A stretch of 55,242 nt of DNA, taken from the IMG/VR virus record IMGVR_UViG_3300037423_000380, one strand, 5' to 3'. Position numbers and translations under genes: made by a program. Source of the DNA: a virus. This document shows, in pieces, positions 1 through 55,242 of this stretch. The stretch's first letter is position 1, and each line of letters starts with the position of its first letter. Below the pieces are notes generated by a model that was not told where the DNA came from, did no database searches, and saw nothing but the letters and a program-made list of their open reading frames with translations.

Positions 1-127
1 TCTGGCTCAGGGAGATGATGAGGTTCTTGAGCGCCGGACCAGCGATGCTGGTGATCTGGTGCATCATCTTGTACGCGGCCGTCAGGGCGTCCGTGAGGCC
101 GTGCTGGAAGCCGGGTGAGGCTGCCGC
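1..127. repeat. Terminal direct repeat (assembly overlap): 1-127 is identical to 55116-55242; circular or circularly permuted genome of 55115 bp
   Basis: The same 127 bases (tctggctcagggagatgatg...ggtgaggctgccgc) are read at both ends. The minus-strand tape measure frame is continuous through the junction; base 1 and base 55116 are both first codon positions. Confidence 0.95.
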
Positions 128-1330
128 TGCGGCGATCTTCGTGAGCGTCCCAGCGAGGCTGGAAAGCGTCGTACCGCCTGCTGCTGTGGCAGCCTTCGAG
201 ATGCTGGTGAAGATGCTGCTGGTCTTGGCGATGACCGTGCCCAGGTCCTTGAGGGCAACGAGGGCCGTCTCGACCCAGCCGACCAGCCGGCCGTCGTGTG
301 CAGCCTTGGAGAGCCAGTTGTTGAACTTGGTCGCGATGTCGCCGAACCACTTGGCGAGCCGGGGGAGGTAGTTCGACCCGAGCTGGCCCAGCGTCTGAAT
401 GATGCCGACGAAGGAGTCGGTGTACCGAGACGCGACCTTGATGGACTTGGCGAGCGTGGCGAACATGCCATCGAGCGACTTGCCGAACGCTCCGGTGCCA
501 GAGTTCGCGAGGTTGGCGATGAAGTGGCCGAGCGCCTTGCTGGTCGTGACCAGACCAGCGGACAGGTGGGGGAAGATGTCGTTGATGAAGCGGCGCATCG
601 GCGCTTCCGCCGTGTTCCAGAAGCCGTTCGACATCCGGTCCTGGAGATTGGCCCACGCCTGACCGGACTTGGTGGCCTTGCCGAGACCGAACGCGAACTT
701 CGGGAAGATCTTGTTCCAGTCCCTCATGACGACCCCGAGGGTCGTCACGCCGATCGCGATGCCACCGAGGATGCCCGGAAGGGGCAGGGCTGCTGGCCCG
801 ATCGAGGCTAGCGACGATGACAGGGAGAAGAGGTTGCCCGAGGCGCCGAGGATGAAGGCGCCGAGGCCACCGATCGCGTGAGCGACCAGGCCGATCTTGG
901 GCACAGCCTTGTCGAGATTCATCAGCTCTTCGCGGAAGTGCCGGAAGAGACCGAGGGTGTACCGCAGACCGGACATGGCCTGGAGGCCGGCAGCGACCTT
1001 GGCGACGGCACCGTTGTCCAGCTCGGGAGCGATCTTCATGCTCCGGTTGTGCGACAGCGCGGCGAGCTCGGCGTCGACCCTGGCTGCGTCGCCGTTGGCG
1101 ATCTCCAGGTCGATCTTGACGTTCAGCGGAGACAGGTCACGAGCCCACTGCTTGAGCTCCTGCTTGATCTTGTCCTTGGCCTTCTTGTCGAGGTTCGGGA
1201 TGATCTCGACTTCGAGGTTGCCGAGCTGCTTCTCGATGCGGCGAAGGTCGTGCGCGGTCTTCTCGCGGAAGTCCGTGGTATCGGGGAGAACCTTGATCGC
1301 GACGCGACCGATGACCTTGCCGATAGACAT
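1..1330 (-). CDS. Tape measure protein, N-terminal part (continues through the junction into 52612..55242; 1277 aa in total)
   Basis: ATG at 1330 with SD AAGGGAGA 6 nt upstream. The frame is open to the window edge (MSIGKVIGRVAIKVLPDTTDFREK...). It lies directly downstream of the G/GT chaperone pair. The track missed it because no stop lies in the window. Confidence 0.85.
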   Translation of the reverse strand, partial: MSIGKVIGRVAIKVLPDTTDFREKTAHDLRRIEKQLGNLEVEIIPNLDKKAKDKIKQELKQWARDLSPLNVKIDLEIANGDAARVDAELAALSHNRSMKIAPELDNGAVAKVAAGLQAMSGLRYTLGLFRHFREELMNLDKAVPKIGLVAHAIGGLGAFILGASGNLFSLSSSLASIGPAALPLPGILGGIAIGVTTLGVVMRDWNKIFPKFAFGLGKATKSGQAWANLQDRMSNGFWNTAEAPMRRFINDIFPHLSAGLVTTSKALGHFIANLANSGTGAFGKSLDGMFATLAKSIKVASRYTDSFVGIIQTLGQLGSNYLPRLAKWFGDIATKFNNWLSKAAHDGRLVGWVETALVALKDLGTVIAKTSSIFTSISKAATAAGGTTLSSLAGTLTKIAAAAASPGFQHGLTDALTAAYKMMHQITSIAGPALKNLIISLSQ

Positions 1331-1333
1331 GTG

Positions 1334-2049
1334 CTATCTCCCTTGGAGTCGCTTGTAGATGTCGGCCACCGAGACCGGCTTCTTCTGTTCGGGGGTGGCG
1401 TCCTTGGGTGTCGGGCGAGGCCACGGCTTGATCTCCGGTGGACCCTTCTTGCCCCACTGCCCCGAGGCGCGGGTGTTCTGGTTCATCGCGTCGAAGAGGT
1501 CGGCAGTCAGGTGCCGATCCGTGCCCCACCCGAAGTGCTCGCGGCCACCAGATGCCAGAGCGACGGTGAGGGATGTGTCTGGGAGCCTCTGTGCCAGAGC
1601 CAGCACCAGAGCCGGGGACGGACCCCGACCTGCTATCACGTCCGTCAGGTCGACGTCGTAGTAGAACAGCAGGTCGGGGTAGAGACCGTCTCCGTACTGG
1701 TCGATCAGCTCTGCGAGGCCGAGGCTTCCCCCGTCTGGGTCTCCCCGCTGTACGTCGCGAAGATCTCCGCCAGAATGGAGAGGTCGTCACCGACCTCATC
1801 CAGCAGCTTCTCCGCGGCGTCCTGGTTGAGCGCGGCGGTGCGGATCGCGTCGGCGAGAACGTCCTCCTGCTCCACATCCTCGTCACTGTCGAGGCGGGCC
1901 TGCATGGAGGTCAGCGCCTTGCGCTTCTCCTTGGAGAGACGGAGGGGGTTCTGGAGGACGAGCACGTCGCCGTCCGGGAGCTCGATCTCGGTGCTCGCGT
2001 ACTTCTTCTCAGCGGCTTCGCGGATCGAGTCAAGGGTGAAAGATGCCAT
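1334..2049 (-). CDS. Tail assembly chaperone G-T fusion made by a -1 programmed frameshift
   Basis: The -1 frame is open across the G stop: ...GGSLGLAELIDQYGDGLYPDLLFYYDVDLTDVIAGRG... Track ORF 1334..1639 is its tail. The T segment ends 4 nt before the tape measure ATG, the canonical G/GT arrangement. Confidence 0.6.
1705..2049 (-). CDS. Tail assembly chaperone (gpG-like)
   Basis: MASFTLDSIREAAEKKYAS...; ATG 2049 preceded by GGAG. It is an acidic ~114-aa protein just upstream of the tape measure. The longer track ORF (to 2163) would read through the tRNA gene. Confidence 0.7.
   Translation of the reverse strand: MASFTLDSIREAAEKKYASTEIELPDGDVLVLQNPLRLSKEKRKALTSMQARLDSDEDVEQEDVLADAIRTAALNQDAAEKLLDEVGDDLSILAEIFATYSGETQTGEASASQS
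1726..1732 (-). promoter_or_regulatory. Candidate slippery site for the G/GT -1 frameshift (GGGGGAA on the minus strand)
   Basis: acg ggg gaa lies 7 codons before the G stop. P-site GGG can re-pair on GGG in the -1 frame. It is not a perfect XXXYYYZ heptamer, so the exact position is tentative. Confidence 0.35.
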
Positions 2050-2105
2050 GAGTGCGGACTCCTGTCGTGGGTGCAGGCGCGTCGTGATGACGCGCTGGAA
2101 CTGCG

Positions 2106-2178
2106 CTGATCCGGCAGGGCTCGAACCTGCGACCGTCGCCTTAACAGGGCGCTGCTCTGCCAACTGAGCTACGGATCA
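2106..2178 (-). tRNA. tRNA-Asn (anticodon GTT), 73 nt, no encoded CCA
   Basis: Hand-folded cloverleaf: acceptor TGATCCG/CGGATCA, D stem GCTC/GAGC, anticodon stem GCGCC/GGCGA (one mismatch), loop CTGTTAA, variable CGGTC, T arm GCAGG-TTCGAGC-CCTGC, discriminator G. U1-A72 and G73 match bacterial tRNA-Asn. Confidence 0.9.
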
Positions 2179-2194
2179 TGGGCGGACTCGAAAG

Positions 2195-2221
2195 CCCCGC
2201 CAATCCCGGAGGAGGGCGGGG
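2195..2221 (-). terminator. Stem-loop CCCCGCC/GGCGGGG just upstream of the tRNA
   Basis: 7-bp GC stem (2195-2201 / 2215-2221) read from the sequence. Its role (terminator, processing or stability) is not known. Confidence 0.4.
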
Positions 2222-2234
2222 AGCAAAGTGGTGA

Positions 2235-2272
2235 CCCCTCCCCCGAGGAGTCCGCACAACTCGGGGGAGGGG
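2235..2272 (-). terminator. Strong hairpin after the 110-aa gene (13-bp stem)
   Basis: CCCCTCCCCCGAG (2235-2247) pairs with CTCGGGGGAGGGG (2260-2272), 6 nt downstream of the stop at 2278. It probably attenuates transcription after the major tail gene block. Confidence 0.6.
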
Positions 2273-2277
2273 GGCTT

Positions 2278-2610
2278 TCAGCAGCGGATCGCTGCGACCG
2301 TCAGGCTCGTCGTCTTGGAGTACGACACGGCCACGCCACCCAGGTCGGGGTCCACGAGGTCGGACCGCATGGGGCCGATCATCCGCGTGGCGCCAGCCGG
2401 GACCGCGATGACGAGATCAGGCTCGTCCTGGATGCCGAACCGGGACTTGCCCGGGGTGGCGATCGTGACATTGGTCGAGGTCGCGTCACCGTTCTTCACG
2501 GCGAGGTAGCCGTTCGGGTGGGTGGGAACGACGTCGCCCGAGGCGCCGGCCGCAGTGAAGGCCGGGTCGACGCCAGCGAGCGAGGGGGACTTGTAGGAGA
2601 GGTTCGCCAT
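2278..2610 (-). CDS. Hypothetical structural-module protein (110 aa)
   Basis: Track ORF; SD GAGGG 7 nt before the ATG. It follows the major tail gene by 14 nt and has no recognisable motif. Confidence 0.6.
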   Translation of the reverse strand: MANLSYKSPSLAGVDPAFTAAGASGDVVPTHPNGYLAVKNGDATSTNVTIATPGKSRFGIQDEPDLVIAVPAGATRMIGPMRSDLVDPDLGGVAVSYSKTTSLTVAAIRC

Positions 2611-2624
2611 CAGTCAGCCCTCGA

Positions 2625-3170
2625 TCAGACGGAGCCGAGCGGGGTGACCGCGTAGGTCCAGGAGTTCGACCCCGAGACCAGCGGCTTCACGCCGAGCGGG
2701 AGGCCGGCGAGCGACTCGGTGTCCGAGATGGACAGGTCGTCGGCGCGGTAGATCTCGCACTTGGGGGCGTAGAAGGCGAACACGTTGTTGCCGTCGATGA
2801 AGACCACGAGGAACGCGGCCACAGTGGGCTGCGGGTTGCTCGGGACCTGGATCTCACCGCTGCCGCCCACGGTCGCGTTGGCGCCGTAGTAGAGGCGCAG
2901 GGACGCCTCATCGAACTGCTGGAGGGTGAAGGTCATGGTCTCGGTCCGCGTCGAGTACGAAGTCCGCAGGGACTTGTTCTGGAGCGTGCCGATGACGGTG
3001 GCCTCGCCGCCGTCCGAGGAGATCGAGAAGATGTCCTCCAGCGACGTGTGGCCGACGTTCTCCCACGCCACACCGGGCGCGGAGAGGTCGGTCGGCAGGG
3101 CGGTGTCGACCGGGGCGGTGAAGTAGTTGCCGGCCCCGATGACGAGAGTTGCGTCGTCGTTGATAGCCAT
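2625..3170 (-). CDS. Major tail protein
   Basis: 181 aa (MAINDDATLVIGAGNYFTAPVDT...) between the tail terminator gene and the chaperones. It is flanked by hairpins, as highly expressed structural genes often are. Called from synteny and size. Confidence 0.7.
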   Translation of the reverse strand: MAINDDATLVIGAGNYFTAPVDTALPTDLSAPGVAWENVGHTSLEDIFSISSDGGEATVIGTLQNKSLRTSYSTRTETMTFTLQQFDEASLRLYYGANATVGGSGEIQVPSNPQPTVAAFLVVFIDGNNVFAFYAPKCEIYRADDLSISDTESLAGLPLGVKPLVSGSNSWTYAVTPLGSV

Positions 3171-3196
3171 TCAGGCTCTTCCTTTCGGGAATGAAG

Positions 3197-3225
3197 AAGC
3201 CCCCCGCCGCGATGGCGAGGGGCTT
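3197..3225 (-). terminator. Stem-loop between the tail terminator gene and the major tail gene
   Basis: AAGCCCC(c)CGCC ... GGCG(a)GGGGCTT in the 71-bp gap 3171-3241. Confidence 0.45.
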
Positions 3226-3241
3226 GGAGATGCGGTGAGCG

Positions 3242-3733
3242 TTAGCTGGCGAACGGCTTGTTGGCCGGCTTTCGGATGGTGACCCGGTAGACCGACTCCC
3301 ACCGTTCGACGCCCGTGGGGAGGTCGGCGTACTGAACGGGACCGACAGATGCCTGCCAGTCGGGGGATCGCTTCGGACGGTCCTGCATCTCCACGGAGAT
3401 CAGGTATCCCTTGTCGGGGATCACCACGTTGAGCGAGTCACGAAGGACCACGCGCACGGCCTCGGAGAGCAGGTTGGCGTCGATGTCGGCGTTGATGCCC
3501 TCGCAGAACACGTGGACCTCGATGGTGGAGGAGTCGAGGAAGCGGGGGTCACCCAGCCAACTGCCCCACGATCCGGTCGAGCGGATCAGGATGAACGGGA
3601 AGGTCTGCTTGGTCTTGATGAGCGTCTGTGTCGAGATGTCGGGAAGTCGTTCCCGGAGGATCGCGAGCAACAGGTCTTCGACCGGGCTCATCTCAACGAG
3701 GTTGAGAACGCTGGCGGGGAGTGCGCTGGTCAT
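3242..3733 (-). CDS. Tail terminator protein (by position)
   Basis: 163 aa; ATGA overlap with the upstream gene. It is the last gene before the major tail protein. Confidence 0.55.
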   Translation of the reverse strand: MTSALPASVLNLVEMSPVEDLLLAILRERLPDISTQTLIKTKQTFPFILIRSTGSWGSWLGDPRFLDSSTIEVHVFCEGINADIDANLLSEAVRVVLRDSLNVVIPDKGYLISVEMQDRPKRSPDWQASVGPVQYADLPTGVERWESVYRVTIRKPANKPFAS

Positions 3734-4200
3734 GCCGGGATGTCACCCCCACCCGTGCCCTGGAGCGAACCGACACTCACGCCGAAGGCGCGGTGCAGGA
3801 TGCCCTTGCCGGTCATCGCGCCGACCTTGTAGGACGAGCCATCGGCCCGGTGGACCTCGTACTCATCACGCCCGTACTCGATCGACAGCGCGCCCTTCTC
3901 GCCCTCCTTGGTGTCTGTGAGGATCAAGTAGGCGTCGATGCGTCCGGTCTTGAGCGAGAGGTCGACCCAATCGGTTACGTCCCCGAAGCTGTAGGCAGCC
4001 GTGCGGATCGCCCCGAGGATGCCCCATGCCCTTGCGTACGCCTTCTGGGCGACGCTGCGGAGGACGAGCTGCTTGATCTCAGGCAGGCTGGCGATGGCGT
4101 ACTCCATGCCGCCTCGCTTGAACGTGTCGCCACCGGCACCCGTCAGGGTGGGCAGGAGGTAGACCCCCTCGGTGCCCTCGACCTTGGTGAAGGCAGCCAT
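3730..4200 (-). CDS. Head-tail connector / tail completion protein (HK97 gp10-like position)
   Basis: Start moved to M73 of track ORF 3730..4416 (MAAFTKVEGTEG...). It overlaps the upstream stop by 1 nt; the upstream extension is Arg/Pro-rich off-frame-like sequence. Confidence 0.55.
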   Translation of the reverse strand: MAAFTKVEGTEGVYLLPTLTGAGGDTFKRGGMEYAIASLPEIKQLVLRSVAQKAYARAWGILGAIRTAAYSFGDVTDWVDLSLKTGRIDAYLILTDTKEGEKGALSIEYGRDEYEVHRADGSSYKVGAMTGKGILHRAFGVSVGSLQGTGGGDIPA

Positions 4201-4538
4201 CAGGGCCTCGCTCTCAGGTCCATCGACCAGTGGCGGGTGTGGCGCGTGCCGTGGTGGTAGGCAGGCGGCGTCACGACGTCGTAGACCTTGCCCATGAACT
4301 CGACCTTGGACCAGAGGTCCACGCCCTCCTGGAGAGCGTCGGTGCCGATCCTGATGATGTCGATGCCCAGGTAGCCGGGGACCTCTGCGCGAGCGGAGCG
4401 CTGCGGAAAGACCCACACGCGGACCTCGTGCGCGTCGTCGGGGGAGGCGACCTCGTGCACGTTGCCTCGGTCATCTTCTTGATCCACGACCCTCCAGACG
4501 CGGGCGGGGATGCCGCGCTTGCGCTGGTAGGTCGCCAT
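4200..4538 (-). CDS. Head closure / head-tail adaptor protein
   Basis: Start at M88 of track ORF 4200..4799 (MATYQRKRGIPARVWRV...). It is coupled to neighbours by 1-nt overlaps. Confidence 0.5.
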   Translation of the reverse strand: MATYQRKRGIPARVWRVVDQEDDRGNVHEVASPDDAHEVRVWVFPQRSARAEVPGYLGIDIIRIGTDALQEGVDLWSKVEFMGKVYDVVTPPAYHHGTRHTRHWSMDLRARP

Positions 4539-5050
4539 CAGTACTCCCCAGGCAGGTCGTCGCCGTTGAAGAACGGGATCGGAGCGCCCTCGGTCGGCAC
4601 GTAGCCGACCTCCCCGGAGCGGGAGAGATCCTGCGTCATCGGGTTGATGTAGCGAGGGCCACGGCGGCGAAGCGGGCCGTGGGCGATTACCTGGACCGAG
4701 ACGAGGCCGTTTCCACGGCCTGCGAGAGAGGCGAGGATCTTCTGCTCCCGCTCGGTGAAGAACGCCGTTCCAGCGTCCTGTCCGGCCGAGTCGTTCCACA
4801 TGATCGTCTCGTCGCCCGCACGGCTCTGGGTGTAGCCATCCGGGTTCCGCATGAAGCGGGCAGCGGCTCGAAGCACAACGCTCTTGACCTGCCGCGGGGC
4901 GGTGTCGCTGTTCCAGCGGGCTGATCCGTAGAAGCGAGCATCGTCACTGAGGTCGGCAAGCGCCGCCTCGGCCATGCTCTGTTCTCCCTGGTCGAGCGTC
5001 CAGTCGAGCCGCAGTTGCAGCTCGGTCACGCTGGCTAGTTCGTCAGCCAT
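4538..5050 (-). CDS. Head-tail connector (gp6-like adaptor)
   Basis: MADELASVTELQLRLDW...; ATG 5050 with SD AAGGAGG. It is the first gene after the capsid-gene terminator. Confidence 0.55.
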   Translation of the reverse strand: MADELASVTELQLRLDWTLDQGEQSMAEAALADLSDDARFYGSARWNSDTAPRQVKSVVLRAAARFMRNPDGYTQSRAGDETIMWNDSAGQDAGTAFFTEREQKILASLAGRGNGLVSVQVIAHGPLRRRGPRYINPMTQDLSRSGEVGYVPTEGAPIPFFNGDDLPGEY

Positions 5051-5079
5051 GTGAACCTCCTTGGGAGAAGGAGTGTGAG

Positions 5080-5111
5080 GGGAGGCCCGCCCCCGAGAGA
5101 GCGGGCCTCCC
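5080..5111 (-). terminator. Hairpin terminator after the major capsid gene
   Basis: GGGAGGCCCGC (5080-5090) pairs with GCGGGCCTCCC (5101-5111), 16 nt downstream of the capsid stop at 5127. Confidence 0.65.
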
Positions 5112-5126
5112 ACTTACACACTAGGA

Positions 5127-6260
5127 TCAGTCGTCCGCGATGGTGCCGGTGGCGGTGCCGGCCAGGTGCGCGCCCGGAGCGGTCACGCCCGTGATGAGCG
5201 CCAGCTCCTCGGTCGCGGTGACCGTGGCCGGGTCGTAGTTCGACCACGTGACGGTGCCCGCGGACGGGTAGACCGACGCACCGTCGAGCTTGAGCTGGAT
5301 GCCGCGCACGAAGTGCTCCTTGGCCGAGACGACCTCGCGCTCGGTGGTCGGGTTCCAGCCGACGAGCACGTCCTCGACCGACCGGAAGCCGGCGTAGGTG
5401 TCGAGCGTGGACCGATCCACGAAGTAGTCGTCGTCGTAGCTGGTCAGCCAGCGCAGCGAGATGCCGTCGAGGCTCTGCGTCGCACCGTTGCCCTTCTTCG
5501 AGGCCGGGATCGAGGGGGCGGCGTTCAGGAAGATGAAGCCGTTGCCCGAGAAGGCGTACGCCTCGTCGGCCGCGATCGTCTGGTCCACGATGACGTGGAA
5601 GCCGAAGAGGCGACCGATGCTGGCGTCAGCGAGGGCGCTCTCGGCGCGAGCCTCGGAGACCGCAGCGGTCAGGGTCAGGTTGTCGTCGCTGAGGATCAGC
5701 GCCTCGACGTCGGAGCCGACGACCATGTAGCGGCCCTCGGTCGGGACGTTGAACTTGTTGAGGACGCGACGGGCCTCCAGGAACGCACCACGGAGGTTCG
5801 CGGCGGCGTCACCGATGACGACCGGGTAGGTCTGGCCGGTCAGGACGTTGACCGCCCGACGCTGGAGACCGCGGGCGATGGCCTTGACCTGCGGGCTGAG
5901 GAGCTTGCCCCAGCGGTCCAGGTCGAAGTCGGCCTGCTCGTCGGTCACAGCGACGCCGTTGTAGACGCGGCCCTGGAACGAGACCGGGTAGGTCCGCTCG
6001 TTGTAGAGGTCGAACTCGACCTTCTGCCGGCCGTTGTACGGCGCGGACGACGTGCCGGTGGAACCGGACCGGAAGGCGTAGTCGTGGAACGGCAGGACGC
6101 CCTCGACCTTGACGTTGTAGGTGTCGTTCTCGGTGCCCTTGAAGTTGTCGACCCCCTCCTTCTGGAAGAGGTTCGGGATGACGAGCTCCTGCTCCAGCAT
6201 CCCGGTGCCGAGGTTGACGATCTTCTGCGGCTTGACGACGCCGTGCTCATTGGTAGCCAT
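5127..6260 (-). CDS. Major capsid protein
   Basis: 377 aa immediately after the scaffold gene and bracketed by hairpins. Called from size and synteny. Confidence 0.8.
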   Translation of the reverse strand: MATNEHGVVKPQKIVNLGTGMLEQELVIPNLFQKEGVDNFKGTENDTYNVKVEGVLPFHDYAFRSGSTGTSSAPYNGRQKVEFDLYNERTYPVSFQGRVYNGVAVTDEQADFDLDRWGKLLSPQVKAIARGLQRRAVNVLTGQTYPVVIGDAAANLRGAFLEARRVLNKFNVPTEGRYMVVGSDVEALILSDDNLTLTAAVSEARAESALADASIGRLFGFHVIVDQTIAADEAYAFSGNGFIFLNAAPSIPASKKGNGATQSLDGISLRWLTSYDDDYFVDRSTLDTYAGFRSVEDVLVGWNPTTEREVVSAKEHFVRGIQLKLDGASVYPSAGTVTWSNYDPATVTATEELALITGVTAPGAHLAGTATGTIADD

Positions 6261-6290
6261 GAGTGGCTGTCTCCTTTGATGGAAATGGGA

Positions 6291-6316
6291 GAAGCCCCCG
6301 CGTCAGCAGGGGCTTC
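6291..6316 (-). terminator. Stem-loop between the scaffold and capsid genes
   Basis: GAAGCCCC / GGGGCTTC, 8-bp stem with a 10-nt loop. Confidence 0.45.
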
Positions 6317-6336
6317 GTGATGTCAGGTGGTGCGGG

Positions 6337-6900
6337 TCAGCGACGGGCGCGGTGTCCGTGCTTCGCAGCGAGGGAGCGAGGGTCGTCGGCGGTTTCGCCG
6401 CTCCGGGGCCGGGGGGAAAGCCCGCCTTCGAGTTCGACTTCCTCGTCCTCGGTGCCGAACAGGTCGGCAAGCTCCTTGGCGTCTGCCTCCAGCTCCTCGC
6501 GGGTCGTGCCCGTGAGTCGCTTCTGGATCTGCTCGGGGAGCTTGTACTTCAGTGCCACGTTCTCGATGAGCAGAGCACGCTCAGAGTCCTCGCGGTCCTT
6601 GGTCATCTGCTTCACGATCGCCTCGACCTCTTCAGGGGTCTTGGCGTCCTTGAGCTTGTCCTCGGTCTCGCGCAGGCGGTCACGGAGGCTCTTGGCCTCG
6701 TTGTTGACCTTGGAGATCTTCTCCTTCACCCAATCGGGCACGTCGCCCTCGGGGTGCTCCTCCTCGGTCTCCTCCGACTCCTCCTCGACCTCCTGGGTCT
6801 CGGTCTCCTCGGTTTCCTCCTCGGTGGTCTCCTCTTCGGTCTCCTCGACCTCAGCGGTCTCCTCGGACTCCTGCTCGTTCTTGTTCTCGGGCTCGGGCAC
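6337..6900 (-). CDS. Capsid scaffolding protein
   Basis: 187 aa, GTG start with AGGAGG SD. Extremely acidic Glu/Thr N-terminus (EETAEVEETEEETTEEETEETETQEVEEESEETEEE) followed by a charged helical region. It lies between the MuF-like and capsid genes. Confidence 0.75.
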   Translation of the reverse strand: MPEPENKNEQESEETAEVEETEEETTEEETEETETQEVEEESEETEEEHPEGDVPDWVKEKISKVNNEAKSLRDRLRETEDKLKDAKTPEEVEAIVKQMTKDREDSERALLIENVALKYKLPEQIQKRLTGTTREELEADAKELADLFGTEDEEVELEGGLSPRPRSGETADDPRSLAAKHGHRARR

Positions 6901-6927
6901 TGCGGGTTACCTCCTGGGTATGCGCCA

Positions 6928-7980
6928 TCACGCCGCTGCCTCCTGGGCCTTACGCGACCTGGCTTCTTGTCTGATGAAGCGCCGCCATGCAGTGATGGCA
7001 GCGTCGCCGCCGAGGCCCTTGGTGACGATGGGCCAGAGTTCGGCGTACTTGCGGTTGAGTGCGAACACTCGATCGCTCTCGAACTGCTGGAGGCTGAACA
7101 CCGGGACGGCGTAGCACTGGCAGTTGTCGTGGTAGAGGTCCATGTCCCCGTAGGTGACGATCGTGCCGTCAGCCTTGGGGCCGGTGCCCTCGTTGGAGCG
7201 GTACAGAGATGCCTCGCGTCCGCTGGACTTGAGCACCGGGCCGCGGGAGATCAGCATGGCGCAGAAGCCACAGGGTGTTCCGGTGCGAGAGACGCGCACG
7301 AAGCCGAGCGCTCGGCGGTCGCGGTCGGCGGCAAGGAAGAGGGTGCTCCGGGCACCGTTCATCACGTTGCGCGCCGCTGCTGCGGCCTGCCGGTTGCCGG
7401 CCTTGTCGTGGGCGTCTCCTCGCCCCTGGTCGACCTGATCGGGCTCGACGTAGCGGACGCCTCGCGTCTTGCGATCTTGGTTCAGGGGTCCGAGTACGAG
7501 CAGGTTCTCTCTGACCTGCTGCTCGGTCTGCTGGTCGAGTCGAGCGAGGTCACCGTCCAGTCCGTCGAGTGGCTCGACGGGGATCTGGTCGCCGTGGTCC
7601 GTGCCGGCGTTGTCCTCCGGGGACGGGCTGGCTTGGTCGGGGTTCAGGGCGGTGGTGAAGGATCGCTTGAGCTCGGGCAGTGACATGAAGGGCGGGTTGT
7701 CCTGGCCGGGAAGCGCGATCGTCTTCCCGGTGACCAAGGCCCGCTCGTAGCGGTAGTACGCCAGCGCTAGGTCGCGAGCGCGGATGCGTCGGCGCATGAC
7801 GTAGCGGACAGCGGTAGCGAGCCATCGCTCGACGGCTCGCGTGCTGGTGACGTTGGGGAGCGGTGGCACGTCCTGCCACAGCGCTAGGGAGTCTCCGACT
7901 GCCTGAGCACCGAGGGCGACCAGGGCGCCGTGGAACAGGACAGCAGCCTGCTCGGCCTCCTGGGCTGCCTCCGGGCTCAC
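6928..7980 (-). CDS. MuF-like head morphogenesis / minor capsid protein
   Basis: 350 aa directly after the portal gene (GTGA overlap). C-terminal motifs TGTPCGFCAML and HDNCQCY resemble the SPP1 gp7/MuF family. Confidence 0.6.
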   Translation of the reverse strand: MSPEAAQEAEQAAVLFHGALVALGAQAVGDSLALWQDVPPLPNVTSTRAVERWLATAVRYVMRRRIRARDLALAYYRYERALVTGKTIALPGQDNPPFMSLPELKRSFTTALNPDQASPSPEDNAGTDHGDQIPVEPLDGLDGDLARLDQQTEQQVRENLLVLGPLNQDRKTRGVRYVEPDQVDQGRGDAHDKAGNRQAAAAARNVMNGARSTLFLAADRDRRALGFVRVSRTGTPCGFCAMLISRGPVLKSSGREASLYRSNEGTGPKADGTIVTYGDMDLYHDNCQCYAVPVFSLQQFESDRVFALNRKYAELWPIVTKGLGGDAAITAWRRFIRQEARSRKAQEAAA

Positions 7981-9458
7981 GCTGCGGCTCCTCCGGTGTC
8001 AGGCTGCTTCGTGTTGCTGTCGTTGAGCTGTGAGGCACGCTGAAGCGCGTCGGCCATCCGGCCGTCGAGGTCGTCCTCTTCGCGCAGGTCGTTCCACTGC
8101 TTGATCTCGTTCTGGGTCACGTCGGGGACGCGGCTCCAGAGACCACGCTTGGGGATCTCCAGGGCATCGGACAGCTTGCCGAGGGCGTCGGCCGACTGAG
8201 CCAGCGAACGGCTCTCCATGTCGCGCCACAGGACCTCGCCGGCCATGTCCTCAAAGACCCCGGTGTCGCCGGCCATTGCGCCAGCGATGCGGAAGACGCG
8301 CTCCCACGACTCGCCGAAAGCGGACCGGAACTCCGCGACCTTGCGCGACAGCGCAGTCTCGGCAGCCGTCAGGGCCTCAGCAGAGAGGTTGGCGATCTGG
8401 CCGAGCAAGTAGTGCGGGGGAGTCTGTGAGACCGCAGCCAGGTGGCGGATGCTCATGTCGATCGAGGAGATGAAGCCGTCGAGTGGCGTCTCGTCCAGCG
8501 TGCCGAAGTTGGTGTCGGAGTCCTCGGCGAACAGGAAGCGCCGAGCGTTGTGGTCGATGGGCGACGGCACCGGGTTGCCGTTGTTGTCGATCCGGGGCAC
8601 GACATCGACGGCCAGCGTCGGGTCGGTGGTCTCGACGCCATCAGCGTCCAGCATCCGCATCTGCATGGGCGGTGCCATGCCAGTCACCCAGCGGACCTTG
8701 AACGAAGCGAAGGTCTGCGTGACCAGCAGGTCGAAGACCGTCTGGTTGATGCGGTTCTGGAGCGGGATCATCGGCTCGACCACGCCGACCGTGCGGCCCT
8801 CCAGGTCCACCGCGCAGGCGAACCGGGTGACCGGGCACTCGGGAGCACCGTGGGACTTCTTGCCGACGATGCGCACCTTCTGCTCGTCGGACAGGGCGTC
8901 GAACAGCACCTTGAACTCGTGCTGCTCGGTCCACAGGCGAGCCTCGCCAGGCGTGGTCTTGTTGTTCTCGGCCACCGGGTACTTGGTGATCGTCAGGGCG
9001 GCGCGAGGGGCGTTGTCGTTTGCTGCGTCCTCATACAGCGCAGCGGTACGCAACGGGCTCAGGCCCTTGGTGATGACCTTGCCGTTTCGCTTCTCCGTGA
9101 CGGTGAAGGAGTGGCCGTAGCCGAGAGCGGCCCGGTGGATCGCGAGCTGGCGTGCGTCGAGCGAGCTGTTCTGCCAGTGCTTCCACTCGGGGGTGGATCG
9201 GTCGTCGGTCTTGGTGGTCGAGCGCGAGGGGCGGAAGCCGTCCACGTAGAGCGCCTGTGCCGGCGTGCCGATGATGAGGGGCATCCAGTTGGAGACCGCC
9301 CGCTTGGCGAGGAGCCGGTACTCGCCATCGGCGTTGTCCGGCATGTACGGCTCGTCCTGGATGCCGTTGATGTAGCTGTCGATGCGCTCCAGTCGTTCCT
9401 CGTCGTCAGCGATGATCGACAGAAGGTCGGACGCGAGAGCCTGTGGCCTAACTGCCAC
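7977..9458 (-). CDS. Portal protein
   Basis: 493 aa directly downstream of the large terminase; GTG start with SD GAGGGG. Confidence 0.8.
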   Translation of the reverse strand: MAVRPQALASDLLSIIADDEERLERIDSYINGIQDEPYMPDNADGEYRLLAKRAVSNWMPLIIGTPAQALYVDGFRPSRSTTKTDDRSTPEWKHWQNSSLDARQLAIHRAALGYGHSFTVTEKRNGKVITKGLSPLRTAALYEDAANDNAPRAALTITKYPVAENNKTTPGEARLWTEQHEFKVLFDALSDEQKVRIVGKKSHGAPECPVTRFACAVDLEGRTVGVVEPMIPLQNRINQTVFDLLVTQTFASFKVRWVTGMAPPMQMRMLDADGVETTDPTLAVDVVPRIDNNGNPVPSPIDHNARRFLFAEDSDTNFGTLDETPLDGFISSIDMSIRHLAAVSQTPPHYLLGQIANLSAEALTAAETALSRKVAEFRSAFGESWERVFRIAGAMAGDTGVFEDMAGEVLWRDMESRSLAQSADALGKLSDALEIPKRGLWSRVPDVTQNEIKQWNDLREEDDLDGRMADALQRASQLNDSNTKQPDTGGAAA

Positions 9459-9472
9459 TTTGACACCCCTCT

Positions 9473-11167
9473 CTAGAGGAAGTACCCGCGGCCAGTTCGC
9501 TGCTTGACAGGCTTGGCGCGGGTGCGTAGGTCGTGAAGGGCCTCGTGGGCGAGCATGAGAGCGGCGTAGATGTCGACCTTGCGGGGACTCTCGCGACTCT
9601 CCTTGCCGAAGGAGACGCCGTAGTTGTTGGTGCGGCGGCGTGCGTTGAGCACGTGCCGGCGCATGTCGGGGTCACCGTCGTGAAAGAGCTTGCTGTCGAA
9701 GACGGCTTGCATGAGGCGCTCGTGAGCGCGGGTAACCCGCTGCTCGGACTGGCGCATGTCCCACGCGACCGCGTGCCGCTCGCTGGCCTTGACGGTCAAC
9801 TGCTCGCGGTAGGTCTCAGCCCAATCGTCAATGTAGGACTCCCAGAGCGCCACGTCGGCGTAGAAGCCCTTGACGCTGTAGACGCGGAACGCCTCGTGGA
9901 CTGCGCTGTCGACCTTCTCGCGGTTGACCTCCCAGCGGGGCGCACCCTCGCCTGTGGGCCAGCTCGGGGGCTTCTCCTGGACATGCAGGACGAAGGCCAC
10001 CTTGTCGGACACGCGGATAGCCACAAGGGCTGTGGCGTCGTCCGACTTGCCGCCGTCGAAGCCGAGGACGATCTCGTCACCGGGCTGGAGGACTGCGCCC
10101 TCGACTTCGAGGGGCTTCCACTGCTCGGGGCCGTAGATCGCGTCCTCTTCGGCGACGATCTGGTTGAGGTACATGCGCCTGGAGCGCGATGGGGCGATCT
10201 GGGTGTTGAGGACCGAGAGCGTGATGTTCTCGACGTCAAGCCATACCGCGTCGCCGCGGATGATGGGAATGACGATCGCCAGAGCCTCGGGGCTCAGGGG
10301 CGTCAGCGGGTGCGCCTCGATGCTGTCGTAGAGCATCTTCATGTCGAAGGCGCGACCGTCCTGGACGGCCTGCCATGCGTCGCGCTCCCGCTCTGCCACG
10401 GAGTCTTCACCGGGCAGGTAAGCGTTGGTGATCGACAGCCAGCGGCTCGACATCTTGGTCGAGTTACCGTCGATCGTCTCGGCCATCTTGTGACCGTCGT
10501 TGCCGGTGACCCAATGGTGGGTCTCGTTCTTGAGGGTGAACGTCGTCCGCTTTCCCTCGATGGCGCGGTACGACGACGTGACGGCCTCAAGGCGCTGCCG
10601 GCCGCTGTTGGCGCGGATGAGCTCGGCGCCTGGCTTGATCTTGAAGTGGGAGATGAACTCGTCCGACATCAGGATCGGGAACATGCTCATCGTGTTCGTC
10701 GTCTGCGTCTGCGAGACGGCGGTGATCTGGACCCATGCCTGCGGGTGGGACGTGCCGATGGGCTGGCCGGCGAGCGGGTGTCCTGCGGGGTGGCTCTCGT
10801 AGCCGAACGGGTTGATCTTCACGCGGCTCGGGCCGACGAACTCGACCAGCGAGATCACGGCGAGCAGCGGGTCCTTGCCCCAGCCCTTCATGCGCTGGAG
10901 GACGCCCGTGCGGTAGACGAAGCGTCCACGCTCGTCAATGGCGTACCACCACAGCACGAAGCGGAGCTGCTCGGGGGTGAACTTCCAGGGCTGGCCGTCC
11001 ATACCGCGCAGCCAGGTGGTACACCACATGGCGATCTCCCAGCCGAGCGTGCGCTCAGGGAGGTACCACGAGCCGTCAGGGCTCTTGGCCCACGTGGGGC
11101 CGATGTAGATGTGCTCTAGGGCAGCGATCTCTTCGGGTGTGAGGCCCTTGGTCTTGGGGGTGGACAC
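9473..11167 (-). CDS. Terminase large subunit
   Basis: Start re-set to GTG 11167 (V59 of the track ORF; SD GGGAGGGGG). 564 aa with the expected layout of an N-terminal ATPase region and a C-terminal nuclease region, upstream of the portal. Confidence 0.85.
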   Translation of the reverse strand: MSTPKTKGLTPEEIAALEHIYIGPTWAKSPDGSWYLPERTLGWEIAMWCTTWLRGMDGQPWKFTPEQLRFVLWWYAIDERGRFVYRTGVLQRMKGWGKDPLLAVISLVEFVGPSRVKINPFGYESHPAGHPLAGQPIGTSHPQAWVQITAVSQTQTTNTMSMFPILMSDEFISHFKIKPGAELIRANSGRQRLEAVTSSYRAIEGKRTTFTLKNETHHWVTGNDGHKMAETIDGNSTKMSSRWLSITNAYLPGEDSVAERERDAWQAVQDGRAFDMKMLYDSIEAHPLTPLSPEALAIVIPIIRGDAVWLDVENITLSVLNTQIAPSRSRRMYLNQIVAEEDAIYGPEQWKPLEVEGAVLQPGDEIVLGFDGGKSDDATALVAIRVSDKVAFVLHVQEKPPSWPTGEGAPRWEVNREKVDSAVHEAFRVYSVKGFYADVALWESYIDDWAETYREQLTVKASERHAVAWDMRQSEQRVTRAHERLMQAVFDSKLFHDGDPDMRRHVLNARRRTNNYGVSFGKESRESPRKVDIYAALMLAHEALHDLRTRAKPVKQRTGRGYFL

Positions 11168-11186
11168 AGCGCCACCCCCTCCCGGC

Positions 11187-11468
11187 TCAGATGTGTAGGC
11201 GGTCCAGTAGTGCGATGAACGCCGCGACTCCGGTGAGGGTCGAGACGATCGTGTAGGCGAGCCCCTTGGGGGTGATGAAGTTCGACCGCTCAAGCACGTC
11301 GAGGCGCGAGTCGTGGTCGCCAACGGCGGCGTGGAGGCCATCGACCTTCTCGTGGATGGACGAGATGGTCGCGCCCTGCTGGATCAGTGCCACGTCGATC
11401 TTGGCTTCGAGTCGTACGGCCCAGCTCGGGGCATCGTCCGCGAGAACAGACTCGGGCGTGGTTGTCAC
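11187..11468 (-). CDS. Small membrane-anchored protein between the terminase subunits
   Basis: 93 aa; GTGA overlap with the small terminase stop. Coiled-coil-like N part and a hydrophobic C-terminal helix (LAYTIVSTLTGVAAFIALL). Confidence 0.6.
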   Translation of the reverse strand: MTTTPESVLADDAPSWAVRLEAKIDVALIQQGATISSIHEKVDGLHAAVGDHDSRLDVLERSNFITPKGLAYTIVSTLTGVAAFIALLDRLHI

Positions 11469-11896
11469 TCAGCCACCCCCAGGGCGCTCTTGTAGTCCGC
11501 GAGCTGGAGGACGGCAGCGTCATTCTGCTCGGACTCAGGCTCGGAGAGGATCACGCGGGCCTTGCGGCGGGCGCCCTCGGTCACGAGCAGGTCGGTCATG
11601 GCGGCGTAGATGGTCTGGAGCATCTGACCGCTCCGCTTGCCCATCTTCTTGTAGTAGTCGAGGTCGTCGCAGAGCGAGAACCAGAGCATCCAGTCGGACT
11701 TCTGGTAGAAGTCGCTTTGGCCTGACTCGGCGGCGCTCAGGTAGAGCTCCTGCACCATGTCGGACCAATGCTCCGCTGGAGCCCATACGTCGTTGACGGG
11801 ACGGAGGGTGCCCTGCGCGAGCGGCACTCGGTCTCCGCGATTCTGGTCGCGTTCGCGGCTCAGGTCCTCGGGACGGTTCGGTACGGGTCCGGGCAT
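11465..11896 (-). CDS. Terminase small subunit
   Basis: Start at M40 of the track ORF (MPGPVPNRPEDLSRERDQ...), SD AAAGGAGGG. 143 aa upstream of the large terminase; the sequence pattern resembles actinophage small terminases. Confidence 0.65.
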   Translation of the reverse strand: MPGPVPNRPEDLSRERDQNRGDRVPLAQGTLRPVNDVWAPAEHWSDMVQELYLSAAESGQSDFYQKSDWMLWFSLCDDLDYYKKMGKRSGQMLQTIYAAMTDLLVTEGARRKARVILSEPESEQNDAAVLQLADYKSALGVAE

Positions 11897-12057
11897 GGCA
11901 CCCTCCTTTCTCTTGAAGACAAACACCCCTCGGGGAGCAACGGAGAGGGAGGCGTCGCTCAACCCGAGGGGTGGTGCCGCGGGGGAGCCGGGGGATGTCC
12001 CCGCGCTCGTCACCCCTGCGGCGGTTTACTGGACCTACGCCCTCGCCTGACCGAACA

Positions 12058-14799
12058 TCACGGGAGCAACTCCCCGTAGATCCGTTGAGCGAGGTTGGAC
12101 AGACTGCCCGCGGTGATGCTGGAGGGCAGGTCGGTCTGGCCGGTGAGTTGGGCGCTCAGTCGGGGCGCCTTGGCACTCATCGCCAGATGGGGGGTGTTGC
12201 CCGCCAACTGCGGAGCAGTGGCGGCGGTGACGCACAGCACGCCCAGCGCGTAGCGAGTGCCGGCCGTGACGCCGTAGGACGACGACAGTGCCTTCTGGTA
12301 CTCGGTGTTGACCGCCGCCCACAATGACGTGTCGTTGGGTGTCGAGGCCACCAGTGTCAGGTTGCCTGTGGCGCCGTCCACCGTGTAGAGACCCATCCGG
12401 CACAGCGTCGGCGTTGCGCCAGCCGCCACCGCCCCGCAGTACGTGGACAGCTTGGTGATGGTCTCGGTCTTCCGGGCAGTGAAGTAGGTCAGCTTCAAGA
12501 TGCCGGAGGTCTGCGCGAGCGCATTGGAGGACTGCGCCTCGCGGTCGAAGGTCTCCTGCCCGGTGGTGAGCTGGTCACTGGCCGCGCCGGTCGTGGCGAG
12601 CAGTGTCAGAAGGTTGCCCGCGTCGTCGTACGACTTCCGCAGCCCCGCACCCGCGACGAGCAGGCCGTCAACCCGGTCATCAATGTTCTCGTTCGGCACC
12701 GCCACCGTGAGCGCATTGGCCGTGTCGTCGTACGTCAGGGTGACGTTCGCGCCCTGCGTGAGCAGGGCTGCAACGCGGTCGTCAATGTTCTCGTTCGGAA
12801 CAGCGATCGTGAGGGTGTTTGCCGTGTCGTCGTAGGTCAGGGACGTGTTCGCGCCCTGCTGGAGCAGCGCCGCCACTCGGTCGTCAATGGTCTCGTTGGC
12901 GACGACGAAGTTGGCTCGGCCGTACCACTCGGTCCCGAACTTGCGAAGGACCACGTGGATGACGCCGTTATCGACCGGCTGGGGGGCCGAGCCGCCATCG
13001 AAGTGGATGTGACTGTCCCACGTCAGCGTGTTGCCGGTGTGCCCGGTGGAGGCGATCAGGAACTCGAAGATCGAGCCAGAGATGCCATCGTTGAGCGTGA
13101 TCGTGGCCGACAGGTTGTTGGCGAGGAAGATGACCGCCCGCATCGGGGCTCCGGTGCCAGAGGCGGACACGGTGACCGCTTGGCCGTCCGTCGTGACGTT
13201 CGTGGTGAGCGTCCGAAGTGCGACCGCGTTCTCGAAGCGCCACTGGTTGCCGATCGCCATGAGATCGTTGGCGTCGTCGTAGTACAGCGTGCCTTGGGTG
13301 TCAGTGTCCGCGCCGTTGCGCCACCGGAGGATGCCTTCCTTCTCGACCCGGAACCTGTTCTGACTGTCGATGTCGCGCTGGACCTGGATCGGCGGACCAA
13401 GGGTGGCCTCGCTGTCCGGCATCACGTACTTCGTGGGCGTTGCCGTCTGCCGGTATACGTTCGCCAGCGAGCCGCCGAGCGCGGTGGACCAGACCGGGAT
13501 CTGGTTCACGCGGTAGGTCGTGCCCTCGATCGAGACCTGGCTGCCGGTCGTCGCACCCTTGAGCGCGACGCAGGCGTCAGCGTTGGAGAAGTGCTGGTGT
13601 CCGGTGAAGCGGACGATGTTGCCGGCGCCGCCGGTGGAGTCGACCACGACACAGCCGTCCGGCTTGTCGGTCTGAGACCCACCGTTGAAGATGCAGGAGT
13701 CGATCAGGACGGTCGTGGCCCAGCTCGGGACGTACGACTGGTCGATGTAGAGGGGCGCACCCAGCGGAGGCGGTGTGCCGCCCTGGCTGTTCGTGAAAGT
13801 GACCGAGCGGAACTGGATGTTGGTGCCGCACTTGAGCCACGCGAGGTCGTTGCCGGCCCCGTAGTTCTCCATCAGGGTCTTCTCGAAGATGATGTCGTGC
13901 GGCGGGAAGTTGAAGTCGCCATCGGTCCCGTCGATGCGCAGCAGGTAGCGGGAGGTCGCGACGTAGGTGTTGCTGAACTTCACCTGGCCCGCGCCCTGCC
14001 GGCTGTCGCTCGCCCGGAAGTCGATCGCTGCCCCGGCGCTCAGGCCGATGTAGCAGTAGTCGATGTTCGAGTTCTGTGACGCGCCCACCTGGAGCGCGTT
14101 GCCAGCGGACTTCATGATGTCGCAGCCGACGATCGCGCCGTCAACGCACTCCATGAGAACGAGCTCGGTCGAGCCGCCCACGTTGAGGCCGTTGATGATG
14201 GTGTTGGTCAGTGGGCCGGGGTTGTCGTTCTCGGACCCGTCGCCCCACTGTCCGTAGCGGTAGCGGGCGGTCGAGTCCAGCGCCACGAGGCCGTGCTCAG
14301 CATCGGGCACGGTGAGGCCGGCGACTGTCGCCTTCTTGCGCCCAACGCCCATGACGGTGACGCCGCCGCGGTGGAAGATGTCGCCTCGCCAGCCGTACCG
14401 CTTCGCGAGCAGCACGATGCCGCCGCCTGCGGCGAAGGCTGCGTCGATCGCTGCCTGTACGGCCGCGGTGTCGTCCGCGATGCCATCGCCTTCTGCGCCG
14501 TAGTCCTCGGGGAGAAAGAATGCGCCACCGGGGATCGCGTTCCCCGAGCCCTTGCCGCCCAGGATGATGACCCTGCGGCCGATGAGCTGGACCCACACAC
14601 GACTTCCCAGCACGAGGCCGTGGACGAGGTTGGTGGGGGTGATCCCCAGCGGGTCGGGCTCGCCGTCCAGGCGAATGCGAAGCGGGTCTGCCGACGTGAC
14701 CGTGGCCCAGCGGAACTCGCTGTCCGGTCGGTGGGTACGCAGGGATGCCGGGGAGACGAGAAGGTTGAGGTTCTTCATCTTGTTGCGACGACGGCTCAC
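12058..14799 (-). CDS. Tailspike / tail fibre with a pectate-lyase-like beta-helix domain
   Basis: EDYGAEGDGIADDTAAVQAAIDAAFAAGGGIVLL is the Pectate_lyase_3-type signature, followed by a long beta-helix-like region, three 34-aa tandem repeats and a C-terminal domain. The GTG 14799 start is favoured by SD spacing; ATG 14778 is the alternative. Confidence 0.75.
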   Translation of the reverse strand: MSRRRNKMKNLNLLVSPASLRTHRPDSEFRWATVTSADPLRIRLDGEPDPLGITPTNLVHGLVLGSRVWVQLIGRRVIILGGKGSGNAIPGGAFFLPEDYGAEGDGIADDTAAVQAAIDAAFAAGGGIVLLAKRYGWRGDIFHRGGVTVMGVGRKKATVAGLTVPDAEHGLVALDSTARYRYGQWGDGSENDNPGPLTNTIINGLNVGGSTELVLMECVDGAIVGCDIMKSAGNALQVGASQNSNIDYCYIGLSAGAAIDFRASDSRQGAGQVKFSNTYVATSRYLLRIDGTDGDFNFPPHDIIFEKTLMENYGAGNDLAWLKCGTNIQFRSVTFTNSQGGTPPPLGAPLYIDQSYVPSWATTVLIDSCIFNGGSQTDKPDGCVVVDSTGGAGNIVRFTGHQHFSNADACVALKGATTGSQVSIEGTTYRVNQIPVWSTALGGSLANVYRQTATPTKYVMPDSEATLGPPIQVQRDIDSQNRFRVEKEGILRWRNGADTDTQGTLYYDDANDLMAIGNQWRFENAVALRTLTTNVTTDGQAVTVSASGTGAPMRAVIFLANNLSATITLNDGISGSIFEFLIASTGHTGNTLTWDSHIHFDGGSAPQPVDNGVIHVVLRKFGTEWYGRANFVVANETIDDRVAALLQQGANTSLTYDDTANTLTIAVPNENIDDRVAALLTQGANVTLTYDDTANALTVAVPNENIDDRVDGLLVAGAGLRKSYDDAGNLLTLLATTGAASDQLTTGQETFDREAQSSNALAQTSGILKLTYFTARKTETITKLSTYCGAVAAGATPTLCRMGLYTVDGATGNLTLVASTPNDTSLWAAVNTEYQKALSSSYGVTAGTRYALGVLCVTAATAPQLAGNTPHLAMSAKAPRLSAQLTGQTDLPSSITAGSLSNLAQRIYGELLP
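12592..12897 (-). repeat. Three tandem 102-bp (34-aa) repeats inside the tailspike gene
   Basis: NETIDDRVAALLQQGANTSLTYDDTANTLTIAVP / NENIDDRVAALLTQGANVTLTYDDTANALTVAVP / NENIDDRVDGLLVAGAGLRKSYDDAGNLLTLLAT (residues 640-741 of the track ORF). Confidence 0.85.
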
Positions 14800-14810
14800 A
14801 CCTTCTCCTC

Positions 14811-15128
14811 TCACTTAGACATCAGGCCGGGATGCTCCTCGACGCGCTGGAACTTCTTGGCGATCTGCCGGCGCTTCGCTGCGGCGGCGTGGGCGCCCTC
14901 CTGCGAGCTCTTGAACCTGTGGTGTCGGCCACACAGGGAGCGCAGGTTGGTTAGCGAGTGGTCATCGCCGGGGACGATGTGGTCGACGTCGGTCGCTCGA
15001 TCGAGGCAGAGCGTCTCGTCCTCGAACTTCCACTGGCACATCGTCTGGTCGCGCCGAAGGACTCGGAGTCGGATCTTCGGCCAGTCAGGGGGGAGGCGGT
15101 CGCGCCTTGTGCTGGTAGACCAGGCCAC
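14811..15128 (-). CDS. HNH endonuclease (terminase-associated type)
   Basis: VDHIVPGDDHSLTNLRSLCGRHHRFK is a classical H-N-H motif. GTG start with GGAGG SD. It is the first gene of the late operon. Confidence 0.85.
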   Translation of the reverse strand: MAWSTSTRRDRLPPDWPKIRLRVLRRDQTMCQWKFEDETLCLDRATDVDHIVPGDDHSLTNLRSLCGRHHRFKSSQEGAHAAAAKRRQIAKKFQRVEEHPGLMSK

Positions 15129-15257
15129 TGAGCGGCGCCTCCCCCGAGAACGATGATCCCTCGGCCACGTGTCGCCGGGGGCAGCCGGCTGTGGGGGAGC
15201 GGAGCTCGCCCGTGGACCCGAGGGCAGGTTGTAGGTAGTACGTATTACAGTCAGACA

Positions 15258-15272
15258 GGTAGCCTGGCTACC
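15258..15272. repeat. Perfect palindrome GGTAGCC-T-GGCTACC
   Basis: Read from the sequence. It is embedded in repeated AGGTAG / CAGACAGGT words (15252-15260 and 15330-15338). Confidence 0.8.
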
Positions 15273-15307
15273 TCGTCATCTCTTCCCTCTCTCACTTCCC
15301 TACTCCA

Positions 15308-15326
15308 CTACCTCCTTCGGAGGTAG
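15308..15326. repeat. Hairpin CTACCTCC-ttc-GGAGGTAG
   Basis: 8-bp perfect inverted repeat in the lower-GC core of the control region. Confidence 0.8.
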
Positions 15327-15726
15327 TTGCAGACAGGTGAGGGGCTAACTGGTTAACGTGCTTACACTTATACAATCGGTATCAGCGGGTCGAGATACAG
15401 CACCCGATCTGAAACTTTCTGGAACTTCTTCACAGGCCAGCTCGATCGCTCCCAACGGGTACCCGGCCAGCCCTCTGAGACGGCCCCGGAGGGGCCTCTG
15501 ACGGGCGACCTGGCAACCAGGCGACCGGGCTGCCCCCAAGCCCTGCCAGACGCTCACAGCCCCCTCTACGCCGCCGCTGCAAGGCCCCTGGACCGGGCGG
15601 TGGGCGGGCGTACGGGAGCGGTCTGGTCGACCTTGGAACCTGCGCAGGATCTTTGCTGCTATGACCCGGCGGTCCTCCTCGTCCCCGTGAGGGGGTCATA
15701 CCCCCTCCCCCTAGGGTCGGCGCGAG

Positions 15727-15791
15727 GGCACGCGGCTCGCGGCAGGCAGGCACGCGGCTCGCGGCAGGCAGGCACGCGGCACAGCAGGGCA
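15727..15791. repeat. 22-bp tandem repeat GGCACGCGGCTCGCGGCAGGCA, two exact copies plus one diverged copy
   Basis: 15727-15748 and 15749-15770 are identical. The third unit (15771-15791) diverges after 10 nt. Confidence 0.85.
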
Positions 15792-15884
15792 ACGGCCGAC
15801 CCCTGCCCTGCCCTCACACCACGTCACGCACAGCACAGCGAACAGGCAGGGCACTGCCCTCCCCCTGCCGGCCAGGCTTGCTAG

Positions 15885-15903
15885 GTGAGTCACTGTGACT
15901 CAC
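15885..15903. repeat. GTGAGTC-N5-GACTCAC palindrome, copy 1
   Basis: ggtgagtcac-t-gtgactcacc (10-bp arms), 70 bp upstream of promoter P1. Confidence 0.9.
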
Positions 15904-15929
15904 CAGACACCGAGCTAATGCCTGTCTAG

Positions 15930-15948
15930 GTGAGTCACGATGACTCAC
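15930..15948. repeat. GTGAGTC-N5-GACTCAC palindrome, copy 2
   Basis: gtgagtcacgatgactcac, 25 bp upstream of the P1 -35. Like copy 1 it is preceded by CTAG. Confidence 0.9.
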
Positions 15949-15972
15949 TCGAAACTGAATCGAGATTCGGGG

Positions 15973-16001
15973 TTGACATGTCAAAGTGAGAGGCGTAGCG
16001 T
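15973..16001 (+). promoter_or_regulatory. Promoter P1 (TTGACA-17-TAGCGT)
   Basis: -35 at 15973-15978, -10 at 15996-16001. The spacer contains GTCAAAGTGAGAGG. It lies upstream of the first early gene. Confidence 0.65.
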
Positions 16002-16053
16002 TCTCGGTGTCAGGTCGCCACGGGGCGAGACACCACCACCACAGGAGCACACG

Positions 16054-16665
16054 ATGACCACCACCACCACCACCACGATGACCCGCGAGCAGGCCGAGCA
16101 GGTCACGAGCGAGATCCGCGAGCACGGCAAGGCGCTCGTGACCCACCGGACCAAGTTCGCGGCCGCTGTGAAGCGGGCCAAGGATGGGCAGGCGCACGTC
16201 GCGATGGGCCTGCCCTCATGGCCCGAGTACGTCGCGACCGTCTTCGCGAACATGCCCGGACTCGGCAAGGCGGATGCGGAGTACCTGACCGCGTACATGG
16301 CGGGGGAGGGCATGTCCTCCCGTGCTGTGGCTCGCGTGCTCGGTGTGAGCCAGAGCACGGCCGCTCGCATGATCCGGCAGGCGGAGGAGCAGGGCACGGT
16401 GTCGGCCGATCGGAAGGTCGAGGGCACCGATGGCAAGTCTCAGAGCAAGGGCAAGGGCAAGGGTCGCAAGGCAGGCGCGGGCAAGGGCAAGGCCAAGGCC
16501 AAGGATGGAGAGTCGCGTGACGTCAACGTGAAGACGGCCAAGACGGAGGAGCTCCGCTCGCTCGTCGTCTCGATTCTTGAGGAGTTGTCCGACCGGTGGG
16601 CGGAGGGTGACGAGGCTGCGGAGCAGGCCATGCGCGAGATCGCGGAGAGCGCGGTCGTCGCATGA
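16054..16665 (+). CDS. Helix-turn-helix DNA-binding protein with a Lys/Gly-rich basic linker
   Basis: Start at ATG 16054 (SD CAGGAG). HTH-like SSRAVARVLGVSQSTAARMIRQ; KSQSKGKGKGRKAGAGKGKAKAK tract. The N-terminal extension in the track (from 15940) runs through palindrome copy 2 and P1. Confidence 0.7.
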   Translation: MTTTTTTTMTREQAEQVTSEIREHGKALVTHRTKFAAAVKRAKDGQAHVAMGLPSWPEYVATVFANMPGLGKADAEYLTAYMAGEGMSSRAVARVLGVSQSTAARMIRQAEEQGTVSADRKVEGTDGKSQSKGKGKGRKAGAGKGKAKAKDGESRDVNVKTAKTEELRSLVVSILEELSDRWAEGDEAAEQAMREIAESAVVA

Positions 16666-16742
16666 TGGCGCTGCTCGGCGTGCTCCAGGTCATCGCGGTC
16701 CTCGCGGCCATGATCCTCGCCCTCGCCCTCGCGCTCGCGTGA
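16662..16742 (+). CDS. Possible 26-aa hydrophobic peptide (MMALLGVLQVIAVLAAMILALALALA)
   Basis: ATGA overlap with the upstream stop, a single hydrophobic helix, followed by a terminator. It is too short for the ORF track. Confidence 0.35.
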   Translation: MMALLGVLQVIAVLAAMILALALALA

Positions 16743-16751
16743 GGCGCCTCG

Positions 16752-16780
16752 CCCCCGATCCGGCAACGGGTCGGGGGTTT
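16752..16780 (+). terminator. Intrinsic terminator
   Basis: CCCCCGATCCG-gcaa-CGGGTCGGGGG followed by TTT. Confidence 0.7.
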
Positions 16781-16802
16781 CGGCGTGCCCGCGATCCGCC
16801 AG

Positions 16803-16821
16803 GTGAGTCACCCTGACTCAC
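16803..16821. repeat. GTGAGTC-N5-GACTCAC palindrome, copy 3
   Basis: ggtgagtcaccctgactcacc, downstream of the 16752-16780 terminator. Confidence 0.9.
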
Positions 16822-16873
16822 CCACGGGGTACGCGGTACGCGGTACGGAGTACGGGCAAGAGAGGAGTGTGGC

Positions 16874-17143
16874 ATGGTGGAGACGGTTGGGGATCGGCAC
16901 GGCCAGGAGCAGGCCGGCATAGCGTCCGCGGAGGCGCCACCCGCTAGCTCGGATGCGTACGTGTTCGACGTGCTGACGAGTCCGCACGATGCCGTGAAGG
17001 CCGGCGAACTGTGCCGCGTGTGGTCGAGGGTCGTGGTGAGCCGGCTCGCGTACCCGAGCTATGCGGAGGCGTACGACATGGCCGCGTGCTTGGCTGTGGC
17101 CGTGCATGGTGGGATGCCGACCGATGTCCTGCCGCGCTACTGA
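16874..17143 (+). CDS. Hypothetical protein (89 aa)
   Basis: Track ORF; SD AGAGGAG 7 nt upstream of the ATG. Confidence 0.5.
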   Translation: MVETVGDRHGQEQAGIASAEAPPASSDAYVFDVLTSPHDAVKAGELCRVWSRVVVSRLAYPSYAEAYDMAACLAVAVHGGMPTDVLPRY

Positions 17144-17223
17144 CCTCGCCGGCCATGCCAGCGCTCCCGCCATGACGCCCATGACTCGGGTGACTCGGGA
17201 GGCGTGTGACGCGGGGGAGTGCT

Positions 17224-17252
17224 TTGACTTCAGTGTCAAAGTGTGATAGACT
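17224..17252 (+). promoter_or_regulatory. Promoter P2 (TTGACT-17-TAGACT)
   Basis: -35 at 17224-17229, -10 at 17247-17252. Spacer TCAGTGTCAAAGTGTGA. The leader carries AAGTGAGAGACACCACCACAG, then palindrome copy 4. Confidence 0.7.
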
Positions 17253-17285
17253 TGCGTTAGCAAGTGAGAGACACCACCACAGCGA

Positions 17286-17304
17286 GTGAGTCACCCTGAC
17301 TCAC
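17286..17304. repeat. GTGAGTC-N5-GACTCAC palindrome, copy 4
   Basis: cgagtgagtca-ccc-tgactcactcg (11-bp arms) in the P2 leader, 22 nt before ATG 17326. Confidence 0.9.
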
Positions 17305-17325
17305 TCGAAACGTCAGGAGGTCGCC

Positions 17326-17661
17326 ATGAAGTTCACCATCCGCATCGCCCTCGCCCTCATGGGCACGCTGCTCGGAGTCGCCATGCTCGTGACGCCGGCC
17401 CATGCTCGCGCTGTTCAGCTCGGAGAACCAAAGGTGGAGAGGGTCCACCACGACCCCGTGCTCTACGTCGAGCACGTCCAGCGGCGCTGGTACTACGTCG
17501 AATTAGCGGATGGGTCGTCCTGGATGTTCACGCCCTGCCGGCAGGAGGACTCCCAGAACTGCTGGTGGAACGCGCAGACCAGAGGCAACGGCGAGGGTAC
17601 GTCCTTCGTCAACATCCACGGGCATTACCACTACGCGGTCCGGGGGACTGTCATCCGCTGA
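17326..17661 (+). CDS. Secreted small protein, paralogue A (signal peptide, two Cys, NIHGHxHY motif)
   Basis: MKFTIRIALALMGTLLGVAMLVTPAHA|RAVQ... is a signal-peptide-like N-terminus. It is alignable by eye with 23197..23532. Confidence 0.7.
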   Translation: MKFTIRIALALMGTLLGVAMLVTPAHARAVQLGEPKVERVHHDPVLYVEHVQRRWYYVELADGSSWMFTPCRQEDSQNCWWNAQTRGNGEGTSFVNIHGHYHYAVRGTVIR

Positions 17662-17670
17662 CGCGGAGGC

Positions 17671-17710
17671 GGGTGGCCGGCAGGCACCGAGGTTCGAGCC
17701 CTCGGCATCC
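17671..17710 (+). ncRNA. tRNA-like acceptor/T-arm minihelix, copy a
   Basis: GGGTG-gccggcaggca-CCGAGG TTCGAGC CCTCGG-CATCC, followed by ACG. It starts 10 nt after the stop at 17661. Confidence 0.55.
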
Positions 17711-17714
17711 ACGA

Positions 17715-17733
17715 GTGAGTCACGGAGACTCAC
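17715..17733. repeat. GTGAGTC-N5-GACTCAC palindrome, copy 5
   Basis: gtgagtcacggagactcac, immediately 3' of minihelix a. Confidence 0.9.
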
Positions 17734-17753
17734 CTGATCTGAGGAGATTCACC

Positions 17754-18008
17754 ATGCAGACGCAGACCTCGGTTCTGACCGTGCAGACCACCCGCGTCGG
17801 CGCGATGGACGGCAAGCTCGCCAAGGCTTCCGTCATGTACACGTTCGAGGATGGCTCGATCGACACCACGGAGGCCGTATTCCTCCAGCCGACCGGCGAC
17901 GCCGGCCCGGTGTACCTCGCGCTCGGACGGGAGTGGGTGCTGGTCGAGCAGGCGTCCAGGTACGGCGAGCACCTGTCCCACGAGTGGGTCGAGCGGTTCT
18001 TCGGCTGA
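17754..18008 (+). CDS. Hypothetical protein (84 aa)
   Basis: MQTQTSVLTVQTT...; SD GAGGAG 7 nt upstream. The track ORF from 17286 is an off-frame extension. Confidence 0.6.
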   Translation: MQTQTSVLTVQTTRVGAMDGKLAKASVMYTFEDGSIDTTEAVFLQPTGDAGPVYLALGREWVLVEQASRYGEHLSHEWVERFFG

Positions 18009-18023
18009 GTCACACTGACTCAC
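18005..18023. repeat. GTGAGTC-N5-GACTCAC palindrome, copy 6 (first base C)
   Basis: ctgagtcacactgactcac; the TGA stop of 17754..18008 lies inside the left arm. Confidence 0.85.
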
Positions 18024-18047
18024 CTGTCAAAGAGAGAGGTACCGATC

Positions 18048-18425
18048 ATGGAGATCCCCCAGAGCAACTTCACCACCACGTTCGCGGAGTGCCCGGACTG
18101 CGGAGGCCGGCGCTACCTGACCGGCGAGGCGTTCAACCGCCACGGCGAGCACTCGTTCGTGTTCGACTGCGGCAACTGCGGCGAGGACGTCGCGCTGTGG
18201 TCCATCGACATCCAGGTCGAGTGGCACGAGGACTGGACCACTGCCAGTGACGGTGGACGCTGGGCGCTCGCGATCAGGGCGTACGACGACCTGCCGGACG
18301 AGTACGTGCTGCGGAGGCTGCGTGTGCGTGACCTGAGCCGCATCACCACGTGGCAGGAGCTCGTGGCCGTGTACGGCGAGGAGTCCGTGCGCGCTGCGAT
18401 GGCTGGCGCGGGGTACGAGTCATGA
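18048..18425 (+). CDS. Zinc-ribbon protein (125 aa)
   Basis: CPDCGG ... CGNCGE (CxxC x2); SD GAGAGAGG. Confidence 0.6.
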   Translation: MEIPQSNFTTTFAECPDCGGRRYLTGEAFNRHGEHSFVFDCGNCGEDVALWSIDIQVEWHEDWTTASDGGRWALAIRAYDDLPDEYVLRRLRVRDLSRITTWQELVAVYGEESVRAAMAGAGYES

Positions 18426-18649
18426 CCGCCCAGCCAGTGAGTCAGGCCGACTCACCTGTCGTCCACCTGATCGCGCCGGCCGTGAGCATCGTGCCCAACG
18501 AGCTCGGGACTGGCTACGTCATGACCGGCTCGCCGGCAGACCTGCTGGCCCTCGTGGACACGCTCATGGACGCGGTGGACCGCGGCCTGGACGAGACCTT
18601 CGGCACCGTTGCGGAGGCGTACGAGGCATGGAAGGGCGAGGCGTCGTGA
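18422..18649 (+). CDS. Hypothetical protein (75 aa); the start is uncertain
   Basis: ATGA overlap with the upstream stop. If this start is right, palindrome copy 7 is inside codons 6-11. Confidence 0.45.
   Translation: MTAQPVSQADSPVVHLIAPAVSIVPNELGTGYVMTGSPADLLALVDTLMDAVDRGLDETFGTVAEAYEAWKGEAS
18437..18455. repeat. GTGAGTC-N5-GACTCAC palindrome, copy 7
   Basis: gtgagtcaggccgactcac. Confidence 0.9.
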
Positions 18650-18768
18650 GCGGGTATCTGTCGAGCTTCGTGCTCGTGGTCTGGTGCCTCGCGCCGATCA
18701 TCGTGTTCTTCGCGTTCCTCGTGGCGATGGCCCTAGTTGCCGAGCGCCTCATGGGGAATCGAGCTTGA
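18646..18768 (+). CDS. Possible 40-aa membrane peptide
   Basis: GTGA overlap; VSGYLSSFVLVVWCLAPIIVFFAFLVAMALVAERLMGNRA. Its stop overlaps the -35 of P3. Confidence 0.4.
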   Translation: MSGYLSSFVLVVWCLAPIIVFFAFLVAMALVAERLMGNRA

Positions 18769-18794
18769 CCGAGTGTGCAAGTGAGAGGTAGACT
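18765..18794 (+). promoter_or_regulatory. Promoter P3 (TTGACC-18-TAGACT)
   Basis: -35 at 18765-18770, -10 at 18789-18794. Spacer GAGTGTGCAAGTGAGAGG. The leader carries ACACACCACCACAG, then palindrome copy 8. Confidence 0.65.
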
Positions 18795-18821
18795 TGCACC
18801 AGCAACACACCACCACAGCCG

Positions 18822-18840
18822 GTGAGTCAGTGAGACTCAC
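18822..18840. repeat. GTGAGTC-N5-GACTCAC palindrome, copy 8
   Basis: ggtgagtcagtgagactcacc in the P3 leader, just before SD GAGGAG. Confidence 0.9.
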
Positions 18841-18857
18841 CAGAGGAGTTGATCGCA

Positions 18858-19550
18858 GTGAGCACCACCACCACCCGTGACCTGTCCACCACCACCAAGG
18901 TGATCGAGTTCCTAGAGGAGATCCTGGAGCACGTCGACTACGCCTTCGCCTACGGCGAGCCGGGGTACGACGACCCGGCCGGCGAAACGCCGCTGATCGT
19001 GTTCAGCACCTACTGGTGCCGATGCCGCGACTACGAGGACGAGCGGCACCCGGACTCGCCGCTACACCCGATCGACGTTCACTATCCCGCGGAGTTCGAG
19101 CTCCTGGAGGAGCAGGGCGTCAAGTTGGAGTGGTACGACGAGTGGATCATCGACCACGAGACGAGCAAGGCGTACCGCACCGAGGCCGATGGCGCGTTCT
19201 GGATGCCGTCGTACGTGCTGTGGGAGTGCGACCTGCTCACGCCGGACAACTCGATCGAGACGTGGCTCGACTGGATCACCGAGAACCCGCCGTACTACAA
19301 CGAGGTCAAGGCGATCCCGGAGCGCGCCCTGCCCGTGCGGTTCGACACCGTGGTCGGCTGGGAGCAGTGGCCCGACGACACCACCGACTTCCGCAACGAC
19401 TGGTACGGCAACAACGACGACCCGGCCAAGATCCAGGAGGCGATCCGTCGCGAGCACGGCGAGGAGACGTACGTCGTCTTCATCATCCGGGAGTCGCACA
19501 TGTTCGGCGTGCGGTTCGAGGCGTACTACAAGCTCCCTGAGGAGGACTGA
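18858..19550 (+). CDS. Hypothetical acidic protein (about 230 aa)
   Basis: GTG 18858 is 9 nt after GAGGAG; the track uses TTG 18849. No motif recognised. Confidence 0.6.
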   Translation: MSTTTTRDLSTTTKVIEFLEEILEHVDYAFAYGEPGYDDPAGETPLIVFSTYWCRCRDYEDERHPDSPLHPIDVHYPAEFELLEEQGVKLEWYDEWIIDHETSKAYRTEADGAFWMPSYVLWECDLLTPDNSIETWLDWITENPPYYNEVKAIPERALPVRFDTVVGWEQWPDDTTDFRNDWYGNNDDPAKIQEAIRREHGEETYVVFIIRESHMFGVRFEAYYKLPEED

Positions 19551-19553
19551 GCG

Positions 19554-19778
19554 ATGACGGGCCAAGCGCGAAGCGTCGTGTTCCTCCCGATCGTGCAAGT
19601 CATCGAGCGCGAGGACGGCCGGCTGACCGTGGAGTTCGACTGGTTCGACTCGCTCAATGGCGAGGCGACGGACGAGGGGACGCATATCACGATCTACGCA
19701 GAGGAGGTCGCGGAGGCACTGGACGAGTGGCTATGCACCCAACCCAAGTCGTTCGTCATCAACAGGGGGAAGTCATGA
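19554..19778 (+). CDS. Hypothetical protein (74 aa)
   Basis: Track ORF; SD GAGGAGGA. Confidence 0.6.
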   Translation: MTGQARSVVFLPIVQVIEREDGRLTVEFDWFDSLNGEATDEGTHITIYAEEVAEALDEWLCTQPKSFVINRGKS

Positions 19779-20131
19779 GGATCACTCAGTCGCCGGCCTG
19801 CCGGTGCTGCCCGGAGATCGACGTGGAGTTCGACACCGTGTTTGAGGTCACCGAGGAGGGTGCCCTGATCGAGCGGCCGGACCTCTACGCTCCGATGCTC
19901 CTGGAGAACGAGCTCGACTCGGACAAGTGGCGCCTGTGGTCGCACGGCTACACCGGCCAGTACGGCTACCGCGGCCCGATCATGCACAACTCGGAGATCC
20001 TCGCGGGTGGCATCGCGAAGGACCTTCTGGATGAGCCTGGCGTCTACACCGTGCTCGTGTCGCACTACGAGCCGTACGACGAGCTGGACGGCTACGACGT
20101 GGAGGGCTGGGCCGTCGCACAACTCAAGTGA
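19775..20131 (+). CDS. Hypothetical protein (118 aa)
   Basis: ATGA overlap start (M17 of the track ORF). Confidence 0.6.
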   Translation: MRITQSPACRCCPEIDVEFDTVFEVTEEGALIERPDLYAPMLLENELDSDKWRLWSHGYTGQYGYRGPIMHNSEILAGGIAKDLLDEPGVYTVLVSHYEPYDELDGYDVEGWAVAQLK

Positions 20132-20146
20132 GTCAACCTGACTCAC
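20128..20146. repeat. GTGAGTC-N5-GACTCAC palindrome, copy 9
   Basis: gtgagtcaacctgactcac; the stop TGA of 19775..20131 lies inside the left arm. Confidence 0.9.
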
Positions 20147-20147
20147 C

Positions 20148-20187
20148 GGGCGAGTGGAACACATCGAGGTTCGAGTCCTCGACGCCC
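20148..20187 (+). ncRNA. tRNA-like acceptor/T-arm minihelix, copy b
   Basis: GGGCG-agtggaacaca-TCGAGG TTCGAGT CCTCGA-CGCCC, followed by ACG. Confidence 0.55.
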
Positions 20188-20200
20188 ACGACCTATCACC

Positions 20201-20230
20201 TGGACACAGTGTCAGGGTGTGAGGTACGAT
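20201..20230 (+). promoter_or_regulatory. Promoter P4 (TGGACA-18-TACGAT)
   Basis: Spacer CAGTGTCAGGGTGTGAGG. The leader carries ACACCACCACAGGAGG. Confidence 0.5.
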
Positions 20231-20261
20231 GTACACATCAACACCACCACAGGAGGCCGGC

Positions 20262-20354
20262 ATGGCGAAGTACACCACCCGCAAGGTCAGCGAGGACGCA
20301 AGGCGCGAGACGTTGCGGAGGCGTGAGGTTCGGCGTCAGAAGTACGGCAAGTAG
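20262..20354 (+). CDS. Possible 30-aa basic peptide (MAKYTTRKVSEDARRETLRRREVRRQKYGK)
   Basis: SD CAGGAGG 6 nt upstream; first ORF after P4. Confidence 0.4.
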   Translation: MAKYTTRKVSEDARRETLRRREVRRQKYGK

Positions 20355-20377
20355 TAGAAGTGAGAGGAGGCTCCATC

Positions 20378-20764
20378 ATGAACGACGCACAGGAGGCGTT
20401 GGCCCGTTTGCTCCAGCGGGCCGAGAGCACCGTCGCCGGCGAGGGCATGACCTACGAGGACCCGCTGAGCATCGAGGTCAACGGGCGGTACGTGGACATC
20501 TTGTTCACCACCGGGGGACCGCACATCGAGATTCAGCTCGACTTCGGGTACGAGTGCGGCGGCGCGTACTGGTTCGAGCAGGCGCCCGAGCGAGGCCGGC
20601 TCGACTACATGGATTGGGGGAAGCACGAGGTCGCGTACCTCGGCTCGGAGGAGGCGTGGCTGATCCAGTCCGCGATCTTCCGCGACCCGGACGACCTCGA
20701 AGAAGAGGACGAGCTCGACTCCGGGGACGAATTACCACCCTCCCTCCCCGATGGAGGGGAGTGA
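20378..20764 (+). CDS. Hypothetical acidic protein (128 aa)
   Basis: ATG 20378 is 10 nt after AAGTGAGAGGAGG. Confidence 0.6.
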   Translation: MNDAQEALARLLQRAESTVAGEGMTYEDPLSIEVNGRYVDILFTTGGPHIEIQLDFGYECGGAYWFEQAPERGRLDYMDWGKHEVAYLGSEEAWLIQSAIFRDPDDLEEEDELDSGDELPPSLPDGGE

Positions 20765-20805
20765 TCCGGCCGCGGGATGGAGCACCCGAGGCCCACCAGC
20801 AGTAG

Positions 20806-20824
20806 GTGAGTCGGCCTGACTCAC
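20806..20824. repeat. GTGAGTC-N5-GACTCAC palindrome, copy 10
   Basis: aggtgagtcggcctgactcacct (9-bp arms). Confidence 0.9.
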
Positions 20825-20825
20825 C

Positions 20826-20867
20826 TGCCCGACCGGCAGACACCGAGGTTCGAGTCCTCGGCGGGCA
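20826..20867 (+). ncRNA. tRNA-like acceptor/T-arm minihelix, copy c
   Basis: TGCCCG-accggcagaca-CCGAGG TTCGAGT CCTCGG-CGGGCA; it abuts palindrome copy 10. Confidence 0.55.
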
Positions 20868-20903
20868 CGCAGTTCCACACCACCACCACAGAGGAGCACT
20901 GCA

Positions 20904-21737
20904 ATGGACGAGCTGTTCGACGGCGAGGCGTACGACCTTCGCCGCAAGTTCTACGACGACTGCCTGACCAACCTGCTCGGAGAGTACGAGCTGGTCTACG
21001 TCGACTACCGCGATCAACTCACCGACGAGCAGGTCGCCTGGCTGGCCGCGAAGGATTGGGAGTCCCTCGATGCCTCGATGGATGAGTGGCTGGATGACGT
21101 TCGCTACGAGAGCGCGGACTACCACCGCACCGAGGTCATGGACGAGACCGAGGCCGAGTGGGCCGAGGCTCACGGCCACGAGATCGCGGAGGCTGTTCGC
21201 AGCGCCTTCCGGGACACCGACCTGCACGACGAGCTCCGGTACGCGATCGAGGACCGCGACCGCTCCAACCCGCTCCGCGACCTCGCCGGCAACACTCCGC
21301 GAGTCCTCATGCGGCAGGTGCTCGGCGAGGCCCGCCTGACCTCAGAGGACGACATCGAGGACCTGATCCTCGCTGACCTGGGCGTGCCGGACATCGAGCA
21401 CAACCGCGAGGCGATCCGCAACACGCTCCCGGAGTGCGGGGAGTGGGTGCAGGCGATGATCGTCTGCGCCGTCGACCCGAGCGACCTCTACAACACCATG
21501 ACGGCCAAGGAGGTCGAGGTCATCGACCCCTACCTCTACCTCGGCAACCCGTACATGGGCGACGGGTACTGCGAGGAGCAGCTCCACGCGGCAATCCGCC
21601 TCGACCGCGACTCGCTGACCACCGACAAGAGCGCGTTCGGCTACGGCTGGGAAGAGATTGCCGGCGTCTACGTCAGTGCCTACGAGTGCAACCTCATCCG
21701 CGTCGACTGGAACAAGGCGGAGGGGGCGACGGCATGA
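20904..21737 (+). CDS. Hypothetical protein (277 aa)
   Basis: Track ORF; SD GAGGAG. The leader carries ACACCACCACCACAG. Confidence 0.65.
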   Translation: MDELFDGEAYDLRRKFYDDCLTNLLGEYELVYVDYRDQLTDEQVAWLAAKDWESLDASMDEWLDDVRYESADYHRTEVMDETEAEWAEAHGHEIAEAVRSAFRDTDLHDELRYAIEDRDRSNPLRDLAGNTPRVLMRQVLGEARLTSEDDIEDLILADLGVPDIEHNREAIRNTLPECGEWVQAMIVCAVDPSDLYNTMTAKEVEVIDPYLYLGNPYMGDGYCEEQLHAAIRLDRDSLTTDKSAFGYGWEEIAGVYVSAYECNLIRVDWNKAEGATA

Positions 21738-22102
21738 ACGCGAACGACTGGACCGTGCGCCGGGTCGACCTCGGCTACGGCGGCGAGGAGGGCTCGTGGC
21801 TCTGCCAGTACCAGCCCGCCCTTCGCTGGAACGGGTGGATCGCCTTCCCCTACTTCGACGCCTACACCGTGGTCGACATCCTCGACAACTTCGTCAACCG
21901 TCCGGGCTCTGACCCGTACCACTGGTACGACTACCGCTTCGAGGACGACGGGACGCTCGTCATGGAGGATCGGCAGTTCCGCACCGAGTACCCCGAGGAC
22001 TTCGAGCCCGAGCGCATCGAGCCGGACAAGGACGGCCTCTACTCTCTCGGGGCCTACGGCTGGGCGTGGGACGAGATCAGCGACGAGGAGGGCTCGGCGT
22101 GA
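21734..22102 (+). CDS. Hypothetical protein (122 aa)
   Basis: ATGA overlap start; MNANDWTVRRVDLGYGGEEG... Confidence 0.6.
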   Translation: MNANDWTVRRVDLGYGGEEGSWLCQYQPALRWNGWIAFPYFDAYTVVDILDNFVNRPGSDPYHWYDYRFEDDGTLVMEDRQFRTEYPEDFEPERIEPDKDGLYSLGAYGWAWDEISDEEGSA

Positions 22103-22353
22103 TGACGCGAACCCGACTCGACCTGACTCCGTACCAGACGCCCACCGGCCCGAGCACTGCGGAGTTCTCCGGGGAGCACCGGGGGATGCACGTCGAGCTC
22201 TGGGAGCGCGGCTTCATGTGGGCCTGGGCGATCTTCGCCCTGGACCAGTTCACCCCCGTCGACCAGGGTGCAAGCCTGCTGCGTTCCGACGCCGAGCACA
22301 ACGCCGCCCAGCACATCGACCAGTACCTAGCAAGGAAGGAGCGGGAGTCATGA
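22102..22353 (+). CDS. Hypothetical protein (83 aa)
   Basis: 1-nt TGATG overlap start. Confidence 0.55.
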   Translation: MTRTRLDLTPYQTPTGPSTAEFSGEHRGMHVELWERGFMWAWAIFALDQFTPVDQGASLLRSDAEHNAAQHIDQYLARKERES

Positions 22354-22535
22354 GCACTTGTCTTGGGTGTGGGCACGAGATCGAGTTCGTGCCCGACGTT
22401 GATGAGGACGGCGCCCCGGTTCCCGAGGGCTACGGCATGTGGGTGCGGGTCGACACCGGCTGGGACTGCTGCGAGCCCGGTCCGGGCGACGAAGACCGCT
22501 ACCACGAGCCGACTGCCAGAGAGGAGGAGTCATGA
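22350..22535 (+). CDS. Small Cys-containing protein (61 aa)
   Basis: ATGA overlap; MSTCLGCGHEIEF...WDCCEPG. Confidence 0.55.
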   Translation: MSTCLGCGHEIEFVPDVDEDGAPVPEGYGMWVRVDTGWDCCEPGPGDEDRYHEPTAREEES

Positions 22536-22870
22536 AGCCTGAGAGGAGACTCGTGCTGGACTTCATCCAGCAGAACCCGCTTGCCTGTGAGGACCTCACG
22601 GTCTCCGAGATCGAGACGTTCGCCGAGCACTACGCCGGAGGTCTCGTCGTCCTCGCGGGCTACCCGATGCGGGAGAACTTCTACGTCAAGCTGCACGACT
22701 CGTGGAGCGACACGACGGACATCGTGGTCCACGAGTACCACCTAGAGGACCCGGACCAGCAGACCGAGCGGTACTTCACCGACAGCCGGCGAGCGTTCGA
22801 GTACTTCATGCACGCCATCACCGGCCAGGGCCTCGACGGCACCGGCCCGAGTACCGAGGGGGAGTCGTGA
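22532..22870 (+). CDS. Hypothetical protein (112 aa)
   Basis: ATGA overlap start. Confidence 0.6.
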   Translation: MKPERRLVLDFIQQNPLACEDLTVSEIETFAEHYAGGLVVLAGYPMRENFYVKLHDSWSDTTDIVVHEYHLEDPDQQTERYFTDSRRAFEYFMHAITGQGLDGTGPSTEGES

Positions 22871-23004
22871 TCGAGGAGCTTGAGACCGCGAAGAGGAACG
22901 TCCGCTGGCTCCTCGACCACCCTGACGGCCTCGTGGACATGCACGGCCTTGAGTATTGGGCCGGCCGGGTAGTCACTCTCCGCGCCAAGATCCGAGAGGT
23001 CTGA
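22867..23004 (+). CDS. Hypothetical protein (45 aa)
   Basis: GTGA overlap start; VIEELETAKRNVRWLLDHPDG... Confidence 0.4.
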   Translation: MIEELETAKRNVRWLLDHPDGLVDMHGLEYWAGRVVTLRAKIREV

Positions 23005-23007
23005 GCC

Positions 23008-23193
23008 ATGACGCAGGTCGACCGCGAGCAGGTTACGAGGGCGCTCGACGCCTTCTGGACCGAGATCGCCAAGGAGTTCCCGAAAGTAAAGACAGGCGAC
23101 CTCGACACCGTTAGTGTCCTGCGACTGGAGGACGCGGCGATGTACGCGGTGCAGGGCTGGCTCGACCTCAACACCACCACCGAGGAGGACTGA
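23008..23193 (+). CDS. Hypothetical protein (61 aa)
   Basis: Track ORF; SD GAGAGG. Confidence 0.55.
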   Translation: MTQVDREQVTRALDAFWTEIAKEFPKVKTGDLDTVSVLRLEDAAMYAVQGWLDLNTTTEED

Positions 23194-23196
23194 ACC

Positions 23197-23532
23197 ATGA
23201 ACCGCATCTTCACCAGCATCGCCCTGGCGCTGATCGCCCTTGCCGCGGTAACGGGGCGGGCCGACGCCAAGGCCGTCCAGATCACCGGCCCGACCACCGA
23301 GGTCATGCACCACAACCGCGTGGTGCGCGTCGTCTACCTCGACGGCGTGCACTACCGCATCAGGCTCGCGGACCACTCTCGGTGGCGGCTGACGATGTGT
23401 GCGACCGAGACTGAGCGCAACTGCCTGTGGGCGCCGAACCCCCACTTCGAGGACAACCGCAGGTTCGCCAACATCCACGGACACCGGCACTACTTCGCCA
23501 AGGGCACGTACGTGCCGGTGTTCGTCTCCTAG
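23197..23532 (+). CDS. Secreted small protein, paralogue B
   Basis: MNRIFTSIALALIALAAVTGRADA|KAVQ...; it shares AVQ, HH, LAD.S.W, C..(7-8)..NC.W and NIHGH.HY with 17326..17661. Confidence 0.7.
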   Translation: MNRIFTSIALALIALAAVTGRADAKAVQITGPTTEVMHHNRVVRVVYLDGVHYRIRLADHSRWRLTMCATETERNCLWAPNPHFEDNRRFANIHGHRHYFAKGTYVPVFVS

Positions 23533-23554
23533 ACCCGCACGTGGTGGTGTGGTG

Positions 23555-23573
23555 GTGAGTCAACCCGACTCAC
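23555..23573. repeat. GTGAGTC-N5-GACTCAC palindrome, copy 11
   Basis: ggtgagtcaacccgactcacc. Confidence 0.9.
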
Positions 23574-23577
23574 CGGA

Positions 23578-23617
23578 GGGAGGCCGGCAGGCCCCGAGGT
23601 TCGAGCCCTCGGCTCCC
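23578..23617 (+). ncRNA. tRNA-like acceptor/T-arm minihelix, copy d
   Basis: GGGAG-gccggcaggcc-CCGAGG TTCGAGC CCTCGG-CTCCC. Confidence 0.55.
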
Positions 23618-23653
23618 GCCATGCGTGTCATGACAGCGTGGCGCGCTCTCAGT

Positions 23654-23683
23654 TTGACAAAGTGTCGAAGTGTGATGTAGACT
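23654..23683 (+). promoter_or_regulatory. Promoter P5 (TTGACA-18-TAGACT)
   Basis: Spacer AAGTGTCGAAGTGTGATG. The post -10 sequence TGCGTCAGCAAGT is nearly identical to that of P2 (TGCGTTAGCAAGT). Confidence 0.7.
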
Positions 23684-23717
23684 TGCGTCAGCAAGTTCAC
23701 CCCGAGGAGAGGAAGCC

Positions 23718-23942
23718 ATGAAGCGGACGTACCAGATCCCGTTGACCGGACAGGTCGCCGTGGACGCCGAAGCAGGGACGGTTGACGTGAGCGTCGATCT
23801 CGTGGACCTCCCGCTCGACCTGTCCTACGACTACGAGGTCGACTACAGCAGGGCCGAGGTCGACGCGGACGGCAAGCTCATCCACGAGCTCCAGTCGAAC
23901 TCACTAGAGCACCACTACCTTCAGCACCACATGTCGAAGTGA
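23718..23942 (+). CDS. Hypothetical acidic protein (74 aa)
   Basis: Track ORF; SD GAGGAGAGGAAG. Confidence 0.6.
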   Translation: MKRTYQIPLTGQVAVDAEAGTVDVSVDLVDLPLDLSYDYEVDYSRAEVDADGKLIHELQSNSLEHHYLQHHMSK

Positions 23943-23955
23943 GAGGCGGGAGATC

Positions 23956-24168
23956 ATGACCAAGAAGCAGTTCGAGGCCATCGCGAAGATCCTCAACCGC
24001 TACACCCTCGCGGACCCCGCTCCCGGCACGTTCGATGAGGGCTACGCCGACGCCTCGTTCGGCATCGCCGTCGAGCTCGCCGACTACTTCGAGACGACCA
24101 ACCCCCTGTTCGACCGAGAGCGCTTCCTCTTGGCCTGCGGTATCAAAGTGAGAGGATGGGAACGATGA
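23956..24168 (+). CDS. Hypothetical protein (70 aa)
   Basis: ATG is 9 nt after AAGTGAGAGG. Confidence 0.6.
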   Translation: MTKKQFEAIAKILNRYTLADPAPGTFDEGYADASFGIAVELADYFETTNPLFDRERFLLACGIKVRGWER

Positions 24169-25586
24169 CCACCATCATCGAGGGGATCAGCCTGTTCAGT
24201 GGCCCCGGAGGTTCCATGACCGGCCTCAAGATGGCCGGCGTCAAGAACGGCATCGGAGTGGAGTGGGACGAAGCCGCGGTCACCACCGCTCGGGCCGCGG
24301 GCCACCGGGTCCACCACGGTGACGTGCGGGACCTCGAACCGATGGACTTCTACATCGAGTCGTACGACGGCATCGCCCACCTTCCGGGCACCGACGTGCA
24401 GTTGCTTCTCCAGGCGAGCCCGCCCTGCCAGGGCCTCAGCATGGCCGGCAAGGGCAAGGGCCGCGAGGACCTCGACCTGCTGTTCACCGCGCTCGACGGC
24501 CTGATCGGTGAGGCCGAGGACGGCGTGTCCACGAGCACGCTGCGCGAGATCTTCGATGACCTCAACGCCATGCTCATCGCGGACTGCTCCGACGAGCGGT
24601 CCCCCCTCACCTTCGAGGTCGTCCGCTGGTTCCTCGACCTCAACCCCGACCACGTGATGCTGGAGCAGGTCCCCGCGGCCCTCCCGATCTGGGAGCGGAT
24701 CGCAGACCTCCTGCGAGCCCTCGGCTATGCCGTGTGGGTCGACAACGTGCAAGCCGAGCAGTTCGGCGTCCCGCAGACCCGCAAGCGAGCCATGCTCATC
24801 GCCACCCGGCACGCCACCGAGATGCCTGCCCCGGTGCCCACGCACTCCAAGTTCCACAACCGGACTCCCGAGCGGCTGGATGCCGGCGTGCTGCCGTGGG
24901 TCAGCATGGCCGAGGCGCTCGGCTGGGGCGTGACTGAGATGGTCGGCTTTCCGCGCCGCTACGACGGCCAGGGCGAGGCCATCGAGATCGACGGCGAGCT
25001 CTACCGCGAGCGGGACCTCCGGGAAGCCAGCCTCCCCTCGTTCGTCGTGACCGAGAAGGCTCGGTCGTGGAACCGCTACCTCGACCGCGAGGGCAACGAG
25101 GTCACCCACATGGGCGACGTGCGGAGTTCCCACGGCTGCGTCCGTCCGATCGACGCGCCGGCTCCGACGCTCACCGCGAGCATGGACAACGGCAACTTCC
25201 GCTGGATCGACCGCGAGGCCGTTATCGCGGAGGTCGAGCCCCGCGTCAACAACCAGTCCGGCACGGACTTCGACCTGAGCTGGCCGATGGATCGCCCCGC
25301 TCCCGTGGTCGCCGGCCGCGACATCATCACGATGCCGGGTGCGAACGCCAACCGCTTCAACGGGTCAACCAAGAGCCGCAACGACGGCATCCGCGTCACC
25401 ATCGAGGAGGCAGGCATCCTCCAGTCCTTCCCGGTGGACTACCCGTGGTACGGCACAAAGACCAAGCAGTTCCAGCAGGTCGGCAATGCCGTCCCTCCCG
25501 TGCTTCAGCACGCCCTCACGTCTCATCTTCTGGCCGTGTGTGCAAGTGAGAGGTCGGAGGGGATTTCCGAGGCCGAGGTCGGATGA
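24165..25586 (+). CDS. DNA (cytosine-5)-methyltransferase
   Basis: Motifs: I LFSGPGG, IV SPPCQG, VIII QTRKR, X GNAVPP. ATG 24165 makes an ATGA overlap. Confidence 0.9.
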   Translation: MTTIIEGISLFSGPGGSMTGLKMAGVKNGIGVEWDEAAVTTARAAGHRVHHGDVRDLEPMDFYIESYDGIAHLPGTDVQLLLQASPPCQGLSMAGKGKGREDLDLLFTALDGLIGEAEDGVSTSTLREIFDDLNAMLIADCSDERSPLTFEVVRWFLDLNPDHVMLEQVPAALPIWERIADLLRALGYAVWVDNVQAEQFGVPQTRKRAMLIATRHATEMPAPVPTHSKFHNRTPERLDAGVLPWVSMAEALGWGVTEMVGFPRRYDGQGEAIEIDGELYRERDLREASLPSFVVTEKARSWNRYLDREGNEVTHMGDVRSSHGCVRPIDAPAPTLTASMDNGNFRWIDREAVIAEVEPRVNNQSGTDFDLSWPMDRPAPVVAGRDIITMPGANANRFNGSTKSRNDGIRVTIEEAGILQSFPVDYPWYGTKTKQFQQVGNAVPPVLQHALTSHLLAVCASERSEGISEAEVG

Positions 25587-25708
25587 TGGATTGGGCGCGA
25601 CGGATCATGGAGGCCGACTTCGGGTGCCTCTACTGCGACGACACGTTCCCCACGTACGACGAGGTTGACGAGCACATCAATGCCAACCACGCCGGACTGG
25701 AGCTCTGA
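25583..25708 (+). CDS. 41-aa C2H2-type zinc-finger peptide
   Basis: MMDWARRIMEADFGCLYCDDTFPTYDEVDEHINANHAGLEL (CxxC ... HxxxxH). It overlaps the methyltransferase stop and the next start. Confidence 0.5.
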   Translation: MMDWARRIMEADFGCLYCDDTFPTYDEVDEHINANHAGLEL

Positions 25709-26076
25709 TGACACAGGGGACGGTGAACGGCGGCGATCGAGGCAACACGAGGGATCGCCGCCGTCGTCGGGAGTGGCTGGTCGAGAACTTCCGGGCCGAC
25801 GTGGACGCCTCGGTGGCTCGGGGGACAGACGGCATCCCGTTCGATGTCCAGCTCTACAACGAGCGCCTGACTGGCTGCGGCTACCGCCGTGAGCCGGCGT
25901 GCCGGTGCTACCGCTGCGGGACGCTCCTGACCGTCGACACGGTGTCGCCCGACCGGATCATCCCCGGCTGCAAGGGCGGGACCTACCGCCGCAACAACAT
26001 CAGGCCGGCGTGCCTGCGATGCCAGAGCGTCACCGGCAACGAGATCAAGAGAGCGATCCGCAAGAAGTCCAAGTGA
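25708..26076 (+). CDS. HNH-like (beta-beta-alpha-metal) endonuclease, non-canonical
   Basis: CRCYRCG ... SPDRIIPGCKGGTYRRNNIRPACLRCQ has HNH-family spacing and two CxxC pairs, but D-R stands where D-H is usual. Confidence 0.5.
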   Translation: MTQGTVNGGDRGNTRDRRRRREWLVENFRADVDASVARGTDGIPFDVQLYNERLTGCGYRREPACRCYRCGTLLTVDTVSPDRIIPGCKGGTYRRNNIRPACLRCQSVTGNEIKRAIRKKSK

Positions 26077-26091
26077 GTCCCGATGACTCAC
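26073..26091. repeat. GTGAGTC-N5-GACTCAC palindrome, copy 12
   Basis: agtgagtcccgatgactcact; the stop TGA of 25708..26076 lies inside the left arm. Confidence 0.9.
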
Positions 26092-26140
26092 TCGGCACAA
26101 CTGAATAGGCGTGAGGGAAGGGGAAGCCCAAGAGCGCCGA

Positions 26141-26193
26141 GGGATGGCCCCGTGGGGGGACGCCGGCACGAGGTTCGAGCCCTCGCCATCCCA
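26141..26193 (+). ncRNA. tRNA-like element, copy e (7-bp acceptor stem plus T arm, 21-nt insert)
   Basis: GGGATGG-ccccgtggggggacgccggca-CGAGG TTCGAGC CCTCG-CCATCCC-A. The acceptor 3' strand is contiguous with the T stem, as in a real tRNA; there is no anticodon arm. Confidence 0.55.
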
Positions 26194-26240
26194 CGCAAAC
26201 CCGCAGCACACACCACCAGCCAAGGAGGCGCAACGGACAC

Positions 26241-26690
26241 ATGCGAAACTCGGAACCAAGGCTTCTTGGAACCCTGGCTCGGCCCATCAGTGAAGTCGAG
26301 CTCGAAGAGGAAGAGACCAACGGACTGGACGGGGTTGTCCGGTGGGACGACCTGGAGCGGGGCCTCGACCGCGGCGCCTTCGCCTTCAGGACGGACGTGA
26401 AGAGGGAAGTGGGCCGGCAGTTCGCCGAGGCCGAGCGCCCCTTCTACGACAGCATCTACCGCGAGGTACTCGACGGGCTGTTCCCCGAGTACCGGGCGAT
26501 GTACGACGCCCTTCCGATGGGCACCAGCAGCAGCGTCTTCGTCGGGAAGCTCAACGCCGAGACGGTGCGGGAGATCCGCACTCGCCATGCGGCCGGCGAG
26601 AAGGGCTCGCACCTGGCCGTGGAGTTCGGCGTGCGCCCCAACACGATCTCGGACCTGCTCAACAACAAGACCTGGAGGAACGTCGCGTGA
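26241..26690 (+). CDS. DNA-binding protein with a C-terminal HTH
   Basis: KLNAETVREIRTRHAAGEKGSHLAVEFGVRPNTISDLLNNKTWRNV is an HTH module of the kind common in phage regulators and homing-nuclease DNA-binding domains. Confidence 0.45.
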   Translation: MRNSEPRLLGTLARPISEVELEEEETNGLDGVVRWDDLERGLDRGAFAFRTDVKREVGRQFAEAERPFYDSIYREVLDGLFPEYRAMYDALPMGTSSSVFVGKLNAETVREIRTRHAAGEKGSHLAVEFGVRPNTISDLLNNKTWRNVA

Positions 26691-27049
26691 CCGTCGCCAG
26701 CTACGAGGAGACGCGAGTCGTCAGCGAGACCGGGGGAGAGAAGGGGCAGAAGGCGAGCCAGCTCGGCACCATCGACCCGATCGCCCTCCTGCATCTCGGA
26801 GAGGTCAGCGGCTTCGGCGCGCAGAAGTACGAGGCGTTCAACTACCTCAAGGGCTACGACTGGCGGCTGACCGTGGACGCTGCTCTGCGACACCTGCTGG
26901 CCTTCTGGGCGGGAGAGGACCGCGACCCCGAGTCCGGCCTCCTGCACCCGGCCCACTTCGCCTGGCATGGCCTAGCGCTCACGTCCTTCGCCCTGCGGGG
27001 CGTCGGAGAGGACACGAGGTTTCGGGGAGCGGTGCTACTGAACAAGTGA
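26687..27049 (+). CDS. DUF5664-type dATP/dGTP pyrophosphohydrolase-like protein (MazZ-like)
   Basis: GTGA overlap start. GGEKGQK...IDPIALLHLGEVSGFGAQKYEAFNYLKG..W...AALRHLLAFWAGEDRDPESGLLHPAH matches my recollection of the DUF5664 pattern. This was not verified by search. Confidence 0.5.
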   Translation: MTVASYEETRVVSETGGEKGQKASQLGTIDPIALLHLGEVSGFGAQKYEAFNYLKGYDWRLTVDAALRHLLAFWAGEDRDPESGLLHPAHFAWHGLALTSFALRGVGEDTRFRGAVLLNK

Positions 27050-27056
27050 GTGTGTT

Positions 27057-27072
27057 AGTGTGAGGTCACACT
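27057..27072. promoter_or_regulatory. 16-bp perfect palindrome AGTGTGA-GG-TCACACT (operator candidate, copy B)
   Basis: It lies in the 72-bp gap before the 601-aa gene and is preceded by TGTTAGTGT (TGn-TAnnnT-like). It is 15/16 identical to 45763-45778. Confidence 0.55.
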
Positions 27073-27121
27073 GACGCGAACCTGAGACTTCGAGATCATC
27101 CAGAGAGAGGGGATCACCCAT

Positions 27122-28927
27122 ATGACCATGATCGACAACGAGACCGCGATCGCCAATCAGGCCACGATCGACACCCCGGCAGGCACGATCCTTGTGCTCC
27201 GCGAGGGCAAGGGTTCCGCCAAGGCCGGCGCCCTCGCTGTAGTGGAGGGGTTGGGGCTGCCCGGCAACAATACCCTCCAGGTCCGCTGGCTGCGTGACCA
27301 CGGCGAGCTCGCGGACGGCGGCTGGTTCGCTTCGCGCTTCGACATCTACCGCCTCCAGGTGGGCGACCGAGTGCGCGCCGGGTACGCCATCACGGCCCGC
27401 CAGTGCGACTACGAGGGCGTGATCGAGAGCGTGACCGCCGCGGGCTACACCGTCGTGAAGATCGAGTCCCCCGAGAGCCTCGCCGGTCGCACGATGGGCT
27501 TCTTCGACACGTCGCTGGTGAAGATCGAGGACGAGCCCGAGTACCTGTCGGTCTGGGACGAGGACTCCCCGACCGAGGAGGAGTTGTCCGAGTGGGAGAA
27601 GGAGCTGCTCGATGGCCCCGCCTACTCCGCGGGGGACACGGTTCGCGTGGTGAGCGACGACGAGTGGGGCCACTACTTCATCCTCGGCTCGGTCGCCACG
27701 GTGAGTGACGTGTTCGGCAACGAACTGTCGCTCGTCGGCGAGAGTCGCACCCACGGCCGACTCATCTACCAGGACGTGAAGTCGTCCAGCGTCGAGCCCT
27801 ACTCGATCAACGAGGACGAGTTCCACGAGATCAACCCGGCGCCCGAGTTCGCCGAGGGCGACATCGTGGTCATCACGGACTGCAACGGCGACAGCGACAG
27901 CGCTTGGATCGGCAAGCGGTTCACGGTCTGGAGTGATGAGGGAGACTCTGTTCGGCTCAACAACGCCGAGATCGACACCCGCCCGGACATCCCCGGCTCG
28001 ACCGTCAAGTTCTTCTGGGACAAGGACCAGCTCCGCGCCTTCGACCCCGAGACCGACTTCCGGGTGGGCGACATCGTGACGTACCACGGGCCGTCGAACC
28101 GTGGCGTGGTGACCAGCGTGGAGAACGGCTGGGAGACCGGCGAGTTCGGCGGCGACATCAAGGTCCGCTTCACCGAGGGCGAGGGCCTCGCCGGCTGGGA
28201 GGGTGGCGCTTCTCGCCAGTTCTGCAAGCTCGTCGGCGCGGGGGGGATCATCGTGGACGCGGGTGACGTGATCGAGGGCGAGGAACCGGACGCCAAGTTC
28301 GCCGTGGGCGACCGGGTGTTCTGGATGGCCGAGGGGTACAACCCGGAGCACGCCATCGACAAGTGGTCCGGGACCGTCATCGAGGTCCTCGACGCGGACA
28401 CCTTCGGGGACTTCAGGATCGTGTTCGACTGCGAGACGATCCCGACCGCGCAGAACCATCTCGCCATGAACCTCCACGCCCTGCCGGCGCCGACGTTCGA
28501 GGTTGGTGACCGCGTGGTGATCGTCGGCAACACCGACGAGTACCACTACCTCGCGGTGGGCACCGAGGGCACGGTCCTGTCGTACGACGCCGAGGACGAC
28601 GAGTACATGGTCGAGGGCATTGACTTCGACGGCTACGGCGAGACGCAGTGGGTCGACCCGAGCGACCTCAAGCTCGCTCCGGTGTACGCGGAGTACGAGG
28701 ACTTCGGCTTCGAGGCCGGCCAAGAGATCGGCTCGGTTGACGTGCTGGAGGACCTGCCGGTGGGCACGGTGCTCTATGTGCAGGACGACGAGGACGACCC
28801 GATGACGAAGGCGCCCAACGGGAAGTTCTACTCGCTCTACTACGACGGCGACGGATGCGAGGAGGACGTGGCCGACGAGATCGAGTCCCGCTGGCCCGTC
28901 ATCATCGGCTACGTCCCGTCCGTCTGA
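27122..28927 (+). CDS. Large acidic protein built from about 6-7 SH3/KOW-like repeats (601 aa)
   Basis: Recurrent [VAE]GD.V modules about every 70-80 aa: VGDRVRAG, AGDTVRVV, EGDIVVIT, VGDIVTYH, VGDRVFWM, VGDRVVIV. The 671-aa antisense track ORF is an artefact. Confidence 0.7.
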   Translation: MTMIDNETAIANQATIDTPAGTILVLREGKGSAKAGALAVVEGLGLPGNNTLQVRWLRDHGELADGGWFASRFDIYRLQVGDRVRAGYAITARQCDYEGVIESVTAAGYTVVKIESPESLAGRTMGFFDTSLVKIEDEPEYLSVWDEDSPTEEELSEWEKELLDGPAYSAGDTVRVVSDDEWGHYFILGSVATVSDVFGNELSLVGESRTHGRLIYQDVKSSSVEPYSINEDEFHEINPAPEFAEGDIVVITDCNGDSDSAWIGKRFTVWSDEGDSVRLNNAEIDTRPDIPGSTVKFFWDKDQLRAFDPETDFRVGDIVTYHGPSNRGVVTSVENGWETGEFGGDIKVRFTEGEGLAGWEGGASRQFCKLVGAGGIIVDAGDVIEGEEPDAKFAVGDRVFWMAEGYNPEHAIDKWSGTVIEVLDADTFGDFRIVFDCETIPTAQNHLAMNLHALPAPTFEVGDRVVIVGNTDEYHYLAVGTEGTVLSYDAEDDEYMVEGIDFDGYGETQWVDPSDLKLAPVYAEYEDFGFEAGQEIGSVDVLEDLPVGTVLYVQDDEDDPMTKAPNGKFYSLYYDGDGCEEDVADEIESRWPVIIGYVPSV

Positions 28928-29000
28928 GCCAATGACCAGCAGCCGGGGGAGGGGTTGGGTCCGCATCCCTCCCCCGGCGTGTCCAAGTGAGAGGAGAGTC

Positions 29001-29246
29001 ATGCAGTTCAGCCTCACGCTTCCGGTTCCGGCCCTCGTGGTCGCCGGCAAGACAGAGTTCGATGAGGACTACGACTGGTGCGCGGTCTACACCGTCGCCA
29101 TCATGTCCGGCGAGATCGTCGTGATGGAGCGGAAGTTCACCGACGACACCGCGATGGCTGACCTGCCCTTCGCGAGTGACCAGGACGACGCCATCAGCAA
29201 GACGCTGACCGCGCTCGGCGAACGACTGCGAGACCTCCTGTCGTGA
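29001..29246 (+). CDS. Hypothetical protein (81 aa)
   Basis: ATG is 6 nt after CAAGTGAGAGGAGAG. Confidence 0.6.
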   Translation: MQFSLTLPVPALVVAGKTEFDEDYDWCAVYTVAIMSGEIVVMERKFTDDTAMADLPFASDQDDAISKTLTALGERLRDLLS

Positions 29247-29821
29247 GCCTGAAGTACGGCAAGCGGGAGATCGAGCAGATGATCGCCACACTGGAGGCCG
29301 AGTACGAGGACGTGGCTCAGGCTGCGCTCGGAGTGCTCGCCACCGCAGAGGAGATCTTCGAGAAGCGCGCTCAGTTCGTGGTCGTCGGTCAGCTCCGGGG
29401 CACGGCAGAGCGCCACTCGATCCCATCGACCGACCCGGAGGCCATCAAGGTCTCGCTGGGCTGGTTCTCGACCGAGGGTGACGCGATCAAGGCGTCGGAG
29501 TCGCTGGCCTACAGCAGCTCCACACAGGACTCATTCAGCACATGGGTCCTGCCGGTGTTCCACGGGACGCCGGCCGACCTGCACGCCAAGCAGAAGGACA
29601 AGTACGCCGAGGCCGAGCAGAAGCGCAAAGACAAGGCGCGGGAGCGGTTCCGGCTCGGCGTCGAGAAGCACCGGCTCGCGATGGAGGAGCGAGCTCGGGG
29701 AGGCAAGGGCTCATGCGAGACCTGCTCCCATCAGCCGTACGAGCACGTCACCGCTGGCACCAGTCGGGGCCGGTGTCTGGAGAAGGGGTGCAGTTGCCCC
29801 GCCTGGAAGGAGAAGAAGTGA
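29243..29821 (+). CDS. Hypothetical protein with a C-terminal Cys/His cluster (192 aa)
   Basis: GTGA overlap; the C-terminus reads GSCETCSHQPYEHV...GRCLEKGCSCPAWKEKK. Confidence 0.6.
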   Translation: MSLKYGKREIEQMIATLEAEYEDVAQAALGVLATAEEIFEKRAQFVVVGQLRGTAERHSIPSTDPEAIKVSLGWFSTEGDAIKASESLAYSSSTQDSFSTWVLPVFHGTPADLHAKQKDKYAEAEQKRKDKARERFRLGVEKHRLAMEERARGGKGSCETCSHQPYEHVTAGTSRGRCLEKGCSCPAWKEKK

Positions 29822-30396
29822 TCCCAACGTACGACGTCATCCTCGATTGGGATGACTGCATCTATCCGTTCTGCCACGGCATCACCGACGTGATGCGGCT
29901 GCACGGCCACGCCGGCACGATCACGCAGTGGCACTGCAACGAGGACTTTGACATGGAGGCCGACGAGTTCTGGGGGCTCGTCTACAGCGAGCCGTGGGTC
30001 CTCTTCAACCAGCGCATCGAGGGAGAGGTCGTCCGGTCTCTTGAACGGCTGCACCACGCGGGCCACAGGCTGCATCTCGTGACCGCCCGTGAGCGCGACG
30101 ACGCGCAGACCTACTGCTGGGCACAGATCCAGGACTACGACCTGCCCTTCACGAGCGTCACCTTCACCAAGGACAAGGGTCCGATGGTGGCCGAGCTCAA
30201 CGCCTCGTTCAGCCTGGACGACGGCCCCCACAACTTCCACGCGCTCGACCAGCGCAACCACCTTGCGTTCCTCATGGACGCACCCCACAACCGCGACACG
30301 TACACCGAGAAGCGTGTCGTCAGCGTCAGGCAGTTCGCTGACATCGTGATCGGCTTCCAGGAGGCCGGTGTCAAACTGAGAGGAGACAAGTGGTGA
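29818..30396 (+). CDS. HAD-superfamily 5'(3')-deoxyribonucleotidase-like protein
   Basis: GTGA overlap. N-terminal VILDWDDCIYPF (DxD motif I), later LVTAR and a distal DD, consistent with HAD/NT5C architecture. Confidence 0.5.
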   Translation: MIPTYDVILDWDDCIYPFCHGITDVMRLHGHAGTITQWHCNEDFDMEADEFWGLVYSEPWVLFNQRIEGEVVRSLERLHHAGHRLHLVTARERDDAQTYCWAQIQDYDLPFTSVTFTKDKGPMVAELNASFSLDDGPHNFHALDQRNHLAFLMDAPHNRDTYTEKRVVSVRQFADIVIGFQEAGVKLRGDKW

Positions 30397-30782
30397 CCGT
30401 GTACCAGTTCAGCCCGCAGCAGGAGGTCCGGCACGAGATCGAGCAGAGCAAGCTCGACCTCCGGGCGGGGGAGGACGGCATCATCGTCACCCTCACCGAT
30501 CTGGAGCCGCAGGCGTTCATCGACGGCCAGATCGTGCTCACGACCCATCAGGCCGGCGAGCTCGCCAAGGCGCTCATCGCGCTGCTGGGCTCCGAGGACG
30601 AGGAGGACTACGGCGTCGGCTACGACATGGGCTACGCCGCGGGCTACCGCGACGGCGAGGAGGAGGGTGCTCGGGTCGGTTACGAGCAGGGTTTCCACGA
30701 CGGTGACGGCGAGGGCTTCGACCGGGGCTACGAACTCGGGAACGAACGCGGATGGGACGCGGCGATGGAGGACTGCGCCTGA
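30393..30782 (+). CDS. Hypothetical protein with a Gly/Tyr/Asp/Glu-rich C-terminus (129 aa)
   Basis: GTG 30393 (GTGA overlap, 7 nt after GAGAGGAG); 30390 is the alternative start. Confidence 0.55.
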   Translation: MTVYQFSPQQEVRHEIEQSKLDLRAGEDGIIVTLTDLEPQAFIDGQIVLTTHQAGELAKALIALLGSEDEEDYGVGYDMGYAAGYRDGEEEGARVGYEQGFHDGDGEGFDRGYELGNERGWDAAMEDCA

Positions 30783-31984
30783 TGGAGCAACTCACCACCA
30801 CAGCCCCTCTCGGGACTCGCCAGGGCAAGGTCATGAACTACGCCTCGATCCTGGAGCCGAACACCGAGGATCAGGCACGGCTCCTATCCACGATGCCGTT
30901 CGTGTTCCCGCACGTGGCCCTCATGCCCGACGCGCATCTCGGCAAGGGCGCGACTGTCGGCTCGGTCATCCCGACCTCCGGTGCCATCATCCCGGCTGCG
31001 GTCGGGGTGGACATCGGCTGCGGCATGATCGCCAAGCGGACCAGCTACACGATGGACGACGTGTCCGGGCTCAACCGACGAGTGCTGCGGGAGGCTATCG
31101 AGGACGCTATTCCGCTCAGCGCCGGCAAGTACAACCAGGAGCGATACGGCAGCGGGACCGACCGTCGCGTCTTCGAGTTGGAGCTCCATGCAGATCAGGC
31201 TGGGTTCAACCCCTATCAGTACGCCGGCAACTGGGATCTCCAGCTCGGCTCTCTCGGCAGCGGCAACCACTTCATCGAGGTCAGCAAGGATCAGGACGAC
31301 TACCTCTGGCTGTTCCTCCATTCGGGCAGCCGGGGCGTCGGCAACAAGATCGCGCAGCACCACATCAAGATGGCGCAGCGGCTCATGGAGCAGTTCTTCA
31401 TCGACCTGCCCGACCGTGACCTCGCCTACCTGCCTGAAGGGACCAACGAGTTCTGGGCGTACATCCGAGAGCTCCGGTGGGCGCAGGACTTCGCTCGCCT
31501 GAACCGGGAGGAGATGATGGAGCGGGTCGAGCACTGCTTCTCGGCATGGGTCGGCAACTCCGAGCTCGGCATCACGCACGAGGTCAACTGTCACCACAAC
31601 TACACCGAACAGGAGCGCCACTTCGGCAGGGATGTGTGGCTCAGCCGCAAGGGTGCGATCTCGGCCAAGGCGGGGGAGTGGGGCCTGATCCCCGGCTCGA
31701 TGGGCACTCGCTCGTACGTCGTCCAAGGCAAGGGCAACGCTCTCTCGCTCAACTCGGCTCCGCATGGTGCCGGCCGGCAGTACAGCCGCTCGGCTGCTCG
31801 CAAGGCGTTCGGCGTCGATGACCTGCGGGCCGCGATGGGTGACATCGAGTACCGAGACACCGATGCGTTCGTGGACGAGATCCCCGCGGCCTACAAGGAC
31901 ATCGACGTGGTGATGAACGACGCCGCTGACCTCGTGGAGATCCGCTACGAGCTGAGCCAGATCGTCAACGTGAAGGGGGACTGA
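30782..31984 (+). CDS. rtcB: RtcB RNA 3'-phosphate/5'-OH ligase
   Basis: PDAHLGKGATVGSVIPT, GVDIGCGM, GSGNHFIE, HSGSRGVGN, NCHHNY, PGSMG and SAPHGAGR are the conserved RtcB metal and GMP-His motifs. The start may instead be ATG 30833 (MNYAS...). Confidence 0.93.
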   Translation: MEQLTTTAPLGTRQGKVMNYASILEPNTEDQARLLSTMPFVFPHVALMPDAHLGKGATVGSVIPTSGAIIPAAVGVDIGCGMIAKRTSYTMDDVSGLNRRVLREAIEDAIPLSAGKYNQERYGSGTDRRVFELELHADQAGFNPYQYAGNWDLQLGSLGSGNHFIEVSKDQDDYLWLFLHSGSRGVGNKIAQHHIKMAQRLMEQFFIDLPDRDLAYLPEGTNEFWAYIRELRWAQDFARLNREEMMERVEHCFSAWVGNSELGITHEVNCHHNYTEQERHFGRDVWLSRKGAISAKAGEWGLIPGSMGTRSYVVQGKGNALSLNSAPHGAGRQYSRSAARKAFGVDDLRAAMGDIEYRDTDAFVDEIPAAYKDIDVVMNDAADLVEIRYELSQIVNVKGD

Positions 31985-31988
31985 GCCA

Positions 31989-32141
31989 GTGAAGATCCAC
32001 AACCAGCTCGGCGGCGTGCAGTACGAGCTCACGGAGATCAACGTTGCCCTGACGCGGATCGCCTACAGCCTGGAGAGGATGGTGGCGGTGGCCGAGCTGG
32101 TCACTTTGCCACTCATGATCGCCAAGCGGCTCGTCCGGTGA
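31989..32141 (+). CDS. Possible 50-aa protein
   Basis: GTG start after GGGGGAC; VKIHNQLGGVQYELTEINVALTRIAYSLERMVAVAELVTLPLMIAKRLVR. It is the last ORF of the plus-strand block. Confidence 0.35.
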   Translation: MKIHNQLGGVQYELTEINVALTRIAYSLERMVAVAELVTLPLMIAKRLVR

Positions 32142-32198
32142 CGCCTGAGGAGTGGGTCCGTCAGCAGTTGGCCGGCGCGCCCGCCCCCTCTCGGCGGC

Positions 32199-33614
32199 TC
32201 ATGCAGGATCTCGCCACACTACGGACACCCGCCTCGGATCGAACACCCGCGCAGATCCCTCGGCACGCGGCTTGACGTAGATCGCGTCGAAGACCCGCTC
32301 CACGTAGGCGCGGCGCTGAGCATCGCTCATCTCCTCGCTCCACTCATCAACACCGATCGCGGCAGAGGCCGGGACTGTGGTTCTCGCGAGCCACTCGTCC
32401 CGGCCTTGCTGCATCTCAGCCAACTCCTTCTCGATCGCCTCGACCATCGGGAACACGCGCTTCGCAGTGAGCGTCCCGTCCTGGAACGCCTGCATCAGCT
32501 CCGCGATCTGCTCCTCCTTCGCCTGGATGTCGTCCGCGAAGGGGTCTGACAACGATTGCGGGGCAACCTCAGGGCCTTGCGCCACGTAGGCGACCACGAG
32601 GTCCGACACCATCTTGTCGAGCCGCACGCCAGCGATGCTGACGCTGTGCGTGTTGGCCGACTCTGACTTGTGGCAGGCATAGAAGTACGAGCCGTCGTTT
32701 CGAGAGTTGCCGTACATCCGTCCGTTGCACACGCCACAGCGCAGCACGCCGGATAGCAGGAACTTCCGGGCGCCAGGGTGCTTGCGCTTCCCTGAGGGCC
32801 TGACGATCAACTGGAGCCGGTCGTAGGTCTCCTCATCGAGCAGCGGCTCCCACGCGCCCATGACCGGCTGGCCGAACTTGTCGACGTGGACCTCGCGCTT
32901 GTAGGTGCGGGCTCCGTAGAGCCTCGGGTTCTTGAGGTAGTTCTTGAAGGTGGTGACTGTCCACTCGTTGCCCTGAGCGGTGCGCACGCCGGACCTATTC
33001 CAGTCGCGTACGACGGAGGAGAACGAGTCGCCGGCAAACAGCCGCTCGATCGCGGCCTTGACGTGAGCGGCCTCGCTTGGGTCGAGCGTCACCTTGTCCT
33101 TCTTCCAGCCGAAGGGCCGGTGACCGAGAGCCTTGCCTTGATCGGCACTGGCTCGGTGAGCGCGGGCCACACGCTCTCCGGTGCGCTCTGCCTCGGCAGT
33201 GTCAGCCACTCCCTTGAACCGAGCAACCATCCGGCCATCAGCGGTCGCGAGGTTGTCCTCGCCCGAGACCATCGTCAAGAACCGGAGCGGCCTGCCCATC
33301 TTCTGCCGATGCTCGAAGAGTTGGATGATCCCCTCAAGCTCCATCGGCCTGCGAGTGAGCCGGCTGTTCGAGTAGGCCACGATCGCGTCGAACTCACCGT
33401 CCCATGCTCGACGCATCATCTCGTCGTACGACGGCCGGGTCTTCTTGGTCCGGGTCGACGCGCCGATGTCGTTGTCACTGAACGACGCCACGATGGTGAG
33501 ATCGTGTCGTTCGGCGAGGGCGAGGTTATCCTCGTGCTGGCGGTCGACTCCGACCTCAAGGCCCTCGCGGTCCAGGCTGATCCGCGTGTACTCAGCGGCC
33601 TCGGAGCTCTGCAT
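32199..33614 (-). CDS. int: Large serine recombinase (integrase)
   Basis: Start at M34 of the track ORF. N-terminal resolvase-type catalytic domain (AEYTRISLDRE...), then a recombinase domain, a zinc-ribbon-like CGVCNGRMYG...YACHK and a coiled-coil tail; 471 aa. Confidence 0.9.
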   Translation of the reverse strand: MQSSEAAEYTRISLDREGLEVGVDRQHEDNLALAERHDLTIVASFSDNDIGASTRTKKTRPSYDEMMRRAWDGEFDAIVAYSNSRLTRRPMELEGIIQLFEHRQKMGRPLRFLTMVSGEDNLATADGRMVARFKGVADTAEAERTGERVARAHRASADQGKALGHRPFGWKKDKVTLDPSEAAHVKAAIERLFAGDSFSSVVRDWNRSGVRTAQGNEWTVTTFKNYLKNPRLYGARTYKREVHVDKFGQPVMGAWEPLLDEETYDRLQLIVRPSGKRKHPGARKFLLSGVLRCGVCNGRMYGNSRNDGSYFYACHKSESANTHSVSIAGVRLDKMVSDLVVAYVAQGPEVAPQSLSDPFADDIQAKEEQIAELMQAFQDGTLTAKRVFPMVEAIEKELAEMQQGRDEWLARTTVPASAAIGVDEWSEEMSDAQRRAYVERVFDAIYVKPRAEGSARVFDPRRVSVVWRDPA

Positions 33615-33660
33615 GGTTACACAATACCCATCGAGACGAGCATTGCGTAGCCATGTATGG

Positions 33661-33810
33661 CTAGCGGACGATCGCCTCGGTCTTCGAGACGACCTCGATC
33701 CGCTTGGCGTCACCCTTGGCGAGCTGGATGGCGGTCGCCTTCACGTCAGGGTGCAGAGCGTTGATGCTGGTGCGCTTGACGACGACCCGAGATGACTTCG
33801 ACTTAGGCAT
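33661..33810 (-). CDS. Possible 49-aa protein upstream of the integrase
   Basis: MPKSKSSRVVVKRTSINALHPDVKATAIQLAKGDAKRIEVVSKTEAIVR. Codon usage looks coding but there is no clear SD. Confidence 0.35.
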   Translation of the reverse strand: MPKSKSSRVVVKRTSINALHPDVKATAIQLAKGDAKRIEVVSKTEAIVR

Positions 33811-33952
33811 GGCTCGAAGGATATCGGGCTGGCTCTCTTGGCAAAGAGAAGGTAAAGTCCCGCACTGCGGGAGCCGCTGGACCCGAGGGCTTTCTGAATC
33901 AGCACATTCGGACTACTCCCACCTGGCGGCTCCCGCACTCGAACGCAAAGAA

Positions 33953-33985
33953 AGCCCCCCACCCTCGCGATGAGGATGGGGGGCT
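33953..33985. terminator. Bidirectional intrinsic terminator
   Basis: AGCCCCCCA / TGGGGGGCT, a 9-bp stem flanked by AAA on one side and CTTT on the other. Confidence 0.6.
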
Positions 33986-34003
33986 CTTTGTAGGATGGGG
34001 CTT

Positions 34004-34051
34004 GAGGGACAGGGGTCCTGACACTGTGGTGGTGACTGCCCCCTGTCCCTC
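34004..34051 (-). terminator. Hairpin terminator after the EEP nuclease gene
   Basis: GAGGGACAGGGG / CCCCTGTCCCTC, a 12-bp stem ending 3 nt from the stop at 34055. Confidence 0.6.
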
Positions 34052-34054
34052 GCC

Positions 34055-34783
34055 TCACTTCCGCTTCAGCTTGAACGTCACGACGTGAGCGTTGTGGTCC
34101 GAGCGGTTCTTCACGATGCGGTGCTTGACGGCACGAAGCCACTTCCGCGCCCGGAAGAGGATGTCGTCAATGGTCCGGTGACCGTGGGTCTCCAGCCAGC
34201 CGAGCTCGATCATGACGCTCTGCCAGCCGTTGTCCCGCCAGACCTGCATCGACTTGTCGTCGGGCTCGGCGTTCCAGTCGGCACAGATGAACGTCGCCGC
34301 GAGGAAGTCGTCCATCTCGTCCTCGGCCATCGCGTTCATCAACATGGCCGCACGCAGGCGAGCGGCGTTGTACTGGCTCGGGACCACGTGGGTGGCTCCG
34401 ATGATCACTCGCCGGCCAGATGCCTTGTGGTGCAGCACGGCGACGTGCAGCCACTTTGGCTTGTTGTGGTCCGGGCCGGCACCCTTGCCGATGTACTGCT
34501 TCTCCAGCAGCTCGACGGAGTAGGTCCGTCGCACGTCGACCGTCTTCGGGTTGACGCAGATGAAGACAGCGGCCTGACCAGGCTCGGCATCCGGGTCGAT
34601 GACGACGTAGCCGGCCTTGCGCAGAGCGTCCTTCATCTCGCTCTGGTCGGACGCCTCCTGGAAACAGAGGACGTCGCACATCGCCATCAGGGCGAGCGCG
34701 TTCTCGATCGTTCCGGGACCGACGTTCCAGGTGCCGATGGTGAACTTGTTCCAGCGGCGGATCAGATTCTTCAGTCGTCGCAC
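34055..34783 (-). CDS. Endonuclease/exonuclease/phosphatase (EEP, DNase I-like) family protein
   Basis: TWNVGPG near the N-terminus, LCFQE, ICADWN, and C-terminal SDHNAH, the order of EEP catalytic motifs. GTG start with SD AAGGGAGG. Confidence 0.6.
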   Translation of the reverse strand: MRRLKNLIRRWNKFTIGTWNVGPGTIENALALMAMCDVLCFQEASDQSEMKDALRKAGYVVIDPDAEPGQAAVFICVNPKTVDVRRTYSVELLEKQYIGKGAGPDHNKPKWLHVAVLHHKASGRRVIIGATHVVPSQYNAARLRAAMLMNAMAEDEMDDFLAATFICADWNAEPDDKSMQVWRDNGWQSVMIELGWLETHGHRTIDDILFRARKWLRAVKHRIVKNRSDHNAHVVTFKLKRK

Positions 34784-34822
34784 GACTGACCTCCCTTGAG
34801 GTAGGTGTGATGGGGGAGCGGG

Positions 34823-36445
34823 TCAGATCCCGCAGACGCCTCCGACGCACGCGGAGTCGGCTCCGAACTCCTCGAACTCCAGGCCCTCGAACTCAGCGGC
34901 CTCGGCGTAGGTGCAGACGTTGAGCGGCTGTCCGCCGCGGGCACCATCGGGGTACATGGTCACGCCACGCAGACCCTCGATGTTGCGGAGCAGGATCTTG
35001 CCGAACTCGGCGGTCGTGAACCGCTGGTCCTCGTACGCCGGCAGGTTCAGCGTGCTGCTGATGCCGTGATCGACGTACTTCTGAACGAAGACCTGGAAGG
35101 CCAACCGCCGCTCCGGGTCGCTGGCGAGGTCGTACGCCGTCTCCAGCTCGTCCGGGTGGATGCCGTACTTGTCGGACAGCCGCTTCGCTGTGGCGTCGAT
35201 GACGTACTGGAAGTGCCACTTGTCGCCCTTGAGATAGCGGCGCTTGTAGGCCACGGCAAACAGCGGCTCGATGCCGGTGGTCGTCTCCGCGAGGATGCCG
35301 ATGGTGCCGGTCGGGGCGATGGCTCGCACCTTGATCGGCTTCGAGATCCCGAGCACGTTGGAGTAGTGCTCTGCTGCGAAGTCGCTGCCGTCGCGGTAGA
35401 CCGCCAGCCACTCAGCGAGCTCGTCGTTGGGCTCGTAGCGGTAGCCACGGGCGACCAGCCACTCGTAGATCCCCATGAGGCCGAGGCCGAGGCGCCGGTT
35501 CTTCTGCCGGGTCTGCGCGACCTGCTCGTACGGCACGGTGGAGTAGAGCGTGCCGGCCAGCAGGAAGGCGGTCCCGAGGGACACGAGGTCGTTGAACTCG
35601 GAGAGCGTCTCAACCTGAGCCATGTTGATCGAGCCGAGGTTGCAGATGTCGTTGTCGTCGGAGGATGTGACCTCGGTGCAGGCGTTGCGCAGGTGCTCGC
35701 CAGCGTTCTCTCCGATGTCGACGGAGAAGCCAGGCTCGCCCGTCTTAAGGCCCTTCTCGACAGCGGTCCAGAAGACCGTCTGAGCGAGGTCGTGGTCCTC
35801 GTGCAGCAGGTCGTAGTACGCCTCAAAGAAGGCGTCGTCCAGGATGACGCTGATGTTGGTCATGTCCATCGGGGCGTAGGCGTTGAAGTCGTTCGCCTTG
35901 GCCTCAACGATGTGCTCGGGCCAGTCCTTGAGGGCCATGAACTCAAACACGTCGGGGTGGTTCCAGTGCAGGCCGGCCCAGATCGCTGCACGGCGGCTGC
36001 CGCCCTGCATGATGCCTCGGCCGATCTCATTGACGGTCTGCATGAAGGCGGTCGGGCCGGTGGACTCACCGCCCATGCCCCTGACCGGGAAGCCCCGGCC
36101 GCGGAGCTTCGACCAGACGATCCCGACGCCGGCACCAGTCATGAGGCCCGAGGCCACACGCTCGTACAGGTCGGAGATCGACTCGCGGTTGTCCTCGACG
36201 GTGAGGAGCAGGCAGTTCTGGGTCTGGTGGAACGGCATCCCGGCGTTGGCCAGGTAGCGGCCACCGGGCATGAACTTGCGGGCGATGACGGCCTCGATCG
36301 TGGGCTCCACCAGCTCGGGCAGGTAGTCGCCCATCACCGAGGTCACGACGCGAGCAGCGATGTCCTGCCATGTCTGGTCGCCGTTGCGGAGGTACTTCTG
36401 CCGCATCACAGTCTCGGCGAAGGGGGACATCTCGGGAGTGCTCAT
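34823..36445 (-). CDS. nrdJ: Ribonucleotide reductase, class II (B12-dependent, monomeric type)
   Basis: NACTEV active-site Cys/Glu, CNLGSINM, and a C-terminal redox pair CVGGVCGI; 540 aa with no adjacent small subunit. Confidence 0.75.
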   Translation of the reverse strand: MSTPEMSPFAETVMRQKYLRNGDQTWQDIAARVVTSVMGDYLPELVEPTIEAVIARKFMPGGRYLANAGMPFHQTQNCLLLTVEDNRESISDLYERVASGLMTGAGVGIVWSKLRGRGFPVRGMGGESTGPTAFMQTVNEIGRGIMQGGSRRAAIWAGLHWNHPDVFEFMALKDWPEHIVEAKANDFNAYAPMDMTNISVILDDAFFEAYYDLLHEDHDLAQTVFWTAVEKGLKTGEPGFSVDIGENAGEHLRNACTEVTSSDDNDICNLGSINMAQVETLSEFNDLVSLGTAFLLAGTLYSTVPYEQVAQTRQKNRRLGLGLMGIYEWLVARGYRYEPNDELAEWLAVYRDGSDFAAEHYSNVLGISKPIKVRAIAPTGTIGILAETTTGIEPLFAVAYKRRYLKGDKWHFQYVIDATAKRLSDKYGIHPDELETAYDLASDPERRLAFQVFVQKYVDHGISSTLNLPAYEDQRFTTAEFGKILLRNIEGLRGVTMYPDGARGGQPLNVCTYAEAAEFEGLEFEEFGADSACVGGVCGI

Positions 36446-36579
36446 TGGTAGGGGTGGGTCTCCTTGTCAGGTCGTAGGTAGGTGGGGATCTCGCCGCACG
36501 CTCCGCATCGACCTCGGCCACCAACGGCCAAGATCCATTCGCGGCAGCAGATGCCGATGTAGGTGGCGACCTTGTGCAT
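36442..36579 (-). CDS. 45-aa Cys-rich peptide
   Basis: MHKVATYIGICCREWILAVGGRGRCGACGEIPTYLRPDKETHPYQ; ATGA overlap with the nrdJ start and TGATG overlap upstream. Confidence 0.45.
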   Translation of the reverse strand: MHKVATYIGICCREWILAVGGRGRCGACGEIPTYLRPDKETHPYQ

Positions 36580-36773
36580 CACCACCACCGCCTCTGCTGG
36601 ATGAGCGGGCGGCAGTAGTGCGGCCAGAACCAGGCGGTGAGCCAGGCCCAGCCGATCGTGAAGCGGATGACGCCGACGTGCGGGCGGGTTGTCGAGCAGA
36701 TGGTCGACTTATGGAGGCGGTGCCTGATGTAGTTGACGATCAGGCCGGCGATGACGAGGAGCAGACCGGGCAT
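36579..36773 (-). CDS. Small membrane protein (64 aa)
   Basis: Track ORF; N-terminal hydrophobic helix, Trp-rich C part. Confidence 0.5.
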   Translation of the reverse strand: MPGLLLVIAGLIVNYIRHRLHKSTICSTTRPHVGVIRFTIGWAWLTAWFWPHYCRPLIQQRRWW

Positions 36774-36881
36774 CTAGTCCTCACCGCGCTCCAGGTGCGG
36801 GTCGTCCAGGAGGCAGCGGCTGTCGCACATGTCGCTCGACAGCGGGCAGTCCTCGTGGGTGATCGAGAAGCAGGCGGGCAT
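36774..36881 (-). CDS. 35-aa Cys-rich peptide
   Basis: MPACFSITHEDCPLSSDMCDSRCLLDDPHLERGED; it abuts both neighbouring genes with no gap. Confidence 0.4.
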   Translation of the reverse strand: MPACFSITHEDCPLSSDMCDSRCLLDDPHLERGED

Positions 36882-37187
36882 TCAGACCACCGCCTCTCGG
36901 AACTCCTCGCGCAGCAGCATCAGGCCGAGCGACTGATGGAGATGCGGATTGCTCCACATGTCCTCCGAGACGTACAGGTTCAGGAGCGTCCCGAAGAACG
37001 TCACGCGCATCAGGCTGTAGCGGACGGGGCGCCCGACCGTGTACCCGAGCACCTGCGCGGCGTTGAAGTTGATCGAGTCGTTGAGGAGCTCTCCGAGGTC
37101 GGTGACCTCATTGGCAATCACCACTCCGGGGCGGTTGACCTCCCGGATATCGCCGCTCCACGGCCCGCCGACGAACAGGGCCTTCAC
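36882..37187 (-). CDS. Hypothetical protein (101 aa)
   Basis: GTG 37187 (GTGA overlap); VKALFVGGPWSGDIREVN... The track ORF extended to 38135 is off-frame sequence. Confidence 0.55.
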   Translation of the reverse strand: MKALFVGGPWSGDIREVNRPGVVIANEVTDLGELLNDSINFNAAQVLGYTVGRPVRYSLMRVTFFGTLLNLYVSEDMWSNPHLHQSLGLMLLREEFREAVV

Positions 37188-37900
37188 GCCTCGACCCCGT
37201 TCAGCTCGTACCAGTAGCCGCCGTTGAGCCGAGCGGTGATCTTGCCGACCGCGTTCTCGATGCGCTTCTGGATGGTCTGTTGGGTGACGTTCTGGTTGAA
37301 GGCGATCTGCTTCTGCGTCCAGCCCATGCCGTAGGCGAGGAGGACGGCGATCCGCTCCTTCTGGGTGAGCGGGGTCTTCTCCCAGCCGGTCTTGATGTCC
37401 GCGATGTAGGCGGCGAGGTTGTTGCCCCGCGCCTTGTTGGTCGAGCCCTTCGGCATGTCCGGGTCCGGGGCGTCGTCCCGTGCCGGCATCCCATAGGAGT
37501 AGGACTCGTCCCACACGGCCGGCAGCAGGCTCTCCACGGACTCGCGGGTGTAGTCGTCGGCCAGCGTCTCGATGACGACGTAGGGCGTGATGTAGCCGCC
37601 CTCCTCGTCGGCACCCTGCGCCTCGCGCAGAGCGTCGTACGACACGTTCTTCTGAGCCCGTCGCACCGTGGTGTCGAGCATGTCCGTCAGGTCGAGTTCG
37701 AGCTGGTGCTGGAGGTAGCCGTAGTTCTCGTCCTCGATGGCCCGCTGGTGGTCGCCGCGGGTGGCGACCATGATGTGCGCCTCCTGGACCAGATCGTCCA
37801 GCTCGCTGTACTGCGCGTACCTCTTGTGGATGCGTCGTGCTGCCTGGTTGACGACATCGTTGGCGGTCGCATTGTCGGTGTAGGTGAAGTTCCCTCTCAC
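37184..37900 (-). CDS. Sigma-70-family-like transcription factor (region 2 and region 4 HTH)
   Basis: DDLVQEAHIMV (region-2-like) and LTQKERIAVLLAYGMGWTQKQIAFNQNVTQQTIQKRIENAVGKI (region-4/LuxR-type HTH). GTG start 7 nt after GAGGAGG. Confidence 0.5.
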   Translation of the reverse strand: MRGNFTYTDNATANDVVNQAARRIHKRYAQYSELDDLVQEAHIMVATRGDHQRAIEDENYGYLQHQLELDLTDMLDTTVRRAQKNVSYDALREAQGADEEGGYITPYVVIETLADDYTRESVESLLPAVWDESYSYGMPARDDAPDPDMPKGSTNKARGNNLAAYIADIKTGWEKTPLTQKERIAVLLAYGMGWTQKQIAFNQNVTQQTIQKRIENAVGKITARLNGGYWYELNGVEA

Positions 37901-37912
37901 TTTGATACCTCC

Positions 37913-39088
37913 TCAGTTGATCGTGTGCTTGATGGGCGTGCGACCGCCCTTGGTGATGGCTGTGATGAGGCCGGGGTTGCCCTGCGCTCCGTGGATGTGC
38001 CGGTACCACGTCGACTCGGACTCCAGCGCCGGGACCTGGATGAAGTCGTCGGTCATCAGGGTCGTGTGGTTGTGCCCAGCGACGAGTAGGTGAGCCGGTA
38101 GGCCCTCTCTGCCGAACTCCTGGCCCTTCCACCACTCCAAGTAGGCGTCCTTCTTCGTTCCGAACTTGTGGCCGTGGGCGTGGAGGATGCGAGTGCCGGC
38201 GACCTCTGTCTGCACGGTGAGCTCGTCAGTGTCGGGCACGTAGAACGACACGTGCTCGAAGCCGGGGACATCCAGAGCCTTGATGGTGTTGTGGATGCCG
38301 ATGAGCGTCTCGGTGTCGTGGCTGTCGTCGTACCGGGTCGTACCCTTGCCCTCGAACCGCACCGGCTCGCCGTGGTTGCCGGGAACAGCGACCATCGTGA
38401 CCCTCGCGGCCAGCTGGGAGAACGTCTTGAGCGCGTGCAGCATGACGGCCTGGGTGAGCCGGATCTGCTCGTTGAGTGTGAGCACCGTGCGGAACACGTT
38501 GGCCCCACCCTGAGAGACGAAGCCCTCGATGTGGTCACCGAGCCACGCGATGTGGATGTGGCCGATGTCGAACCACTGGCGGTACATCAGCAGCGCGTCA
38601 GCGGCTCGGTCGATGCACCGGATCGTCCTAGCGAGGGTGCCAGCAGGTCCGTCGCCGTCGATCTTGCCGAACTGCATGTCACCGATGAGCACCAGGAAGC
38701 CGTGGGAGCCCTCTGGGCGCACGAGAACAGGCTCGTAGTCCGAGAGTGCCGCCAGAGCGTCCGCGACGGCCTGTGAGGCGTCGATGTGGGCGTCATGGCG
38801 CCTGTAGGTGAACCGCACACTCTGTCGGAGGTTGTCACCCTGCTCCCACTCTGACTTGCGGAAGCCGGTGACCTCCCACTCGGACGGGTTGAGGCCCTCG
38901 TCCTCCAGGAAGCGCAGGCCGGCGCCCTCGTGGGCGTCCTCGTAATCCACGACGGCCTCGATGGTCGCGGTGGAGCCGCTGACGGTGACTTCCTTGGTCA
39001 TGTCCTCGGGCTTCGCTGTCCGCTTGGGCATCGTCGGGCCGACCGGCTTGGTCAGCAGCTCTGCGAGCAGGTCGTCATCGAGCGCCAT
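37913..39088 (-). CDS. Metallophosphoesterase (Mre11/SbcD-like fold)
   Basis: LIGDMQFG, WLGDHIEG, VPGNHG, HAHGHKF and VAGHNHT are the calcineurin-like phosphoesterase motif series. Confidence 0.7.
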   Translation of the reverse strand: MALDDDLLAELLTKPVGPTMPKRTAKPEDMTKEVTVSGSTATIEAVVDYEDAHEGAGLRFLEDEGLNPSEWEVTGFRKSEWEQGDNLRQSVRFTYRRHDAHIDASQAVADALAALSDYEPVLVRPEGSHGFLVLIGDMQFGKIDGDGPAGTLARTIRCIDRAADALLMYRQWFDIGHIHIAWLGDHIEGFVSQGGANVFRTVLTLNEQIRLTQAVMLHALKTFSQLAARVTMVAVPGNHGEPVRFEGKGTTRYDDSHDTETLIGIHNTIKALDVPGFEHVSFYVPDTDELTVQTEVAGTRILHAHGHKFGTKKDAYLEWWKGQEFGREGLPAHLLVAGHNHTTLMTDDFIQVPALESESTWYRHIHGAQGNPGLITAITKGGRTPIKHTIN

Positions 39089-39257
39089 CGCGCACCTTCT
39101 TTCGGAAGTCCTTCACGGTGGACGCGCCTACGGGGTGGCCGGCGCGGGTCAGCCAGTCGGCCAGCCACGCTGCGGATGTCCCGCCTCGGACGTGGGCGAG
39201 GAAGGCTTCACGCGCTTCCCCACCCACGGCATCGAGGGCGGCGTCGACCTTGCTCAC
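39075..39257 (-). CDS. Small HTH-like protein (60 aa)
   Basis: GTGA overlap with the MazG stop; [28 protein letters not shown]. Confidence 0.45.
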
Positions 39258-39643
39258 TCGGCCTCGATCAGCAGGCAGTCGATCGCGCAGTCGAGCTCGC
39301 ACACACCACCGAGATCGCAGTGCTTGACGACGAGGCGACGGTCGATAGCCTCGATCTCGGCCGCTGCTACCGCGGCGACCTGGACAAGCTCGGCGCGCCG
39401 TGCGATCGGGTCCTCCTCGGCCAGCGCCTCGTAGACCTCTTCGAGCAGGATGCCGTCCCACGAGAGGGTGCCCTTCTCGACGCGGGCATCGTTGATGGCC
39501 TTCCAGCGGTCGGCGTGCTTGCCGTACTCGCGGGGGCTGGGGTGGTTGAGGAAGGACGGGTGGTCCTGCTGGCCCCAACGCTCGACCTGCCGGACGCGCT
39601 CGTCTGCGATCTCCGCGACGATGCTGTGGATCTGATCGCTCAT
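39254..39643 (-). CDS. MazG-like nucleotide pyrophosphohydrolase
   Basis: [14 protein letters not shown] ... [14 protein letters not shown] is the all-alpha NTP-PPase pattern (EExxE). Confidence 0.6.
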
Positions 39644-39674
39644 GATGTCTCCTGTCTCTCACTTTGACACGCGG

Positions 39675-40322
39675 TCAGGACTCTTCGCCTTCCACGAGGC
39701 TGTACAGCGTCTTCACGCCGCCAGCGAGGTATGTGTCGGTCACATCTCCAGCCCGGAGCTTCACGCCCTTGGCGGAACGGGGGAGTCGGTTGGTGACCTT
39801 CTGGATGAACTCCGCGCCGGCCTGGTCGGGATCGCCCCAGACCCAGATGCGGTTGAAGCCGGCGAGCATCCGACCGTGGTAGCCACGGAACGTGCTCGCG
39901 CCGGGGAACCCGATGGCTGGGAGCCCTGACTGGACGAGGATCATGCGGTCGAACTCGCCCTCGGTGATGTGGAGGACGTTGCGCGCCTCGTGGATCGCGT
40001 CGACCCCGTAGACGCCGACCCGAGAGCCGGACGGCTGCATGTACTTGCCGTGGCTGAACGAGCCGTGGTCGTGCTCCTCCAGGCACCGGAATCTGATGCC
40101 GGTCGGCTGGCCGCGGAACAGGTAGGGGATGGCGAGCATCCCCCGGAAGGGCTCATGTCCCGGCAGCGGGTCCGCGACGACGCCAAGACGGTGCGTACGG
40201 ACGGTCTCCTGCGTGAGCCCGCGATCGAGAAGGTAGCGAGCTGCCTCCACGGTCAGTGCGGCCTCGTACTTGAATGTCGCCTCCTCCAGACTCTCCAGTT
40301 GCGAGTCCGTGAGCGGCTGCAA
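39675..40322 (-). CDS. DNA primase, TOPRIM/catalytic part
   Basis: ARYLLDRGLTQETVRTHRLGVV, HITEGEFD (TOPRIM Glu) and WGDPDQAG (DxD). TTG start with GGAG 8-9 nt upstream, or joined to the upstream ORF by a +1 frame change. Confidence 0.7.
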   Translation of the reverse strand: MQPLTDSQLESLEEATFKYEAALTVEAARYLLDRGLTQETVRTHRLGVVADPLPGHEPFRGMLAIPYLFRGQPTGIRFRCLEEHDHGSFSHGKYMQPSGSRVGVYGVDAIHEARNVLHITEGEFDRMILVQSGLPAIGFPGASTFRGYHGRMLAGFNRIWVWGDPDQAGAEFIQKVTNRLPRSAKGVKLRAGDVTDTYLAGGVKTLYSLVEGEES

Positions 40323-40524
40323 AGGATCGTGCTCCGTCGAAATCGGTGGCCTCCTTCTTCATGATGAGAGTCCAAACGTCACCGCCTGCGCCGCAGGAGT
40401 GGCAGTTGAACAGTTGCTTGTCGAGGTTGATCGAGCAGGACGGCGTGGAGTGATCGCCGTGGATGGGGCACCGGATCATCTGCGAGGTCTTGTGGCTGTA
40501 GGCCACCCCGTAGATGTCCAGCAC
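40153..40524 (-). CDS. DNA primase, CHC2 zinc-finger part (overlapping ORF)
   Basis: CPIHGDHSTPSCSIN...FNCHSCGAGGDVWTLIMKKEATDFDGARSFAAAHGL. After that the frame becomes Arg/Gly/Ser/Pro-rich while the +1 frame carries the rest of the primase. The GTG 40524 start is tentative. Confidence 0.55.
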   Translation of the reverse strand: MLDIYGVAYSHKTSQMIRCPIHGDHSTPSCSINLDKQLFNCHSCGAGGDVWTLIMKKEATDFDGARSFAAAHGLATGESGGGDIQVRGRTDRGGSSLPSRSRAHAGDRPYAPSWRRRGPAAGT

Positions 40525-40561
40525 CGCTTCCAGTGACGGCCGATCGCTATGCCCACCCGAG

Positions 40562-40744
40562 TCAGATGGCTTGGCGAAGGACCGGCGAGCCAAAGTGCTC
40601 CTCGATGAAGGCGTCACACTCAGCCTGTGTCGCGAACCAGATTGAGAGGGAGCTGATGATGCCCAGGCCCTTGAGGTCGACACATGGCTGCCAAAGGAAC
40701 GTGCCCTCGGCCTCAATGTCTATGTCGGAGAACCACTCAGTCAT
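40562..40744 (-). CDS. Hypothetical protein (60 aa)
   Basis: ATGA overlap with the RuvC stop; MTEWFSDIDIEAEGTFLWQP... Confidence 0.5.
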   Translation of the reverse strand: MTEWFSDIDIEAEGTFLWQPCVDLKGLGIISSLSIWFATQAECDAFIEEHFGSPVLRQAI

Positions 40745-41214
40745 GCCGCCTGCTCCTCTCCCCACATCGCCAGGCCCACCGCGTCAGCGATGTCGTGGTT
40801 GGCGATCTCGCCCCACCGCTCACGAGCAGCGGTCAGGACCTCGGTCTTGTCGGCGTTCCCGTTGCCGGTGATGAACTTCGCTCGGCTCTTGGGGGCCAGC
40901 GTCTTAATCGGGATGCGCCACTTGGTGAGGTCGGTGTAGATCCGCCACCACAGGCCGGCGCGCTCGTGCGGGTTGCCGTACTTGGAGCCGTGGGATGGGG
41001 ACTCGATCACGGCGAGCTCGATCAACCGCTCCTCACGCCACCTGTGCAGCACGGCATAGACCTCGGCATCGACTCGCTCGATGCGAGCCATCCAGTCGTC
41101 GTACGACGCACCCTTCTTGCCGGTGGACTTGATGTTGGCGGTCTCGATGACCTTGCCGCCATCAACGAGAGCGAGGCCGGTAGATGTGAGGCTCGGGTCG
41201 ATCCCGAGGATCAT
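40741..41214 (-). CDS. RuvC-like Holliday junction resolvase
   Basis: MILGIDPSLTSTGLALVD ... AVIESP ... NHDIADAVGLA is the RuvC catalytic D/E/D/D layout. Confidence 0.8.
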   Translation of the reverse strand: MILGIDPSLTSTGLALVDGGKVIETANIKSTGKKGASYDDWMARIERVDAEVYAVLHRWREERLIELAVIESPSHGSKYGNPHERAGLWWRIYTDLTKWRIPIKTLAPKSRAKFITGNGNADKTEVLTAARERWGEIANHDIADAVGLAMWGEEQAA

Positions 41215-41402
41215 CGGCGTGCCTCGTTCCTCGCCTCGACCTCATCAGCGACCCTGCGCAGTTTGCGAGCCAGCTTGCGGGCCTTCCTGGGGGTCAGGAG
41301 GATGTCGGCCCTGTTCCCAATGACGAGGCGAACGTCCTCGCCGCAAGGGAGAAACATGCCGTCCCCCTCGACGCAGATCTCCTGTCCGTAGTTCGACCTC
41401 AC
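41211..41402 (-). CDS. Small protein, paralogue 1 (63 aa)
   Basis: GTG 41402 (GTGA overlap); VRSNYGQEICVEG...LLTPRKARKLARKLRRVADEVE resembles 41745..41930. Confidence 0.5.
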   Translation of the reverse strand: MRSNYGQEICVEGDGMFLPCGEDVRLVIGNRADILLTPRKARKLARKLRRVADEVEARNEARR

Positions 41403-41491
41403 TGCTCCCACCATGCGACGTGCCCGAGGCAGTGCTCACCGCACTGGCTCTTGAGCAGGTCGGTGTGCTCGCAGCGCTCGTCCTCGCCCAT
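41399..41491 (-). CDS. 30-aa Cys/His-rich peptide
   Basis: MGEDERCEHTDLLKSQCGEHCLGHVAWWEQ; overlapping start and stop with its neighbours. Confidence 0.35.
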   Translation of the reverse strand: MGEDERCEHTDLLKSQCGEHCLGHVAWWEQ

Positions 41492-41748
41492 CAGGCGACG
41501 CCCCGGAGGTACTGCGCCCGCACGGCCATCGCGGCGACGTGCTTCTGGTGCTTGGTCAGCCGGGGCTTGCGCTTCGGCTTGCCGGTGAACGGCCGGCCGC
41601 GGGTCTTGATGAACAGCGCGTTCAGGAAGCCGCGCTGGGTGCGGCGGTACCACTCGGACTCGGCCTTGACGGCGGCGATGGCAGCCTGCTCGGCCTCGGT
41701 GGCGTCAGGCAGCGCGACGCGGGGGACGGTGTAGTCGGGGGCGATCAC
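41491..41748 (-). CDS. Hypothetical basic protein (85 aa)
   Basis: GTG 41748 (GTGA overlap); VIAPDYTVPRVALPDATEAEQ... Confidence 0.5.
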   Translation of the reverse strand: MIAPDYTVPRVALPDATEAEQAAIAAVKAESEWYRRTQRGFLNALFIKTRGRPFTGKPKRKPRLTKHQKHVAAMAVRAQYLRGVA

Positions 41749-41930
41749 AGGACCTTCCCCTCGACCTGCTTGGCCGCACGCTTCAGCGCCTTGGCGAGTT
41801 TGCGGGCCGTCTTCGGCGTGAGCGCCGCGTCTGACTCGCTCGTGAAGACGCCGCTGGTGTCGGTGACAGTCAGGAAGATCTCGTCGTAATCGACCTCGAC
41901 CTTGATGGGGTCGCCGTAGTTGTCCTTCAC
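41745..41930 (-). CDS. Small protein, paralogue 2 (61 aa)
   Basis: GTG 41930 after GAGAGGAGAG; VKDNYGDPIKVEV...ALTPKTARKLAKALKRAAKQVE. Confidence 0.5.
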   Translation of the reverse strand: MKDNYGDPIKVEVDYDEIFLTVTDTSGVFTSESDAALTPKTARKLAKALKRAAKQVEGKVL

Positions 41931-41947
41931 TTGCTCTCCTCTCTGTG

Positions 41948-42754
41948 TCACAGGCCCTTGCGATGGAACCGCGTGACCTGTGGCTCGCACCGCAACGTGA
42001 CCCACCGCTTCGCGGACGGGTCCTGCGGACCCATGCGCTGTTTGACGACGGCAACGTTGAAGTCGAGCGTGTTGGGGTCGAGCGCTACCGCGAGGGAAAC
42101 CTCGGGCTTCTCGCTCAGACCACCCTTGATCTGATCGCGGGACGGGGGAGACCAGGGATCTGTCTTGGCCTCCCACGCCTTGTCTGATGCGTGGTGCATC
42201 ACGATGACCGTGGCGCCCGTGTCGCGAGCGAGCTCGGTCACGTGCTGCATCACAGCCATCTGCGCGGTGTAGTCACTCTCCGCGCCCTCGAAGTCCATGA
42301 GGTTGTCGAAGACGATGATCTCCGGGAACTTGTTGTGCAGTTCCACGTAGGCATCGAGTTCCTCGTCAACCTGCCACCACGTGATCGGTGAGCCGAAGGA
42401 GAACGTGATCCTGCTGTCCTCCAGCGCCTCGAACACGTGGTCACGGGCCTCGCCACCCTCAGCCAGCGCCGCCTCGACCTGCTCGGTCGTGAGGGCCGTC
42501 CGCTTGCTAGCAAGCCGAGACGACGCTGTGAACGCGGACATGTCCGCGCTGAAGTAGAGGGTGTCCAGGCCGAGCTCGTCGGTGAGCCAGAGCGCGAACC
42601 CTGACTTCTGCGAGCCCGACCGGCCGGCGATCATGATGACCTGCCCGTGTCGGAGCACAAGCCCGTACTGGTACAGCGCCCACAGGGCGTCGACCTCCGG
42701 GAGCTTCCTGCCCGAGTCGGAGTTGAGGGAGAGTGACCGTGCTGGCGTCAGCAT
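41948..42754 (-). CDS. RecA/DnaB-like (KaiC-superfamily) ATPase
   Basis: Walker A MIAGRSGSQKSGF and Walker B EIIVFDNLMD; 268 aa. Confidence 0.55.
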   Translation of the reverse strand: MLTPARSLSLNSDSGRKLPEVDALWALYQYGLVLRHGQVIMIAGRSGSQKSGFALWLTDELGLDTLYFSADMSAFTASSRLASKRTALTTEQVEAALAEGGEARDHVFEALEDSRITFSFGSPITWWQVDEELDAYVELHNKFPEIIVFDNLMDFEGAESDYTAQMAVMQHVTELARDTGATVIVMHHASDKAWEAKTDPWSPPSRDQIKGGLSEKPEVSLAVALDPNTLDFNVAVVKQRMGPQDPSAKRWVTLRCEPQVTRFHRKGL

Positions 42755-42772
42755 GGGCTACCTCCCGCTAGG

Positions 42773-43102
42773 TCAGTCGCGCTTCGGCCAGAAGACGGTC
42801 CCGGGCGTCTCGCCGGGGAACTCGTTGTCGAAGGGCGCCTTGTTGATGAAGACCGCACCATCGGAGTTGAAGACGACGACCTCAACGGTCTCGTCGCCCT
42901 TCAGGCCGGCGATGATGGCCGGACGGATGGTGCCCTGCGCCGTCACGTAGTGGACGATGCGGCCGATGGCCGGCGTGGGGCCGTCGAGCGCCTCCGCGAC
43001 CTCCTCCACGGCACCCTTGTGGATGTCGTCCTGCTTGTCGAAGGGGATCACCTTGGCGCCGTCCGCCTTGGCCGGGGGAGTGGGCTTCTTCGCGTCACTC
43101 AC
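42773..43102 (-). CDS. Hypothetical protein (109 aa)
   Basis: GTG start 7 nt after GAGGGG. Confidence 0.55.
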   Translation of the reverse strand: MSDAKKPTPPAKADGAKVIPFDKQDDIHKGAVEEVAEALDGPTPAIGRIVHYVTAQGTIRPAIIAGLKGDETVEVVVFNSDGAVFINKAPFDNEFPGETPGTVFWPKRD

Positions 43103-43113
43103 TTTGACACCCC

Positions 43114-43551
43114 TCAGTTCTCGAAGCTCGGGGCAGCGGCGATGGCTGCGCTCCGGGCCGCGTAGTAGGTGCCGACCGATGCCTCGGTCGCGGAGTCCAC
43201 GTCACGGAAGACGTAGCCCGAACCGTTCTGGGTCGGGATCTTGGTGACGACACCGACCATCGCACCACCGAGGATCTTCTCGACGGTCGACGTGAGCATC
43301 GAGTGGACGATCTTGGTGGACTTGAGAATGGTGGTCGGCTGACCGCTGTCGAGCGCGGCCTGGTTCTCGAAGACGGTGATGTCAGCGATGACCTCATCGC
43401 GGACACGGGTCTGGTTGGCGTACGTCGAGGGCACGTTCTTCTCGATCGTCTTCGGCTCGATCAGGAGCGCGAGGGCGGTCATGTGCTTCTTCGGGTCGAA
43501 GTACGAAGCACCTGCGTAGTCGGAGGGCTTGGCGAAGGGGGAGTCGGTCAT
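43114..43551 (-). CDS. Hypothetical protein (145 aa)
   Basis: Track ORF in the replication/recombination block; no motif recognised. Confidence 0.55.
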   Translation of the reverse strand: MTDSPFAKPSDYAGASYFDPKKHMTALALLIEPKTIEKNVPSTYANQTRVRDEVIADITVFENQAALDSGQPTTILKSTKIVHSMLTSTVEKILGGAMVGVVTKIPTQNGSGYVFRDVDSATEASVGTYYAARSAAIAAAPSFEN

Positions 43552-43579
43552 GTAGTTGGTTCTCCTCTCAGTGGATGGA

Positions 43580-43816
43580 TCAGGCGAGACGACGCTTGTA
43601 GGCGTCGACCTTGGCCCGCGGGGACTGGTTTGCGCCGGCCAGCCAGAACGGCGCGGCGGCGAGCATGAAGATGAGGGCGAAGGCGAACGGCAGCCAGAGC
43701 GGGCCGAGCACCCACCACCAGGACCAGTCGATCGCGCCCGTCAGCTTCAGGATGACGAAGATGGCGGTGATGAGGCCGGCGAATCCGGCACCATTGCTGT
43801 TGTCGCTGTTGCTCAC
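43580..43816 (-). CDS. Membrane protein (78 aa, two hydrophobic helices)
   Basis: GFAGLITAIFVILKL and WWWVLGPLWLPFAFALIFMLAAAPFWL. Confidence 0.6.
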   Translation of the reverse strand: MSNSDNSNGAGFAGLITAIFVILKLTGAIDWSWWWVLGPLWLPFAFALIFMLAAAPFWLAGANQSPRAKVDAYKRRLA

Positions 43817-43827
43817 GCGATCTCCTC

Positions 43828-44334
43828 TCAGGACAGGGACTTGCCCTTGGCCTTGTACGCGGCCATGTAGTCGGGGTTGGCGTTGAACGCGGCCTGGTTC
43901 TCAGCCCAGACCTGCTGGACCTCCGCGACCGTCTTGCAGTTCTCCAGCGCGGTCAGGATCGGGTCAGCCGCGGGCTTCTCCTCCTGCTGCTGCGTGGCGC
44001 CGTTGCGAGCCGCTGCCGCCTGATCCCACACGTCGCCGCTGGCGGGCTGGGAGCCGCCACCCTGGCCGTCGTTGAGGACCGTGCCACCGAGGGTCTTGCT
44101 GACGTTGGCCGCGCCCTTGAACAGCTTGGTGGCCTCGTTCACGAGGTCGAACAGCGGACGCTCACTCGCCTCTGCCGGGAGCTCGAAGACCTCGATGATC
44201 TGCTCCCTGACCCGTGCCGGCGTGCCGTGGAAGACGATCCACGTGCCGGGGGACTTCGGGTCGTTGTACTTGCCACCGGGCTCGTCGCCCTTGATGGTGA
44301 CGGAGATGCCGCTCTGTTCATGCGGGTCCGACAT
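43828..44334 (-). CDS. Hypothetical protein (168 aa)
   Basis: Track ORF; preceded by the 17-mer GTGTACAAGTGAGAGGT and SD GAGAGAGG. Confidence 0.55.
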   Translation of the reverse strand: MSDPHEQSGISVTIKGDEPGGKYNDPKSPGTWIVFHGTPARVREQIIEVFELPAEASERPLFDLVNEATKLFKGAANVSKTLGGTVLNDGQGGGSQPASGDVWDQAAAARNGATQQQEEKPAADPILTALENCKTVAEVQQVWAENQAAFNANPDYMAAYKAKGKSLS

Positions 44335-44386
44335 TCAATCTCCTCTCTCGCAGCACTTGACGTGCTGACCTCTCACTTGTACACTA

Positions 44387-45469
44387 TCACCGCGGAAGCA
44401 GAGTCAGTGCCTTGCCACCGAACCTCCGCATCTCGCGGACCAGTCCGGCGACCTCGACGGCACGCCAGCCGAGGGTCAGGTCTGCCCAATAGCGCGCACC
44501 CTCTCCGGTCCCTGCGGGGACGTTCATGATGATGCCCCACTTGCGGCAGATGTTCTCCAGGGGCATGCGCTCGCCCGACTCGGGATCGTACAAGTCGGAG
44601 TTCGCATAGATGGCAAGCTGCATCGCCATCTTGAGTCCGCCGTACTCCACCGTGCCCGTCTTGAGGTCGGTGATGAGTCGTACGCCGCTGTTCGGCACGT
44701 ACTCCGTACCGTCAGGAGCGATAAGCGGGTGGTCGCCCCGCCACTCGGAAACACGGTCAGGCGTGCCGGCGACCTTGAGGGCGTCGGACACCACGAGCTG
44801 CTCCATGTGGATGATGTGGAACCCCTCACTTATACGCCGGTAGGCGTCGAGGTCCAGCACGTCCTCGAAGGAGATCCCGTGCGGAAGCTCCTGGCCGAGA
44901 TCGACCATCTCCGACAGGCCGTGGAGCTCAGTGCCCTTGTCCGCCTTGTCCTCCGCGCCGGCTGTCTTCTTCGCAGCCTGCGCCTTGCGGTTGAGCGCGT
45001 CCTTCGGTGCCTTGACCGCAGCCTTGGCATCAAAGATCTCACCGTCATCAGCAGAGGGAAGCAGATCCCGAAGACGCTTCTCAGCGTCCTGCTGCTCGGC
45101 GTAGAGCGTGGTCACGTCGTTGATGAGGGATGTGTCCCTGGCGACCCCGACCAGGACCATCCGCATCTGCCACGCCTCGATGTTGGACTTGTCGTCCAGT
45201 ACGTCGATGTGTGTTGTCGTGCGTGTGTATGACCGCTGAACGCGGCCCTTGCCCGAGCAGCGTGAGCAGTTGATCGGCTTGCCCGTCTTAGGGGAAGCGA
45301 CCTTGCCGCGCTGCTCGACGTAGTTCTCGGCGAACGGATCGTTGCACGGGTCGCACTCGACCCAGATCCTCGGCCTGCCTTTCGCGTCACGGGGAACAGT
45401 GTTATCGCCACCGGCCTCGCGCACGGGCGCCGTCACGTCAGACGGCTTTGAGAGCACTCCTGCTGTCAT
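44387..45469 (-). CDS. RecB-family PD-(D/E)XK nuclease with an N-terminal zinc ribbon
   Basis: CDPC...CSRCSG; GTELHG, TPDRV, ITDLKTG (D-x-K) and QLAIY (QxxxY). ATG with GGAGG 6 nt upstream. Confidence 0.65.
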   Translation of the reverse strand: MTAGVLSKPSDVTAPVREAGGDNTVPRDAKGRPRIWVECDPCNDPFAENYVEQRGKVASPKTGKPINCSRCSGKGRVQRSYTRTTTHIDVLDDKSNIEAWQMRMVLVGVARDTSLINDVTTLYAEQQDAEKRLRDLLPSADDGEIFDAKAAVKAPKDALNRKAQAAKKTAGAEDKADKGTELHGLSEMVDLGQELPHGISFEDVLDLDAYRRISEGFHIIHMEQLVVSDALKVAGTPDRVSEWRGDHPLIAPDGTEYVPNSGVRLITDLKTGTVEYGGLKMAMQLAIYANSDLYDPESGERMPLENICRKWGIIMNVPAGTGEGARYWADLTLGWRAVEVAGLVREMRRFGGKALTLLPR

Positions 45470-45740
45470 CCGCTACCTCCTTCTCGGCCATCCAGTGCCG
45501 GGTGGCCCCGTTGCTCATCGCCTGTGGTCGGCACTCCCACTCAGGCATCACTTCGTAGCCGAGGCGTTCGGCGTACTCACCCATCACCTTCAAGATCTCC
45601 CGGTCGAAATCCGGGCTGACCTCGATGAAGTGCTCCTCCAGCACAGGGTCGATCCGCAGATGGACCCCTGAGAGGGATACAGAGAGGACCTCCCCCGAGA
45701 ACACGGCTTGCCTCACAGCAGCCTCAGTGGCGTAACGCAC
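45438..45740 (-). CDS. Hypothetical protein (100 aa), first gene of the leftward operon
   Basis: GTG 45740 after GAAGGGAGGA. The SD is part of the 14-bp inverted repeat 45743-45798. Confidence 0.55.
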   Translation of the reverse strand: MRYATEAAVRQAVFSGEVLSVSLSGVHLRIDPVLEEHFIEVSPDFDREILKVMGEYAERLGYEVMPEWECRPQAMSNGATRHWMAEKEVADDSRSALKAV

Positions 45741-45742
45741 AA

Positions 45743-45798
45743 GTTCCTCCCTTCGCTGTCTAAGTGTGAGGTCACATTAGCACTGCGAAGGGAGGAAC
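45743..45798 (-). promoter_or_regulatory. Nested inverted repeat: a 14-bp outer stem that includes the SD of the first leftward gene, enclosing the operator-like palindrome
   Basis: GTTCCTCCCTTCGC (45743-45756) pairs with GCGAAGGGAGGAAC (45785-45798). The 28-nt loop contains AGTGTGAGGTCACATT. Confidence 0.55.
45763..45778. promoter_or_regulatory. 16-bp palindrome AGTGTGA-GG-TCACATT (operator candidate, copy A)
   Basis: 15/16 identical to 27057-27072. On the minus strand it is preceded by TGCTAATGT (TGn-TAnnnT-like). Confidence 0.55.
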
Positions 45799-45863
45799 CT
45801 TTACTGTTTCACCGAACTACGTACATGTAACTAGAGTTCCCTAGTTCGGATGGGCTATGCGTA

Positions 45864-46316
45864 CTAGTCCGCTGCACGCTTCCCGGTAGCCCGATCGGGC
45901 ACCCGGATCAGATCGGTGTCGACACCAGGGCGGGGGCGGATGTAGAACCAGCCCTCCTCGGTGTCAGGGTCGTAGTGGAGCACCACGTTGTCCTCACGCA
46001 TACCGTCGATCCATGCATCAACCGCTCGGTCATCGTCAGGAGTCAGCTCGAAGCCGGCGCGGCGGCGAGCCTCCTTGCGGAGCATGATGATCGGGTAGTC
46101 GTGCCGATGCTCGACCTTCACTGCCCAAGGGATGAGCTCGTCATCCCTGGCGATGCGTCGACCAAGACCGCGGCGGCGACGGAAGGCTCCCCACATGGAG
46201 GGCGTCGTCTCGATGTTGTACTTGGTCCGGTACCGCTCGACCATCTCTTCGTACGTCACACCTTGCTCGAACCAGCGGATTACCTCCGACTCGTCCTGAA
46301 TCTTTCTGGCCCCCAT
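45864..46316 (-). CDS. Putative DNA-binding regulator (150 aa)
   Basis: ATG 46316 is 8 nt after GGAAGGGAG. N-terminal HTH-like IRWFEQGVTYEEMVERY. It is transcribed divergently from the Lsr2-like gene. A role as repressor is only a guess. Confidence 0.45.
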   Translation of the reverse strand: MGARKIQDESEVIRWFEQGVTYEEMVERYRTKYNIETTPSMWGAFRRRRGLGRRIARDDELIPWAVKVEHRHDYPIIMLRKEARRRAGFELTPDDDRAVDAWIDGMREDNVVLHYDPDTEEGWFYIRPRPGVDTDLIRVPDRATGKRAAD

Positions 46317-46429
46317 GCCTATCACTCCCTTCCGTGTCTCATCTCACATTTCAACCTGGGTGTTGAGAGTACAACTGTGACGTGGGATGGTGGGGGTGTC
46401 AAGTTGTTTGGTGAGAGGGGAGGTAAATA

Positions 46430-46678
46430 ATGGCGAAGATTACCGTTACAGTGTGTGATGAGTGCGGCGTCCAGAGCGGTGTTCGCCAGTACGAGGTAAG
46501 AGAGGGTACCCGGAAGGTCACCCTCGATCTTTGCGAAGCGCACTGCGCACCGCTAGAGCAGTTCCTCGGTGATCCTACGAAGGGTTCCCCGAAGTCCCTG
46601 AAGCAGCGACAGGCACGTCCTCGCACTCGGCGCGTCGTGACCTCGCTCGAAGAGATCGAGCAACTGAAGAGCAGGTAG
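46430..46678 (+). CDS. Small Lsr2-like / zinc-binding nucleoid-associated protein (82 aa)
   Basis: MAKITVTVCDECG..VRQYEV..RKVTLDLCEAHCAPLEQFL resembles the Lsr2 N-terminal domain pattern but has CxxC...CxxHC. The tail is basic (RQARPRTRR). It is the lone plus-strand gene here. Confidence 0.35.
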   Translation: MAKITVTVCDECGVQSGVRQYEVREGTRKVTLDLCEAHCAPLEQFLGDPTKGSPKSLKQRQARPRTRRVVTSLEEIEQLKSR

Positions 46679-46697
46679 TGCCAGAGACGACAGAAGC

Positions 46698-46724
46698 GGC
46701 CCCCCACTTTGATAGCGGGGGGCC
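46698..46724. terminator. Bidirectional terminator between the Lsr2-like gene and the holin
   Basis: GGCCCCCC / GGGGGGCC, an 8-bp stem followed by TTTCTG. Confidence 0.65.
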
Positions 46725-46737
46725 TTTCTGTTGCCGG

Positions 46738-46920
46738 TCAGAGCTTGCGGTTCGGAGTGACCTTGCCTCGGGCGACGATCGCCAGAACGGAGCCGACGAA
46801 CGCCATGATGGCGCCGAGCTGCACGTCGGACAGGTTCAGGCCAAAGGCCATGAGCAAGCCGAGCAGGGCGGTCACGAAGCCGGACACGAGCACCGGGTTA
46901 TTGCGGAGTCGTTCGAGCAT
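46738..46920 (-). CDS. Holin-like membrane protein (60 aa, two TM helices)
   Basis: VLVSGFVTALLGLLMAFGL and LGAIMAFVGSVLAIVA with a basic C-terminus; directly downstream of the endolysin. Confidence 0.6.
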   Translation of the reverse strand: MLERLRNNPVLVSGFVTALLGLLMAFGLNLSDVQLGAIMAFVGSVLAIVARGKVTPNRKL

Positions 46921-46927
46921 GGGGACC

Positions 46928-47587
46928 TCACTTCTTCTTCCATGGGGTGATGGACTTCAGGGCGTCGATGGCAGCGCGCACCTTGGACTTGTTCTTGGTC
47001 GAGGGCCTGGAGTGGCGCAGGTCCTTTAGTGCAGCGTCCACGTTCTTGCCGCGGGTCTCGATGACCGACTCAGGCTTGTGCTCCTGGAAGTCCGGGTCGG
47101 CGCTAACCAGGCCGTCCGCGTACTTCGGGTAGCCGTAGCCGACGAGGTTCGAGTCACGGCGAGCTCGCTTCTTCAGGTACACGCCGTCTCCCTCGCGAGA
47201 GCCGTTGTCGTTGGTGTTGCCCTCGATCGTGTAGACGTAGGTGTCGTCGTAGGCATAGACGATGCCGGTGTGGTTCAGGTCGCTGATCGAGCCATAGAAG
47301 ACCTGGGCCCCGATGGCGGGGTAGTCGCTCCATCGGCCGGCGTTGCGGTAGAAGGCGCCAGCCACGTCGCACGAGGCGGTGCGGGGGAACAGGTCGGCAG
47401 CCCCGGCCTTCATGGCGCACCAGGAGACGAACGTGGCGCACCACGCCTGTCCCTGCGCCCACTCCAGTCCGGGGACCTGCGGCGCGTACTTCTCGATGTT
47501 GTTCCAATGGCCGTTGGCGTAGCCCTCGTGGTAGCCGGCCTCAGCCTTGGCTACCCGGATCACGTCAGCGGCGGTGGGGTTGGTCAT
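46928..47587 (-). CDS. Endolysin, CHAP/NlpC-P60-type amidase/peptidase
   Basis: Start at M12 of the track ORF (SD AAGGAG). Catalytic-type Cys in QAWCATFVSW, His in LNHTGIVYA, then EGN. Confidence 0.7.
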   Translation of the reverse strand: MTNPTAADVIRVAKAEAGYHEGYANGHWNNIEKYAPQVPGLEWAQGQAWCATFVSWCAMKAGAADLFPRTASCDVAGAFYRNAGRWSDYPAIGAQVFYGSISDLNHTGIVYAYDDTYVYTIEGNTNDNGSREGDGVYLKKRARRDSNLVGYGYPKYADGLVSADPDFQEHKPESVIETRGKNVDAALKDLRHSRPSTKNKSKVRAAIDALKSITPWKKK

Positions 47588-47629
47588 TGCGGACTCCTTG
47601 CTTGGAATGGAACCTCTCACTTGTACACA

Positions 47630-49240
47630 TCAGTCGAGGTCAAGGACTTCGGTGAGCGTGGTCTGGCACAGGCCGAGAGGATCGAAGTCGATGCTCGTCT
47701 TGGAGACGACGAACTGCGTGTTGACGCCAGCGGGCTTGCGCCGGAACTGGACGACGTTGTTGGGCTTGAGCCCGGGGACCGGAGCGTGCTGGATCTCGAT
47801 GGTCGACTGCACTGACGTGAGGTCGTGGAGCCGGCGCGACGCCTTGTCCTGGAGGTTGGCCTCCGAGGTCGCCTCGACGCCAGTCTGGATGTCGGTGATC
47901 CACCGACCCCGATTCTGGTACGAGTAGGGAGAGTCCTCACGCTCGTTGGTGGCGATGGCCGTCCAGCCCTCGTTGTCGTCGTCGCCCTGCGCAGTCAGCA
48001 CGACCTTGTTGGGGATCGAGTAGATGTCGTTGTCGATCGAGAAGGTGGGGTCGTAGATCGAGTCCTGGTTGTCAATGAACTCGAACTTGATCGGCCTGTT
48101 CTTCGGCTTGCGGTACTTCTGGGCTTGGAACTGGCCGTTGCTGTCGGCCCACAGCGGGAAGAAGCCAGCGGCGTCGAGCAGGTCGTTGACGATCGTCAGC
48201 TTGTTGGTGCCGGCCTCCCATGACATGTCTGCGTGGAGGGTGTCGTCGGAGTCGCTCAGCGCGCCGGACTTCTCTCCGGTCGAGCGGATGAGCTTGCGCA
48301 CCGCGGCGATGACGTTGGTGTCCTTCGAGACCGTGTACGTGTGCTCCACGTAGTCCTGAGCCAAGGCCGATGTGCGGTCGAGGAGTTCGACCTCCTGCTG
48401 GCCGGCGTTCTCGTCCCACTGCTCAGTTGGGGCTGCGGGGATGAAGACCCCTAGGGTCTCGTCCTTCACTCCCTCGATCATCAGCACGGGGCGGATGCGG
48501 GCGTGTAGCCAGGAGAACGGGGCGTACTCGAAGTGCTCGCCGTTGAAGTGATCGGTCGTGCCCTTGTAGAGCGCGAGGTAGTCAACGTAGGTGTGCGTGC
48601 CTGCGGTGGGCGTGGTGTTCCTGATGTGGAGATCGGCTGACGTGTTGGTCGCATCGAAGGTGACTGCGATGGTCTGCCAGCCAGGCTTCACGTCGACCGG
48701 GGATGCCGAGCCGGATCGCACGTAGACCTGATCCGCGTCTTGGTTGAGGACCCGGAGGACGAAGGTGTACGTGTCGCCCACGTTCAGCCCGTTGAAGGTC
48801 GAGACGACGTTCTGGGTCTGGGGCGTGCCCGCTGCGGCCCACTCGACATCGAGGCTGGCTGCGTACTCGTAGTGCACGTCCACGTTGCGGGTGACCGAGG
48901 CAGGGAGGGAGAAGGCACCACCATCCGTGTCGCCAGCGAAGCCGCCGACCGCGATCTCGAAGTCGCGCTCCTCGACAAGCGGCCGGTTCTTCGCGACCCG
49001 GATGTTCCGCTTGTGGACATCGTTGTCACGGGCGACGACGATCTTGCCGCCGCCCTGGACCGCTGCGCTGGAGTCCCATTCCACCGACCCGCTGCTCACT
49101 CCGTCGAGCTCGCCGAACTTGTTGCCGGTGTCATCGAGCAGGTCGAAGCGGTAGCTGGTCTCGCGGTTGACGGTCAGAGGGTCGACCCGGACGGGGATCG
49201 GATGGATGAGAGTCCCGCCCGGGACGACGACTCTGGTCAT
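47630..49240 (-). CDS. Tail hub / tail-associated (Tal-like) minor tail protein with an inserted carbohydrate-binding-like domain
   Basis: 536 aa, second gene after the tape measure, ATGA overlap with the upstream gene. Called from synteny. Confidence 0.6.
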   Translation of the reverse strand: MTRVVVPGGTLIHPIPVRVDPLTVNRETSYRFDLLDDTGNKFGELDGVSSGSVEWDSSAAVQGGGKIVVARDNDVHKRNIRVAKNRPLVEERDFEIAVGGFAGDTDGGAFSLPASVTRNVDVHYEYAASLDVEWAAAGTPQTQNVVSTFNGLNVGDTYTFVLRVLNQDADQVYVRSGSASPVDVKPGWQTIAVTFDATNTSADLHIRNTTPTAGTHTYVDYLALYKGTTDHFNGEHFEYAPFSWLHARIRPVLMIEGVKDETLGVFIPAAPTEQWDENAGQQEVELLDRTSALAQDYVEHTYTVSKDTNVIAAVRKLIRSTGEKSGALSDSDDTLHADMSWEAGTNKLTIVNDLLDAAGFFPLWADSNGQFQAQKYRKPKNRPIKFEFIDNQDSIYDPTFSIDNDIYSIPNKVVLTAQGDDDNEGWTAIATNEREDSPYSYQNRGRWITDIQTGVEATSEANLQDKASRRLHDLTSVQSTIEIQHAPVPGLKPNNVVQFRRKPAGVNTQFVVSKTSIDFDPLGLCQTTLTEVLDLD

Positions 49241-52200
49241 GGGTAGTCAACCTCCGTGACAGTGAATGCGATGGCGTACAGGTTGTTGCCGAGGTAGTCG
49301 ATGGCGACCTGAGAGACCGAGCCGTACATCCGGTGACCGAGGGGGTCGCGGAACAGCAGCACGTCGCCGGACTCGATCAGGCTCTCCCACTCGGCCGGGG
49401 AAGAGGACTCACCATCGAGCAGGCCCGCCACGTCGATGACGCGCTCGCGAGCCTCACCCGCGAACATCACCGGCTTCTTGCGGCCGGCGAAGTTGTAGAG
49501 CGCACGGTCCCGAGAGGTCGTGGACCGCAGGGCGACGTTGCCCATCAGTCGGCAGACCTGATGGAAGTGAGGACCACCGGACAAGTAGACCCAGCGGTCA
49601 TCGCTGCCGTTCACGGCTCTCGATGCCGAGGTCCTGGAGGACGGGGCGGTCGAGTGGGTGATGAGGCGGTACTCGCCATCGCCCGCGATCGGAGCGGTGG
49701 TGTCGACCAGCGTGGCGTCAGGAGCAGCGCCCTCGATGAGCGTCTCCCAATCACCCCACGTGTCGGTCTCAGGCTGATAGAGCCTGCGCTGGACGTCGAC
49801 CCCGGATGCCGGGAGTGATCCGGTGCTGGTCTTCACCGAGCTCGATGCGTAGGGCGTCCCGCTCCACGAGTACGTGAAGCCGTCGCCGTCCTCGGTGTCG
49901 CCATCGAAGTAGTCGGCGTAGGCGATGCCGTCGCTGACGATGATGCCGTCCATGTAGGCGAAGGCACCGGGCGTGATCGCGTTGTCCTTGAAGTACAGGA
50001 ACGCAGTGCCACCGGCCGTGAAGGTGATGGTTTCGCTGAGCTCTGCCCAGCCGTCACGGGTGGCGGTGTACAGGTCGTAGATCCCGTCGACACCCGTGCC
50101 TGAGATACGGATGCCAGTGTTGCCGGTGATGAAGGCAGGCACCCACACGCGCACGGTCACGCGGTAGGTTCCGCTGACCGCGGGCAGGATGGTGCCGAGG
50201 TTGCGGGAGCCGAACAGGGTCGACGTGCCTGCACCCCGCGCGGCCTTGAACGACTTGCCTCCGATCCACGCCTGCTCGTTCGAGATGACCGGAACGTCCG
50301 AGCCGGCGACTGCGGCCCATCCACTCGACCCTCCCTCCGCAGAGGGGTTGGGGAAGTAGTTCGTCACGTGGACCGTGCCCGGGGGCACGTCAGCAGTCGG
50401 CGTGAGGGTGATGATCGCTGTGCCGGACGAGCTGTCGTAATCGGCACTGAAGGTCGGCTCGGCAGGCGGAGTGAACGACGTGGTGAAGTTCTGCTCGGCC
50501 CACTCGCTGAAGAGGCCAGTGCCATCCTCAACCTGGACCCGCACCTTGTAGGAGGCCCCGTCGACACTGACCGTGGTGAGATCCAGGCCGGTGTCCGTAC
50601 CGTCAGCGTTCTGCTGCTCCAGCAGGTTGCCCGAGCCGTCATAGAGCTCGACTGCCCAGCCGGCCTGCGGCGTGGCTTCCGCGTCGGAGTAGGACCACTC
50701 GACGTGGATCACCGAGGTCGTGAGGACCTCATCCACGCCCGGCGACATGATCGTGACGGTCGGAATCGCTGAGGAGTCGAAGACTGCGGAGGAGGACCAG
50801 TCCGAAGGTGTCGGGTCGACGCCATAGGTCCGAACCTGCCACGTGATCTCTTGGCCGTTGGCGATCGTGCCCGCGACCAGCGTCCACGTGGACACGGTGC
50901 TCGTGACCGTCGCAGGCGTCGTCCAGGTGGCGCCACCGTCCGTGCTGTACCGCACGTCGAAGGCACTCTGGTCAGCCCCATCGGCCGCGGGGGAGTGCGT
51001 CCAGGTGAACTCCTGGTCGTTGTCGAGATCCAGCGCGATGCCGCTCGGCGCCAGGTTGGCCGGCGCGTTGGGAGGCGTCGACCCGGCAACATCAGCGGTG
51101 TCGACCCACTCGCTCTGGCTGGTGTAGCCGACAGTCGACTTGGCCCGCACGCCGAACTTGTAGATCGAGCTGGTCGAGACGCCAGTGAGCGTGTAACTCG
51201 TGACGCCGGCAGCGGCACTGATCGTGTCATTGACCAGCACGCCATCCTGGTAGTACCGGATGCCTGTGGTGTAGGCCGCGTAGCCCTCAGCGTTGGTCCA
51301 GGTGAGCAGGATGCTGCCACCGGGAACGACCTTGGCCTTCACATCGGTCGGCTCTGCGGGCCGGGTCTGGAACGCGGACGTGGTGACCCACGTCGAGTAC
51401 GTCGTGAATTGGCGATCCGCAGTCTGGACCGCGCGGATGCGCCACTGGTAGGCGGCGTTGACACTCGTGGTTGTGTCGGTGAACGTGGTGGCGGTTCCCG
51501 GGACCGTGCCGATGGTGCCCCAGACGTCAGACGCCTCGTCCCACCGCTGAATCTCCACCAGGCTGTAGCTGCCGGCGTTGGTCCAGCCGAGCGTGAACGA
51601 GTTGTCGTTCGTGCGCGTCAGTGTGAGCCCGGTCGGGGCCAGTACGTCGGGAAGAAGGTCCAGCGTGCTCGTCGTGGAGTATGACGAGTACGTCGTGTCA
51701 CCGACCGTGGAGCGGTGCCGGACTCGGAACTTGTAGTTCGAGGCCGGGTCGACATTCGTTCGGTAATTCTTGGTTCCGCTGTCGACCGTTGCGATCTCGG
51801 TCCACGTGCCGCCGTTGACCTGTTCCTCGATCAGCGTGGTGAACGAGTACCCGTTGAGGGTCGATGCACCGTTGTCCCAGGAGATGATGACTGAGCCGAA
51901 GACCGCGCTTCGCGTGACGGTCGCACCGGTCGGGGCAGCGGGTGTCGTCTGGATGAAGTCCGCGTAGCCCCACGCCGAGGCGCCAGCGCTGTTCCGAGCT
52001 CGCACCTTGAAGCGATAGCGCCGGTTGGCAGCGATCGTCCGGTCCTTGGCAGTGACCGTGCTGTCCATGTCGGCGGAGTACATCGTCCAGGCGTTGCTCA
52101 CGTTGTCCCAATGGGACATCTCCTGTGAGTCGTATGGCTCACCCGCCGTGGGGTTGATCGTCCACGAGATGTGCGCCGTGGTGTCGTCGGTGCGCACCGC

Positions 52201-52608
52201 GAGCACGTCTGTCTGCTTGGCGGGTACGTCGATCGGTCGCGCCGGGATGGCGATAGTAACGGACTTGCTCGGAGTGATCCCGCCAGGGACACCGGACATG
52301 GTGGCCGTGTAGGTGCGGTCACCCGGCGACGTTCCGAACTCGCCGGCACCGTAGGTGTAGCTGTCGGTCAGCGTGTCGCGAAGGATCGTGCCCGAGCCGA
52401 CGTTGTTGGTGAACGTCTTCGACCCGGTGATGTCGTCGCTGTAGTTGAGCGTCTGCGAGTCGCTGTAGCCGCTCCGGTTCTGCGTGTAGATCTTGACGGT
52501 GAACTGTGCGGTAGCGGACGAGTGGGACACCGAGGCCATGATGACCTCGATGCCCACCCGCATACCGTTGCCGCTGCCGTCCTGCCACGCTCCCCAAGAG
52601 ATAGCCAT
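49237..52608 (-). CDS. Minor tail protein with multiple FN3-like repeats, a CBM-like module and a C-terminal distal-tail-like domain (1123 aa)
   Basis: At least 4-5 modules of the type P.AP..L.....T..S..LSW...... (for example LAPTGLTLTRTNDNSFTLGWTN and RPAEPTDVKAKVVPGGSILLTWTN). NPSAEGGSSGWAAV is CBM-like. It is the first gene after the tape measure. Confidence 0.65.
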   Translation of the reverse strand: MAISWGAWQDGSGNGMRVGIEVIMASVSHSSATAQFTVKIYTQNRSGYSDSQTLNYSDDITGSKTFTNNVGSGTILRDTLTDSYTYGAGEFGTSPGDRTYTATMSGVPGGITPSKSVTIAIPARPIDVPAKQTDVLAVRTDDTTAHISWTINPTAGEPYDSQEMSHWDNVSNAWTMYSADMDSTVTAKDRTIAANRRYRFKVRARNSAGASAWGYADFIQTTPAAPTGATVTRSAVFGSVIISWDNGASTLNGYSFTTLIEEQVNGGTWTEIATVDSGTKNYRTNVDPASNYKFRVRHRSTVGDTTYSSYSTTSTLDLLPDVLAPTGLTLTRTNDNSFTLGWTNAGSYSLVEIQRWDEASDVWGTIGTVPGTATTFTDTTTSVNAAYQWRIRAVQTADRQFTTYSTWVTTSAFQTRPAEPTDVKAKVVPGGSILLTWTNAEGYAAYTTGIRYYQDGVLVNDTISAAAGVTSYTLTGVSTSSIYKFGVRAKSTVGYTSQSEWVDTADVAGSTPPNAPANLAPSGIALDLDNDQEFTWTHSPAADGADQSAFDVRYSTDGGATWTTPATVTSTVSTWTLVAGTIANGQEITWQVRTYGVDPTPSDWSSSAVFDSSAIPTVTIMSPGVDEVLTTSVIHVEWSYSDAEATPQAGWAVELYDGSGNLLEQQNADGTDTGLDLTTVSVDGASYKVRVQVEDGTGLFSEWAEQNFTTSFTPPAEPTFSADYDSSSGTAIITLTPTADVPPGTVHVTNYFPNPSAEGGSSGWAAVAGSDVPVISNEQAWIGGKSFKAARGAGTSTLFGSRNLGTILPAVSGTYRVTVRVWVPAFITGNTGIRISGTGVDGIYDLYTATRDGWAELSETITFTAGGTAFLYFKDNAITPGAFAYMDGIIVSDGIAYADYFDGDTEDGDGFTYSWSGTPYASSSVKTSTGSLPASGVDVQRRLYQPETDTWGDWETLIEGAAPDATLVDTTAPIAGDGEYRLITHSTAPSSRTSASRAVNGSDDRWVYLSGGPHFHQVCRLMGNVALRSTTSRDRALYNFAGRKKPVMFAGEARERVIDVAGLLDGESSSPAEWESLIESGDVLLFRDPLGHRMYGSVSQVAIDYLGNNLYAIAFTVTEVDYP

Positions 52609-52611
52609 GTG

Positions 52612-55242
52612 TTACCCCTGTCGGATGCGGACCCGCAGCAGGTCGAGGAAGTCTTCGAGATCCTGGAGCTGCTGGAGGTCTTCGAGCGGAATGGTGATGT
52701 TGTCGATCTGGATGGACGCCGGCTGCTGACTCGAAGAGGAGTCCTGCGAAGCCTTGGCTGCGGCGGTGACCTTGCGCTCCAGTCCGCCGAGACGGCGGTC
52801 GAGGGCGACCGGCTGCACCGTGGCGCCAGCGAAGTCGCCCTGCACGTCGATGCCGAGCGTCTGGCTCAGGCTCTCGCGGATTGCGTCTGCGATCTCGTTG
52901 GCGAGAGAGACCACGCCGTCGAGGATCTGTTGCCGTGCCGACTGGAGTCCGGCGAGCATCGAGTTGGCGATGACGACCCCGATATTGAACGCCGACACGT
53001 GACGCGAGGCGTCCTGTGCGATGTTCAGGGTGAGGCCACGAAGCGCCTGACGTACTGCGCCGAACTTGTTCTGGAGTCCTCGGATGAAGCCGTCGATGAT
53101 GAGCTCACCAGCGGGCGTCAAGAGCACGCGGTCCAGCGGGGCCGGACCCTTCCAGCTCGTGAGGTTGTGCGTGAGGCCCTGGAGCTTGTCCCGCACGTCA
53201 TCGAACTTGGAAGTGATGCCGTCGATGAAGCCCTGGATCAGTGAGGCACCGGCCTGGTAGAGCGCGGTGGCGATGCCGGCGAGGGCGTTGACCGCCTTAG
53301 TCGGCATCTCCTTCACCTTGTCGATGACCCTGGTGATGCCGGTGTCGACAGCATCCTTCACGTTGTCCCACGCGGTGCTGACCGCAGACTTGATCGCGTC
53401 CCAGACCGCATTGGTCTTCGACTTGATCGTGTCCCACGCGCCCGTGACGGCGGACCGCACGCGGTCGACCGCACCGGAGACCACCGACTTGATGGCGTTC
53501 CAGTCGGCCTCGATCACGTTCCAGACCGCATCCCAAACGCGAGAGGTCACGTCTCGGATCGCGTTCCAGACCCGCTCGACCACGTTGCGCACGGCCGAGA
53601 AGACGATCTGGGCGTCAGCCTTGAGGAGTTCCCAGCGTCGCTTCACGAAGTCGCTGATGGCCGACCACAGTCGGGTGGAGACGTTCTTGAGGACGTTCCA
53701 CACGTTCGTCACCACGGTGCGAACCGCATTGACGTACGTCGTGACGTAGGTCTTGATCGCGGTCCAAGCGCCCTGGATGACCGCCCTGACGACGTTCCAC
53801 ACACGGGTGGTGGCGCCGCTGATGGCCTCCCAGACGACCTCGACCCGAGCGCGGATGACGTTCAGGTGCTTCTCGATGAAGCCCTTGATCGCGTCCCAGA
53901 CCAGCATGATGCCGGCGCGGATCGTGTTCATGTGGCCGGCGATGAAGCCGGTGATCGCGTCCCACGGCCCCTTGAACACGAAGTAGATCGCGTCGAGGGT
54001 CGTAGCCAGGAACTCCTTGATCCCGTTCCAGGCGAGGGTGAAGACGGCCTTGAGGATGTTGAACGCCGACCGGAAGATGGTCGACCAGACCTTGACCTGG
54101 ACCTCGATGATCGTCTTGACCACGGTGAACGCGGCCTCGAAGACGGTCTTGAACAGGCTGATGATCGGTCGCAGGATCTTGCCCAGGACTCGGGCAACCG
54201 ACTCCATCGCTGAGATGATCTTCTCGGCGAAGCCCTTGGCGGCGTCGGATCTGAACCAGCCGAGGATCTTCTCGAAGACCGGACCGAGCTTGGCGAGCAG
54301 CTTCGCGGCTGCCTTCTCGATCGGACCGAAGAACTTCTCCAGCGGCTTCGCGAGTGGGCCGAGGAGCTTGACTCCGACCTTCTTGAAGCCGCTGACGACG
54401 GTGCCATTGAGGTAGGCCCAGATGGCACCGAAGGCCGTCTGGATCGCGCCGAGCAGGATGTGGCCGAGGCCGGAGAAGATCTCCTTGAAACCCTTGCCGA
54501 CCTTGCTCCAGTCGAGGGTGACAAGGCCAGAGACGACGTCCCACAGGCCCTTGAGCACGTCTACGACACCAGTGACGATGTTGAACGTGCCCTTGAGGAC
54601 GAGGATCGCGCCCTGGAGTACGCCAACGAGGGCGCCGCCGAGGATGTTGACGAGGATCTTCAACACCGGCACGACGACCGGCGCGACGAGGGCGACGATC
54701 TTGGTCATCTGATCGAACAGCGGCTTGAACTGCTGGCCGACCTTGACGAGCTGCTTGCCCAGCTCATCGAACACGGGGCCGAGGGTGTTGAGCGTCTTGG
54801 CGACGAACGGCCCGAGTGCGTTGATGAACGGCAGCAGCGCGTTGGTGACGCCGACGAAGATCGGAGCAAGGTGCTGGATCGCGGCTGACATGACCACGCC
54901 GATGTTGGCGGCGAGCGCGCCGACCAGCTTGCCGAGGACGGCGAACTTTGCAGCCAGTGGCTCCATCGCAGGCACGAGCGCGTGGACGGCCTTGTTGAAG
55001 CCGTCGAACATCGAGGCCAGACCGCTGCCCACAGCGGGCGAGGCGAGCGCGTTCGCGATCGCGGCGATGGCCGTGCCGATCGTGTCACCGATCGTGGGAC
55101 CAAGGCCCTGGAAGTTCTGGCTCAGGGAGATGATGAGGTTCTTGAGCGCCGGACCAGCGATGCTGGTGATCTGGTGCATCATCTTGTACGCGGCCGTCAG
55201 GGCGTCCGTGAGGCCGTGCTGGAAGCCGGGTGAGGCTGCCGC
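52612..55242 (-). CDS. Tape measure protein, C-terminal part (frame open to the window end; joins 1..1330)
   Basis: 877 in-frame codons with no upstream stop. There is a long run of about 11-residue periodic Trp repeats (VWDAIKG..VWEAISG..VWNVVRA..AWTAIKT..VWNVLKN..LWSAISD..VWNAIRD..VWDAVWN..DWNAIKS). Confidence 0.85.
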   Translation of the reverse strand, partial: AAASPGFQHGLTDALTAAYKMMHQITSIAGPALKNLIISLSQNFQGLGPTIGDTIGTAIAAIANALASPAVGSGLASMFDGFNKAVHALVPAMEPLAAKFAVLGKLVGALAANIGVVMSAAIQHLAPIFVGVTNALLPFINALGPFVAKTLNTLGPVFDELGKQLVKVGQQFKPLFDQMTKIVALVAPVVVPVLKILVNILGGALVGVLQGAILVLKGTFNIVTGVVDVLKGLWDVVSGLVTLDWSKVGKGFKEIFSGLGHILLGAIQTAFGAIWAYLNGTVVSGFKKVGVKLLGPLAKPLEKFFGPIEKAAAKLLAKLGPVFEKILGWFRSDAAKGFAEKIISAMESVARVLGKILRPIISLFKTVFEAAFTVVKTIIEVQVKVWSTIFRSAFNILKAVFTLAWNGIKEFLATTLDAIYFVFKGPWDAITGFIAGHMNTIRAGIMLVWDAIKGFIEKHLNVIRARVEVVWEAISGATTRVWNVVRAVIQGAWTAIKTYVTTYVNAVRTVVTNVWNVLKNVSTRLWSAISDFVKRRWELLKADAQIVFSAVRNVVERVWNAIRDVTSRVWDAVWNVIEADWNAIKSVVSGAVDRVRSAVTGAWDTIKSKTNAVWDAIKSAVSTAWDNVKDAVDTGITRVIDKVKEMPTKAVNALAGIATALYQAGASLIQGFIDGITSKFDDVRDKLQGLTHNLTSWKGPAPLDRVLLTPAGELIIDGFIRGLQNKFGAVRQALRGLTLNIAQDASRHVSAFNIGVVIANSMLAGLQSARQQILDGVVSLANEIADAIRESLSQTLGIDVQGDFAGATVQPVALDRRLGGLERKVTAAAKASQDSSSSQQPASIQIDNITIPLEDLQQLQDLEDFLDLLRVRIRQG
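55116..55242. repeat. Second copy of the 127-bp terminal overlap
   Basis: Identical to 1-127. Confidence 0.95.

Follow-up and report, generated by a model that had tools for sequence, protein, structure and literature searches.

A repeated palindrome in the early operon of an R4-like phage and its candidate winged-helix binding protein

The temperate Streptomyces phage phiC31 contains conserved inverted repeats (CIRs) that are reportedly bound by its c repressor. In lambda, the operators of Cro are shared with CI, with three sites per promoter. Proteins bound to another class of repeated phage site, the stoperators, are thought to obstruct RNA polymerase during elongation (PMC9283540; PMC10276819). 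Cluster A stoperator repressors recognize asymmetric sites, to which they bind as monomers (PMC9283540), and the sites of the R4/Joe repressor family are also asymmetric, TGTGCAAGTGTNGC (PMC10276819). Here, we describe a symmetric repeat in an uncultured, R4-like (Streptomyces-type) temperate phage. The window, by which we mean the whole 55,242-nt stretch of IMG/VR record IMGVR_UViG_3300037423_000380, shares its layout with R4-like Streptomyces phages, and a serine integrase gene (32199..33713) indicates the temperate lifestyle of this actinophage.

A pattern search of the window returned 11 exact matches to GTGAGTC-N5-GACTCAC, and a search allowing up to two mismatches added only copy 6, which has one, for a total of 12 copies (Table 1). 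The mean expectation from shuffled sequences was 0.01. An earlier sequence-only reading had confined a twelve-copy palindrome to positions 15885 to 26091, and our searches agree: with up to two mismatches allowed, no palindrome was found in the window outside 15.9 to 26.1 kb. The rest of the window holds only four isolated half-sites (6512, 52125, 36063, and 49406). The arms are fixed and the center is free, mostly following the described A-NNN-T pattern (first base A in 10 of 12 copies, last base T in 8 of 12).

Table 1. Palindrome copies and neighboring features in the early region of the window
Feature	Position	Strand	Remarks
Palindrome copy 1	15885..15903	.	GTGAGTCACTGTGACTCAC; upstream of P1
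Palindrome copy 2	15930..15948	.	24 bp 5' of P1 -35 hexamer
Promoter-like P1	15973..16001	+	TTGACA at 15973, 17 nt, TAGCGT at 16001
Stoperator-like 13-mer	15979-15991		Within P1 spacer
First early gene	16054..16665	+	203-aa winged-helix protein; candidate palindrome binder
Palindrome copy 3	16803..16821	.	Separates wHTH gene from next gene
Promoter-like P2	17224..17252	+	TTGACT, 17 nt, TAGACT
Palindrome copy 4	17286..17304	.	P2 leader, start at ~+27; start codon 21 nt on
Palindrome copy 5	17715..17733	.	Few nt 3' of tRNA-like element; start codon 21 nt on
Palindrome copy 6	18005..18023	.	CTGAGTC..., one mismatch; TGA stop within left arm
Stoperator-like motif	18025		Directly after palindrome copy 6
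Palindrome copy 7	18437..18455	.	Codons 6-12 of CDS 18422..18649
Promoter-like P3	18765..18794	+	TTGACC, 18 nt, TAGACT
Palindrome copy 8	18822..18840	.	P3 leader, start at ~+21; start codon 17 nt on
Palindrome copy 9	20128..20146	.	Overlaps TGA stop; tRNA-like element directly after, then promoter-like site (20201-20230)
Palindrome copy 10	20806..20824	.	tRNA-like element directly after; contains mosaic breakpoint versus L035
Palindrome copy 11	23555..23573	.	Then tRNA-like element, then promoter P4 (23654-23683)
Palindrome copy 12	26073..26091	.	Overlaps TGA stop of HNH gene 25708..26076

The copies are placed largely as the sequence-only reading had described them. Copies 1 and 2 lie in tandem and begin 123 and 78 nt before the inferred P1 start site, the P2 and P3 leaders hold one copy each, and three copies (6, 9, and 12) have a TGA stop within the left arm. 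Most of the remainder had been placed at or just after stop codons; downstream of the first gene, 9 of 10 sites fall in non-coding or stop-overlapping sequence, which makes up 18% of that region (binomial p ~1.5e-6). Copy 7 does lie inside the 5' end of a CDS, which we consider probable, and four sites are found 17 to 24 nt 5' of start codons. Five copies had also been said to adjoin tRNA-like minihelices. Of the five T-arm tRNA-like elements in the window, four indeed lie only a few nucleotides before or after a palindrome, but the fifth is ~50 nt away. Because the distance between site and promoter ranges from about -135 to +83, this geometry gives no direction of regulation.

The same palindrome occurs in 10 related metagenomic contigs, in up to 12 copies each and in the early operon only. 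These loci were all retrieved through homology to the winged-helix (wHTH) protein encoded by the first early gene, so the co-occurrence of palindrome and wHTH is partly built in; DNA-only scans for the palindrome gave no independent clusters. The longer contigs carry 9 to 12 copies each with identical arms, while their wHTH proteins are 61 to 70% identical and the flanking DNA hardly aligns. One relative, L036, has zero copies across ~9 kb of upstream late genes and a single copy in the non-coding stretch before the wHTH gene. A logo built from 65 unique sites in 7 genomes reads C-R-R-GTGAGTC-A-NNN-T-GACTCAC-Y-N-G, with symmetry extending to ±3. Within each genome the arms are uniform and the centers vary. 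We rejected two other sources of this uniformity: gene conversion among repeats would have homogenized the center as well, and an RNA stem of purely structural function could do without a fixed sequence, yet the arms are invariant.

Three lineages have variant arms, and in each both arms have switched together: GCGAGTC-N5-GACTCGC in L040 (eight copies with the CGAGTC core, five of them full matches), CCGAGTC-N5-GACTCGG in L166, and, with N4 spacing, GTGAGTCA-TG-TGACTCAC in both copies of L169. Each variant is paired with a divergent wHTH (P0013, P0011, and P0014, respectively). Copies in one genome never show compensatory differences; change is concerted by lineage. Sequence and spacing are thus conserved beyond pairing, as had been claimed. 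Invariant arms, free centers, and a symmetric logo are together the hallmark of a symmetric dimer that binds DNA, and the site pattern suggests that this dimeric protein is encoded by the phage.

A host transcription factor could read such sites instead, for example the heat shock repressor HspR, whose HAIR operator has the consensus CTTGAGT-N7-ACTCAAG (PMC6102357). The palindrome contains TGAGT-N7-ACTCA, which agrees with HAIR at 10 of its 14 positions and has identical spacing, and CtrA sites in alphaproteobacterial phages provide a precedent (PMC9437464). Phage early expression would then be coupled to the chaperone or stress status of the host. However, the outer HAIR bases differ in every copy, and the lineage variants are further still from HAIR (GCGAGT, CCGAGT, and N4 spacing, which is N6 in HAIR terms). 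The sites are also absent from R4-like phages isolated on Streptomyces hosts, and the actinobacterial singletons from a genome scan were not beside chaperone genes at the few loci inspected. We therefore find a host reader very unlikely.

We also considered whether the palindrome acts on RNA, the alternative offered by the sequence-only reading, with each transcribed copy folding into a 7- to 11-bp hairpin and the DNA copies as such being functionless. Host RNase P or RNase Z might cut the early polycistronic RNA at the tRNA-like elements, with the hairpin capping and stabilizing the new ends, or the hairpin might modulate translation or pausing. The predicted hairpins are of moderate stability (-10 to -16.5 kcal/mol), and because palindromes are found on either side of the tRNA-like elements, cleavage would leave the hairpin 3'-terminal in some cases and 5'-terminal in others. 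The acceptor-like stems of the palindrome-associated elements co-vary, and there is a weak match to the mascRNA family, which is processed by RNase P. The sites shortly ahead of start codons and the preservation of base pairing in the symmetric lineage variants are likewise consistent with a role in RNA. Nevertheless, we think such a role unlikely, although it is a serious rival to a role in DNA. The 14 invariant stem bases and free loop, kept over 65 sites in otherwise diverged genomes, exceed what a structural hairpin requires. Such a hairpin does not explain concerted change without compensatory differences among copies either, and RNA-binding proteins usually recognize loops and bulges rather than stem sequence. 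Moreover, 7 of the 12 copies stand apart from any tRNA-like element, and R4-like phages retain these elements yet have no palindrome. Copies upstream of P1 are present in every lineage, where no transcription is predicted; these copies are probably not transcribed, since no promoter-like site was found upstream of them and the genome end is adjacent. Simple intrinsic termination had already been judged a poor explanation, and that judgment stands, as neither the logo nor a terminator scan revealed a T-run 3' of the palindromes.

Three HTH proteins had been named as possible binders, and of these the product of the first early gene, a previously uncharacterized winged-helix protein, emerges as the best candidate. 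At least one site lies 5' of its gene in 9 of 9 loci that have upstream sequence, and one or two lie just 3' of its stop codon in 10 of 10 relatives, 1-kb contigs included. Judged from the sequence, sites that bracket the gene in this way suggest an autoregulatory layout. In three relatives (L036, L037, and L165), an extra copy is located within the linker of the wHTH gene itself, where two different reading frames run through it (VSQxDSP versus GESVRLT); the constraint therefore acts on the nucleic acid and not on the protein. The same core palindrome is also close to two distant homologues that belong to unrelated phages: CTGAGTCATCGTGACTCAG in the operon leader of L041 (32% identity) and TTGAGTCATCGTGACTCAC at L042. 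By our own estimate, the chance of one such core site per contig is ~1e-5. Homologues with at most 36% identity, from the cultured phages vB_MoxS-R1 and PFR1 and from L043 and L044, have no such palindrome. In the R4-like phages Joe, Caliburn, and phiHau3, the repressor homologue and tRNA-like elements are present, and the wHTH and the palindrome are both absent, with one decayed half-site adjoining a tRNA-like element in Joe. In a structure model, the winged helix is preceded by a long helix at the N terminus and followed by a helical hairpin at the C terminus, which could drive oligomerization. Sequence searches with the wHTH gave weak HTH matches only. The recognition helix, SQSTAxR, is nearly unchanged across lineages that differ in their outer bases, and no clear specificity code linking the two was found.

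Some features of the wHTH family might suit a replication initiator or a partition or condensation protein, with the palindromes resembling lambda O iterons or parS. The linker copy recalls the lambda ori, which sits within gene O; distant wHTH homologues lie directly 5' of an AAA_25 NTPase; and the HTH is weakly similar to those of P1 ParB and RacA (E ~0.1). But the sites occupy gene boundaries across 10 kb instead of forming an array beside an AT-rich stretch, the replication genes are in the other arm (primase, 39675..40322), and no ParA- or ParB-type gene was found among ~30 window proteins scanned. This reading is, in our view, extremely improbable.

The palindromes also coincide with points of genome mosaicism. 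Blocks of homology between the window and the relative L035 start or stop at palindromes (17717, 18009, 18436, and 20818). Two cassettes have exchanged places, and they meet precisely at site 7; equivalent slots hold different genes, such as ArdA in L035. The main role of the sites might thus be in recombination or as module boundaries, causing related phages to shuffle their cassettes, for which the promoter-early stem-loops of T4-type phages and the integron attC sites would be parallels. However, any conserved 19-bp repeat will incidentally turn into a hotspot of recombination, and no dedicated recombinase accompanies the sites. In addition, the copies before P1 and within the wHTH gene flank no cassettes, and homologous exchange needs neither strict symmetry nor lineage-wise co-variation. 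Recombination as the main function therefore seems quite improbable.

The leading idea of the sequence-only reading was that the palindromes are operators, or symmetric analogues of stoperators, through which the immunity repressor silences the early operon in lysogens. The phage does encode a homologue of the R4-type immunity repressor (45864..46325; R4/Joe family, 55 to 65% identity) in addition to its integrase. The palindromes are multi-copy and intergenic, with some in leaders, as are L5 and R4 stoperators, and the phiC31 CIRs are said to be similarly placed. Our results speak against this idea, which we now regard as highly unlikely. The known sites of this repressor family are asymmetric, as are those of the monomeric cluster A repressors, and the window already holds ~25 asymmetric R4-type stoperator-like sites. 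These are spread genome-wide, 23 of 25 are co-oriented with transcription, and they occur in the spacers of P1 to P4. In contrast, the search allowing two mismatches found no palindrome within 19 kb of the repressor gene, and Joe, Caliburn, and phiHau3 carry the repressor but no palindrome.

Based on these observations, we consider it fairly probable that the palindromes are DNA operators of a phage-encoded dimeric protein, most likely the wHTH protein. After infection, this protein would be made first, from P1, and would then occupy the sites that bracket its own gene, those in the P2 and P3 leaders, and those at cistron boundaries. Once bound, it would modulate transcription of the early operon in lytic growth. 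We infer that its most likely effect would be a symmetric roadblock to RNA polymerase, resulting in negative feedback and a timed shut-off of the early genes. In phiHau3, the slot between stop codon and tRNA-like element that is filled here by a palindrome is occupied by a stoperator, which fits a roadblock-type role. Silencing in lysogens would be a separate layer, achieved by the R4-type repressor and its asymmetric stoperators, and the palindromes would constitute a second regulatory layer beside that system.

The L5 (cluster A) and R4-like stoperators resemble these palindromes in that many copies of one short motif occupy intergenic and leader positions of phage operons. They differ in being asymmetric 13- to 14-mers, oriented with transcription, spread over the whole genome, and bound by a monomeric immunity repressor, whereas the palindromes are symmetric, occur only in the initial 10 kb of a single operon, coexist with a full set of R4-type stoperator-like sites in the same genome, and probably bind an early lytic protein. 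The phiC31 CIRs are likewise a highly conserved, multi-copy, intergenic inverted repeat in the early region, with copies at the regulator's own gene; their binder is reportedly the immunity repressor, whereas here immunity is assigned to another protein and motif. Like lambda Cro, the wHTH is a small DNA-binding protein from the first gene of an early operon with palindromic operators that include its own promoter region. Unlike those of Cro, its 12 candidate sites are dispersed, distinct from those of the repressor, and mostly 3' of promoters or between cistrons, and the modeled winged helix has extra helical domains. The promoter-early stem-loop cassettes of T4-type phages and the start-associated sequences of cluster K mycobacteriophages, which are promoter/terminator modules or asymmetric motifs beside the ribosome-binding site, are also short repeats at the boundaries of small early genes that coincide with mosaic junctions, but neither is known to be a strict palindrome tied to a dedicated HTH gene. 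The likeness to HspR/HAIR extends to an identical TGAGT-N7-ACTCA core and spacing; HAIR has other outer bases, the lineage variants are more distant from it, the setting is a phage operon rather than chaperone promoters, and HspR is a host MerR-type protein. Finally, gp33 of mycobacteriophage BPs is a phage regulator whose binding site, a short (12-bp) palindrome, is found in several regulatory regions of the genome (PMC4557955). It is a tetrameric immunity repressor with five regions, each comprising a palindrome and a variable half-site, in contrast to the 12 copies with invariant arms described here.

The palindrome GTGAGTC-N5-GACTCAC occurs 11 times as an exact match in the window; the mean in shuffled sequences is 0.01, and no shuffle reached 11. 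Allowing up to two mismatches adds a single copy at 18005, in which the first base is C. The site is a perfect inverted repeat; in its centre, the first base is A in 10 of the 12 copies and the last is T in 8. All 12 copies lie between 15885 and 26091 (15.9-26.1 kb). The sequence-only reading had confined them to 10 kb of early DNA, and our search at up to two mismatches agrees, finding no copy elsewhere in the window. Outside this stretch the window has only four isolated half-sites. Restriction-site avoidance was rejected as an explanation, since GAGTC/GACTC is not depleted (152 copies; 5-mers of equal composition have a median of 132).

Codon-position GC in the window (65% GC overall) delineates an operon of small plus-strand genes spanning 16054 to 32141, with minus-strand genes on both sides. 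The genome layout is that of phage Joe (L039) in reverse complement, and we therefore equate the palindrome-bearing operon with the leftward “right-arm” early genes of R4-like phages. Megablast and tblastn searches of the 50,697 phage records in INPHARED found no close relative of the window. The operon opens with a gene (16054..16665) for a 203-aa probable winged-helix protein, referred to here as wHTH. Upstream of it lies a non-coding stretch of ~800 bp (15129-15940) filled with the short GC-rich repeats GCAGGCAGGCACGCGG, CTGCCTGCC, and CTCACGTG. Because three related contigs stop in the equivalent stretch, it is probably the genome end or a cos region. A tRNA-Asn (GTT) gene at 2105-2178 on the minus strand, amid the late genes, overlaps a GC3-supported ORF candidate at 1705..2163.

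Of the 12 palindromes, 11 lie in non-coding sequence or overlap a stop codon; two of them are in promoter leaders, and in three copies a TGA stop codon falls within the left arm. The non-coding and stop-overlapping portion amounts to 18% of the sequence and holds 9 of the 10 copies downstream of the first gene (p ~1.5e-6). The remaining copy, site 7 (18437), lies at codons 6-12 of a CDS sharing an ATGA overlap with the preceding gene; it is translated as VSQADSP. The positions described from sequence inspection, namely copies upstream of P1 and in the P2 and P3 leaders, TGA codons in the arms, and the copy at 18437 inside a CDS, were all borne out. A separate inverted repeat, ACTTGCGTYAGCAAGT, is present at 17248-17265 and 23679-23696 in the window and at 1198-1215 in the closest related contig, L035. 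At P2 and P4 this repeat overlaps both the -10 hexamer and the start site, and transcripts from these promoters would begin with a hairpin.

Features of the window and of related metagenomic contigs (L numbers). P1-P3 are promoter-like sites of the early operon; + and - give the strand; identities are to the window wHTH protein.
Feature	Position or sequence	Remarks
P1	TTGACA 15973, 17 nt, TAGCGT	strong sigma-70-like promoter; two palindromes upstream
P2	17224-17252	palindrome start at ~+27 in leader
P3	18765-18794	palindrome start at ~+21 in leader
Copies of TGTSMAAGTGNGA	5120-, 9465-, 14821-, 15040-, 15979+, 17234+, 18025+, 18774+, 23659-, 23663+, 23932+, 24141+, 25539+, 26066+, 27585+, 28980+, 30369+, 37907-, 39669-, 43109-, 44383-, 45757+, 46714-, 47627-, 50894-	asymmetric 13-mer
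Five tRNA-like elements (+)	about 17671-17712, 20148-20190, 20826-20870, 23576-23620, 26141-26192	
C5 methyltransferase	24156..25586	
RtcB RNA ligase	30752..31984	same operon as tRNA-like elements
Serine integrase	32199..33713	
Ribonucleotide reductase, primase, sigma factor, tail genes		further identified genes
Equivalents of non-coding stretch 15129-15940	L036 9650-9800; L037 1-240; L038 1-560; L040 1-130	
Palindrome within wHTH linker	L036 10475; L037 802; L165 710	
L035		9 palindrome copies; wHTH 97% identical
L036		10 palindrome copies; wHTH 69% identical
L037		12 palindrome copies; wHTH 66% identical
L038		12 palindrome copies; wHTH 66% identical
L165		11 palindrome copies; wHTH 61% identical
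L040 variant	GCGAGTC-N5-GACTCGC	CGAGTC core in 8 copies, full match in 5
L166 variant	CCGAGTC-N5-GACTCGG	
L169 variant	GTGAGTCA-TG-TGACTCAC	one base shorter

Homologues of the wHTH protein led us to ten related contigs; all relatives were retrieved in this way, and DNA-only scans of other collections yielded nothing useful. In the five longer contigs with the same site (L035, L036, L037, L038, and L165), every palindrome copy lies within the early operon, and the 1-kb contigs L167 and L168 contain two palindromes, flanking the wHTH gene. DNA outside genes is barely alignable between contigs, which indicates strong selection on the 14 bases of the arms. In a logo built from 65 unique sites the arms are invariant and the centre is nearly free, with symmetry extending to +/-3: C-R-R-[GTGAGTC-A-NNN-T-GACTCAC]-Y-N-G. 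Three further relatives (L040, L166, and L169) each have their own symmetric variant, in all copies. Thus, within one genome the arms are uniform and the centres differ, and whole lineages switch together. If the sites were structural hairpins alone, the stem sequence need not be fixed and each copy would drift on its own; gene conversion among repeats would have homogenised the centre too; and lineage-specific variants are not expected of a conserved host factor. With these three explanations failing, what remains is that the palindrome would be read by a sequence-specific dimer evolving with the phage.

We considered host HspR as a specific case of a host reader. Its HAIR consensus is CTTGAGT-N7-ACTCAAG (PMC6102357), and HAIR and the palindrome have a TGAGT-N7-ACTCA core in common; the window site matches HAIR at 10 of 14 positions at the right spacing. 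However, the lineage variants diverge further, with 8 of 14 positions in L040 and a spacing one base shorter in L169, and the sites sit in a phage early operon, whereas HAIR is expected at chaperone gene promoters. Among the matches listed in a palindrome scan of genome_contigs, the few actinobacterial singletons examined have neighbours without sign of chaperone genes. We regard the resemblance as a curiosity. An origin or partition role is a poor fit to the dispersed layout of the sites. A third possibility is that the palindromes are sequences for mosaic or cassette exchange: homology blocks between the window and L035 start or stop at palindromes (17717, 18009, 18436, and 20818), and two cassettes are in swapped order between the two, with the junction at site 7. 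We view this as a consequence of conserved repeats and not as their purpose. Equivalent cassette slots are filled by different genes, e.g., ArdA in L035, L036, L038, and L040.

Larger collections were scanned in part to see whether the palindrome might be a host REP-like repeat, for which many copies would be expected in the host chromosome and all over the phage; in the window there are none outside 15.9-26.1 kb. The palindrome pattern produced 34 single chance hits in IMG/VR, where two protein-based scans found nothing. Both a wHTH protein-profile scan and a composite palindrome/tRNA-like pattern were empty in metagenome_contigs, a collection that seems to be without this clade. The genome_contigs scan listed at least 120 matches, nearly all of them one site per stretch in assorted taxa; among these listed matches there was no Streptomyces genome, dense array, wHTH homologue, or prophage cluster. 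Among the same listed matches, a few unrelated genomes carry the related sequence GTGAGTCA-N3-TGACTCAC on many of their contigs: one Coriobacteriaceae MAG (L050, L059, L091, L094, L103, and L113) and several Giesbergeria, Bradyrhizobium, and Xanthobacteraceae contigs. No wHTH homologue is encoded on these contigs, which suggests independent host repeat families that share the sequence by chance.

Several lines of evidence point to wHTH itself as the probable binder of the palindrome. A site is found upstream of the wHTH gene in all nine loci with upstream sequence, and one or two sites directly follow its stop codon in 10 of 10 relatives. In three relatives an extra palindrome lies within the part of the wHTH gene encoding a disordered linker, where it is read as VSQ(G/D)DSP in two lineages and, in a different frame, as GESVRLT in the third; the constraint is therefore on DNA. 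The association extends to an unrelated phage contig (L041, 57% GC) encoding a wHTH homologue with 32% identity, which has CTGAGTCATCGTGACTCAG in the leader of the homologue's operon, and to a second distant homologue's contig (L042), which carries TTGAGTCATCGTGACTCAC; by our own estimate, ~1e-5 such sites are expected per contig by chance. Conversely, Joe, Caliburn, and phiHau3 have a homologue of the window's repressor but no wHTH homologue, palindrome, or half-site array. The cultured phages vB_MoxS-R1 and PFR1, which encode distant wHTH homologues, have no such palindromes. We also sought residues tracking the GT, GC, and CC site variants as a specificity code and found none convincing. 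On the minus strand of Joe (~45176-45200), GTGAGTC-gcagg-GTGACC lies directly upstream of a tRNA-like element; this single half-site with a degenerate second arm looks like a decayed palindrome copy.

Sequence and fold searches match wHTH only to generic winged-helix DNA-binding domains and to no characterised family. All Pfam HTH matches fall under the curated cut-offs (MarR_2, 20.4 bits versus 27), and a PDB profile search gave E values of 0.04 or worse. An AlphaFold2 model (mean pLDDT, 77.5) has, at residues 72-125, three helices and a beta hairpin that form a winged helix. It also has an N-terminal helix of 34 residues, a disordered linker rich in Lys/Gly, and a helical hairpin at the C terminus. 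In Foldseek, ~50 residues match the DNA-binding domains of DeoR, MntR, and Lrp (probability 0.8-0.9, E ~0.5). The family, defined by the N-terminal helix and winged-helix module, is large and uncharacterised: a profile search recovered 3741 cluster representatives at E<=1e-3 and 1388 (50% identity clusters) at E<=1e-10. Some members are labelled “transposase” in JGI records. A transmembrane anchor on wHTH was rejected, as the hydrophobic stretch is a separate 25-aa ORF in another frame. This 25-codon ORF (16664-16741, plus strand) encodes the fully hydrophobic peptide MALLGVLQVIAVLAAMILALALALA and overlaps the wHTH stop codon.

The strongest rival to DNA binding is a role in RNA, in which the palindrome hairpin would act at mRNA ends beside the tRNA-like elements. 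Palindrome hairpins are stable (-10 to -16.5 kcal/mol), and four of the five tRNA-like elements have a palindrome only a few nucleotides away, such that cleavage by RNase P or RNase Z would produce an mRNA end bearing a hairpin. Each element has a T-arm GAGGTTCGAGYCCTC within an acceptor-like stem that co-varies between copies (GGGCG/CGCCC, GCCCG/CGGGC, and GGGAG/CTCCC in the window; GGGTG/CACCC in L037). In the megablast and tblastn searches of INPHARED, this 45-bp element is the only part of the window that matches R4-like Streptomyces phages, with ~93% identity to intergenic DNA that is unannotated in 73 such phages. Rfam gave no credible family; one copy has a weak match to mascRNA, an RNA processed by RNases P and Z. 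Against an RNA role, however, the stem sequence is invariant, the copies upstream of P1 are conserved yet probably untranscribed, seven palindromes have no tRNA-like element, and R4-like phages keep the elements without the palindrome. Simple intrinsic termination was rejected, because no T/U run follows the hairpins. The absence of a U tract had been remarked on from the sequence and is confirmed by the logo, in which T is rare at +1 to +12, and by a terminator scan, which found no terminator-like sites on the plus strand of the early region. We think it improbable that the palindrome is a dual signal, serving as a wHTH operator in DNA and as a protective hairpin at mRNA ends released by RNase P or RNase Z. 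In such a scheme the host would cut at the tRNA-like elements, resembling mitochondrial tRNA punctuation.

The window carries a further repeated motif, TGTSMAAGTGNGA, an asymmetric 13-mer present in 25 copies at up to two mismatches (2.65 expected). It is co-oriented with transcription genome-wide in 23 of 25 copies, counted with a slightly different pattern, and the same orientation rule is true of Joe. The P1, P2, P3, and P4 spacers contain copies, and many start codons have one a short way upstream. TGTSMAAGTGNGA is almost the same as the R4/ELB20 stoperator published as TGTGCAAGTGTNGC(A) (PMC10276819). The 153-aa protein encoded at 45864..46325 on the minus strand matches PHROG 3929 “transcriptional repressor” (E = 2.7e-64) and shares 55-65% identity with the protein annotated “immunity repressor” in R4-like Streptomyces phages. 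No palindrome was found near this gene in the window at up to two mismatches. Since an R4-type repressor and TGTSMAAGTGNGA sites are present, lysogenic silencing is already accounted for, and the earlier suggestion that the palindromes are stoperator analogues that silence the operon in lysogens is not supported. The presence of the repressor homologue in Joe, Caliburn, and phiHau3, which have no palindrome, speaks indirectly against this repressor as the palindrome's reader. Because P1 carries TGTSMAAGTGNGA, wHTH should be silent in lysogens and its action restricted to lytic growth. In phiHau3, a stoperator fills the slot between stop codon and tRNA-like element where the window's clade has a palindrome, which weakly suggests, by analogy, that the palindrome may be a protein roadblock as well.

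What is established is that the twelve sites are conserved and symmetric, sit at gene boundaries, co-vary by lineage, and are associated with the wHTH family. In our working model, a wHTH dimer would bind the palindromes in their DNA form. Occupancy of the copies ahead of P1, in the leaders of P2 and P3, and in the gaps between cistrons may lower early transcription, and the outcome would be negative feedback and timed shut-off of the early operon. The direction of regulation is not readable from sequence, because site positions range from about -135 to +83 relative to the promoters.

If this model is correct, a defined operator would be the first functional handle on an early phage HTH protein family that is large and uncharacterised. 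An R4-like temperate phage would run two separate multi-site DNA-binding systems on one operon, with asymmetric stoperators for lysogeny and symmetric operators with an early protein for lytic timing. To our knowledge, early-gene shut-off in R4-like and cluster A-like actinophages is not understood; it would become testable. The 19-bp site and its binder could be used as an orthogonal repressor-operator pair in Streptomyces synthetic biology, and palindromes, as marks of mosaic junctions, would be useful when annotating early-region cassettes. Interest would increase if the combined DNA and RNA reading were true, as the phage would then encode an mRNA punctuation and end-capping scheme coupled to a transcriptional regulator.

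The palindrome set would work like a multi-operator phage regulon, for which the nearest analogues are the L5/R4 stoperators, the phiC31 conserved inverted repeats (CIRs), and the BPs gp33 sites. Like L5/R4 stoperators, the palindromes occupy intergenic or leader positions within transcribed operons. However, those stoperators are asymmetric sites of 13-14 bp, distributed genome-wide and oriented with transcription, whereas the palindrome is symmetric and limited to one operon; stoperators are read by the immunity repressor, whereas the probable binder of the palindrome is a different protein. The phiC31 CIRs are highly conserved inverted repeats with many intergenic copies in the early region, where they are bound by the immunity repressor. 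The palindrome is likewise a conserved inverted repeat in many intergenic early copies, but the CIRs are at the immunity repressor gene and the window's palindromes instead bracket the early wHTH gene. Lambda Cro would be alike in role, but the geometry of the palindromes is stoperator-like. The palindromes would be a second, symmetric operator set, probably for an early lytic-phase protein of an uncharacterised family, alongside a stoperator system.

Follow-up and report, generated by a model that had tools for sequence, protein, structure and literature searches.

Five tRNA-like elements in a polycistronic phage operon

The window, by which we mean the whole 55,242-nt stretch of viral DNA analysed here, comes from a Streptomyces-type phage and carries a plus-strand polycistronic block of mostly small, non-structural genes. 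Five short tRNA-like elements (copies a to e) lie within this operon, all in gaps between plus-strand ORFs; they are confined to its interior and split it into six blocks. The initial annotation had placed them, in sense orientation, at 17671-17710, 20148-20187, 20826-20867, 23578-23617 and 26141-26193, and the sites were confirmed by exact plus-strand matches of the core CGAGGTTCGAGYCCTCG at 17688, 20165, 20844, 23595 and 26169. This core was absent from 100 of 100 shuffles of the window, so no chance copies are expected. Two details had to be corrected: the T stem of copies a to d has 6 bp and not 5, and the core of copy c starts at 20827. The elements and the features next to them are:

17671..17712, plus strand: copy a; stem GGGTG/CATCC (third pair G-U), linker GCCGGCAGGCA, T stem CCGAGG/CCTCGG, loop TTCGAGC, A73 at 17711, C74 at 17712
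17715..17733, plus strand: hairpin GTGAGTC-ACGGA-GACTCAC
20148..20189, plus strand: copy b; stem GGGCG/CGCCC, linker AGTGGAACACA, T stem TCGAGG/CCTCGA, loop TTCGAGT, then A-C
20201..20230, plus strand: promoter-like site; TGGACA, 18-nt spacer, TACGAT, 12 nt 3' of copy b
20827..20868, plus strand: copy c; stem GCCCG/CGGGC, linker ACCGGCAGACA, T stem CCGAGG/CCTCGG, loop TTCGAGT, then A-C
23578..23619, plus strand: copy d; stem GGGAG/CTCCC, linker GCCGGCAGGCC, T stem CCGAGG/CCTCGG, loop TTCGAGC, then G73-C74
23654..23683, plus strand: promoter-like site; TTGACA, 18-nt spacer, TAGACT, 35 nt 3' of copy d
26141..26194, plus strand: copy e, a divergent variant; 7-bp acceptor stem GGGATGG/CCATCCC, 5-bp T stem CGAGG/CCTCG, loop TTCGAGC, then A-C

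The outer stems read as first described, with a single G-U in GGGTG/CATCC, as do the ACG that follows four copies (GCC follows copy d) and the identity of the T loop of copies a, d and e with that of the tRNA-Asn at 2105-2178 on the minus strand. In copy a, 9 nt separate the end of the upstream stop codon TGA (17659-17661) from G1, and the hairpin behind it begins at nucleotide 77, the companion-hairpin position of most family members. This hairpin is also one of 12 operator-like inverted repeats in the window, and operator-like repeats share the gaps that hold the elements. Copy b lies between a stop codon (20129-20131) and the promoter-like site, giving the order gene, element, promoter-like site. 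A possible extra pair joins T20826 and A20867 in copy c, which is followed by an ORF starting at 20904, and copy e has an additional small hairpin, CCCCGTGGGG, then GGACGCCGGCA, 5' of its T stem; a spacing-specific pattern search for this variant gave no close relatives. No promoter or terminator consensus in the window overlaps the elements.

We built a covariance model from copies a to d and ten copies of phage Caliburn, leaving copy e out, and ran it on both strands of the 55 kb. It returned exactly the five sites, with copies a to d at 60-64 bits (62.9, 60.5, 63.9 and 61.6, respectively) and copy e at 24.5 bits (E 0.0017); the best of the other matches reached 15.8 bits, and the true tRNA scored 13.6. 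Neither ARAGORN nor the Rfam tRNA model called a tRNA at the elements, and ARAGORN called no tmRNA there, which supports the view that these are not decoding tRNAs. Likewise, the Rfam ribozyme and riboswitch models did not match the elements even at E = 10. The only Rfam signal was a weak one from mascRNA (RF01684), at 23.6 bits for copy e and otherwise 19.7 and 14-16 bits, against a gathering score of 42.5.

Covariation of the stems and of the linker with the T loop

Covariation proves the fold, in which the acceptor-like stem (5 bp) stacks on the T stem (6 bp), and shows that it is under selection. In a set of 14 copies, drawn from two phages that are unrelated, 100% of cells were paired, with two-sided changes in 7 of the 11 pairs; among 122 distinct IMG/VR copies the values were 99.2% and 10 of 11. 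The covariation score of these 122 copies was 0.765, compared with 0.17 after shuffling and at most 0.16 with the partner slid. The sole pair that did not covary (1 unpaired cell in 122) is the equivalent of tRNA G53:C61. Even in 39 copies that fell outside every search pattern, 503 of 507 cells were paired. There was a strand bias, with 18 G-U cells versus 5 A-C cells, and the coaxial helix has 11 bp, compared with 12 bp in tRNA. Compensatory stem change, proposed from the five copies alone, thus extends to more than 200 homologues.

The most information-rich part of the element is the 11-nt linker, with the consensus A-N-Y-GGCA-N'-R-C-A. Its positions 2 and 8 covary as a pair, though outside the model (59 C-G, 32 A-U, 24 G-C and 4 U-A); position 9 and loop nucleotide 60 show all four Watson-Crick types, and position 10 and nucleotide 59 show swaps from C:G to G:C. 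The C/T difference in the loop tracks the linker purine and is not free variation. In the 39 copies outside the search patterns, linker G4/U55 was replaced by A/G in 7 of 7 cases. Copies a (linker pair C:G, linker G with loop C60) and b (linker pair G:C, linker A with loop T60) fit these family rules. As judged from this covariation, the linker docks on the T loop in a predicted mimic of the D-loop/T-loop "elbow" of tRNA. The acceptor/T-arm minihelix first proposed therefore stands as to its fold, but it is not bare, since its supposed spacer is this docking linker. Pairing of a linker with loop nucleotides 59 and 60 is foreign to tRNA; the elbow that RNase P and RNase Z read may therefore not be quite the one formed here.

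Distribution of the element family

More than 200 copies of the element, a 43-base RNA, were found beyond the single genome. Carriers include about 113 Streptomyces phage records, mycobacteriophages and phages of Gordonia and Riemerella, IMG/VR contigs of 30-71% G+C, and prophages of Actinomycetota and Planctomycetota, with sequence matches in genomes of several other phyla. Occurrence in phyla that differ widely in G+C content suggests a universal host reader. A genome often carries at least 10 copies, with up to 10-12 per locus, and in some carriers no more than one or two were detected. Within each locus all copies lie on one strand, and in Caliburn, Konstantine and Riemerella phage CRP19 they run in the direction of the annotated genes. 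We located no earlier description of the family in the searchable literature and no match in Rfam 15, so it is apparently new to the literature. Overall, the observation, the fold and the non-decoding nature put forward by the initial annotation held, while the element proved neither peculiar to this phage, as the family spans several bacterial phyla, nor a bare minihelix, nor limited to early operons: the polycistronic block is there in the window, but in a Corynebacterium prophage one copy adjoins the terminase and portal genes, 5' of a coiled-coil ORF. In Bacteroidota Mu-like elements a copy follows a promoter-like region and precedes the transposase gene, a place within the first gene's 5' leader.

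tRNA-like ends and stereotyped spacing

The ends of the element resemble those of a tRNA up to a point. G1:C72 was present in 111 of 122 copies, nucleotide 73 was A in 81% and G in 16%, and C74 was found in 183 of 185, while C75 was avoided (10 of 185; p = 4e-15); CCA is an anti-determinant of RNase Z. Position -1 was A in 61% and U in only 6% of copies, U(-1) being the preference of E. coli RNase P. In 85 of 204 copies, 6-9 nt separated the end of the upstream stop codon from G1, and shorter distances were very rare (one at 4 nt, one at 5 nt). On the other side, a companion hairpin began at nucleotides 75-78 in 117 of 132 structured cases, and the downstream folding energy was -8.8 kcal/mol versus -5.5 kcal/mol in shuffles (p = 1e-21). 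The next start codon followed the model end at a median of 34 nt (interquartile range 29-44), and the genes 3' of the element are unrelated, 194 of them falling into 130 clusters.

A candidate processing signal and its alternatives

What the data show directly is the fold with its tertiary covariation, an orientation in sense, a stereotyped position and occurrence in several phyla; we infer that the elements are transcribed, that cleavage occurs and which enzyme would read them. Our leading reading, tentative and with a probability of roughly 0.4, is that the element is a generic tRNA-shape signal for host RNase P and/or RNase Z that would act as punctuation in polycistronic phage mRNA, the resulting ends being structured. 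Every copy would be part of the plus-strand polycistronic mRNA and take on a compact fold that mimics a tRNA's upper half, in which the acceptor-like helix (G1:C72, then A73 and C74) stacks on a T stem with a canonical T loop. The 11-nt linker stands in for the D and anticodon arms, its GG touching loop nucleotides 55 and 56, its R-C pairing with nucleotides 60 and 59, and its second and eighth bases pairing together. Because the stems are free to vary and the generic tRNA-shape determinants are fixed, the reader would most likely be a host enzyme for tRNA shape and not for tRNA identity. RNase P might cut in front of G1, and/or a 3' cut after A73 or C74 might be made by RNase Z or some other endonuclease. 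The long transcript would then be split into units that begin with a base-paired 5' end or with the companion hairpin, and/or carry a tRNA-like 3' cap. The weak Rfam likeness to mascRNA, itself a tRNA mimic processed by RNase P and RNase Z, counts in favor of this processing; the 11-bp rather than 12-bp coaxial helix counts against it. Further points against individual steps are that A and seldom U stands at -1 (RNase P), that cutting in front of G1 would expose the new 3' end of the upstream mRNA 6-9 nt beyond its stop codon, that the hairpin 1-4 nt past C74 leaves scant single strand for a 3' endonuclease, and that the Bacteroidota Mu-like copies have no visible upstream cistron to separate.

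The spacing data would also suit an uncut structural module acting in cis, either holding back exonucleases and 5'-end-dependent scanning by RNase E/J, as a roadblock or insulator would, or serving as a ribosome or translation element for the gene about 40 nt downstream. The tight distance to the start codon, the almost constant companion hairpin, the place in the first gene's 5' leader in Bacteroidota Mu-like elements, and a start that just clears the expected footprint of a ribosome terminating at the stop codon upstream (6-9 nt) all agree with it. We nevertheless consider it unlikely: a plain stable hairpin would suffice, which leaves over the invariant T loop, G1:C72, A73-C74, the avoidance of C75 and the D-loop-like GG, and transcripts from the promoter-like sites 3' of window copies b and d would be without the element. 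High copy number (up to 10-12 per locus) and a shape kept independently of identity would instead fit excision and action in trans, with many 43-46-nt tRNA mimics titrating or distracting a host factor that binds generic tRNA shape, such as an acceptor/T-arm defence nuclease or toxin, a tRNA-modifying or CCA-adding enzyme, or RNase P. The window operon also encodes an RtcB RNA ligase, which suggests that tRNA damage matters to this phage. However, a pure trans role needs neither the stereotyped stop and start spacing nor the cis hairpin, the element is without the anticodon arm that known anticodon nucleases usually target, and just one or two copies were detected in some carriers, so that we regard such a decoy as rather doubtful.

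Binding to transcribing RNA polymerase or a termination factor, as by HK022 put RNAs or an anti-Rho element, could sustain transcription through the operon. Rho dependence is heavy in Actinomycetota and Bacteroidota, and the elements occur only on the sense strand, within long operons without recognisable intrinsic terminators and, in Bacteroidota Mu-like elements, directly 3' of a promoter-like region; yet known put/nut sites are not arranged as at least 10 per operon, one per gene junction, and G1:C72, A73, C74 and the missing C75 would go unaccounted for, making this improbable. Multi-copy small ribozymes occur in phage genomes, and about 45 nt with a pseudoknot and many invariant unpaired bases could describe a new self-cleaving ribozyme or a small-ligand aptamer using a T-loop motif. 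This appears very improbable given the negative Rfam searches, invariant bases that are precisely the tRNA T loop and tRNA ends and, for an aptamer, dozens of unrelated downstream genes, which is unusual for riboswitches. The least credible proposal is that the elements are decayed tRNA remnants, a functionless selfish miniature repeat or a DNA site (operator, promoter or tRNA-3'-half-like integrase target), as could be argued from a T loop shared with a real tRNA of the same genome, a longer tRNA-like sequence at the syntenic place in a relative, and gaps shared with operator-like repeats. Covariation largely refutes it. Decaying remnants would not have retained, in several phyla, 99% pairing with compensatory changes, a linker fixed at 11 nt and covarying tertiary contacts; stem sequences differ among copies of one genome, which are thus not recent transposition products; and DNA-binding proteins conserve sequence, not complementarity. 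Moreover, the elements are free of promoter and terminator consensus, and the published stoperator motifs of R4, Zemlya and phiHau3 differ in sequence (PMC10276819, Table S3).

Comparison with known tRNA-like structures

One close parallel to the proposed processing signal is mitochondrial tRNA punctuation and the t-elements of plant mitochondria, where RNase P and RNase Z make mRNA 3' and 5' ends at tRNA-like structures or whole tRNAs (PMC1920247). Both have a tRNA-like acceptor/T-arm between cistrons of a polycistronic RNA, with shape independent of identity, but they are not homologous: the phage element has an 11-nt linker pseudoknotted to T-loop nucleotides 59 and 60, an 11-bp helix and a companion hairpin, and its cleavage is hypothetical. 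Like mascRNA and menRNA, which RNase P and RNase Z release from MALAT1 and NEAT1, it is a small tRNA-like RNA inside a longer transcript, but mascRNA is a vertebrate cloverleaf with an anticodon-like arm, and the element scores far under its gathering value of 42.5. The tRNA-like domain of tmRNA shares the acceptor stem, the T arm and a D arm that has lost its stem, its loop still docking on the T loop, whereas it joins the two ends of a long RNA and has a CCA end, SmpB and the alanine identity pair G3:U70, to which the G-U of copy a does not correspond as a family-wide feature. The 3' tRNA-like structures of TYMV-type plant viruses are also viral acceptor/T-arm mimics containing a pseudoknot, and host tRNA enzymes recognise them, which for the phage elements is a proposal; theirs are single, 3'-terminal, CC(A)-ended and aminoacylatable, while the phage elements are internal, multi-copy and C75-avoiding. 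Finally, R4-like Streptomyces phages and cluster A mycobacteriophages carry stoperators, short repeats that also occupy the small gaps of these early operons and are oriented with transcription, and in Caliburn a stoperator-like motif (GTGTG.TACCTTCGCA) adjoins several elements. Stoperators are, however, asymmetric double-stranded DNA repressor sites with conserved sequence (TGTGCAAGTGTNGC, GTGTGCAACCTTCGTA, AGTGTGTTAGNCNGAC), and the tRNA-like element is a separate neighbor that conserves pairing.

Taken as they stand, the elements are probably cutting or protection points in long phage messages. If the processing reading is true, neighboring gene blocks would be uncoupled in stability and expression.

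Five copies in one operon of a temperate siphophage

The gene content of the window (large terminase, portal, tape measure, tail proteins, ribonucleotide reductase, exonucleases and a large serine integrase) is that of a complete temperate siphophage genome. A plus-strand block between ~15.9 and 32.1 kb consists mainly of small genes with no assigned function, together with a C5 methyltransferase, an HNH protein and RtcB. The gaps within this block hold all five copies of a 43-nt tRNA-like element, and the operon is thereby split into six blocks. Congruently with the initial annotation, which had placed five copies here, the 17-nt core CGAGGTTCGAGYCCTCG occurs five times in the window, on the plus strand every time, and was matched 0 times in 100 shuffles.

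17671-17712, plus strand: copy a
20148-20189, plus strand: copy b
20827-20868, plus strand: copy c
23578-23619, plus strand: copy d
26141-26194, plus strand: copy e, a divergent variant

We built a covariance model of the element, R1, from 14 seed copies, four from the window and ten from Caliburn. Searched against the window, R1 returned only the five sites, with 60-64 bits for copies a-d. Copy e was left out of the model, yet it was recovered at 24.5 bits; the genuine tRNA of this genome scored just 13.6 bits.

The element belongs to a large multi-phage family

The element is not a private repeat of the window phage but a large family found in many phages. When positions 17000-27000 of the window were compared by megablast with ~50,700 phage genomes, the ~45-nt element matched in 73 Streptomyces phages and there was no match beyond it. 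Short-query searches returned about 113 Streptomyces phage records (R4-like, cluster BD), 25 mycobacteriophage records (e.g., Konstantine, Predator and Send513), a few Gordonia phages and six Riemerella (Bacteroidota) phages; among the matches listed, the element had no annotation in nearly all. The ten copies of Caliburn lie in gaps of the early arm, each sense to the genes. Five copies were confirmed directly in Konstantine and two, within a single gap, in Riemerella phage CRP19.

Scanning IMG/VR with a pattern and then applying R1 yielded 126 matches in 54 of 100 loci, at most 12 per locus and always on a single strand within any locus. The G+C content of the carrier contigs ranged from 0.30 to 0.71, and an ARAGORN tRNA overlapped one of the 126 matches. 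We also scanned bacterial genomes, one per species, with a sequence pattern, and found matches in Actinomycetota, Bacteroidota, Planctomycetota, Acidobacteriota, Gemmatimonadota, Proteobacteria, Chloroflexota, Verrucomicrobiota and others. R1 confirmed 78 matches in 80 genome loci and the 20 remaining IMG/VR loci taken together, some of them partial matches that could be real tRNAs. This host range is a sample and not a census, in which the element appears to be absent from Bacillota (0 among the 80 bacterial pattern matches listed) and from E. coli (no copy in 5,426 genomes). Because the patterns that gathered the loci fixed GGCA and the T loop, the conservation of these letters is partly ascertainment; 39 pattern-independent copies carry the same letters. 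A control pattern with the same loop and a 3-nt spacing, CGGCA-N3-GGTTCGAGYCC, matched almost only unstructured coding sequence and no relatives of copy e.

Where the neighbours were checked they were phage genes, with terminase and portal around copies in one Corynebacterium and one Planctomycetota genome and a Mu-type transposase gene (roughly 680 aa, phrog_310) downstream of the copy in 11 Bacteroidota loci. In these loci (L011, L046, L127, L147 and seven others) a conserved inverted repeat of promoter/operator-like character, ATCACTATA...TATAGTGAT, precedes the element and the transposase gene follows it, so that in these transposable phages the element belongs to the leader of the first early gene. 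A Pfam search of the flanking genes found no common partner protein.

Covariation defines the fold and its tertiary contacts

The family standard captured by R1 is a 5-bp acceptor-like stem, a linker A-N-Y-GGCA-N'-R-C-A, a 6-bp stem with the loop TTCGAGY, and R73-C74. All cells were paired in the 14 seed copies, with double-sided changes in 7 of the 11 pairs. In 122 distinct IMG/VR copies, whose alignment was fitted to R1, 99.2% of the cells were paired and 10 of the 11 pairs had changed on both sides, as many as six pair types being seen. Their covariation score was 0.765, vs. 0.17 after shuffling and at most 0.16 with the partners slid. The initial annotation had taken the compensatory stem changes of the five copies as the mark of a selected fold, and the larger sample bears this out. 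The sole pair that does not covary, G:C in 121 of 122 cells, corresponds to G53:C61 of tRNA, and the loop fits T54-T55-C56-R57-A58, as in a tRNA T arm.

Mutual information surfaced three constraints outside R1. Within the linker, position 2 pairs with position 8 (CG 59, AU 32, GC 24, UA 4; 120 of 121 paired). Linker position 9 pairs with nt 60, the last T-loop nucleotide, in all four Watson-Crick types, and beside it linker C10 and G59 are near-invariant, with G:C swaps now and then. Finally, the first G of the linker GG changes to A exactly where loop U55 changes to G (7 of 7, among the 39 pattern-independent copies). In those 39 copies 503 of the 507 cells of 13 pairs were paired. These constraints indicate that the linker takes the place of the D loop and docks onto the T loop. 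The element is more than the acceptor/T-arm minihelix proposed earlier; the C and T variants of the T loop noted at that stage are present and represent one half of the pair between linker position 9 and nt 60.

Copies a-d satisfy both rules, linker 2:8 and linker 9:nt 60. Copy e, the sole copy with stems of 7 and 5 bp, lacks the N'-R-C-A part of the linker. G-U cells outnumbered A-C cells by 18 to 5, as expected were the sense RNA the folding strand. Single-sequence folding energies were not significant (z -0.3 to -1.2) in this G+C-rich DNA, and the support for the fold rests on covariation and not on single-sequence energy. Whatever its function, the element is a clean example of an RNA whose three-dimensional contacts emerge from covariation alone, in the form of two helices, a lone pair, a pseudoknot of 2 bp and a switch from G/U to A/G.

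Comparison with tRNA and other known classes

That the elements are not decoding tRNAs, as first proposed, agrees with ARAGORN and with Rfam at its gathering thresholds, which found only one tRNA in the window:

2105-2178, minus strand: tRNA-Asn(GTT)

The Rfam tRNA model RF00005 gave no match at the elements even at E = 10, nor did the mitochondrial and tmRNA modes of ARAGORN in 17500-26400; its relaxed mode produced 26 calls on both strands, which we regard as noise. A cloverleaf with D arm, anticodon arm and anticodon is ruled out by the ARAGORN and RF00005 results. As in tRNA, the 3' strand of the T stem runs directly into that of the acceptor-like stem, but the coaxial helix has 12 bp (7 + 5) in tRNA and 11 bp (5 + 6) in the family. 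The closest structural analogue is the tRNA-like domain of tmRNA, with a stemless D loop in both.

It had also been considered that full-length tRNAs at the homologous positions in relatives would make the elements decayed remnants. The closest relative, an IMG/VR contig found through a neighbouring protein (60% identity) and the one relative examined, L242, lacks both a standard copy and a tRNA at the syntenic site. In their place stands a longer variant, followed by a hairpin and a promoter-like site:

5775-5841 of L242: 67-nt tRNA-like variant combining the T arm of the element with a hairpin of 7 bp and a loop of 7 nt

Both ARAGORN and Rfam rejected this variant as a tRNA; its presence shows plasticity rather than decay.

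No family of Rfam 15 corresponds to the element. Permissive scans of the window, Konstantine and the Riemerella phage gave weak mascRNA matches only (mascRNA-menRNA, RF01684: copy e 23.6 bits, copy b 19.7 bits, Konstantine and the Riemerella phage 14-16 bits), and as the best score lies below the gathering score of 42.5 we rejected membership. The element thus appears to be missing from Rfam. R4-like stoperators are conserved asymmetric DNA sequences of 13-16 bp bound by the phage repressor. The published motifs (PMC10276819, Table S3) differ from the element, which keeps complementarity while its sequence varies, and the window's own operator-like repeat GTGAGTC-N5-GACTCAC is also distinct in sequence; a phage operator was therefore rejected. 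A conserved phiC31-type early promoter was rejected as well, since promoter-like sites lie elsewhere and pairing rather than sequence is conserved. So was an intrinsic terminator: no G+C-rich hairpin with a U run was found on the plus strand in 15500-32500, and the elements are followed by A-C and a second hairpin, with no T runs. Matches to the loop sequence in the VarioGold paper are att sites.

The closest functional analogues are the t-elements of plant mitochondria (PMC1920247) and mitochondrial tRNA punctuation. Like t-elements, the copies have a tRNA-like fold, seen in covariation, and lie between cistrons in sense orientation; no report of RNA ends made at the element by RNase P or RNase Z was found in the literature searched.

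The main comparative paper on R4-like phages is reportedly that of Smith et al. 2013. We found no description of the element in the literature searched, which excludes that paper (J Bacteriol 195:4924). The motif may be present, unnamed, among the 10,006 viral structured RNA candidates of one survey (PMC10690425). As the tables of this survey and the main R4-like paper lie outside the search, "undescribed" here means not found in the searched literature.

Ends of the element and gene context

Transcription of the element was assumed from its sense position within operons. G1:C72 closes the stem in 111 of the 122 copies. At position 73, 81% of copies have A and 16% have G. C occupies position 74 in 183 of 185 copies and position 75 in just 10 of 185 (p = 4e-15 vs. 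flank composition). The base at position -1 is most often A (61%), followed by C (24%) and U (6%). The tRNA-Asn, in which CCA is not encoded and G73 is followed by CGC, likewise has C at position 74 and another base at 75. A stable hairpin lies directly 3', its first paired base being nt 75-78 in 117 of 132 structured cases, and the 32 nt past C74 fold at -8.8 vs. -5.5 kcal/mol for shuffles (p = 1e-21).

The stop codon of the upstream ORF (at least 80 codons) ends 6-9 nt 5' of G1 in 85 of 204 copies, and closer stops are nearly absent (one at 4 nt and one at 5 nt). The next start codon lies at a median of 34 nt past the model end. The GenBank annotation of Konstantine agrees, with 7-9 nt from stop to G1 in three of five copies and 39-47 nt from model end to start in four. 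The downstream proteins are mutually unrelated (194 proteins in 130 clusters).

Repeats, promoters and other features of the operon

Other features of the plus-strand operon
15885, 15930, 16803, 17286, 17715, 18005, 18437, 18822, 20128, 20806, 23555, 26073: 19-bp inverted repeat GTGAGTC-N5-GACTCAC(C)
17224-17252, 18765-18794, 20201-20230, 23654-23683, plus strand: sigma-70-like promoters
15976, 18022, 23929, 28977, 30366: 15-mer TGTCAAAGTGAGAGG, related to the promoter box
16031-16071, 18835-18875, 20239-20279, 20880-20903, 26210-26240: CA-rich leaders (CACCACCACCAC...)
20262-20354, plus strand: 30-codon ORF MAKYTTRKVSEDARRETLRRREVRRQKYGK with a good ribosome-binding site
27810-28318: three diverged direct repeats of ~59 nt, spaced 210-240 nt, within ORF 27122-28927
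30752-31984, plus strand: full-length RtcB RNA ligase (Pfam E = 1.4e-116)

The 19-bp inverted repeat has 12 sites vs. 0.66 expected, spans 15885-26091 and occurs in nearly every gap of the operon; two of its sites flank the start of the first gene (15940). With its half-sites conserved and its spacer free, it looks like a repressor operator or stoperator-type site and not an RNA hairpin. The hairpin 3' of copy a, from nt 77, is also one of these repeats. The four promoters share an internal box, GTGT..AAGTG.GAGG, between the hexamers, and promoter-like sites lie downstream of copies b and d. The 15-mer is similar to the published R4 stoperator TGTGCAAGTGTNGC, so that repression in this phage may rely on two systems of repeats.

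The 30-codon ORF lies directly past the promoter that follows copy b, and an arginine-rich stretch in it is reminiscent of how lambda N-type antiterminators bind RNA through a motif of this kind. CA-rich leaders adjoin the upstream side of the Shine-Dalgarno sequences of several operon genes and also occur in L242 (5920-5945). The direct repeats imply that the 601-aa protein of ORF 27122-28927 is built of repeated modules of ~70-80 residues. RtcB is encoded in the last detected block of the operon, which is free of elements, and points to repair of tRNA or RNA breaks inflicted by the host or by defence systems; no link between RtcB and the elements was found.

Possible function

The family crosses phyla with unrelated phage proteins, an indication that tRNA shape is read by a universal host factor. 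What the family holds constant is the top half of a generic tRNA: the coaxial helix of acceptor and T stems, the T loop, the contact of GG with 55/56, G1:C72, a purine as discriminator, and C74. Everything that would confer tRNA identity is free, and the anticodon arm is absent. RNase P occurs universally and recognises the elbow and acceptor end of tRNA; RNase Z recognises the acceptor/T arm, and CCA blocks it. These two nucleases are the best candidates for the reader, and an invariant C74 with C75 avoided is consistent with a substrate of RNase Z in which C74 remains available.

Judging from sequence, we give a probability of about 0.4 to the reading that this phage and prophage RNA family of several phyla is a 43-nt mimic of acceptor, T arm and elbow that hijacks tRNA-maturation nucleases, with RNase P or RNase Z cutting at gene junctions. 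With a cut after nt 73 or 74, the upstream message would carry a tRNA-like 3' cap, located a few nucleotides past its stop codon, and the downstream message would begin with a 5'-terminal hairpin; a cut before G1 would yield a base-paired 5'-monophosphate end. Several observations speak against such cutting: the helix has 11 bp and not 12, U(-1) is rare, hardly any single strand precedes the hairpin, and the Bacteroidota Mu-like elements carry their copy in a first-gene leader; moreover, RNase P cutting alone would leave the upstream 3' end unprotected. An element that stays uncut and serves as a roadblock, a stabiliser or a translation element is the least unlikely of the other explanations. 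That mini-tRNA mimics are released and act in trans as decoys is more doubtful, a put-like or anti-Rho element seems improbable, and a new ribozyme or aptamer would be quite surprising. Remnants or DNA sites, the last of the candidates, are essentially excluded by the covariation.

If cutting by tRNA-maturation nucleases is true, the element would be the first bacterial-virus counterpart of mitochondrial "tRNA punctuation", giving mRNAs with defined structured ends and possibly also abundant free mini-tRNA-like RNAs. The linker/T-loop pseudoknot, if true, would be a new minimal structural solution for the tRNA elbow. Cultured carriers grow on easy hosts (Konstantine and Send513 on M. smegmatis, R4-like phages on Streptomyces). 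Were RNase P or RNase Z to read the element, phages whose hosts differ widely would have in common a portable means, independent of the host, of cutting and stabilising their messages; the hundreds of 100-nt gaps left unannotated in sequenced actinophage genomes would be accounted for; and synthetic operons built in Streptomyces, mycobacteria and Bacteroidota would gain a compact natural part for insulation or processing.
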